A stretch of DNA of 64,000 nt from Octopus bimaculoides (taxonomy: Eukaryota). Every line of letters begins with the position of its first letter. The first letter of the stretch is position 1. This document shows, one piece after another, positions 1-64,000 of this stretch. A program made the translations under genes and the position numbers. The notes beneath the pieces are model-generated. The model did not search any database. It was not told the DNA's origin and was given only the letters and a program-made list of their open reading frames with translations. The stretch lies in the NCBI RefSeq assembly GCF_001194135.2, contig NC_068983.1, positions 118,314,050 through 118,378,049 on the forward strand, written 5' to 3'.

Positions 1-37
<37 letters not shown>

Positions 38-446
38 GTATGTATTCATGTATGTATGTATGTCATTATTCAATTTTACTTCTAGAGAAAAGGCCAGTTT
101 CTAACCCAGATTCAAGGCTCCTTCATTGGAATTCAGTATCAACAGAGTAACTTTTGTGTGTGAGTGTGTTTGCTGGAAAATGCATAAAATACATAGGAGT
201 ATATATATTTTTTATTCAGCAATGAAGTTAGATAAGTGATTGAAGGCCTAAGAGCTTCATGTATTGCACTTATTAAACATTTGATAGGTGCAACACATAA
301 ACTTTACACCCAAATAAAATGTGTGTGTATAAGCATGTGTTTAGTATTGCTGTATAATTCCTGGTTTTAAACTCATGAAAAGCAGTATGAATCGAGACAC
401 ATGTATTTGTCAAACCCATATTAGCAAGAGAAGGAATGGGAATAGT

Positions 447-670
447 CGTGTTGTTGTTGTTGTCGATGATGACGATGACAACGACTACGATGATGACAGC
501 GGCGGTGGTGCTGGCGGCAGCAGCCGTGACGATGATGATGATGACTACGACTACGACTGCGACCACGACAACGATCGTAATTGCAATGAAGGTGGCGACG
601 GCGACGACTACGACGATTATGATCTTGATCATGATGCCTATTTTGATATCACAATGACTATGGTGATGAT
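447..670 (+). repeat. Compound trinucleotide low-complexity repeat (GTT/GAT/GAC/GGC)n
   Basis: Visible trinucleotide runs. They explain the poly-D and poly-V ORFs at 273-692. Confidence 0.9.
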
Positions 671-847
671 TCACGAAATCATAAGCTTCTAAATTGTCCT
701 AACTTAACAAACCAAAATTAAATATATTTACCGTCATTATTCATTTATCGGAAGATATTTGAATGAACGATGTTTACGACAGTCTTGTAATAAGACAAGG
801 GATTACGTAATAAAACAATAACGGGACAATTAGTACAATTTAAATGT

Positions 848-1260
848 TCGTAGGAGTGACTGTGTGGTAAGTAGCTTACTCACCAGCCACACGGTTCCGG
901 GTTCAGTCCCACTGCGTGGCACCTTGGGCAAGTGTCTTCTACTATAGCCTCGGGCCGACCAAAGCCTTGTGAGTGGATTTGGTAGACGGAAAGTGAAAGA
1001 AGCCCGTCGTATATATATGTATATATACATATATGTTTGTGTGTCTGTGTTTGTCCCCCCCCCCAACATCGCTTGACAACCGATGCTGGTGTGTTTACGT
1101 CCCCGTAACTTAGCGGTTCGGCAAAAGAGACCGATAGAATAAGTACTAGGCTTCCCAAAGAATAAGTCCTGGGATCGATTTGCTCGACTAAAGGCGGTGC
1201 TCCAGCATGGCTGCAGTCAAATGACTGAAACAAGTAAAAGAGTAAAAGAGTAAAAGAGAG
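848..1260 (+). mobile_element. tRNA-headed SINE, family A (CORE-like segment, internal TA/TG tract, AAAAGAGT tail)
   Basis: A/B-box-like head, GGCACCTTGGGCAAGTGTC motif and tail. Homologous copies at 24951-25350 and 57355-57790, with fragments elsewhere. Confidence 0.85.
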
Positions 1261-1337
1261 TGTGAAACGGTATCTGAAATTGTGCAGACGACGCTCTTCC
1301 ATAATTACTGAGAGCAGAGCATTGTGGGACTGCAGCG

Positions 1338-1376
1338 ATGGCGACAGACGATTGCGAGGAAGATGTTATTTTCGAG
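1338..1376 (+). CDS. VEZT: Vezatin coding exon 1 (MATDDCEEDVIFE)
   Basis: ATG at 1338, 13 codons, GT donor at 1377 (phase 0). Joined to exon 2 it reads MATDDCEEDVIFE|NSALYKHLVDAG, resembling the recalled vertebrate N-terminus [24 protein letters not shown]. Confidence 0.88.
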
Positions 1377-4300
1377 GTTTGTATAAAAGTTGCTTTAGTT
1401 CTGGCTTGTTATGCCTTTTTGTGTGCATGCTTCGGAATGTATGCTATAAAGCAAGGTCAGTCTGTTCTAATTTTGTTTAAATTGTAAACATGCAACTGAA
1501 ATGAAACCCATTTTAATTGCATGTTTACAACCGATTGCTGACAAACAGCCTGTAGATCTGTTTGTTGTTTATATGTCGTAATTTAATATCAAATATTTTT
1601 CTCGTAAATTTGTTAAAGATAATGAATTTATTTTTTGTCATTTTTACCTGTGAGAATCCACTCCTGCCCTGCAACTATTGAATTTTAGCATATGCCAGTC
1701 TCCACTTAAATCGATATTTTCTTGTTTTCGTTTTATTTCTTCTGTGTTTCCATATTCTTTGAGAAGAATGAAATAATTATTTTGAAAAACGATTTGAAAG
1801 AATCATTATTTATTTCTAATATTATATTCGACGCCAGTTCGTTTCTTAGGTGGGTGGCGTGACATTTTCTTTAATTTATAATGAAAATCAAAAGAATTGA
1901 CACTTGCACATTCTTGGCATAATTGAATGAGAACAGCCTAACAGGTCTTATCTGCAGTGGTTTGTCAAAATGAAATCGGGCTAATTAAAAACAATATTGA
2001 TAGAAATGCATTAAAAACATGAAAATATATTTAATTCTACTAGATAATTTTTCGCTGGAGCACAGTCAGTGTGACCTCACTCAACAGATTATAAGGTGTG
2101 TTGAGTTTGAAAACTATTCGTGTTTATTTAGAAATGTAATTTATAGTTTGACTTAGAGAATATGAATATACAAAATTGTTGTTATTATTATTATTATTTG
2201 TGTGTTTGTGTGAGTTTAATAAAAGTGAAATCTATGATTTTTTTTAAATGTAAAAATGAAGACAAGTGTTTTTAGAATGGAAAGGAAATATATTGCTGGC
2301 AAAATACTTTATTGTTATTTGTATATAAACTCAATATTGCTCTCAGATTAGATAATAGTATATTCATAAAATAAAAAAATATCGTTTCTTATTCAGTCCT
2401 ATGACACATGTTGACAATTTAATTTATATAGTACTTTATTTAAATGTTTGTTTTATTTTTGAAAGTGCATTTGTTGTACTTCTCTGTTATTTTAATTATT
2501 CTCGCTTACTGAGCGAGTGCTCTCCCTTACCGAAGCTGGTTCTTGACCTGTACGCAACATTATTCATTGAATAAAGTAGTCGGTTTAGGAATCTCTTAAG
2601 GTTACTTTTTGAGGCAATTTAATTTCAACGAAATTAAATATGGACTATGTGTCGAAAGGCTCAATATAGCTCTTTCTCAGTTAGTGTTGATCTCTTTATC
2701 GAGGCAGATATAGATTAAAAAAGAATTGTATTGGGGCTTTTAAATGTAGAACTCTGGTTAAATATGTTCCAAACATTTTCTTAATATTCTTGACCTCGAC
2801 AGACTGCATTCCATCATAAGCTCCATGTCTCACAAAATATTCAAATTTATCGCAGATTATGATATGGTAAATTACCTAAAGGGTACTTGCATTATGAGAA
2901 TCCTTTCTAATACAGGTACGAGGCCTGAAATTTTGTTAGAGGAGGCTAGTCGACTCCAGCACTTATTTTATCAATCTTGATTGGACGGAATGCAAAGTCA
3001 ACTTTTGTTGAATTTGAATTCAGAACGTTAAGAGCTAGAAGAAATGTTAATAAACATTTTGTCCAGTGCAGTAACGATTCAGCCACCCTGTCGCCTTATC
3101 TGCATTATTTAAATATTAAAAAGGTTTTTGTGAGATTATCTTGTGACTCACAAACTACAACCAAATGAATCCGTTGATTATGTTATTCAAGCCTTAAAAC
3201 TCCTGGATGAAGAAAGTAACTTTAATGCAATATCATCTGGACTGTATATGAAAAATTTGATAATGGGTGCTTTAATTTCTGGATTAATTTTAACCAGTAT
3301 ATTATTCAGGAAAGCCAAAGCATTAGCCTTAGCTTTAAAGTATGTTGGTGTTCGTAATCTGGATATCCTTCCTTGTAAATACTCTTGCTGTTACAAAGGA
3401 CATCAGAGAGGAAACTATTTCAGGACTTACAATACTCAGAAGTTTTTTTTTTTTTTTTTTTTTTTTTTGGTGGGGAGTATAGACATTAATGCAGAAAATA
3501 TGCAGCAAGAAATGCCATATGTTACAAGTGTGAGAAAATAGGGCCTTTATTCTCAAATGTACAAATCACATAATAAACACCACAGGATACCATTATAAAC
3601 CAATTCCATTGTATGGACTTCAACTTTGACCCATTAGCATTTAAACTGGCCATATCCAATCCAAAATATTCTACCTGCTTTATGTTCAAATTACCCAGAT
3701 CTGACCTTTCACACCCACCTTTCAGTGTCATTCTAAAAATAAACAGTCACATAATTGAAATCTCGGAGTACTTGATAAGCCATGATTAATTCAAAATGAT
3801 GTGAATACTTAAGCATTATATTTGGCAGAGTAATCTGAATGCTATAGGGTTAAGTATTTTGACTTAATTGCAGCATTTTTGTCTTATACACTCTTTAATA
3901 TTGTAATTATTTGATATTGTAATTTATCTGACAGTGATAGCCTTTATCAAAGCTAATATTGGTTTCAAATCTTGGCACAAGGCCGAGCAATTTGGGATGG
4001 GGGGGGGGNNNNNNNNNNNNNNNNNNNNNNNNNNNNNNNNNNNNNNNNNNNNNNNNNNNNNNNNNNNNNNNNNNNNNNNNNNNNNNNNNNNNNNNNNNNN
4101 NNNNNNNNNNNNNNNNNNNNNNNNNNNNNNNNNNNNNNNNNNNNNNNNNNNNNNNNNNNNNNNNNNNNNNNNNNNNNNNNNNNNNNNNNNNNNNNNNNNN
4201 NNNNNNNNNNNNNNNNNNNNNNNNNNNNNNNNNNNNNNNNNNNNNNNNNNNNNNNNNNNNNNNNNNNNNNNNNNNNNNNNNNNNNNNNNNNNNNNNNNNN

Positions 4301-4700
4301 NNNNNNNNNNNNNNNNNNNNNNNNNNNNNNNNNNNNNNNNNNNNNNNNNNNNNNNNNNNNNNNNNNNNNNNNNNNNNNNNNNNNNNNNNNNNNNNNNNNN
4401 NNNNNNNNNNNNNNNNNNNNNNNNNNNNNNNNNNNNNNNNNNNNNNNNNNNNNNNNNNNNNNNNNNNNNNNNNNNNNNNNNNNNNNNNNNNNNNNNNNNN
4501 NNNNNNNNNNNNNNNNNNNNNNNNNNNNNNNNNNNNNNNNNNNNNNNNNNNNNNNNNNNNNNNNNNNNNNNNNNNNNNNNNNNNNNNNNNNNNNNNNNNN
4601 NNNNNNNNNNNNNNNNNNNNNNNNNNNNNNNNNNNNNNNNNNNNNNNNNNNNNNNNNNNNNNNNNNNNNNNNNNNNNNNNNNNNNNNNNNNNNNNNNNNN

Positions 4701-4744
<44 letters not shown>

Positions 4745-5049
4745 GCACATACATACACATGTATATGCATATATGATGGTCTTTCAGTTTTCTGTTTTGG
4801 TATATCTGCACTTTCAACTTTCTCCTTATAATTTTTCACTCTTATCACAATTTCTAATATAATTATGAAGCAGCAGCTGAAATTGTTCTATGCAATGCTA
4901 CTATCTCTTCAAGCACATGTTCCTGCTGTCATTTTGGTGTATCCTTCATGTCTAATAGTATGAATAATGATATTACTAATGCTATTAATGCCTGAGAAAA
5001 TGAATTCACTTTACTTCCCCTCTTCTCAGCTCTCCCTAAATATTCACAG

Positions 5050-5245
5050 GACCCGAAATTTTTGGGGAGGGAGTCAGTCGATTAGATTGACCCCAGTATG
5101 CAACTGATATTAAATTTATTGACCCTGAAAGGATGAAAGGCAAAGTCGACCTCGGTGGAATTTGAACTCAGAACATAAAGATAGACAGTATACTGCTAAG
5201 CATTTCACTCGGCATGCTAACGTTTCTGCCAGCTTGCTGCCTAGC
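5050..5245 (-). mobile_element. SINE family M copy (GAGGTCGACTTTGCCTTTCATCCTTTC core)
   Basis: Reverse complement of the element at 6455-6645 and 7416-7590. Other copies at about 21845-22030 (+), 27105-27270 (-), 51430-51545 (-) and 52770-52965 (-). Confidence 0.8.
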
Positions 5246-5692
5246 TCTCCCTAAATATTGTGTAAGCTCTGTTTCCATTCTTCAAATTTCCCTGTTAATG
5301 ATTTGAAGCCTGTTTATATACTGGTCCACCTTTCATATAATTAATTCTTCCTATCAGTATATACCTATTATTTAACCATACCTTTATTCATTTCCTATCA
5401 AATATTTAACATATTAATAAAATCCTTAGCTCTAATATTAAGCTTATAGCATTCGTTACTCCCTCAGTAATTTAAATTATGCTGGAAAGTGTTCATTTAG
5501 ATGATTGATATTGCAGCACTATAATCAATTACTACAAGTGTGCATAACTGCATATCATTCCTCCTTGCCTATATAGTTAAAGTCTTGTGTCAGAAAATAA
5601 TTAAGTTACAAATATGTAGCAAGGAAATGTACTGACGAGATCTTTTTATGTACCATTAAATTATTTATGTTTGAGAGAGAGAGACACACACA

Positions 5693-5733
<41 letters not shown>

Positions 5734-6253
5734 CTTTAACATATAGCAAAGAAGGATGAGGAATTATCTTCAAATATAGGATATTTTTTCGATTTGTCAT
5801 TTCTTAAGAAATAATCTCATTTAAAAAAAAAAAAGACCTAAAATATCACAAGAATAATTATTTTTCCCTGTTAAATATGTTCACTTTGTTATTTTCAAAT
5901 ATGCCATAGTTTTATTCCATACACACATTGCTCATAATGTTTTGTATTAAGTTTTGGTATTGGTTTCTTTTTAAGCTTCATGTTAAAGTAAACGATTAAA
6001 GTAGTTTCTCAAAGTGATTTTTTTTTCTGTTTCATTCTGTTCCTTTTTTTCATTTTGTCATTGACATTTGGGTAGGAGATAATTCACCATATGACTTAAC
6101 GTCTTTGGGTGACTAGTATTCCGGCCAGGTATCTAGTCTCAGGCTAGCATACATCAGTCTCAGGAGCCCTGAATGGAACTTTTAAGTCTTGGGCACTACT
6201 CTTTCTCTTCTGGCTAAATAATAATAATAATAATAATATAAACCTATCATATG

Positions 6254-6442
6254 CTTCTTCTTCTTCTTCTTCTTCTTCTTCTTCTTCTTCTTCTTCTTCT
6301 TCTTCTTCTTCTTCTTCTTCTTCTTCTTCTTCTTCTTCTTCTTCTTCTTCTTCTTCTTCTTCTTCTTCTTCTTCTTCTTCTTCTTCTTCTTCTTCTTCTT
6401 CTTCTTCTTCTTCTTCTTCTTCTTCTTCTTCTTCTTCTTCTT
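6254..6442 (+). repeat. (TTC)n microsatellite, about 63 units
   Basis: Uninterrupted run. It is the source of the poly-E and poly-L ORFs. Confidence 0.98.
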
Positions 6443-6454
6443 CCTCTGGTGGCA

Positions 6455-6645
6455 TGCTGGAGAAATTGCTTAGCGGCGTTTCACCCGTCTTTACATTCTG
6501 AGTTCAAATTCCACTGAGGTTGCCTTTGCCTTTCAGTGTTTCGGGGTTGACGAATTGAGTACCAGTGAAACACTGGGGTCAATGTAATTGACTAGCCCTC
6601 TCTCTGGAAATTTCAGGCTTTGTGCCTTTAGTAGAAAGGATTATT
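6455..6645 (+). mobile_element. SINE family M copy
   Basis: Shares TGAGTTCAAATT...GCCTTT... and AGTACCAGTGAAACA...GATGTAATTGACTAG with 7416-7590. Confidence 0.8.
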
Positions 6646-7415
6646 ATTATTATTATATTATTTTGATATTTTAAAAGGATTGATGTAACTCTTCACAAAG
6701 GTAAACAAACAAGACGAAGAACTCAATGCAATTATAACTTTTTCTAGTTGGCATGCTTTCAGAAATGATAAATGGCTTTTGATTATAGCACGAAAACGAT
6801 TAAGTTTTTTCAACTGATAGAAAGTTGATTTTTCAATTTCTGATTTATATTTGAATCATACAAAATCCATTGGCCCAGGATTGGGCTCAACACTGAGGTC
6901 TAGCGAAACTAACAGGATTAACAAGCCATTTCTGGAAACATGCAAACTAGAAAAAGTTATAATCGCATCGCACTCTTTGTCTTGTCTGTTTACCTTTTTG
7001 AAGAGTTACGTCAATCCTTTTAGAATATCAAAATCAAGTAGACTGAGATGATTGTTTTCATGGTACACAGAAAAAGAATTGGAACATACAGAAATTCTGG
7101 AAGTTACCAAAGCAGCTGGGTGTCTAAGGAGAATCATAATGTAAATTACAGCTTTTGCATTTTATTCCTTCTTACAATTGGCTTGTCAACCTTGTTGGTT
7201 TCGCTAGACCCCAGTGTTGAGTCCAATCCTGGGCCAATGGATTTTGTACCATTCAAATATGAATCAGAAATTGAGAAATTGACATTTCTATCAGTTAAAA
7301 AACTAAACCTTTCCTCTCAAAGTTGTTGACTTTGTAATACAATTTAACACTATTATTATTATTATTATTATTATTATTAGCATTATTATTATTATTATTA
7401 TTATTATTATCATTA

Positions 7416-7590
7416 AGAAGGTGGCAAGCTGGCAGAATCGTTGATGAAATGCTTAGCGGTATTTCGCTTGTCACTACATTCTGAATTCAAATTCTGCCGA
7501 GGTTGACTTTAACTTTCATCCTTTCAGAGTTGATAAATTAAGTACCAGTGAAACATTTGGATTGATGTAATTGACTAGTCCCCTCCCACT
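7416..7590 (+). mobile_element. SINE family M copy
   Basis: Head AAGGTGGCAAGCTGGCAGAATCG plus the family core. It follows a (TAT)n run. Confidence 0.8.
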
Positions 7591-7742
7591 TGTTTTCTAA
7601 GAAAACTCATTAGTTTCTGCTAGATCTGAACTGATGAACATCTGAAATATGCATGCAAATTATTCAAAATATTTTTACTTTTAGCCTTCACAGAAGTTTC
7701 ATGCATGATTTAATTACAAATATATTTTTTATACTTTTGCAG

Positions 7743-7868
7743 AACTCTGCCCTTTATAAGCACCTTGTTGATGCAGGGGTTACTGATATACCAGTTGAGA
7801 AATCCACTAAAAGCTCTGAGCCTAAAGAGGACGTTGAAAATGAATCTGTTGCTGCTTTCCCACCAGAA
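7743..7868 (+). CDS. VEZT: Vezatin exon 2 (NSALYKHLVDAG...AAFPPE)
   Basis: Acceptor tttgcAG, donor GTtagt, 126 nt, phase 0/0. Matches the conserved NSxLYxxLxDxG motif. Confidence 0.9.
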
Positions 7869-8014
7869 GTTAGTTCCTCTTTATTTTCTCATAATTTATT
7901 TTTGTATCATTTTGTGTGGTTGTGACTGTGCGGTAAGAAGTGTGCTTCCCAACCACATGGTTTCCACTGCTTGGTACTTTGGACAAGTGTCTTATACTAC
8001 TATGCTGGGCTGCA

Positions 8015-8055
<41 letters not shown>

Positions 8056-8427
8056 CTCTGTCAGACATCAGATGGTGGTTATAAATGAGCATCATTATCA
8101 TGCAAGTGAGATTGTTCATTTTTAGTCTTCCTTGAAAACATGTTTACCTATGGGGAAAATATTACCTAGCTTAGACACATGAGAATTGACAACAGGAAGG
8201 GTGCCAAGCTGTAGAAATTCTGTCTCAACAGATTCTATCTGACCTATGCAAGTATGGAAAAGTAAACTGTAAATGATGATGGTGCTGCTGGTGATGATGA
8301 TGACAATGAAAATCTTAGCATTTGATTCATATTTTTTCCCACCTCTAAAACGTAAAGACTTGTGCTTTATCAAAAGAAACACTCTTTTCAACACACTTTT
8401 AACTTCATTTATTAATTTATTTTTCAG

Positions 8428-8523
8428 AAGCCTAACGATGTGCAAACTAATATGGAGCTTCTAAAACAGGTCTTTAGAAAACTGAAAGAGTTTTCATCAT
8501 TTGATCTTTTTATCATACAAATG
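8428..8523 (+). CDS. VEZT: Vezatin exon 3 (KPNDVQTNMELLKQVFRKLKEFSSFDLFIIQM)
   Basis: Acceptor tttttcAG, donor GTgagg, 96 nt open, phase 0/0. Sequence similarity is weak; the call rests on splice sites and phase. Confidence 0.65.
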
Positions 8524-9718
8524 GTGAGGTTTAATTATTTACTTTGATGATTTGTTGAGTTAATATTTCTTATTGATAAATAAGTTACCCAGAATATTTG
8601 TGACAAATGAAAATGATTCTTCACTGCTGAATATGGAACTCATGATTTTCATTTCTATCAGTTAGCAGAGTTCAGAGGAATTTTTTTTTGATACTACACC
8701 AAAATTATTAAGTAAAGAAGTATAGTAAGACATTGGTCAATCAGACAAGATAGGCAAGGAGTAATTATGTTTGGATGATTGATTTGATTGTAAACAAAGG
8801 AAGTCTTCTTGAAAGTGGGAGAAAGGGAGACCCCCATGAATGACAAAGTTCCCTGCTGAGGCACAAGTCCAGGCAAGGTTGTTTATAGAAGACCAGCAGT
8901 TGCTCCTCTATGCACCACTGATATTGCCCAAGGCAAAGGCTAATACAGCTTGGCACCAGTGATGTCGCAACTCATTTCTACAGCCAAGTGAACTAGAGCA
9001 ATGTGAAATAAAGTGTCTTGCTCAAGAACACAACACACAGCCTGGTCTGGGACTCAAACTTACTACCTCATGATTGTGAGCCTAATGCTCTAACCACTAT
9101 GTAAAAAAAGCATGTTTACAGAATTTTTGTCATTCAGTTGATAAAATGTATTCCTCTGCAATTTTCAATACTTTTTCACCATGATTCAGATGCTGTCAAA
9201 TTTTATTTTCTGTTTGATTATCAATGGCATTTCTTCCTCTTCTCAGACATAGTAACAACTGCAAACTTGAATACTTGAAACAGATATGGACTCGAAAGAA
9301 AGTGATAGTGTAAATAAAAGCACATCCTTAAGCATGTCTTATCATTTTGATGAGTTGAAATTATTTTAACACTGTTTAAAGTGTCAAAACAAATTAGTGA
9401 AACTGTTAACACGTATTTTTGGTAACTGTAAACAAAAGACAAGATCATCACTTATAATGTCGTTATGTGTTGCTCAATAATTTGAACTTATTTTTAATTA
9501 CAGTGAATAAAGTATGAAAAAGCAGTGCCAATATTAATCTTCAATTTGGGTTTCACATAGTTTGGATAATTAAATAATATTTACAGAAGCTTGAGGTCTT
9601 GTATCCCCAGATAACTGAAGTTTGACTGTATAAGATCACACTTTTTTTTCAGAATTAGTTATATTGAACATTTATCACTATACTGCACACATTGAGGAGT
9701 TTCCTTAGTGTGTGTGTG

Positions 9719-9756
<38 letters not shown>

Positions 9757-9875
9757 ATATTGAGTGCTATTTTCAAACTTATATTCTAGAAAAGCATACA
9801 TGTTGGCAGTTAATTTTCTTATTACAAATGAGAAATAAAGCACAGTTTTTTTTTTATTATTTTATACTTTTATAG

Positions 9876-10021
9876 TATTGCCATTTCAACTGTCAGATTC
9901 TACATCAAGTGGCTCACAGCAAATCTTTGGAAGATGATGATAAAATATTTCTAGAAAATTTCATAGTGGAAACAGAAAATGTAGGAAAGGCTTTGAAGCC
10001 TCAAACATTCATATTATGCTG
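9876..10021 (+). CDS. VEZT: Vezatin exon 4 (YCHFNCQILHQVAHSKSLEDDDKIFLENF...)
   Basis: Long T-tract with tatAG acceptor, donor GTaggt, 146 nt, phase 0/2, compatible with exon 5. Resembles the LHTILQQEVLLQEDVELIE region. Confidence 0.8.
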
Positions 10022-10439
10022 GTAGGTTGCAAAACTTCTGAAAACACTTTTCCCCTCTCCTAAAAAAGTTAGTAAAATGACTCATGCTGATACGGGAACT
10101 AGATGTTGAATAAGACACCCATAGTGTCACAGATAATTATATGCTTAAGGAATATGGATAAAAAAGATTACTGATAAATATCAATAATTTTTCTGTTTTG
10201 ATGATCTAATGCTATAAAACTGTAAAAAAAAAATTCCTTGAATGCTAAATTTATTCACAAAAACTATTGAGAAATATGTTACTTTTAGCTAATTATATAA
10301 ATTATTTAGAAAATGTATAGTATTTAGTGTTGGTAAGATTAATTCTAATAGTTTGTGTGGGCAGTTTAATGGATGGAAACTGCACAGTAGGCTGTCATCT
10401 ATCTGTTTGTATGTACATTACATGCACACACACTCACAT

Positions 10440-11320
10440 ATGCATATCATCATCATTGTCTCACATCCGTATTCCATGCTTGCATGGGTCAGACGGTTCA
10501 ACAGAATTCAATGATCCAGAGGCCTGTGTTGAATTCCAATGTCTGCTTTGGCATGGTTTCTTCAGTTGGCTGCTCTTTTTAATGTCAACCACTTTACAAG
10601 TATACTGGGGGCTTTTTTTGTGTTTGTCTCTCCGGTAGTAGTGAGATCACTGAGTAACTCATAAAACAGAATGGGGGTGCAGTATTGAGCGAGTTAGTTT
10701 TGTTAACAGATGTCTTGCTGTAGATGAGATATATGGCTACTCCTGTAGGAAAGGAAAAAGAATGGTGGAGATGAGGTGTCAGTATATACCCTCAAGGTAC
10801 AAGAAGGTGGATAAATAGAAAATTGAGGATGGGTTAGTGGGAGGGTTTGTTAGAGTGTGAAGGAAGAGTGATAGACGATTAAAGATGTGGATAGAGGTGA
10901 ATGCAGTGAATAATGAATATGGGCGGTGATGTAGATAATGGTTAATCTCAGTTTGGAGTGGGGAGGTAAAGGAAAATGGGAGGGGGTCAGGGAAGAGTAG
11001 GTGATAGATAGCAATATATAAAAAAGGGGTGGTGGAGAGTACCAGTATGATAAAACCATAGGGAGATGATGTCAAGTGAGGGAGAGAGAAGATGCACAGT
11101 GAAAAAGATGGAGGTCAGAGGTATGTAAGAGTGGATAAAGTGAGTAACAGAAGGGGCTGTTAGCAGGTATGAGAGGGTGTTTAGGGGAAAGGGGCATTCC
11201 GTGGAAAAGAAAGTGGTAAAGAATGGACGATAAGGGAAGTGGCTCCAAGGAAAGGGATAACTGGTAACATAAAGGCAGGAATGAGATATGTGCAGCTCTG
11301 CTCTCATATAATTACAGCAG
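10440..11320 (-). mobile_element. Old RTE-tail-related repeat with a long purine/pyrimidine-biased body
   Basis: Reverse (GAT)n-type tail at about 10440, then an RTE-3'-like segment and a strongly G/A-rich body. Similar bodies at about 22860-23150, 30020-30400 and 54480-54700. Confidence 0.55.
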
Positions 11321-11792
11321 CTGAGGAAATAGTGCCACAGTTAGAAAGACAAAAGATGAGTTGTGAGGAAGGCTTGACAAGTGCAGAATAGTGTGAGGCA
11401 TAGATATTAATGGTATATCTTTGAGACTTCATTATTTTTGCTGAAATAGACAAGTCTTCTTGAGTATGGCAGAGTGCCAATCACTTAGATCCTTTGTCAT
11501 TTCCTCAATGTATGTATATTTACTGTTTTTATTGTTTTTACTGTCTTGTTCTTGTTAACACTTTCACCCTCTGCAAAGAGCTGCCCAGACCCCATGTCTG
11601 GTTTGGCACGATTTCTATGGCTGGATGTGGAATTAGATGAAGACAGTTGAAGAATTGAGACCATGAAGGACTGAAGAATGGAGAGAGAAAATAAGTTCCT
11701 GTTCACAATGGAGGCAAGAGTTTGGATGGCCTCTGTGCAAGGCCACTCTGAACACAGATGGGTGTTACAGGGAATGATCAATCAAGTGAAAG

Positions 11793-12118
11793 TGGTGCAA
11801 GAGTGGCTTAGTGGTTAGGGTATTCCACTCATGATTGTAAAGTCGTGAATTCAATTCCCGGTGACGCATTGTGTCCTTGAGCAAAACACTTTATTTCATG
11901 TTGCCCCAGTCCACTCAGCTTGCAAAAATGAGTAGGACTTGTATTTCAAAGGGCCAGTCTTGTCGCACGCTATGTCACGCTGAATCTCTCTGAGAACTCT
12001 ATTAAGGGTACACATGTCTGTGGAGTGCTCAGCCACTTGCATGTTAATTTCATGAGTAAGCTGTTCTGTTGATCATATCAGCTGGGACCCTCATTGTCAT
12101 AACCAATGGAGTGCTCCT
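11793..12118 (+). mobile_element. tRNA-headed SINE, family R1
   Basis: A box TGGCTTAGTGGTTAGG and B-box-like GAATTCAATTCCC. The 3' half is homologous to the reverse complement of 35190-35360. Confidence 0.8.
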
Positions 12119-13494
12119 ACATATATATATATAGGGAATACAGTCACTCACCTTCACTTTCCTCTTTCAAATACTTCTTAATAGTGGGAGATTTTTTTGT
12201 TTCTTCTCTTCTCTTCCTTCTCTGTTCTTTTCTGTCTTGCAAGTTACATGACAACCACACCAGTGACAGTGGCACAAAATAAAAGGAGAACACCAAAACC
12301 ACCAAGTACACTCTGTAAAGGAGTTGGCATTAGGAAGGGCATTCAGCAATAGAGACCATGCTAAATATGACATTGAAGCTTGACACAGCCTTGCACCTTG
12401 ACTGGTTCCCCGTCAAACCGCCCCACCCCTGTCAACATGAAAAGTGGATGTCAAATGATGAATAAGCTTCCACACAATTTCCGTTTACCAAATTCACTCA
12501 CAAGGCATTGTTTAACCAACATACACACATACATATATATTACCTTACTTGGAATCAGGTGAAGGTTGAGGACAGGAAAGGCATCCACCCGTAAAATTTG
12601 TCTCAATAAATTCTGTCTAACCCATGTATGCCTGGAAGAGGGGGTGTTAAAATGATGATGATGTTTTATCACAACAACCAAAAAAAAAAAAATACACATA
12701 GATGGTGACAATAATGCAAGATTTTATCATCAAGATTATAGCAACAAGAGGCAGATACTCTACCTAAAGCAGTGTCAACAAAATAAAAATGGTGTACTAT
12801 GCTAATATGTTAACTAAAATACTGAGACATTGTTCATCGCTAAGTTGTAAATAAATTTACCTGCAGGTGTTTTAAGAAAGATAAATTTTGTCTCTCTGTG
12901 CAAATAGATCCTATAGTAAAACCTTAGAATGATGTGTAGTTATACTTATAAAATGGGTTGAAGTACATCTCAGCTAGGTTTTACTTATTCACAAGCTTAA
13001 CAAGAAATATTTACTTCATCTCTTCTTTTGAGAGGGCACAGTATACAGCTACTTATGAAAAATATAATGAACAATACTTCCTGCCTGTGGTCATTTGCAT
13101 ATCAGTACATTAGTTGGTGACACATATTAATTGAAGCATTGAGCTAGTGTATTTGTGGATAAGTTATGTGTACATTTAATGCAAAAGTGACTTCTTGCAT
13201 TTTTTATATGTAGCTCTGTAGTATACTCTCGTCCTCTCTGTTGAACAGGTGAAATAAACACTTCAGTTGTCTAAAATGTCCTTCAATTTTATTTTTAAAA
13301 TCATTCAGTAGGAAGTGTAGTTGCTATTTAGGTTAACAGATTCTAAATGTTGAGGAATTAATTTAGAAGACCTATCATTTTCCTTAGATTTTTCATTATA
13401 TATAATTCCTATGATACGATTTTTTCGATTGTCTCCATGATACGAAATGATTAAAATAACCAAAAACATGATTTATTCTGTTTTTATTTTTCAG

Positions 13495-13785
13495 TTTGTA
13501 CCCAATCCTTATCTTCCTTTCGCTGTATTTATTGTGCCTTTACAGTCCAGTGGCTGCTATTCTTATTATGAACCCAAACATTTGTTTGTTTCGAGCATTA
13601 GTAAAATTTTATATCCTCTTTCTGATTGTCCTCTCGCTTGGAATACTTTGGCACATATTAAATTTGAAACACACAACAAGCTGTATCAAAGCCCTTGTTC
13701 AACAGATTGAGGAGTCATACTTGCTTTTCAAGAAATCATTGCGATTGATTCAAGAAGTAGAACTTGTCCAAAGAGGATTTACATT
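13495..13785 (+). CDS. VEZT: Vezatin exon 5, with transmembrane segments and KKSLRLIQEVELVQRGFTL
   Basis: Acceptor ttttcAG, donor GTaagt, 291 nt, phase 2/2. Two hydrophobic stretches precede a motif matching vezatin RKALRLIQETEVISRGFTL. Confidence 0.95.
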
Positions 13786-14136
13786 GTAAGTGATAACTTC
13801 TGCATTTGAAAATTACCAAACATTAATTAATATCGTTTCAAAAGGAGAGAAAGTAATTTCTCTTGTTATTTGCTTTTTTTTTATATTCGATGATTATTTA
13901 ATCTTTTTGTGACTAAATTTATTTGCTGTAAATTTAAATCTTTAAAATTCTAATATATACATTAATATATACATTTTAATATATACATTACTTGTGACAG
14001 TTCTAAATTTGAACTTAAAATCTAAGCAGAATTAATAAAAATAACTCATATTATTTCAAACTTATTTGAAATTGTTTTAATACAAATTACTTTTGTGTGA
14101 TTCTTACTTGTAAGACCAAATTTCTTTACTTTGCAG

Positions 14137-14280
14137 GGTAAGCAGTCAGATGACTATAAAATCTGGACAGTCTGCTTACAAATACAATCGTCTTTGTCCT
14201 GAACTCCGTAAATTAGTTTTCATCACTGCTCGTAGTAATATGCTGTTTTGCCGGAAATCAACTAATATTCTCCTGAATAT
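14137..14280 (+). CDS. VEZT: Vezatin exon 6 (VSSQMTIKSG...CPELRKLVFITARSNMLFCRKSTNILLN)
   Basis: Acceptor ttgcAG, 144 nt, phase 2/2. Resembles VSAA...[25 protein letters not shown]. The donor is U12-type GTATCCTTTT. Confidence 0.92.
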
Positions 14281-14834
14281 GTATCCTTTTCTTGAATAGT
14301 TGCTGACCAGGTGGAAAGCTTAAATGTGGCTCTACATTAAAGTATTGCTAAGAAGGTGGTGTTGCTTTTATGCACTCATTATCTTGACTGAATCTTCCCT
14401 GTTACAATCCATAAAGTTGACTGATAAAGAACCATTCCCCAACACTCTACAACCACTAGCTCAGAGATGCAATTTTTCTTGTCTTCTACAACTATAACAG
14501 CTTGTGCTTCACTCACTTAAACAAGTGCATATTACTTTCACCCAAACTTATTTCTTTCTTTGTCCTTACAGTGTTTCATTCCTCTAAATTCAACACTAAA
14601 TGCTTTGCCTAAACCTTCTGAGCCACAATTATCTGAATTCCCTACATAAATGAACAATTTCCAAAATAAATATTCACTAAAATAATTCAGTAAAATTATT
14701 TTATTTCCAATTTTTTTAATACGAAAATGTTTATCCTCTCTTATTTGTTAGTGTGTTTTCCAAAATAATTTATATTCAGTGCAAATTATTAAACCAAACC
14801 ATTATGTTACTTTAGTTTTCTTGACTAACAAAAG
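14281..14834 (+). other. U12-type (minor spliceosome) GT-AG intron, vezatin intron 6
   Basis: 5' site GTATCCTTTT. Branch-like TTTTCTTGAC with the A at 14824, 10 nt before the end of the AG. No polypyrimidine tract (TAACAAAAG). Splicing gives ILLNI-HPL, aligning with YMLKN-YPL. Confidence 0.88.
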
Positions 14835-14982
14835 ACATCCATTAGTGGAAGAAGTAGATAAAGCATCTACTTATTTAGCACATATTCCTTTGGAAGATTA
14901 TGGACCAAGTCTGCAACTTAGTGAAGACAATAATGACAATTTAAGTAAACTGACTGATGACTTTTCTGTAACTGCTTTAAAG
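14835..14982 (+). CDS. VEZT: Vezatin exon 7 (HPLVEEVDKASTYLAHIPL...LTDDFSVTALK)
   Basis: 148 nt, phase 2/0, donor GTaagt. Matches YPL...YICVVP...FTDGFSLPALK. Confidence 0.93.
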
Positions 14983-15118
14983 GTAAGTTTTCTTTTAACT
15001 TTTCATAATAATAATTTACTGTAAAGGCAACCCCTTTGATTTAAAACCACATTTGTTTTTTCGTAATTGATATAAACATCGTTTCTTAAAGAATTTTTCC
15101 TACTTTGGTTTGTTATAG

Positions 15119-15212
15119 GCTATGATGTACCTGTATAATATGCAGCAATCAGAGCTTCTACGACGACTTGCTCTCTGTTTCTGTATCAATGCTCTTCCTG
15201 AAGATCAGAAAG
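15119..15212 (+). CDS. VEZT: Vezatin exon 8 (AMMYLYNMQQSELLRRLALCF...)
   Basis: Acceptor ttatAG, donor GTtaaa, 94 nt, phase 0/1. Matches QSSEFFRRLALLL. Confidence 0.92.
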
Positions 15213-15874
15213 GTTAAAAAATTTTTGTTAAATCTCATGATATTCTTATCAGAAAATATTTATTTTATTAAAACCATTTTCCATATAATTTCCCCTTTAA
15301 CGTTGCCATTCTGATTGGCATAGAATTAGTTCTTTATTTTCCTATCCATGACTTTCTTCTGATATGTGTCAGAAGGATTTGTAAATTTAAAATTTTCATA
15401 TGAATTGGTTTAGCTAACAAGTTCAAATTATTTAAAATAAATTGGTCATATTCCATTTCTGTTTCATTCAGCTGTATCTAATCTCTCTTTGGTAAAAGAT
15501 TTGGTTTTAAAAGTTAGACTTTCCTTTCCCCCATAGCATTAAATATATTCCGTTGTTTGAATTATTTGTATTCCTACTGATGCTGAACATCACAAATTTA
15601 CTAGGATTCTACTGTTACCACAAGCAGTGGTAACATTTTAATTTTTTTTACAACATAACAAAGCTGCTAACAAGATTTGAAGAAGTTTCAAGGCTTAAAT
15701 TTAAGACATTGTAGTCATTCAACTAGCAAATTAATTCCATGATATTTAAACCTTTTATTTCTATTCTTAGTTGCAGCTACTTCACATGAGTGGTCAGTAT
15801 AGTATAATATTTGCCAACCTTTTTGAAAATAGTATCATTTGTGAAATTATCCAACCAAGGGTCTAAGGTGATCA

Positions 15875-16080
15875 ATGCCAGGCCCGCCTGACTGGCTCTT
15901 GTGCCGGTGGCATGTAAAAAGCACCCACTACACTCTTGGAGTGGTTGGTGTTAGGAAGGGCATTCAGCTGTAGAAACATTCCCAGATCAGATTGGAGCCT
16001 GGTGCAGCCGCTGGCTCTCCAAACCTCAGTCAAACCGTCCAACCCATGCCAGCATGGAAAACAGACATTAAACAATGATT
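15875..16080 (+). mobile_element. RTE-tailed SINE family B, 3' part
   Basis: GGAAGGGCATTCAGCTGTAGAAA...CCAACCCATGCCAGCATGGAAA...TTAAACAATGAT, shared with many copies. Confidence 0.85.
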
Positions 16081-16197
16081 TGATGGTTATGAATACAAGA
16101 GGAGCATCATAAAAATACTCACATAGAAATAAAGCTTTGTTTTAAAAATAAAGTAAAATTAAATTTGTTTAGAAATAACGAAAACTTTTCTCTTAAT

Positions 16198-16994
16198 NNN
16201 NNNNNNNNNNNNNNNNNNNNNNNNNNNNNNNNNNNNNNNNNNNNNNNNNNNNNNNNNNNNNNNNNNNNNNNNNNNNNNNNNNNNNNNNNNNNNNNNNNNN
16301 NNNNNNNNNNNNNNNNNNNNNNNNNNNNNNNNNNNNNNNNNNNNNNNNNNNNNNNNNNNNNNNNNNNNNNNNNNNNNNNNNNNNNNNNNNNNNNNNNNNN
16401 NNNNNNNNNNNNNNNNNNNNNNNNNNNNNNNNNNNNNNNNNNNNNNNNNNNNNNNNNNNNNNNNNNNNNNNNNNNNNNNNNNNNNNNNNNNNNNNNNNNN
16501 NNNNNNNNNNNNNNNNNNNNNNNNNNNNNNNNNNNNNNNNNNNNNNNNNNNNNNNNNNNNNNNNNNNNNNNNNNNNNNNNNNNNNNNNNNNNNNNNNNNN
16601 NNNNNNNNNNNNNNNNNNNNNNNNNNNNNNNNNNNNNNNNNNNNNNNNNNNNNNNNNNNNNNNNNNNNNNNNNNNNNNNNNNNNNNNNNNNNNNNNNNNN
16701 NNNNNNNNNNNNNNNNNNNNNNNNNNNNNNNNNNNNNNNNNNNNNNNNNNNNNNNNNNNNNNNNNNNNNNNNNNNNNNNNNNNNNNNNNNNNNNNNNNNN
16801 NNNNNNNNNNNNNNNNNNNNNNNNNNNNNNNNNNNNNNNNNNNNNNNNNNNNNNNNNNNNNNNNNNNNNNNNNNNNNNNNNNNNNNNNNNNNNNNNNNNN
16901 NNNNNNNNNNNNNNNNNNNNNNNNNNNNNNNNNNNNNNNNNNNNNNNNNNNNNNNNNNNNNNNNNNNNNNNNNNNNNNNNNNNNNNNNNNNNNN
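16198..16994. other. Assembly gap (N); others at 4009-4700, 32318-32842, 39839-40700, 42062-42785, about 47070-47103, 47672-47681, about 49028-49075 and 56481-57074
   Basis: Runs of N, mostly bordered by microsatellites or SINEs. Confidence 0.99.
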
Positions 16995-17614
16995 GCCTGA
17001 CTGGCTCTTGTGCCGGTGGCATGTAAAAAGCACCCACTACACTCTTGGAGTGGTTGGTGTTAGGAAGGGCATTCAGCTGTAGAAATGAGTTGCAACATTA
17101 CTGGTGCCAAGCTGTATTGGCCTTTGCTTTTCCCTTGGATAACATTGGTGACATAGGCAACTGCTGATCTTCCATAAACAACTTTGCTCAAACTTGTGCC
17201 TCAGAGGGTAACTTTCTAGGTGCAATCCCATGGTCATTCATGGCCAAAGGAGGTCTTTCACCCTTTTACTGATTAGTTTGAGTGTTTAATAAGTATGATT
17301 CTTATAAGACAATAATTAGAAATAATCTTCCAGAATTGGAAATAAATAAGTTGAGTTAGTTCCATTGAAACCCGAATGAGGCAAATATATTGATAAAATC
17401 ACAGAATATCAATCACATTGATCAATATATGCAAAAATTATGACCTGCATTGCTGTAGATACAGAAGGGAACATGTAATATATGTTGTATAAGCAAGTAT
17501 GAGAATAAAAAGTATCTACAGATGAGGTAGGCAAAAGAGGAGTTAAATTAACTCTTGAAATATTGGATCTCACAGGTCTGATAACACAATAGAATGCAAA
17601 TATACACAAGGTAT

Positions 17615-17858
17615 TATTTATCCCCATTTAAACGTGGATGTTCTGTTAGAACAAACTATACTGCAGTAGATGCCATGAGAGAAACTCATATTGGCTTTTG
17701 GTGCAGAATGCACTCTTGTTTATATCACAGTTATAAGCAAGAATGCATTTGTGCATTTTACATTTTGCACCAAAAGCAAATATGAGAGTTTCTCTCATGG
17801 TATTTACCTCTGTATAGTTTGTTCTAACAGAACATCCACGTTTAAGCAGAGATAAATA
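17615..17858. repeat. Fold-back palindrome, about 244 bp (MITE-like)
   Basis: AAACGTGGATGTTCTGTTAGAACAAACTATA pairs with TATAGTTTGTTCTAACAGAACATCCACGTTT. Pairing continues inward to a loop of about 7 nt, with one bulge. Confidence 0.9.
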
Positions 17859-17961
17859 TTTCTTCTCGGTATTAAGACTGCCTCCGTTGCTAATATATAT
17901 ACATCAGATATATCTTTAAGCACTGTTTTATCCTTTTTTTTTTTTTGACTTTTTTTCTAAG

Positions 17962-18179
17962 GTCATCAAATTTGAGTTCTGAATTTGAAAAATATTTCGA
18001 AGTAAATGCAGAAAATGTTATAAGCAACGACGAACAAAATGAGTGTGAAATTACTGCCAAAGAAAATCAATGGTACTCTCACTTACAATCAATAAAAGCT
18101 GAACTTGAGGCCTGCCGTGCTTGTTATGAAATTGGCTTGGACAAATTTGAAAAGATGTTCAAAAAGCAGCAAGAGCCAA
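17962..18179 (+). CDS. VEZT: Vezatin exon (provisional 10; ...HLQSIKAELEACRACYEIGLDKFEKMFKK...)
   Basis: T-tract with ctaAG acceptor, donor GTatgt, 218 nt, phase 2/1. Aligns loosely with [24 protein letters not shown]. Confidence 0.8.
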
Positions 18180-21100
18180 GTATGTATTCTATTATGAAAT
18201 TGTAAAAACTTAAAGATATTGTATCTATTGTTCTAGGTCTATGGTTAAACAGTTTTCATAACAAAATTCAATCCTGAATTTTATATGAACATAAAGGTAG
18301 ACAGCTCAAAATAATGATTTCTAGCCATTGAACTTAGTAATGTATTTCTATTAATGGTTCAAGAATTTAATATCATTTATAGTTACCATCTCTATCATAT
18401 GCAATATCCCATGTTATTTTAAACTGGACCTATCTTCATTGCAGAACATATTTTTTTTATTATCTCGTATCATTTCGTCATTGCTACTTAAACTTGAATT
18501 AACTACCGTTTTTTGTGTTTTTTTCTTATTCTTATTTTACCCACATTTTCCTGTAGTTCATACCATTTTGCCATATAAATAATAAATATTATTATTGACT
18601 CCAATGGTGATAGAAAAACCCTCCAAAAAACTGCTCTGTTTATATCTATCAGTTGATAAATACTGTTACAGTTGTCTCCCTTGAACTTTTAAACAAAAAA
18701 CCTAACTTCAGGAACTTGTATGGACAATCATGCCTTCAAAATATACTCCACAATGAATAATAACATAACGATTTCTAGCTTTAGTACAAGACCCCAAAAT
18801 TTGCTAGGAAGTCATATAATAAATCTTTCACAATATATTACTAGTACTTATTTAATCTATAAAAAAAGATTAACTATGTTGCCATTGTAGAAGTAGGTGA
18901 ACATTTTTTCATGAAAATGTAATAATTCATGAAAAAAAGGATCCTTATTATTATTATTAAGTACCAAAGAGGGATTATCTAAGAGATTACTTGGTCTGCT
19001 AGAAAATAGCCAAATATTCCCTAAATGTAAAGAGTTACTGAATAATGTAGTCCATTGCTTGAAAGACAAATAAGTGGAGTGGTCATCACTGAAATGCTTT
19101 TGATCATAGGTTTCCTCAACTGACGCTGATCTGGGGATATACAGTAAAGGAACAGTTAAATAGGATACTTAGCTGCTGATGAAATACCAACATCAGATTG
19201 AAACTAGTCTAGCTGATCATTACTTTTCTATCCACAAATACATTGTATATGAAAACAAAGTGTGTACAGCTGTCTGTACATACAGTATTGGCTAAAAACC
19301 CATAGATGATATAGTTATTCTACAGCACAGTAGAGCATTAAAACAAAATACTGCTGACTAGCAATTAATTTATTTAGTTAATGGATCTCCATTGACAATG
19401 AACATTCCAGTTGTTAGGTTAACTGAACGATGCACTCTTGAATTATAGTGTAAGAGTTCTTGTGCCTTTACTATAATTCTCAGGCAATCTAATCTGCTTC
19501 TCCATCTTTTCTGTCTATCTAATTTCACACTCATTGCTGTGGTAAAGGTTACTTGTCTTTGATGCCATACATTGGGTTTGAACCCAGGATCTTTTGATTG
19601 CAAAATAAACTTCTTAACCACTCAGGAATGCCTGCATCCTGAAGATATACAGTTACAATTGAGAAATCCCTTAACCCTTTGTGGGTTGTTGGGGTGCTGC
19701 AGCCATGCAACGTATCTAGGGTGAGAAAGCCTGGTGGAGCCCATCCCTCTCCAGGCTAAACTCATTTCTACAGCTGAATGAACTTGAGTAATGTGAAATG
19801 AAGTGTTTTGCTCAAGAACACAATGGATCACCCAGTCGAGGAGTTGAAACCACAATCTTACAGTTGGGAATCCAACACCCTAACCACTAAGTGACACTAG
19901 TGGTACTCATTTCTACAGCTGAGTGGACTGGAGCAACATGAAATGAAGTGTTTTGCTCAAGAACACAACGCTTTGGCTGGTTCAGGAATCAGAACCACAA
20001 TCTTACAATCGTGAGTCCAGCATCCTAACCACTAAGCCATGTGCCTCCACCTAGCCATGCTCTTCCAGCTAAACATATAAAAACCTTATTTTTTTTTAGA
20101 TTAAATAATGGATTCTTTGCATTGTTAAGTACAACATCATGTCATCATTATGATGATGATGATCATTGTTTTAACATTCACTGTTCTTTGTTTTCATGCA
20201 TTAGGTTAAATGAAATTGTGTTGAGGCAAGTTTTTTAATAGTTGGATGCTCTTCCTGTCTCCAACCTTCCCCTGTTTCAAAGTAAAGTAAAATTTACCCT
20301 AATCTTTTGGACACTCTATGGTTCAGGTATTGGATAAGCTTTCACGGAGGATTGCTAACAAATTACACTGTTTTTCCTTGATGGTAATTTTGTTTACAGT
20401 CAGTGTGTTATACATCAGGACAAGGAGAAATGCGCACTCATACCTTGTCGTTGTCGGCTATCCATCGTAGGTAGACATTGGCTGTTCTTGTTCAGTAATC
20501 ATCTCCAGCAGGCTCGCATGTGGGCTACAAGGCCTGCTCTTGATCTGCAGCCGCGATGATCTCTGCTGCAGGTGAATCTACTTCATGCAACAGAGAAATG
20601 ACTCTTTTCATGCGCTCTTTCATATTCCCTCTGTTGTTTCTTCTCAGTGGCTGGAATTATGAGCTTCAGTGATCAGTGCCATTCATTGCACTACTTGGCC
20701 TTCTCTTCCCAGGTGTCTGGAGAGATGCTGGAGTTCTTCAGCACATCCCTGTATTGCAACCTCTGGCCACCATGGCTCTGCTTGCCCTAATGCAGTTCAG
20801 GGTGGAAAACTGTCTCTGAGACTCTGCTGCTCTCCATCCTTTCCACTATATCCTTTCCACCGCCTTCCCCCAGCACAGCATAGGATGTCTACATCAGGAA
20901 TGTGATCCTGCCATTTGTTATGCAAGATGGAGCGTAGATGACAAAGTTGGTCTTGTATCAGGGCCTTAATGTACCAGCAGCAGAGGACCATGCATTTTGT
21001 GACATAGAGGAGTCAAGGGAGCACTGAAACACTGTACACCTTGAAGGTTATTGTGGCCAAGTGGAAGATATGCACCATCACACAATGGTTGGGCACCAAC

Positions 21101-22523
21101 TAGCAAATGAGTTGCTACTGTAGGGCAGCCCCACTCACACATGCACCACACAGATACATGCATATATATCATCAATATCATCATCATTTTAATATCCACA
21201 TTTTTATGCTTGCACAGGTTCGATAGAATTTGGTATATTTTCTATGACTGATACCATTTCTGTCACTAACATTCACTGTTTCTAAGTAAGGTAATATTTT
21301 CGCATGACCAAACATGTTTTCATGGAAGATTGGAAACAGAGGACACCATTTGTAGTGCACCTGAGCACTCTACACAATAATTTCATTATCATTTGTAAAG
21401 CAATGACACTTGTTTGTGATATTAAGACAAGGAGACACCAATACATAAACACACATATACATATATGATGGGCTTCTTTCAGTTTCCATCTACCAAATCC
21501 ACTTACAAAGCTTTGATTTAGCCCGTGATCCACCAGTACTTTGCAGGTGAACTTGGTTGCAGAAAACTGTATGAATGCCTGTTGTATATATGTGTGTGTT
21601 TATATGCATACATTTTTGTGTTTGTCTATCACCACTTGACATTCTGTGTTGGTTTGTTTACATCCCTGTAATTTAGAAGTTCAGCAAAATTAGAGTGACA
21701 TGATAAATACTAGACTTAAAGAATAAGAACTATGGTCATTTTGATCACAATCCAAAGACTGAAATTGGTAAAAATGTAATCATTATGATGTATGTATGGA
21801 GCATCAAATTTGCATGATTAGTAATGAATGTTTTGATGTTGTAAGGCAGTGAGCTGGCAGAATCATTAAAACACCAGGCAAAATGCTTAGTATTCTGAGT
21901 TAAAATTCTTCCGAGGTTGACTTTACCTTTCATCCTTTTGGGATTGATAAAATAAGTACCAGTTGATCACTGGAGTTGATGTAATCGGCCCACCCCATCT
22001 CCCCAAATTGCTGGTTTTGTGCCACAATTTGAAACCAATATTTTGATGTATAAACATTTTTTTTGATTATTGTATTCTTAAATTTCACAAGCAAGGACCT
22101 TCTTTTAATTAGAAATTGCTTTGATATTTTAACTAAAGAAAATTAATTGATTTGAGAAAATGGTTTAAAACTTTTTTCCATTCTGGACCCAGGTAATAAT
22201 ACTCAGTGTTTCTTTTAAGTGACTTTGCCTATGGATTATTGAATGAAGTAGATGAAACAAATACCTATCAATGATTATTATATTTATGGTCTATCAAGTC
22301 AACTTATTAACATGATAAAACTTGTAGATCATTAAGTTCGTAATAAATTAGGCAGATGAATGAAACTTTATCTAATTTTCCTAACTGCACAACACTGTAG
22401 CTATATAGTTTACTTATAATTTATGTTCAAAACTGAAAATATTACCCTTGCTATTCTTTTAATTTCTTTATTTCAGTGTAAACAAATTTATTTGTTTAGT
22501 GAAATCATCATATGAACAAATTC

Positions 22524-22573
<50 letters not shown>

Positions 22574-23686
22574 TACACGCCTGTGTGTGTGTGTGTTTGT
22601 GTATTGTCATCACTACACCACCGTCATCATTTAATATTCACTCTCCATGTTGTCATGGGTCAGATGGTTCAAAAGGATCTGGCAAGCCAGAGGACTGTGC
22701 TAGGATCCAATGTCTGCTTTGGCATGGTTTTATATGACTGGATATCCTTCCTAATGCTCACCAACTTACAGAGTGTACAGGGTGCTTTTTATGTGGCACA
22801 TGTGTGTGTAAGGAATTGTGCTAACATTGATATATAATCATTTGATCCCTCTGGCCCATGTATAAGTGGCTACATTGGAGCACTTATGCCTACTTCTACC
22901 CTCCCTCCTGTACTGCTGGTCATCTTCCTGTGTCAGTCAGCCTGCCAACTTTTTCTTGCTCTTTTTTCCCAATACTTCCTGGGTTCCTGTCATCTCTCAA
23001 TCTCCTAGGTAACAGATTTCTGTCACCTCTCTGCCATCTTAGTCATACTGCTTTCGATATACATACCCATCTCACAATACTAAACTCTCCATTACTCCCT
23101 CTCTGTCATACTTCCATGACTAACATTCATGCTGCTATCACTTACACTTCTTATTTCTGTAAAGCAGTTTGGCCAGTGAGCAGAGAAATGTGTTCATGGA
23201 AATAGTTAACTCTCCCGTAGTGGTGTCACAAAAAATGCCTCCCATATATTCTGTAAAAGGTGTGGTTGTGTGGACCTTTTAGCCTTGTCGAAGACGTGAC
23301 ACTTTTCTAATACTGGTACCTTGAAAAAAAGCACCCAGTACACTCTCTAAAGTGGTTACAGTTGGGAAGGGTATCCAATCATAGAAACCAACATGAAAAT
23401 GAAACACTAGTTCCCTAGCCCATTTAACTGAGTGCTGCCTCTGAATTAGTACTGATTCCAACTGTGACACCCCATCCAAACCATGCCAGCATGGAAAGTC
23501 AATATAAAATGATACATATAATATAAATGTGTGTGTGTGTGTGTGTGTGTATAAAGAATTGAGCAAGCTATGATATATGATGTAATTACATCATTTTTGT
23601 TTATTTTAGATTAAAAAAACATTCCGACTGAAATTAAGCATTGCTTTGAATGAGAATATTATCTTAAAGTTATATTTCATTTTTAG

Positions 23687-23775
23687 CTCCAAAACTTAAT
23701 CCGAAAATTAATACCAAAGAAAAAGATGAGAAAATAATTTGTGCTGAAGATATCAATCCAGTAATTGTTGATGAG
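23687..23775 (+). CDS. VEZT: Vezatin exon (provisional 11; ...EDINPVIVDE)
   Basis: Acceptor ttttAG, donor GTaaat, 89 nt, phase 1/0, compatible with both neighbours. Resembles DKDPIPEEQ. Confidence 0.8.
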
Positions 23776-24084
23776 GTAAATTTTTAAATATTGCAGTTAA
23801 AGACCAAGCTCTTTTTCTTATACAGACCAAAGTTAATTTTGGGATGGAGATGAGGAGTGGCTTACATGAGTTGCTGAAATTCTAACCCTTGATATTAAAT
23901 ATATTTATTAACCTCTTTTTACTTCTCATATTTTGTAAATAATTTTAATTTCTAAATTCACATTGTGTATAAAGAAATGCTGAGAAGTAAATCTAAAATT
24001 TTAATCTCATGTTTATGTAAACCATTCATATTACATTCAGTTCATACAGTTTGTTAAGTATTTTCTGTGATTGCATACAATGCC

Positions 24085-24440
24085 TATTTCATCGCCTTCC
24101 TGGCACTTGTGCCGGATGGCACGTGTAAAGACATTCAAGCGAGATCGTTGCCAGTGCCGCCGAACTGGCTCCTGTGCAGGTGGCACGTAAAATACACCAT
24201 TTTGAGCGTGGCCGTTGCCAGTACCGCCTGACTGGCCCTCATGCCAGTGGCACGTAAACGCATCCACTACACTCTCAGAGCAGTTGGTCTTAGGAAGGGC
24301 ATCCAGCTGTAGAAACTCTGCCAAATCAGATTGGAGCCTGGTGTAGCCATCTGGTTTCATCAGTCCTCAGTCAAATCGTCCAACCCATGCTATCATGGAA
24401 AGCGGACGTTAAACGACGACGATAATGATGATGATGATTT
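24085..24440 (+). mobile_element. RTE-tailed SINE family B, young copy
   Basis: CpG-intact, ends in GTTAAACGACGACGATAATGATG. About 90% identical by eye to the reverse complement of 29590-29960. Confidence 0.9.
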
Positions 24441-24950
24441 AAATTAGTTCATGTTTTGTATTTCTGTTTATACATGTATATCACATACAGTTTGTATGGT
24501 TCTGTTTGTAATGTAGAATGTTTGTATTTAATTCAGAGAGTAAGCTCACACTTTTCCCTATATGCATATCATAATCATATATGAAATATAGTTTGTATTT
24601 ATTTAAGCAATACCTTTGAAATTCATTTCAATTATATCCCGATTATATTTGATTAAATGGCAGGATATCAAAATAATTTTTTGAAACTCCTTGCTTGTGT
24701 TTAATATACTAACATAATGTTTTCAAATGTGCTGACTTATGCTGTGGAATTTCCATGGATTATCTTTATTAAAGCTTACCTACTTCAAATGGGAACAAAA
24801 AGTCTATAGTCAAGTATCAATAAATTTCATGCATATTAACATACGTAATTTTATGAGGGAGAAATGTTTAAAATAAAATATAGAATTAGAAAGAAAACAC
24901 AAAACCAAAAGAAGGCATCACAGGTAGTGTCTAATTTAATAAATGTGAAG

Positions 24951-25350
24951 TGCAGGCATGGCTGTGTGGTAAGAAGCTTGCTTCCCAAATACATGGTTCC
25001 AGGTTCAGTCACACTGTGTGGCACCTTGGGCAAGTGTCTTCTACTATAGCCTCAGGCCGACCAAATCCTTGTGAATGGATTTGGTTGATGGAAACTGAAA
25101 GAAGCCCATTGTATATATGTCTATATATCTATGTGTGTGTGACTGTTTGTCCCACCACCACTGCTTGACAACTGGTGTTGGTGTGTTTACATCCCTGTAA
25201 CTTATTGGTTCAGCAAAAGAGACCAATTGATTAAGTGCTAGGCTTATAAAGAGTAAGTACTGGGGTCAATACATACATCTAAAAATTCTTCAAGGTGGTG
25301 CCCCAGCATGGCCACAGTCTAATGACTGAAACAAGTAAAAGATAAAATAT
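24951..25350 (+). mobile_element. SINE family A copy
   Basis: Colinear with 848-1260 but with many CpG-to-TpG/CpA changes. Confidence 0.88.
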
Positions 25351-26769
25351 AAAAGATACAAACATGTTTCATTTCTTGTTAGTTTAGCTTTGTCAATTGC
25401 CCATATGGAAGTATGAGATATGTTTGTGTGGTTTATGCTTAACTGCTATGCATAAACTGGACTTAGTAACTGTGATTGTCTGTCAGAGAATCTTCAATGA
25501 CAGTTATGAAGCAATGAAGCAAATAATCAGAGCCCTAGCAGTCATTGTCTTTTATTTTAAAACACTAACATGTCTAGTTTTTAAATTTTATTTTTTTTTT
25601 AAGTTCAGATACCTTACATTTAAAAATCTTATGATTACTCATTTTTTCTAGAACTATGTCACTTCAAGTCACTTCAATATCCATCTATATGATTTTATAT
25701 CTTTGATCTTTTTAAACACAAAGCCAAAATACAAACTCTTCTGATCCTTATTTTTCTCAAGGAGGGCTTATTCAAGCAATGAGCACTACCTATTCCTCCT
25801 GAGAGTGTTACCAATCCTTCATTGGAGTGCAGATTAATATATATCATTACTCACTACTTAGAAAAAATGGAGAAAAAAAATTGTTTGTATTTTGAGAATG
25901 GAAGAGGGCTGTTTTATATCCAGTTTTGAATGTTTATTGGTTGTTGTATTTTCATATAATTTCTAATTCAATCAATTTTGTTTTACTATTCCATATTATT
26001 TTCACTTTCAAATGTTCTTTCCTAAATGCCTTTTCCCTTAATTTTCAACCATTGGCTTGAGTTTTCTGGTACATATTTCTTCATTATGATGGTTATTTAA
26101 ATCAGAAAATAAAATTCCTGCTTTTCTAATTTAAGAACAAAATAAAAATGAAATGTTAAAACATAAATAATTATAAAAACACTCTTGAGTGGTTTGCATG
26201 CATAACTGCACACCCCAAAATTGCTAATTTTGCTGACTTGTATAATATTGTACTAATAGAAAAACACTTCACTTCAGTAAGAAGTAGGTTTAACTGAAAA
26301 AAAGTAATTTGCCACAAGTATCCATAGGTACTGGAGCTCCGAAATGGGTCTCAGGGAGTAGCATCCCTGCCTTTCTGAACTAGTTTTCCACCACATTTCT
26401 TAAAAATCATGGTAGAGGCCTTGGTCTCGGGACGACTCATGTCTAGAAATTGAGGTTGGGAGGAAGCAAGGGTATGCTCCCCGTAGAAAATCCAGCTCCA
26501 AAAAAAGCTTCATGATAGCAAGAGAGAATGGGCACCAGCCAGTCAAAGGTTGGGGTAGGCTGCCCCTTCCTGCCTCAGTTGCTATGACATTGAAGTAGAT
26601 CTGACCATCCTCATTAACACGGACAAAATCCGGATTTAAAACACTGGATGATGATGATGATAATGATCCATATTTTCGAAAAAAATCTACTTTTAACTTT
26701 GAAAACTTTGATAGGTTTTGGCCAGCATAACCCCAGGCCATGTCTAACTTAATAGCACCATCTGGTGAA

Positions 26770-27065
26770 GTCTTTTAGTCATATATGTTTGACGTCTACT
26801 ATGTCATTGATGTAGATAATGAAGAGGAGTGGGCTCAACACAGTACCTTGTGGGACACCACTACTGACTTTGGCTGAGCTTGACCGTATTCGCTCAAACA
26901 CAACATGTTGGGTTCTGTTTATCAGGAAACATTTTATCCACTGCAGTAGCTTTCCATGGACTCCAATGTTGGACAGTTTCTTCAGCAGGATTTTGTGGTC
27001 CACTCTGTCAAATGCCTCGCTGAAATCAAGGTATATGACGTCATTGTTGGAGCCTTCTCCCAAAG
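26770..27065 (-). mobile_element. CR1/L2-like non-LTR retrotransposon reverse-transcriptase fragment
   Basis: The ORF reads DVIYLDFSEAFDRVDH...SGVPQGTVLSPLLFIIYINDI, i.e. RT motifs of the CR1/L2/Jockey group. Confidence 0.9.
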
Positions 27066-28212
27066 CTTTATATTGGTTTCAAATTTTTTGCTTGAGACCA
27101 GCAAGTTTGGGTGGGGGCTAGTCAATTATCGATCCCAATACTCAACTGGTAATTATTTTATTGACCTTGAAAGGATGAAAAGTAAAGTTGACCTCAGCGG
27201 AATTTGTACCCAGAACATAAAGACTGACAAAATGCTACTAAGCATTTTGCTTGGCATGCTAATGACTTTGCCATTTTGCTGCTTTTATCTACTTTTATAT
27301 TAGCATGGAAAACTGATCTAAAAGATATCAAGGTTAAGTGGGGTGGAATTGAGTAAAATGTAAGAAAGTTATACACAATTTCTTAGTAATTCTGATTGTA
27401 AGTTATTATTTATTGTTATTTTGTGTACAGTTGATAAAGTGAATCATTGCAGGAGAAAAGTAGTTATATAGAACTAATCATCTGATGATCTTCAGCTTCC
27501 TGTAGTTGAGGATAAGAAAGTCAAACACAGAAAACAAACTGTATTAATGTTATTAGATTTCAAAATGTAGTACATCCTGTTTGTTAGTCTTATTATTAAT
27601 CTTATACATGCAAAATATATATTTCATCGGTCTGTTAAAAGTAATTATATTTTAAACCATAGTTTATACAGCCTTGTACTTCTCTTAGATTTCCATAGTT
27701 TTAAGTAGATGAAAGATAATTTTCCACCTGGATGTGATGCTAGTCCCTCACATGTAGCTTTACCCATTGGAGCAAATGAATTGTAAACCAACAAATCACT
27801 TATCAAGTCAGCAGTACTGATATAGCTTGGAGAGACAAATCATTCTTAATTTTCAATAGAACTAGGGTTAGACCATTTGAGAATTAAGTGTCCTGGCTAT
27901 AAGAATGATGCAGTTCCAGTGATATGACACTAGCCACTGCCATTTCAGTTGCTTGTCCCTTATCCTATTTACTTTGGTATCAATAAAATATTATTAGCTA
28001 TATTCTGAGTTATTCTGTTAACTATGTCCTCTTCTAAAAAGAGTCTGTGTGCAGCAAAATAAAATAGAAAAAGTTAAAGAGGTTTTTAAGTTTTAATTAA
28101 ACATTTTGTTATGTACTTAAGACTCTGGATATTCATTCAAAATGCTTCCAGTTAATTCTTATTTCATTTTATTTCCTTATTGTATCTTGGATTTTATTTT
28201 GTTTCCTTTTAG

Positions 28213-28287
28213 GTATTTGAGGGCTTCACTGATGAGAATGCTGATGATTTTGACTCTAACTATGTTCATCTATCTGTTGAAGAAATG
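28213..28287 (+). CDS. VEZT: Vezatin exon (provisional 12; VFEGFTDENADDFDSNYVHLSVEEM)
   Basis: Acceptor ccttttAG, donor GTatgt, 75 nt, phase 0/0. Resembles ELEAYVD...YYLSQED. Confidence 0.85.
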
Positions 28288-29476
28288 GTATGTTGAAATT
28301 AAAATTATTACAGCTTAGCTGTTTTACATTCTACTGTAATTTCATTAAAATAAGCCTGTTTAATTGATATTATCTTGACACTATTATCTATATTCTATTA
28401 AAAATTTTGATATGCTTCATCAGTATTTGGCTATATTAAAGCATAGAGGGGAAATTAGAGTCTGAAAAAACATATTCATGGCCTGAAAAAATAATAAATG
28501 AAATCTGTAAAATAATTTAGCTTTATGAGCCTGAAATATGAGAATTCACCTTTCTCCATGGCACTTAACTTATTTTATGAATTCTATAAAAACATACTTC
28601 ATGAGTCTGGGAAGATATACTTTCCTGCTGCAGCACTTGCTAATAGGAAGGTCAGCTAGTTAAAATTTCATGAAATGTGTGTGAAGAAATAGTGTATTAC
28701 GGATTCAGGCAACTTGGAAACCCCCCATCAAAGAAAAGAAAATGTAATAATAAAGAATTATAATAATAAGATAAAATCATGTCTCAAGCATGTCAAACAG
28801 GAGCCATCGTTATGTTACATATTTGTTTTCCAGCTGTACCATTATATGACTGGGGAAAACACACCTACTGCTTGAAAATAATTGGTACAGAAGGTGCTAA
28901 GTGATTTTAATTAACTAAATTTATACCTGTTATGAAGGGAAATAACCATTAACTTGATGATAAATTTTGGTCAAGAAAGGCAAGGAAGACAACTCTGGAA
29001 TTTAAATTAATTGAAAAGAAAATGCAGTGGGGATTGTGTCTGATCTTTGGTATCAAGGATATTTTTGTGAATGAATACTAAGTAGTATGACCACTTAAAA
29101 GAACGACTGAAGGAAATAACTGCAAATGCCTCCTGTATGAAAATAATTTGTAAAGTGAGTGCTAACGTACTTAATGTAGCAAACTTTGGAATGAAGAAAT
29201 ATTCTGAAGTGGTTTCCTATTGCTTCCTCTTAGCATACGATATTTTTTTACAAAAAGAGAAATGTCATTTATAATACTCTTATCTTTCTTAAGGACATTT
29301 GCAAATTCAATGAAGTGTCTCACTGAGAAGCTAAAAAGTTGCTACATAACTTTCTATTTGACTTTGTTTTTTGTGTGCAAATTCAGTTATTATTGGAATA
29401 CACTTATCTTGATTCAATCATTACACTCACTTTTTAACATGTTTCTCACTATCTCACACATACATATCATATGTAT

Positions 29477-29525
<49 letters not shown>

Positions 29526-29589
29526 CTGTGTTTGTGTGTGTCTAGATATAGTGATGCAACCGTGAAAAATATAACTCAGAATATGAATA

Positions 29590-30010
29590 TCATCATCATC
29601 GTCGTTTAACGTCCACTTTCCATGCTAGCATGGGTTGGACGATTTGACTGAGGACTGGTGAAACCAGATGGCTACACCAGGTTCCAATCTGATTTGGCAG
29701 AGTTTCTACAGCTGGATGCCCTTCCTAACGCCAACCACTCCGAGAGTGTAGTAGGTGCTTTTACGTGCCACCGGCACGAAGGCCAGTCAGGTGGTACTGG
29801 CAATGGCCACACTCAAAATGGTGTATTTTACGTGCCACCTGCACAGGAGCCAGTTCGGCGGCACTGACAACGATCTTGCTCGAATGTCTTTACATGTGCC
29901 ATCTGGCACAAGTGCCAGGAAGGCGATGCTGGGCACAGGTGCCATTGACAGTTTCCCTTTCACTTGCCCCAATAGGTCTTCGCAAGCCGAGTTTCGTTTC
30001 CAATGAAGGA
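29590..30010 (-). mobile_element. RTE-tailed SINE family B, near-complete copy
   Basis: Reverse complement of 24085-24440, plus a 5' portion also seen at 39740-39838. Confidence 0.9.
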
Positions 30011-30573
30011 ATTTTTATTAATATATATAAATTTCTGTATACACATCCAGATACATCATTTAAGCCACACACACTGACACATCTACTCTTTTCTATCTCA
30101 CTACTTATCCTCCAACACTTGTTTCATTCATTTTATTCATCCCCTCACTCATTCCTCATCACTTGTTCTCCCATACACTCTTACCCACCCACACTCCCAG
30201 TTCTGTCCCCATTCACATCTACTCGCTCATATCTTGAGGGTTCATCCAGACCCTTCATCACCACTACTTCTATCCCTTTTTAGCTCCACCCTTATTCCAC
30301 CCTCACTTTTAAAATGTGAGTAGCCATGTAGCCATGTAGCTATGTAGGTCCTCTACAGCAAGAAACCTGTCCTTTGCTGGCCCTCTTCTCGCATACTTTA
30401 ATCCCTCATTTTCTATCATAATGCTTACTCTTTTGGGGTTCATTATGTTGTAAGCTGCATGTTAACCTTACTAGTACTTATGGCACAAGAATTTTACCCA
30501 GAACATGCTGTAAAGTGGTTGGCATTTGGAAGGGTGTCTGGTCATAGAAACCATGCTAAAATAGATTGAAGAA

Positions 30574-30719
30574 TGGTACAGTCTTTGATCTTGGTACAGT
30601 CTTTGATCTTGGTACAGTCTTTGATCTTGGTACAGTCTTTGATCTTGGTACAGTCTTTGATCTTGGTACAGTCTTTGATCCTACAGTCTTTGACAGGATC
30701 AGTCTTTGATCCTGTCAAA
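30574..30719 (+). repeat. 18-bp minisatellite (TGGTACAGTCTTTGATCT x6) followed by a 12-bp-stem hairpin
   Basis: Six consecutive units at 30574-30681. TTTGACAGGATC and GATCCTGTCAAA are inverted at 30689-30719. It lies inside a decayed family B repeat. Confidence 0.95.
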
Positions 30720-30949
30720 CTCTCCAACCCTTATCAGCATGGAACATAGACAATATATGGGGATGATGATGGTGATGGTGACGACAATTACACTATCTTA
30801 AGCTTAAAACATCAAAGACATTTCTACTTTTCTTTACTTGAGCGTAAACTTATTAGCTACACTTTGTTTTCTCTTTGTTTTCAAGTTACTATTTATGTCA
30901 TTAATTTTGTACCTATATATATATATAAATATACACATACTTACATTCA

Positions 30950-32240
30950 CACATGAGGATTGGCTGAAAAGTTCATAGGCTGACCAAGATACTCATAGAA
31001 TGTGACCAAACAAGGTTTATTTTCAAAATACCACCCCTCCTTGCAGTCGACATACCTCCATCAATGTTGCAGTGCTTGGATCCCATTGGCAAAGAATCTT
31101 TCATCATGCTGGTCAAAAAAAAAGTCATCAACAGCAGAGATGATGTCATTATCATTGCAACACTGCTTCCCAGCCAAGTCATTTTTCATGTTGGAGAACA
31201 GGTGATAATCAGATGGGGCCAAATCAGGAGAATAGGGATGGTGATCAACCAGTTCAAAGCCACAAGTCACACACAACAGCCATTGAAATGAAGGACTTGT
31301 GTGCTGGAGCATTGTTCTGATGAAACAAGACCTCTTTCATCAGTTTTCCTGGGAATTTGGTCTTGATAACCTTTCATAACTACCTCAGCAAGTTTGCATA
31401 GTACTCTCCATTGATGGTGTGGCCCTTCTGAAGATTGTCAATAAACAAATCAAGAAACTGAGGCCATCACCTTCCCTGCAGGTGTTACAACCTTGGCCTT
31501 CTTTAGAGCAGGTGAGGAGAGGTTTTTCCATTGCATGGATTGTCTCTTTGTCTCTGATTCAAAGTGATGAACCCAACACTCATCCTGGGTTAGAAAACAT
31601 TCAAGGAAACTAGCTGGATCTGCCTGAAACAATGCTAGATTTTGTCATGATGTAATCAGCTTGATGCACTTTTGATCAGATGTCAGAAGACGTGGCACCC
31701 ACCAAGCAGAAACCTTTGGCATGCCAAGTCCATTGTGCAGCATATTCTCAATTCACTCACAGGATATGCTGATTGCATCGACTATTTGATTTATAGTCAA
31801 TCGCCTGTCATCCATCAGCATGTAGTGAACACAATGAGTGTTTTCCTTGGTGGTGGCAGTTGCAGGATGTCCAGACCTTGGGCAGTCTTCAAGATTCTCC
31901 AGTCCCTTCATAAATTCAGATGCCAACTTTTGCACTGTTGATAAAGCTGGAGTGTCATTCCCTAATGTAGCAAGCATGTCAGTATAAATGTCCTTGGAGA
32001 CTAAACCCTTTTTCTACAGCTATTTCATAACAAGGTGATGCCAAATTTTGTCCATATTCAAGGGAAGTCACTACCAGTTACATTTGAAGTGTTTTTTGAA
32101 CAGTGAGATGTCAGTTTACATGGAAAGAAATAATACAGTTAATAATGCAGAAAAGTTGAAATTAATGCATGCTAGATTTCATAGCTCTAGCATCACTCCT
32201 TCCAAGTTAGCCTATAAACTTTTCAGCCTGCCTTTATGTG
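30950..32240 (-). mobile_element. Full-length, decayed mariner (Tc1/mariner DD34D) transposon
   Basis: Imperfect TIRs of about 35 bp (30950-30984 and 32206-32240), length about 1.29 kb. Frameshifted transposase pieces include the HTH region (EDCPRSGHP), TQDECWVHH and YSPDLAPSDYHLF. Confidence 0.93.
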
Positions 32241-32264
32241 TTTGTGTGTATGTATGTATATATG

Positions 32265-32317
<53 letters not shown>

Positions 32318-32842
32318 NNNNNNNNNNNNNNNNNNNNNNNNNNNNNNNNNNNNNNNNNNNNNNNNNNNNNNNNNNNNNNNNNNNNNNNNNNNNNNNNNNN
32401 NNNNNNNNNNNNNNNNNNNNNNNNNNNNNNNNNNNNNNNNNNNNNNNNNNNNNNNNNNNNNNNNNNNNNNNNNNNNNNNNNNNNNNNNNNNNNNNNNNNN
32501 NNNNNNNNNNNNNNNNNNNNNNNNNNNNNNNNNNNNNNNNNNNNNNNNNNNNNNNNNNNNNNNNNNNNNNNNNNNNNNNNNNNNNNNNNNNNNNNNNNNN
32601 NNNNNNNNNNNNNNNNNNNNNNNNNNNNNNNNNNNNNNNNNNNNNNNNNNNNNNNNNNNNNNNNNNNNNNNNNNNNNNNNNNNNNNNNNNNNNNNNNNNN
32701 NNNNNNNNNNNNNNNNNNNNNNNNNNNNNNNNNNNNNNNNNNNNNNNNNNNNNNNNNNNNNNNNNNNNNNNNNNNNNNNNNNNNNNNNNNNNNNNNNNNN
32801 NNNNNNNNNNNNNNNNNNNNNNNNNNNNNNNNNNNNNNNNNN

Positions 32843-33072
32843 GGCACATAAAAGACACCATTTCGAGCGTGGCCGTTTTCGTGCGGGTGACACGTAAAAG
32901 CACCCACTACACTCTCTGAGTGGTTGGCGTTAGGAAGGGCATCCAGCTGTAGAAACTCTGCCAAATCAGACTGGAGCCTGGTGTTGCCATCCGGTTTCAC
33001 CAGTCCTCAGTCAAATCGTCCAACCCATGCTAGCATGGAAAGCGGACGTTAAACGATGATGATGATGATGAT
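32843..33072 (+). mobile_element. RTE-tailed SINE family B, 3' part (5' end in gap)
   Basis: Near-identical to 24190-24440; (GAT)n tail. Confidence 0.88.
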
Positions 33073-33625
33073 ATATACACACACACACACACACATACAC
33101 ACTCTCTCCCACCCACCTGCAAAAAAAACATACACATCTATTTGTTTGATATGGTTTATTTATCACAACCTGTAATGAATGTTTATAATTCTGTGTGTTT
33201 GGTTATATTTCCAAAGATCCATACAGGAGGAGCAAATTTGATAATATTCACTGTTTCTTTCAGTAGTTTCATTCCAGTATTGTAAACACAGAGTACAAAT
33301 ATAAGCCAAGTGGGGAGATAAATATTTATGTTTATCTAATGCATCTTACATGTGTTCATTAACAATATGTTATATGAACAAAAACCTTATAAATAGATTA
33401 CACCAGCAAATCTTCAGAGTCTGTATAACAAAATGTTGTAAGGTTTTCAGATACATAACAGATATTACTTTTAATAATATGAATTGAATAAACGTAAATA
33501 TTTATCTCCTTTCTTGGCATGTATGTGTGTTAACATGTCTGTAATTTTGCATGTGAATGTATATTTGTTGAAACTTGCACTTACATGTATAAATAAATCC
33601 AGTAATGGTATGTTTAAATCAACAG

Positions 33626-33863
33626 GAAAAACAAAGGAAAGATATGGAAGAATCAAAACGAATGATGCATGAGCTGAAATCTGTGATTGCAGTTCGAGCT
33701 GTTGATAGAGAAAAACGAGAGGATATTGCCATAAAACGACAAAAGCATGGTCTTGAATGTCAATCTCCATCAGGTTATAGTAGTGAAGGGGATCAGTCTG
33801 AAGATAGTTTGCACAGTGATAGCCTTCAAAGTGACAGTTTACAAGGCCATGTCATTTCTACAG
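33626..33863 (+). CDS. VEZT: Vezatin exon (provisional 13; EKQRKDMEESKRMMHELKSVI...)
   Basis: Acceptor caacAG, donor GTaaca, 238 nt, phase 0/1. Matches ERQKREHEESKRVLQELKSVL. Confidence 0.92.
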
Positions 33864-34039
33864 GTAACAATTTAGACTACTTTTGTTTTGTTTTTTCTGC
33901 CATAACCAAAATTTGTCATCGTAAACATCAATTGGTTGAGAGCATCTTTTAATAGGCAACATATTCTATTGCAGAAATATCCTCTGAAATAATTTGAACC
34001 CAGTACTACTAGCTAGCAGTAATATATATCATCATCATC

Positions 34040-34440
34040 ATTTAACATCCGCTTTCCAAGCTGGCATGGGTTGGGCAGTTTGACTGAAAACTGGTAAGCC
34101 GGGGGGTGGGCTGTCTGACCACAGTTACAAACATTGCTAAATAGAAGAAATGAAAGTATGATGCAATCAAAAAATAGGAATATACAGGTTTGTTGCTGTA
34201 CACGTATAACAAATCTGCATATTCGTATCTAATAACAAAAAAAAAAAAAAAGCAAAAATCTACCAAGAACAATTTAGAAAAATTAAGGTTCTGATCTGAT
34301 TTTGCAAGGTTTCTCTAGCTGGATGCCCATCCTAATGCCAACCACTCTGAGTGTAGTGGGTGATTTTTACATGCCACCGGCATGGGTGCCAATGACCTCA
34401 TACCGGCATCGGCCATGACTACAGTCTCACTTGGCTTGAC
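34040..34440 (-). mobile_element. Interrupted family B repeat
   Basis: Tail at 34040-34110 and body at 34300-34440, separated by unrelated A-rich sequence. Confidence 0.65.
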
Positions 34441-34459
34441 AGATCTACACAAGCAGTAA

Positions 34460-34497
<38 letters not shown>

Positions 34498-35189
34498 ATA
34501 TTCAGTACTATTTAAGAATAACGTCAGCAGTGCAATCATAACTTTTATAAATAGGTTGTTGATTTTGTCACCCCAGGTCAAGCTTGATTGGATAGGTCTA
34601 TGATATACAGTACAGATAGTTGACTGAATGGATAGTTGCAATCTAGAGGTCCACTGTCCTGGATATATCATACCTCCACCTAATTGAGGATTTTCTTTTC
34701 TGTCTAGTCTGTTTATGCATAAGTGAACAGATACAGTTGAAGCACAAACCTCCACCAAGGCAACACCAACGTCCTCTCAACAATTAGCCGGAGATGATTT
34801 TTAAAATGAGAATATCTGAAATAAATGAGAATACTAAAAACAAACCTGACAGCTCTCAAAAATTCAGTAAAAAAAAACAGAATAATAATCCAGAATCATT
34901 GTCTGGTACCTGATCGATCTTCATGCCAGCATAGATAGTTTTAATTTTTAAATATTGATTTCATTATATTTATAACTGTCTGTTACAAGAGGGTTACTGG
35001 GTCATGATATTACGTTCTGGGTTGTGAAGCAGTGTGTCATTATGAATCAAGGTGTTTTTGGTGTAAAGTGTATTAGTATATTAAGAGTACCTGTACTGAA
35101 ACTGAAATGAAAGAAGCTTAATAATGTTATTACAAAAGGCCGCTGAATATGTGGGAAGAGGAGGGACTATCACAAGTAGTAATTAATTG

Positions 35190-35560
35190 GCACTCCGTCG
35201 CTTATGACGATGAGGGTTCCAGTTGATCTGATTAACAGAACAGCCTGCTCATGAAATTAATGTGCAAGTGGCTGAGCACTCCACAGACACGTGTACCCTT
35301 AACGTAGTTCTCGGAGATATTCAGCGTGACACAGTGTGACAAGGCTGACCCTTTGAATTACAAGCACAACAGAAAGTAAGAGTGAGAGAAAGTTGTGGTG
35401 AAAGAGTACAGCAGGGTTCACTACCATCCCCTGCCAGAGCCTTGTGGTGCTTTAGGTGTTTTCACTCAATAAACACTCACAACGCCCTGTCTGGGAATCG
35501 AAACCATGATCATATGACCGCGAGTCCGCTGCCCTAACCACTGGGCCATTGCACCTCCAC
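35190..35560 (-). mobile_element. tRNA(Arg)-like-headed SINE, family R2 (possibly the octopus OR family)
   Basis: The minus-strand head is TGGCCCAGTGGTTAGG (A box)...GGACTCGCGGTC (TCG anticodon-like)...GGTTTCGATTCCC (B box). A second copy lies at 42838-43066. The family name is my inference from memory. Confidence 0.8.
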
Positions 35561-36257
35561 TTATCACAAGTAGACCCAACAGAAAAATCAACTACTGAAG
35601 TGGTTAGTTATATTGGTGAAATGAGCATTAAAGATAGAAAGATGAGCAAAGCTGCTGGACCATTGCAGATGTTATTGAGATGTTGAAAATATCCAACAAA
35701 TAGGCTTCAGCCAGAAGCAACTACAAAGGTACCATATAGATGAACTAAGCTATGAGAGCAACTGAAAGAGTTTCCGTACAACTGATTAGGAAAAGAATTA
35801 GCCAATGTAGAATGAACTTCAGATTTGTCCCAGATCATAATGCTACAAGTGGTGAAATATTGTGTTGTGGTGTGGATATTATGTTGAAGAGGACTTGACC
35901 AACTCATGCAAGCATGGAAAACATGGAAAAATGATAATGAGGAATTTTATCATTCCACTCAGTAACTCTTTGGTATTTCTAATAGTAGTTTTTCTTTTGT
36001 TTGATGGATTTAATCATACCTTCCTGAATATTAATTTAATCTCAGTTTTGTATCTGTTTTGTTTCCATATCATTAAATAATCAATCAATAGATATTCAAC
36101 ACTGTTAAATAACCAATCAGAGTTAGAGCTTGCAGTTAGTAAAGCTTGACTTAGCTGTAATCCATAAGCAGAATCTGTTAAAAATTAACTATTATATATT
36201 TTTTTAAAATTGATCTCATGTTCTTATACTAAAAATAGTTTATATTATATTTTTCAG

Positions 36258-37117
36258 CAGAAAAAGACTCTATGCAAGAGTCTGAAAATCTTAGTGATGA
36301 TTTACTTGGTGAAGATAATTTAGATTTGGATGATATAAATATGTCTGAATCACATTGTTCTACTACTACTAGTGACACAGGATTCAGTCAAGTTTCTTGG
36401 AGTAAACAGATTTCAGAAAATTCAACTGACCAAGATTCAGAACCATTTTTTCTTCATCAGAATCAATCCAGTGAAATTGATTGTGATATCCAATTGAGAA
36501 ATTTGATTTTTTCACCTTTAACTAGAAAAACAGATTGTGAAACTGACAGCTTAAATAACTTTTCATTTCCAGAGGATGTTAGCCATAATGCCTTGCATTC
36601 TGATTCCCCCACCTCAAAGATTGATAGTTTGGATCCAAATTCTCAAACACCAGTTATGAACCAGAGCACAAATATTAGGGATTCAGATAAGTTTAATTCT
36701 TATCAGTTAAATCTTCAGTCAGAATCTCATCCTTATCCTTCAGGTTCAGATAATTTGAATTTAGATGCAATGAAGATTGGCGAGGTTGAAAATAATACTT
36801 CATCTGAATTTCCAGCTTCTGATTCTAACAGCAGTTTTTTTCTCCATCAAGAGAAAGAGACAGATCGTAATCTACAGGGAACAAATCTTGCTGGCTTACA
36901 GGAACGGTTGCTTGCTCGTGATGAATCAAGTTTTATGTTTGCTCGAAATATTGCTGCACAAGCATCTGCACGTTGCAAAGAAAATTTATCCCTCAATATT
37001 CAAACATTTGGTGATTCTGATAGTATTGAAGATGATGACAGTGTTGATAGTGATAAAGAGATTAATGACAGCCTTGCAGATGATTCTAAGGTAGAAAATT
37101 CTCAGGACAACTTATAA
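36258..37117 (+). CDS. VEZT: Vezatin terminal coding exon: acidic/Ser-rich tail ending in ARNIAAQASAR...IQTFGD
   Basis: Tandem acceptor cagCAG (start 36258 or 36261), phase 1, open to TAA at 37115-37117. The C-terminal motif resembles vezatin IAAEVAAR...QTFG. Confidence 0.88.
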
Positions 37118-51994: not shown

Positions 51995-52572
51995 GATTGT
52001 GTGCAAGAGAGAAGACTGTGCTGCTTTGTTCATGTGATGTGGATGGATGTAGACAGATTCATAAAGATGTGCCAATCACTTAGAGTGGATAGAACTCGTG
52101 GAAGTAGGAGACCCAGGAAGACATTGGACAAAGTACTGAAGGATGACCTCAGGACACTGAGCCTTATGGAGGAGATGACAAAGGACCAAGATATCTGGTG
52201 CCTTGCTATACTTAAGAAGACCCAGCCTTCATGGCAGAATCGTTACTGCCACTCCCCCTGATGAAGAGGATTGGCCTGCAAGAGCCCTGTGCTGGTGCCA
52301 TGTAAAAAGCTCCCATGCTGGTGCCACATAAAAGCACCCATGCCAGCATCATATAATAGCACCCGTGCTAATGCCACATAAAAGCACCCATGCAGGTACA
52401 ATGTGAAAAACCCAGCACATTCTGTAAAGTAATTTGGCATTAGGAAGTGTATCCAACCATAGAAACCATACCAAAATAAACAATCAGAGCCTGATGCAGC
52501 TCTCCAGTTTACCAACACCGGTCAAATCATCCAACCCATGCCAGTATGAAAAAAGGACATTAAATGATGATG
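51995..52572 (+). mobile_element. RTE LINE 3' end: ORF C-terminus, 3'UTR and (GAT)n tail
   Basis: ERRLCCFVHVMWM...RGSRRPRKTLDKVLKDDL...DQDIW is the RTE C-terminal pattern. It is followed by sequence homologous to family B. Confidence 0.85.
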
Positions 52573-52984
52573 TAATAATTACGTTTGCATTATATATGCA
52601 ATAATTGAATTATATATATTACACACTTTGTATTTTGTTGTGTGTGATCTCCCAGTCTGTGGGGGAATTATCTTGCATAAAACTGGTCCATTGTGCAAAT
52701 GAAGGAAATTTTGTCAGCTTGCAATATTGAATTCAAATTCTCCATGAATATTGATTTCAAATTATAGCACAAGGCCTGCACTTTTGGGGAGGCAAGTAGG
52801 TCGATTACATCAACCACAGTGCTTAACTGGTACTTATCTCATCAACCCTGAAAGGATGAAAGGCAAAGTTGATCTCAGCGGAATTTGAACTCATAACTTT
52901 AAAACATGAAATGCCACAAAACATTTTGCTTGGTGTGCAAACAATTCTGCCAGCTCGCTGCCTTAAATTTTCCATGAATATTGC

Positions 52985-53800
52985 AATGTTGTCCTGAGAT
53001 CAGCCTTCAATACTTTTCCTGGGCCTTCCACTTTAAGTGATCTGTACATGGCTCTCACAGCCCTCACTAACCATTCTTCTACCCCTAGTTTCCTCATTGA
53101 CCACCAGATAATGGATTGGGGGACCCTGTCAAAGGCTTTCTCCATGTCAACGAAAGCCAAGTACAGAGGTTTATCCTTGGCTAGGTATTTCTCCTGCAGC
53201 TGTCTTACCAGAAATATAGCATCAGTGGTGCTTTTCCGTGGCACGAACCCAAACTGCATCTCATCTAAGCTGACTTGTTCCCTAATTAGTTGGGCTATGA
53301 CCCTCTCTGTGACTTTCATAATCTGATCTAACAACTTGATACCTCTGTAATTATTTGTATCTAAAGCGTCCCCTTTACCTTTGTAACAGTTGACTATGGT
53401 GTTGCTACACTAGTCATTGGGTATCACTCCTTCGTGTATCACCTGGTTAACAATACGGGTGACTAGGCTATAGCCGACACTACCAGATATTTTGAGCATC
53501 TCTGCAGTGATTCCTGATGGGCCAGGGGATTTCCTTGTCTTCATACTCTTAATTGCTTTATCTACCATGGTACTGTCAATTCGGATAACTGGTCCCTCTG
53601 TTGGGTCGACATTCGGCAGACCCTCTTTCTCCCATTCATTCTCATTATTGAGCAATCTTTCGTAGTGGCATCTCCGAACCTCTTTCTTTGCAGCCTTGTT
53701 TAGTGCAAGTGTACCATCATCCATGCGAACACATTTCTCTCCCACAACATCACGATTCTCTCTCACACACTGTCTTGCAACACGAAATACTTCACTGTCA
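52985..53800 (-). mobile_element. RTE-clade LINE fragment (linker plus RT N-terminal half)
   Basis: The ORFs read KSPGPSGITAEMLK and MQFGFVPRKSTTDAIFLVRQLQEKYLAK...AFVDMEKAFDRVP. Confidence 0.95.
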
Positions 53801-55932
53801 ATGTATATCAATTAATTCAGAAAATAATCAAGAATTTGAAAGGGTTTATTTAGCAAAATAACATTTTTCATCATTAATCAGGAGTTTGGATTAAATCATC
53901 ATTAATTGTAAGTTAACAAAAAATTCTTACATAAAATTATGATGAAAGGTTTGAATTGAAATATTATTGCTTTAAAATACATTTTGCATGACAATCAGAA
54001 CCAGAACTCTTAATACTAATCCTCTTGAAAGGATTAGTATTAAAAGGGCTAATATGATATTCAGCTCATTTTGTCTTAGTTCTCAAGGCATGGTAGTTGT
54101 CATCATCGTCATCAGATGCTTGCCCAAAGTGACATGCAATAAGATGAAACCTGAAACTGTGATTATGTCACCCTTGTTGACTTCTGTCAACTTGAGTCTC
54201 TACATGGCTAAGCCTGTGCCCCCACCCACCCAAATGAGTTTTTACAATGACATTTCATAATGGCAGTGAAAAAAATGCACTGAAGTAATCATCATCATCA
54301 TCATCATTTAACATCCATCTTTCTTGCTGGCATGGGTTACATGGTTTGACAGGAGCTGGCAAGCCCCAGGATTAAACTAAGCTCTACTGTCTGCTTTGGC
54401 ATGGTTTCTATGGTTGGATGCCCTTCCTAATCCTAGTCAGTTTACAGAGTATACTGGTGTCTTTTTATGTGGCTCCAGCACCAGTGAGATCACCAAGTAA
54501 CTTGCAAGACAAAAACCCCCTCTGCTGAGAGAGGAGGTGTGGTATTGGGGGAGGTGGCTTTGTGCTGGGTGATGAGAGGTTTAACCATGATAGAAGGACA
54601 GAAACAAGTAACTTGCTGTAAAGGAGATACATGGGTACTCAAGTTGGAGAGAAGAGAGAGAGAGGAGAAAGAGAAAAGATGGTGATGATGTTTTAGAGCA
54701 GGAGTGTTATTATAAATAGCAAATGAACACAACCTTTGCTTTGTCTGTTTTATTCATAGGTACACCAATATTAACTTACCAGCTACATTTAAATCCCATG
54801 CAAGCTGGTTTAAGTAATCAACCATCCACCAAACCAAATATTTATCATAAAATTAGTAACAATAACAAACAAAGATAATTTTAGTATTGCAAACTCCTCT
54901 CTTACAGAATCAAACATCTTGTCTAATTCAAAAGAAATCAATACATCCTTCACATTTTCTTTACATATTGTCAACAAAAACTAAAGTATCAGACGGAAAA
55001 AAAAAAAAAACATCAGTATTGATTGCTGTATATAAGTAATTTGGTGCAAAATTGTTGGCAATGATGATGGCTAGTAATATGTAAATAACACAAGGCCAGA
55101 AAGTTGACAGCATGTGAGAGTGGGTGGATGGATGTTTGGTTAGTGGGAATTTCTGTTGCTAAGTTTCCACTTCCTTTCCCCACCAACAACTAGCAACAAT
55201 TTTGCAGGTGATAATTCACAGGTAATTTCTAACTTACCTTTTGTTTTCCATTGAAAGAATTACTAGATTTCTTTTTCAGTTTTGTATATATATTTATAGA
55301 TTTACATTTATTTTAAATAAGCATTTGATATGGTTTTAAATGATTATAGTTATGAAATATTTGTGGCTAGAAAACATAATTCAACTCTCAAGTGAAAGAA
55401 TATTATTACAGACACAATGATACAAGCCAGTAAGAACACAATTACATCATTTCACTTCCTCACAAAATTATCACACGAATCCCCCACACATACACACACA
55501 CACACTCACACACATTTATTGTTATGGGATGAAATTACTAGCCATCGTGAGGTATTGAATTTTCTAGTAACACCCCCATCCTCCTCCAAAATTGTTACTC
55601 TATGGTTATATTGAGTTCTCTCTTTAAGTTAGCTATACATAGAACATTATATTTAGGCTTATATGTATATGTGTGTGACTGGCGTTGAGCCAAAATAAGA
55701 AAAGTATACACGTGCATGTATATATATGTGTGTGTGTGTATGCATACATGCATATATGTATGTATAAATGTATGTGTGTGTGTATGTATATATATATATA
55801 TAAAAGGTACATAGGTATGTGATTAGAAAGCTTGTTTCCAAACCATGCAGATTTCTACTTTAGCCCCCAAAGCCTGTGAGTGGATTTGGTAGATGGAAAA
55901 TGAAAGAAATCCGCTGTGTATACATATACATA

Positions 55933-55964
<32 letters not shown>

Positions 55965-56220
55965 CATGTGTGTGTGTGTGTGTGCTTATATATACTGTTG
56001 TCTAGACATCACCTAATTGTTCTAAATCAGCATCAATGTCATGCAAGTGAGTTTTTTTGCTTTTAGTCTGCTGTGAAATGCATAAAATATAACCTTGCTT
56101 GGAAATAGGAGAAAGTGGGCAACAAGCAGGGCATCCACCATTGAATATCTGCCCCAACAAGCATAGAAAGTTGGATTTTAAATAATGATGACAGTGATGA
56201 TGATGAATATATATATATAC

Positions 56221-56429
56221 AAATTATAATTAAGGGTGTCTAAAAGATACCACCATACTAGAGATAGCAGTCAAAACTTGACTCTAAAACCACATCAAGT
56301 ATTCATACAGCAACAAGAGAAAAGACTTTACTCCTGGTGTTGTATGAATACTTGATGTGGTTTTAGAGTCAAGTTTTGACTGCTATCTGTAGCATGGTGG
56401 TATCTTTTAGATACCCTTAATTATAATTT
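56221..56429. repeat. Near-perfect fold-back palindrome (arms about 92 bp, loop about 25 nt)
   Basis: AAATTATAATTAAGGG...ATTCATACAGCA pairs with TGTTGTATGAAT...CCCTTAATTATAATTT. Confidence 0.93.
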
Positions 56430-57076
56430 TAATGATAATTATTACCTATAAGGTTTTTATTCCCATGCTGGCCACTTGATNNNNNNNNNNNNNNNNNNNN
56501 NNNNNNNNNNNNNNNNNNNNNNNNNNNNNNNNNNNNNNNNNNNNNNNNNNNNNNNNNNNNNNNNNNNNNNNNNNNNNNNNNNNNNNNNNNNNNNNNNNNN
56601 NNNNNNNNNNNNNNNNNNNNNNNNNNNNNNNNNNNNNNNNNNNNNNNNNNNNNNNNNNNNNNNNNNNNNNNNNNNNNNNNNNNNNNNNNNNNNNNNNNNN
56701 NNNNNNNNNNNNNNNNNNNNNNNNNNNNNNNNNNNNNNNNNNNNNNNNNNNNNNNNNNNNNNNNNNNNNNNNNNNNNNNNNNNNNNNNNNNNNNNNNNNN
56801 NNNNNNNNNNNNNNNNNNNNNNNNNNNNNNNNNNNNNNNNNNNNNNNNNNNNNNNNNNNNNNNNNNNNNNNNNNNNNNNNNNNNNNNNNNNNNNNNNNNN
56901 NNNNNNNNNNNNNNNNNNNNNNNNNNNNNNNNNNNNNNNNNNNNNNNNNNNNNNNNNNNNNNNNNNNNNNNNNNNNNNNNNNNNNNNNNNNNNNNNNNNN
57001 NNNNNNNNNNNNNNNNNNNNNNNNNNNNNNNNNNNNNNNNNNNNNNNNNNNNNNNNNNNNNNNNNNNNNNNNNNTG

Positions 57077-57299
57077 GAAATTGATATTAATCAATTAAAA
57101 CCAGTGGTCTAGCATATTAAAAAATCCGAAGATTAAAATTATATTACATACAAAAATAAGAGGAATGACCAGCAAAAGTGGACTCCTATATGCTAGAAAT
57201 AGATGCCAAATCATCTAACCACAAAAAATATGTTCTCAGTAAAAATTCGGATTTTTTAATATGCTAGACCACTGGTTTTAATTGATTAATATCAATTTC
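57077..57299. repeat. Inverted-repeat element (54-bp perfect arms, spacer about 115 bp)
   Basis: 57077-57130 is the exact reverse complement of 57246-57299. It begins at a contig edge. Confidence 0.88.
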
Positions 57300-57354
57300 T
57301 ACCCTTACTAATAAATTTTAAATGTTAATAGCTGCCGTTGATTTGTTTCTATAG

Positions 57355-57790
57355 ATGCAGGTATGGCTGTGTGGTAAGAAGCTTGCTTCTCAACCACATG
57401 GTTCTGGGTTTAGTCCCACTGTGTGGCACCTTAAGCAAGTGTCCTCTACTATAGCCTCAAGCTGATCAAAGTCTTGTGAGGGGATTTGGTAAACGGAAAC
57501 TGGAAGAAGTCTGTTATATATATATACATACACATGTGTGTGTGTGTGTGTGTGTGTTTGTGTCTTTGTATCTGTTTGTCCCCCATCACTGCTTGACAAC
57601 CAGTGTTGGTGTGTTTATGTCCCCATAACTTAGCAGTTTGGTAAAAGAGACTGATAGAATAAGTACCAAGCTTAGCAAAAGAAAAAAAAATTAAGTACCA
57701 GGATCAATTCATTTGACTAAAAATTCTTCATCACAGTGCCCCAGCATGGCTGCAATCTAATGACTGAAACAAGTAAAAGATGAAAAATAC
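57355..57790 (+). mobile_element. SINE family A copy
   Basis: Colinear with 848-1260; CpG-depleted. Confidence 0.88.
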
Positions 57791-58023
57791 AAGATACAAA
57801 AGGGTTTTACAACCCAATATTTACATGCTGTTCTCTATGGCTGTATCTAATGTGCTTCCAGAACATTTATTCCAAAAACACATTATCTCACATACTCTGG
57901 AAACTTTATAAAATTCTTATGACGTCAACAATAAATATTAATGTAAATAGTTTCTCCATCTGCCCATGCAACTGCGTATTTAAAAAAAGCACTGGCTTAG
58001 GGGTGCTATTTGATCAACTAAAT

Positions 58024-58637
58024 CAGTGGTTCTCAACTGGAGTCTATATGACTCCTGGGGTCCCTATAAGCAAAATCGTAAATAGAGGACCCACAGGAGT
58101 ATATTAATGGTCCGTGAAAAGATTTTGCTTTAGATGTATTTATTGCAAGAAACAGATGGATTTCTTTCTTTAATATTTTACATAGTTCAACCTGCACAAT
58201 CGCTCATCGCTTAACGTCCGCTTTCAATGCTAGCATGGGTTGGACGATTTGACTGAAGACTGGTGAAACCAGATGGCAACGCCAGGCTCCAATCTGATCT
58301 GGCAGAGTTTCTACAGCTGGAGGCACTTCCTAACGCCAACCACTCAGAGAGTGTAGTGGGTGCTTTTACGTGCCACCGGCATGAAGGCCAGTCAGGCAGT
58401 ACTGGCAATGGCCACACTCAAAATGGTTTATTTTATGTGCCACCCGCACAAGAGCCAGTCCAGGGGCACTGGCAACGATCTCGCTCGAAAATCCTTACGA
58501 TCTCACTCGGTGTGAAAAACAAAATTGTAATTTTGAAAGAAGTATCTATAAAATTAGTCTTTAAACATCAAATGGTTATGAGGGTCCACTAGAATAAAAT
58601 AGTAATCATAGATTAAAAAAATGGTTGAGAACCACAG
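58024..58637. mobile_element. hAT-type MITE with a nested family B SINE (58205-58495, minus strand)
   Basis: TIRs CAGTGGTTCTCAAC / GTTGAGAACCACAG. No intact 8-bp TSD is visible. Confidence 0.75.
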
Positions 58638-58696
58638 AGCAAAAACTTTCAAGACTATGGCTCAGCATTGCTGTAGTTCAATGACTGAAACAAGTA

Positions 58697-58945
58697 CCAA
58701 AATAAAAGGACAAAAGAACAAATTTACTTAAGTTCTTAGTAAAAATGGGTTTATAAGAATAAAAGAATAGAAAAATAAAAGAACTAATTTATTAAGTTTT
58801 TAGTAAAAAAGTGTTTATCAGAATAAAAAAAAACAAAAGAACAAATTTACTTAAGTTGTTAATAAAGAAGGTTTATAAGAATAAACGAATAAAAGATAAA
58901 AGAACGAGTTTATTTAAGTTCTTAGTAATAGAGGGTTTATAAACT
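58697..58945 (+). repeat. About 65-bp AT-rich minisatellite, about 4 diverged units
   Basis: The unit AAAAGAACAAATTTACTTAAGTTCTTAGTAAAA..GGTTTATAAGAATAAA is repeated directly after a family A tail fragment (AATGACTGAAACAAGTA). Confidence 0.85.
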
Positions 58946-59621
58946 GTCTCCTAAGAATACTCAGTTTCTAATAATTTTCCAACACAGGATTGAAATTAAC
59001 CCAGTTGATCCCCTCTTTTTTGTCTATAATGATATGCATAAAGTCAAGATGTTTATACATGTCTGTTACATAAAATGTTGGCTAACAACTGTAGTGTAGG
59101 TAAAGTATTCTATATAAACTGAATAATGTTACTGACAAGTGTCCTGTTTTTGTCTGTTGGATGTTTCCTTTATATTTAAATAAATTGTTATTTATAATTT
59201 AATTATCTATTAGTCGTCTGTCTGGCTTGCACCAGATTTTTGTCTGTCTGTATGTGTGCATGTTCAGGCATGCGTGTGTGTGTGTGTGCACAAATGGGAT
59301 GTTTTCACAGGTGTTTGAGTGAATATTGATGACACTTCATATCCACTGAGAATTATTTATAGTTTGCAAGGCATCAAATCATACACTTCGTATGGATTCA
59401 ATTGCATCATCATCATCATCATCATCACCACCAGCACCATTACATCATCATCATCGTCTTTGTTTTAACATCCAGTTTTCCATGCTTGCATGAGTCTGAT
59501 GGAATTCATTGACATTGATTTTTGATGGCTGAACATGCTTCCACAGAAGATTGCAAATGAAGCACACTACTTGTAGGAAAAGTAACACTCATTTACAACT
59601 ATCACATGGTATCAAGACGAT

Positions 59622-59655
<34 letters not shown>

Positions 59656-61559
59656 CTAGATAGAAATGATGAGCTCCTTTCAGTTTTGGTCAACAAAGTT
59701 CACTCACAAGGCTTTGGTTGGGGCAGGGTCACAATAGAGGACACTTACCCCTTGGTGCCATGCAGAAAAACTGAATCTGAAACCAAAAATAGTCATAAAT
59801 CAGTTTCTACATATGCCCATAAAACTGTGCCTTGAAAAAATCCTACACACACACACACACACACACAATAGATTAACAAATGGAAGGGCAACAATTCCAC
59901 TCTCACTAAGCTATCAAGGGCAGGCAAGAGATTAATCACAAGATTAAAAAGAAAAGGAATGTATTATTGAGACTAATAAGATATATTTATATAATACTAA
60001 TATCTTAACTATTAGAAGGACAAGACTCTTGTTTGTATGTGTGTACATGTGCTCATGTCTATCTGTCTCTCTTGTACAGACTTGTTTCTGAAGAATGTCT
60101 ATAGTTATTACTTGGCTTGTATATGTAACATCAGAAGAATGAGGCTTAACAGTTTACAAAGAGCATTATCAAGATTGGTTGTTGCTTGGAAATATACAAA
60201 CAAACACAATCAATACATGTGGCTTAGAGTAATGACTAGTTGAGCCTACATTCAAAATGATTTTATTTGTTTATATCATCTTATACAAATCTGCATAAGA
60301 GCAAGGAATATAACTAACAGAATTTAAAAAAAAAGGTATTTGCTGTTATTTCATATATAATCTGAAAGAAGTTATGTTTTGCCTTCATATATGTACATTG
60401 AAACACTCAAATTTAGGGAGGGAAATTATTCATGGTTATATGACTTGGTAGAAATAGCAGTCATCTCCTTCAAATTACACTTTGCTGTCTTGAAAAGAAA
60501 AAAAAAAGGCCTGATTGAATAAAACTTCCCAAGGATATACTGTGTGGAAAAAACAAACAAACAAAATTGAGGAACGGTCATAGCTGTAACATTTTTGATA
60601 ATAGGTCTGCTGGATTAGGGCTGACTTGGGGTTAAACAACAATTGTAAAACCCATGAAATACATATAGACCCACAGATACAAACACACACACACGCACAC
60701 TCACTCTCTCTCTCTTTCTCTTTCATACACATACTTTCTCTCTCTCACACACACACGCACGCACACACACACACACACACACACATACACAAACAAGCAT
60801 TTAAGTAAATGTTTGTGTTTACTAGCAACAGGAAAATGCACTCAATATAAGAAGGAAAGCTCATAGTTTTTTTTTAATATATTTTGATGTTGTTGCTTCT
60901 CAAATAACAACTTATTATTTCATATTACCTATCTTTCTCAAAAGTTGGAAACATGAAACTAGCAGGTTCAAATTATGGAAAAAAAAGCATATGTTTACAC
61001 CATACCAAAATGGTAAAAAGGTATAGAATAATGATTAAGGTTCCTTTAGTCTTGATTCACTTAGGACTTACCAGCTTCCCTAATGCTGGAGCCACAAGAA
61101 AATTCAATAAGAAAGACATGCAGCATTAAAAACCAAGCTAAAATGACAGATATGAAAACAGTGGCTTTGAAACAGTGGATTTCAAAAAGAAATGTCTCAG
61201 AGTATGAGTACCTATCCATCCCATACTAACAGGAACATGTATAAGTACAATTGTTGTCAGGGGCCATTTAGCTTTATGTTAGAGCATTCTGCCTGTATCT
61301 GAAGGGTACAGTGTTTGACTCCCCTGTAGCTGCCTGCTGGTAACTTTTTTACACTCTTTTAAGGGTTAATACCCAATCTTTCTCTGCTATTTTCACAACT
61401 ATACTGTGTTTGAAATTTACTTTCTTGTCTGTAAAATAAGTTCAATATGCTTCAGAGTTGTCAAAGACATGCTTCAATGCTTCAATTTCTCTACAGTTGA
61501 ATAAAATAAATAAAATAATGAGGAATACACGTGTACTTGTACATGAGGAACAAAATGAA

Positions 61560-62690
61560 TAACAACAACAAGAACAATAATAGTTAATTCTGGTTTAATT
61601 GGCCACAAGGCCTAACATAAATCAAAAACATGTAAGGACAAACACAGGACGAAAAGTACAAAGGGTTTTGCGAAAAAGAAAGGTCCATGTAAACATTAAA
61701 AACAGCAAAAAGTATAACAAGTAAAACTCCCAATAGGGGGAGGCGCTTTGAAAGGTTACTCGTTGAAAAACCCAAAAAAGCCATGGGAGCCTGGTCAAAT
61801 GGGGGAGAGAGAGCCCCTTCTCCTTTTATATTACCTTTTTTTTACAGGTGTAACTTCAGAATTGGTCCGTTCATCATATTGGCCATTTTACCAACATTCA
61901 CCCACCTTTCAATAAATTTGCTATGAGACAGCACTTCCCTCTCTACTTTCACCTTCCTTTTCAAGTGGATGAGGCCAAAGTTGATGAGGCCTTGGTCAAA
62001 GAGGAAAGTGTCTGACCTTAGCTTTTCAAATGGGTCCACCATACCACCTCTTTTGCTATAGCCACCAAACAAAGGAAAATTGCCTTGCCCTCCTGGTTAA
62101 AGGAGGTTGGTGGGGCAAATCTTCACTATGGATTCAGCTGATAGCCGGATCCATCATACATGCGCCAGTAGTTGTTTGACATAAACCCACAGGTCAGTGA
62201 TACTCGGGCATTGGACGAGTGCATGCAGAATAATTTCATTGTCCTGAGTGCACCTCGGGCAGGCCTGGCTGATGGCACTTCCGTGTGTAGCACTGCCCGG
62301 CGAGGGACCTTTGGAAGTTATCCATGGGCCCCGGCTCAAAAGTTCTTCCAAACAGACAGTTAAGCTGATTATCATTGAAGTCTAGAGTTTCCCCGAGAAC
62401 ATCGTTGTTACTTTTCCTGCCCTAACCCTCTATAGAAGGTTAGAGTGGAACTACTACCGATTGCATTGCCTCCTTGGTGGAGGGCGGTGAGAACTTGATG
62501 GCACTCGAGGTTCCAAGCGCCCTTTCTCGGTCTGTGTTTAATCCAAGACAGCAGCTCAGTTAAAGAGATGAGCTGTGGAAAGTTGTGTCTAACGGTGAGC
62601 AGGTGTCAGACTTGTTAAAGAGGACAACAGACATTAAGGCAAGGCAAACATCTCAAGTCGTATACAATGTTATTGGGAAAAGTTCAAAGT
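61560..62690 (-). mobile_element. Tx1/L1-like LINE 3' fragment (C-terminal zinc-knuckle region plus 3'UTR)
   Basis: The minus ORF reads CPRCTQDNEIILHALVQCPSITDLW, a CxxC...E..H...CP..W RT-associated zinc finger. The region is locally GC-richer. Boundaries are approximate. Confidence 0.7.
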
Positions 62691-63477
62691 CTTTAACAAG
62701 TATATATCTGCTGCACTGGAAATCTCCAACAGCTCCATAACTACTGTCTCAGCTTTAACCTTGGAGCCCTAGTAATCTGTTACAGCACTTACCTCTCGTA
62801 CCTAATCGTTTAGATCACCTGTGAACTAAATCTCCATACTTTGTGTATATATATTGAATTCTCCCTGTGTGTATATATATATATATATATACGATGGCTT
62901 CTTTCAGTTTTCATCTACCAAATTCACTCACAAGGCTTTGGTTGGCCTGGGGCTATAGTATAAGACACTTGCTCAAGGTGCCATGCAGTGGGACTGAACC
63001 TATGTGGTTGGGAAACAAGCTTCTTAAGCACACAACCACACCTGCACCTATTACAAGGCTTTCAAACACACATACATGCATACACACACACACTAGAGTA
63101 CAAATATAAAAACAGAAAACAGCATACAATGTGTCATTTAGGACATATTTGTAAGTTAGCAGTTAATGACTTCGAAGAACATTACCCAGATTTTCATAGA
63201 TACCCAGATACATGTCCATGAAATTCTGTTCAATTACCATGTAAGTGACTTTATCCATTAACTTACACACAGACACACAAATTACCACTCAGATGTGTGT
63301 TCATACATATATTAATCTTTCATCTAAAACTTTCACTGTCAAACTAATATGTTCACTGTGTACATCCATTTGATTTTTGTTGTTTTTGCTTTTGTTCTAA
63401 AATTCACTGTTCGTCACTGATTTGCCTAAATACATATGTTCATCCTTTTCATTTTTTTATTCGTTTATTTGAATTGA

Positions 63478-63552
<75 letters not shown>

Positions 63553-63728
63553 AGATTCAAAATTGAATGCGGTACTTATGTTTAGGCACCAGAATATAGT
63601 ATGGTATTATCCAAACAATTCCAAAAAACAAGGTGATCAAAAATCAAAAAAAGCAGCACGGATTTTAAAGGTTATTGCAGTACACACGTTTCATGCTACT
63701 CCATTTATTTAAGTAATGCGAGCATTAC

Positions 63729-64000
63729 ATTAAATGCAAAATGCAGAGCAATCCTCAGCTGCATAAGGATATAGAAAATTTACTGAAAATTTCATTTCAG
63801 CAGAATGGACATATTTACTGTTGTGACAACATTTAAAATCTAAGTGGCTATGTCAAGATGGTTTTTATGGATTCTTCTTTCCCACTTAGATTTTAAATGT
63901 TGTCACAACAGTAAATATGTCCATTCTGCTGAAATGAAATTTTCAGTAAATTTTCCATATCATTGTGCAGCTGAGGATTGCTCTGCATTTTGCATTTAAT
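63729..64000. repeat. Long fold-back palindrome (arms at least 118 bp, loop about 35 nt)
   Basis: 63729-63847 pairs with 63882-64000, with few mismatches. It may extend past the window. Confidence 0.93.

What the first reader, a model, noticed from the sequence alone, without database searches (positions are those of the whole stretch)
14281..14834. U12 minor-spliceosome intron in a cephalopod-like vezatin gene
Seen: a GTATCCTTTT donor, a TTTTCTTGAC branch-like motif 10 nt from the 3' AG, no polypyrimidine tract, and an in-frame join at a conserved ...N-[HY]PL site. All other donors located are U2-like. Established: RTATCCTTT and TTCCTTRAC are the U12 consensus signals, minor introns can limit expression rate, and predictors often miss them. 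Inference: the intron is ancient and position-conserved. I recall vertebrate VEZT being listed as a minor-intron gene but cannot confirm it.
Basis: partly seen in the sequence, partly recalled or inferred. Interest (0 to 1): 0.7.

Follow-up and report, generated by a model that had tools for sequence, protein, structure and literature searches.

The report
U12-type intron in octopus vezatin
Intron 6 of the Octopus bimaculoides vezatin gene has minor-spliceosome (U12-type) splice signals and sits where a snake VEZT intron of the same type sits, so it is a correct but ordinary catch.

Summary
The window is the Octopus bimaculoides vezatin locus. A 14-exon model on the + strand reproduces RefSeq XP_014769151.2 exactly, and that protein already uses the junction 14280^14835.

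Intron 6 (14281-14834, 554 nt, phase 2):
- It starts with GTATCCTTT. This is the only copy of that 9-mer on either strand of the 64 kb.
- It has TTTCTTGAC, 8/9 to TTCCTTRAY, with the presumed branch A at 14824, 10 nt before the 3' end.
- It ends in an A-rich stretch rather than a pyrimidine tract.
- The other 12 introns are U2-like.
- On a U2 weight matrix built from 90 other vezatin introns, its donor and acceptor both fall in the lowest few.

An intron at the same codon position and phase is:
- U12-type in O. sinensis, cuttlefish, Lottia and Mya (all GT-AG) and in a snake (AT-AC);
- U2-type in Haliotis;
- absent in Ptychodera.

A cuttlefish mRNA contig shows exact excision of the orthologous intron. 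Papers list VEZT as a minor-intron gene in human and mouse.

Not shown here: octopus junction reads, or dependence on the U11/U12 snRNPs. This is an orthologue of a known minor intron. Interest is low.

The parts
1338..37117 (+). Vezatin coding region. 14 exons: 1338-1376, 7743-7868, 8428-8523, 9876-10021, 13495-13785, 14137-14280, 14835-14982, 15119-15212, 15771-15792, 17962-18179, 23687-23775, 28213-28287, 33626-33863, 36258-37117 (includes the stop).
   Evidence: The concatenated exons translate exactly to XP_014769151.2 / P0007, 861 aa plus stop. tblastn mapping. Pfam PF12632 Vezatin, E=4e-17.
14137..14280 (+). Exon 6 (144 nt). Ends ...CTG AAT AT, leaving 2 nt of the Ile codon. The base at -1 is T.
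   Evidence: The only donor/acceptor pair that reproduces the RefSeq protein is 14280/14835.
14281..14834 (+). Intron 6: 554 nt, phase 2, GT-AG, U12-type signals.
   Evidence: The orthologous introns are listed.
14281..14289 (+). U12-type 5' splice site, GTATCCTTT (9/9 to RTATCCTTT).
   Evidence: Unique in the window on both strands. Identical in O. sinensis, cuttlefish and Lottia. Scores 2.4 bits on the U2 donor matrix, against a mean of 7.5 and sd of 2.3.
14817..14825 (+). Branch-site motif TTTCTTGAC (8/9 to TTCCTTRAY). The presumed branch adenosine is 14824, 10 nt before the intron end.
   Evidence: Identical in O. sinensis. It is TTTCTTAAC, at the same spacing from the AG, in a more distant relative of unidentified species known only from a sequencing-run contig, 82% identical to the window (L001).
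14826..14834 (+). 3' end TAACAAAAG: an A-rich spacer and the AG acceptor, with no pyrimidine tract between branch site and AG.
   Evidence: Scores 0.1 bits on the U2 acceptor matrix, against a mean of 8.7 and sd of 3.7.
14835..14982 (+). Exon 7 (148 nt). Starts A CAT CCA TTA (completing Ile, then H-P-L) and ends AAG|GTAAGT.
   Evidence: The same exon appears in the L001 relative (P0001).

Best explanation
Intron 6 of O. bimaculoides vezatin is a GT-AG U12-type intron that the minor spliceosome removes.

Inferred mechanism:
- U11, and later U6atac, pair with GTATCCTTT at 14281-14289.
- U12 pairs with TTTCTTGAC at 14817-14825. The C-to-T difference from the consensus becomes a G-U wobble, and the G sits in the R position of the consensus.
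- A14824 bulges out as the branch point.
- The first AG 10 nt downstream is used, without a pyrimidine tract.
- Exon 6 is joined to exon 7 as AAT AT|A CAT.

The intron is the orthologue of the vertebrate VEZT minor intron and has been inherited from at least the bilaterian ancestor. It has switched subtype between lineages: AT-AC in the snake, GT-AG in molluscs. In some lineages it was converted to U2-type or lost.

Shown here: the signals, the junction, the positional orthology, and splicing of the cuttlefish orthologue. Inferred: the snRNA pairings, the branch nucleotide, and dependence on the minor spliceosome.
For: - Signals at the exact exon boundary, and the in-frame join.
- Uniqueness of the donor 9-mer in the window.
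- Rarity of a correctly spaced branch motif.
- Donor 9/9 against at most 7/9 in 89 other introns of eight vezatin loci, apart from one Mya GTCTCCTTT.
- Low-tail scores on the U2 matrix: only 1 of 90 introns has a lower donor score and 2 of 90 a lower acceptor score.
- T at -1 and phase 2, both typical of GT-AG U12-type introns according to PMC7367187.
- Same column and phase with U12 signals in O. sinensis, Acanthosepion, Lottia, Mya and Notechis.
- The first 13 nt and last 40 nt of the intron are identical between O. bimaculoides and O. sinensis. The interior has been rearranged and is 4.6 times longer in O. sinensis.
- The cuttlefish mRNA contig L014 (SRR6517992) joins GGAATA|TTATCC, exactly removing the GTATCC...CAG intron of L008.
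- VEZT is a listed minor-intron gene.
- Molluscs, including Octopus sinensis, are comparatively rich in minor introns (PMC10639083).
Against: - No octopus RNA reads were available. The junction rests on the RefSeq model, on homology and on the cuttlefish transcript.
- No intronIC or SpliceRack matrices were on hand, so the U12 score is a consensus match plus a home-made U2 matrix.
- The branch motif is one base off the consensus and contains TTGAC, which also fits the U2 branch consensus. PMC8848931 reports that a similar motif (GGTCTTGAC in Tsta3) recruits U2.
- Presence of U11/U12/U4atac/U6atac in O. bimaculoides was not checked here. No snRNA gene lies in the window.
Confidence: 0.9

Rival explanations
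1. The intron is real but the major (U2-type) spliceosome removes it. On this reading the U12-like motifs are relics that have not yet decayed, as on the path that led to the U2-type intron in Haliotis.
For: - It has GT-AG ends.
- Haliotis rubra has a U2-type intron (GTAAGG plus a pyrimidine tract) at the same site, so conversion did happen in molluscs.
- Class conversion from U12 to U2 is documented (PMC7367187).
Against: - Donor and acceptor both lie in the lowest few of 90 U2-type vezatin introns.
- The base at -1 is T, not G.
- The full 9-mer donor and the correctly spaced branch motif are kept in lineages that diverged long ago: octopus, cuttlefish, limpet, clam and snake. Relics not under selection would not persist like that.
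- There is no pyrimidine tract next to the AG.
Confidence: 0.06
2. Splicing is of mixed dependence. The 5' splice site is read by U11/U6atac, but the suboptimal branch site TTTCTTGAC can also be engaged by U2 snRNP, as reported for some mouse minor introns.
For: - The motif is 8/9 to the U12 consensus and contains TTGAC, which fits the U2 YTNAY consensus.
- PMC8848931 shows U2 involvement for the Tsta3 branch site GGTCTTGAC.
Against: - The single mismatch keeps pairing with U12 through a G-U wobble (inference from the established U12 anti-branch sequence).
- Cuttlefish has a perfect TTCCTTAAC, so nothing specific to the lineage points to a need for U2.
- This was not tested.
Confidence: 0.03
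3. There is no intron here. The junction is an annotation artefact, and the region is continuous exon or an assembly error.
For: None found, apart from the fact that the RefSeq model is computational.
Against: - Read-through meets a stop after 6 codons.
- The spliced product is colinear without gaps with eight other vezatins.
- The intron exists at the same place in six other genomes.
- The orthologous intron is absent from a cuttlefish mRNA.
Confidence: 0.01

Closest known systems
Vertebrate VEZT minor intron (listed as a minor-intron gene in human; mouse Vezt; seen here in Notechis scutatus, L007 18008-18174)
   Same: - Same gene family.
- Same alignment column and phase 2, just before the [HY]PL motif.
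- Consensus RTATCCTTT donor.
- Branch motif close to the 3' end and no pyrimidine tract (PMC6865273, PMC8848931).
   Different: - The snake intron is the AT-AC subtype (ATATCCTTTT...AAC) and is 167 nt long. The octopus intron is GT-AG and 554 nt long.
- The position of the human and mouse intron was not read directly here. It is only inferred from the snake.
Orthologous U12-type GT-AG introns of other molluscs (O. sinensis, Acanthosepion pharaonis, Lottia gigantea, Mya arenaria)
   Same: GTATCCTT[TC] donor, branch motif 10-12 nt from the AG, and the same position and phase. Excision is confirmed in a cuttlefish transcript.
   Different: - Branch motifs differ: TTCCTTAAC in cuttlefish, TTCCTTATC in Lottia, AAACTTAAC in Mya, TTTCTTGAC in the octopuses.
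- Lengths range from 239 to 2553 nt.
U2-type intron at the same site in Haliotis rubra (an example of U12-to-U2 class conversion)
   Same: Same position and phase, with TTTCCTT kept just before the CAG.
   Different: The donor is GTAAGG, the base at -1 is G, and there is a clear pyrimidine tract. It is a major-spliceosome intron.

Membership tests
U12-type (minor-spliceosome) intron | 5' splice site matching RTATCCTTT from intron position +1 | tested here: met
   GTATCCTTT at 14281-14289 is 9/9 and is the only copy in the window.
U12-type (minor-spliceosome) intron | Branch-site motif TTCCTTRAY with the branch A about 8-20 nt from the 3' splice site | tested here: met
   TTTCTTGAC at 14817-14825 is 8/9, with the A 10 nt from the intron end. 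Such a match precedes only 0.3-0.5% of AG dinucleotides in the window.
U12-type (minor-spliceosome) intron | No polypyrimidine tract between branch site and acceptor, and poor fit to U2 signals | tested here: met
   The spacer is TAACAAAAG. On the U2 matrix the donor scores 2.4 bits (mean 7.5) and the acceptor 0.1 bits (mean 8.7). The matrix was built from only 90 vezatin introns.
U12-type (minor-spliceosome) intron | GT-AG or AT-AC termini, non-G at -1 and a non-zero phase (statistical tendencies of GT-AG U12 introns) | tested here: met
   GT-AG, T at -1, phase 2. The tendencies are described in PMC7367187.
U12-type (minor-spliceosome) intron | Orthology to an accepted U12-type intron | tested here: met
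   Same column and phase as the AT-AC intron of snake VEZT and the U12-type introns of four other molluscs. VEZT is listed as a minor-intron gene.
U12-type (minor-spliceosome) intron | Splicing depends on U11, U12, U4atac and U6atac snRNPs | not testable with these tools
   This needs knock-down or blocking experiments, or lariat mapping.
U12-type (minor-spliceosome) intron | The organism has a minor spliceosome | not tested
   Literature only: molluscs, including Octopus sinensis, carry many minor introns (PMC10639083). No snRNA gene lies in the window.
U12-type (minor-spliceosome) intron | The junction is used in the organism's own transcripts | tested here: inconclusive
   Both RefSeq versions, XP_014769151.1 and .2, use it, and a cuttlefish mRNA shows the orthologous excision. 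No octopus transcript was found.
Vezatin (Pfam PF12632) | Significant match to the Vezatin domain, and orthology to named vezatins | tested here: met
   PF12632 at E=4e-17. The exons are 100% identical to 'vezatin [Octopus bimaculoides]'. There are 138 homologues, including vertebrate vezatins.

The most novel reading that the evidence does not exclude
The first nine bases of the downstream exon copy the U12 donor in exactly the same register. Against GTATCCTTT they read TTATCCTTT in cuttlefish, ACATCCTTT in Lottia and ACATCCATT in octopus. That is 5-8 of 9 identical, against a median of 2 and a maximum of 6 in 90 control introns.

This could be a trace of the intron's birth by tandem duplication of a TATCCTT-containing segment. 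It could also be a second U11-binding site that affects splicing. The plainer explanation is that [HY]-P-L codons happen to spell the motif.
Probability: 0.07. Interest if true: 0.5.

Novelty: already known. Interest (0 to 1): 0.15.

Why it matters
It matters little on its own. VEZT is a catalogued minor-intron gene, molluscs are known to keep many minor introns, and RefSeq already annotates this junction.

The finding does have three modest uses:
- It shows that a reader of raw sequence can recognise a U12-type intron correctly.
- It gives a tidy worked example of minor-intron evolution at a single site. The intron is AT-AC in a vertebrate and GT-AG in cephalopods, a limpet and a clam. It was converted to U2-type in abalone and is absent in an acorn worm. 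A spider carries only an intronless, retrogene-like vezatin copy, which says nothing about the site.
- It marks an intron that gene predictors without U12 models could miss in cephalopod genomes.

Tried and rejected
- The first protein search, with the 128-aa spliced peptide, found only a genomic read-through fragment from a relative. The word index is lossy: it missed the octopus proteins that contain this exact peptide.
The search was later run with P0007.
- The locus look-up for Haliotis isoform X2 failed because only the longest isoform is on record. Isoform X1 worked.
- The third protein search, aimed at octopus transcript-derived proteins, found none. There is therefore no direct octopus RNA evidence.
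- The Rfam scan of the window found nothing.
- No supplements are held for PMC8848931, so the mouse intron sequence and number could not be read.
- No paper links U12-type introns with cephalopods by those words.
- The Argiope locus was uninformative because the gene is intronless.
- The alternative acceptor at 14815 was rejected because it gives an in-frame TAA. Exon read-through was rejected because it meets a stop.
- Mya intron 9 (GTCTCCTTT) matches 8/9 at the donor. It was not taken as U12-type, because it lacks A at +3 and has a pyrimidine tract and a distant branch motif.

Full report
**What is in the sequence.** The + strand reads ...CTGAATAT|GTATCCTTTTCTTG at 14280/14281. It reads ...TTAGTTTTCTTGACTAACAAAAG|ACATCCATTAG at 14834/14835. 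Exon 6 (14137-14280) follows a normal TTTGCAG acceptor. Exon 7 (14835-14982) ends at AAG|GTAAGT. Joining the two keeps the frame, AAT AT|A CAT, which is N-I-H. Reading on into the intron gives a stop after six codons. Using the nearer AG at 14815 gives an in-frame TAA. The joined peptide matches Pfam Vezatin (PF12632) across the junction at E=1.9e-9, and at 4e-17 once the neighbouring exons are added.

**Which gene and organism.** A protein search with the spliced model returned a cluster that contains XP_014769151.2, 'vezatin [Octopus bimaculoides]'. Fourteen exons between 1338 and 37117 translate to exactly that 861-aa protein. The RefSeq locus L006 (GCA_001194135.2, CM046603.1) maps to the window with a constant offset of 337. 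RefSeq therefore already uses the junction 14280^14835. The older model XP_014769151.1 has the same peptide. Only one donor/acceptor pair reproduces the protein at this junction.

**Is the intron U12-type?** Of the 13 introns, only intron 6 begins with GTATCCTTT. The others begin with U2-like donors such as GTAAGT, GTAGGT, GTATGT or GTTAGT, and most have a T-rich tract before the AG.
- The 9-mer GTATCCTTT occurs once in the window on both strands, against 0.59 expected anywhere. The 8-mer RTATCCTT occurs nine times, so the 8-mer alone is not rare.
- The best branch motif is TTTCTTGAC at 14817-14825. It is 8/9 to TTCCTTRAY, and its A lies 10 nt from the intron end.
- A motif that good, 8-15 nt before an AG, precedes only 0.3-0.5% of AG dinucleotides in the window.
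- I mapped eight vezatin genes onto their genomic loci, which gave 96 introns. Among those not at this site, no donor matches more than 7/9, except one Mya GTCTCCTTT that lacks the essential A at +3.
- A leave-one-out U2 matrix was built from the 90 introns lacking an RTATCCT donor start. On it the octopus donor scores 2.4 bits (mean 7.5, sd 2.3; one of the 90 is lower). The acceptor scores 0.1 bits (mean 8.7, sd 3.7; two are lower).
- The T at -1 and the phase of 2 fit the known tendencies of GT-AG U12-type introns (PMC7367187).
- I could not run intronIC or the published U12 matrices, so this is a consensus-plus-outlier argument and not the standard score.

**Conservation.** A protein alignment places an intron at the same column and phase in seven of the eight mapped genes. 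The ends, are:

| Species | Donor | 3' end |
|---|---|---|
| O. bimaculoides, O. sinensis | GTATCCTTTTCT | TTTTCTTGACTAACAAAAG |
| Acanthosepion pharaonis | GTATCCTTTATA | TTTCCTTAACAGAATTTCAG |
| Lottia gigantea | GTATCCTTTATC | TTTCCTTATCCTATCCTAG |
| Mya arenaria | GTATCCTTCC | AACTTAACTTAAACTCTAG |
| Notechis scutatus (snake) | ATATCCTTTTAA | ACCTTAACACTAAGTAAAC (an AT-AC intron) |
| Haliotis rubra | GTAAGGGG | TTTCCTTCCAG (a U2-type intron) |

- Ptychodera flava has no intron at this site.
- The Argiope bruennichi gene is intronless and lies inside another gene.
- Between the two octopuses, the first 13 nt and the last 40 nt of the intron are identical. The interior differs in length (554 against 2553 nt) and contains a roughly 290-bp segment in opposite orientation.
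- Contigs from a more distant relative of unidentified species (L001-L004, 82% identical) keep TTTTCTTAAC at the same spacing from the AG.
- The pattern is the usual one for an ancient minor intron. The signals are under constraint, the AT-AC and GT-AG subtypes have switched, and there has been occasional conversion to U2-type or loss.

**Transcript evidence.** A 3,214-nt contig from run SRR6517992 (L014) encodes a 983-aa cuttlefish vezatin. It aligns exon by exon at 99-100% to the A. pharaonis locus. It reads ...TTGGAATA|TTATCCTTTG..., which is exact removal of the GTATCC...TTTCAG intron. No octopus transcript could be retrieved.

**Literature.** VEZT is named among human minor-intron-containing genes in PMC6865273. 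Mouse Vezt is cited as a minor intron with a perfect consensus donor in PMC8848931. That paper also gives the consensus sequences RTATCCTTT and TTCCTTRAY, and shows that suboptimal branch sites lower efficiency or bring in U2. PMC10639083 reports that molluscs are comparatively rich in minor introns and uses Octopus sinensis in its conservation matrix. PMC7367187 supports one-way U12-to-U2 conversion.

**Mechanism (inferred).** U11, then U6atac, pair with the donor. U12 pairs with TTTCTTGAC, using one G-U wobble, and A14824 is bulged out. The AG 10 nt downstream is chosen by distance and not through a pyrimidine tract. Minor introns are often spliced slowly, but no evidence here bears on whether this one limits vezatin expression.

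**Verdict.** This is the octopus orthologue of a catalogued minor intron and is already present in RefSeq, so it is already known in kind. Confidence that it is a real intron at these coordinates is about 0.97. Confidence that it is U12-dependent is about 0.9.

Noticed in passing
window 15771-15792 and N gap 16198-16994; L013 43607-43829: The RefSeq O. bimaculoides model contains a 22-nt microexon (VAATSHEW). O. sinensis instead has a 223-nt exon with the same length modulo 3. That exon encodes a segment conserved in Haliotis (...AVHSLDLHLQA...) and has no match anywhere in the window. The true exon probably lies in the assembly gap, which would make XP_014769151.2 about 67 aa short.
   Followed up: partly
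window 14835-14843; also L008 30181-30189 and L009 4094-4102: The downstream exon begins with a copy of the U12 donor in the same register. It reads ACATCCATT in octopus, TTATCCTTT in cuttlefish and ACATCCTTT in Lottia. That is 5-8 of 9 identical to the donor, against a median of 2/9 and a maximum of 6/9 in 90 control introns. The [HY]-P-L codons at least partly explain it.
   Followed up: partly
window 14355-14644 vs L013 38978-39270: About 290 bp inside intron 6 lie in opposite orientation in O. bimaculoides and O. sinensis (91% identical). The O. sinensis intron is 2553 nt against 554 nt. This is either a real inversion or indel, or an assembly difference. The segment is single-copy in both loci.
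   Followed up: partly
L005 5531-8185 (Haliotis rubra): Abalone has a U2-type intron (GTAAGG plus a pyrimidine tract) at the same position and phase. It keeps TTTCCTT just before the CAG, which may be a relic of the U12 branch site. This looks like a U12-to-U2 class conversion.
   Followed up: partly
L005 8398-9784 and 17457-18162 (Haliotis rubra): Two introns of the abalone gene hold long tandem arrays of copies of the neighbouring exon ends. One array repeats ...MYHLTDGYSVAALK about 20 times. The other repeats QVFEAYTD[PL]DEV about 10 times.
   Followed up: no
L011 (Argiope bruennichi): The spider vezatin-like gene is a single 2226-nt open reading frame lying within the range of an Xaa-Pro aminopeptidase gene. 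It is probably a retrogene, so it says nothing about the intron site.
   Followed up: no
L010 (Ptychodera flava): The hemichordate vezatin has no intron at the U12 site, although it shares most other intron positions. The intron was probably lost there.
   Followed up: no
P0085 / P0194 (Craspedida sp. UC1): A vezatin homologue (E=5.8e-10) comes from a choanoflagellate data set, so the family may predate animals.
   Followed up: no
window, whole: The window is a draft-quality scaffold. It has nine N gaps (the largest are 4009-4700, 16198-16994, 32318-32842, 39839-40701, 42062-42785 and 56481-57074) and abundant TA/CA/AGC-type microsatellites. No Rfam family reaches its gathering threshold.
   Followed up: no
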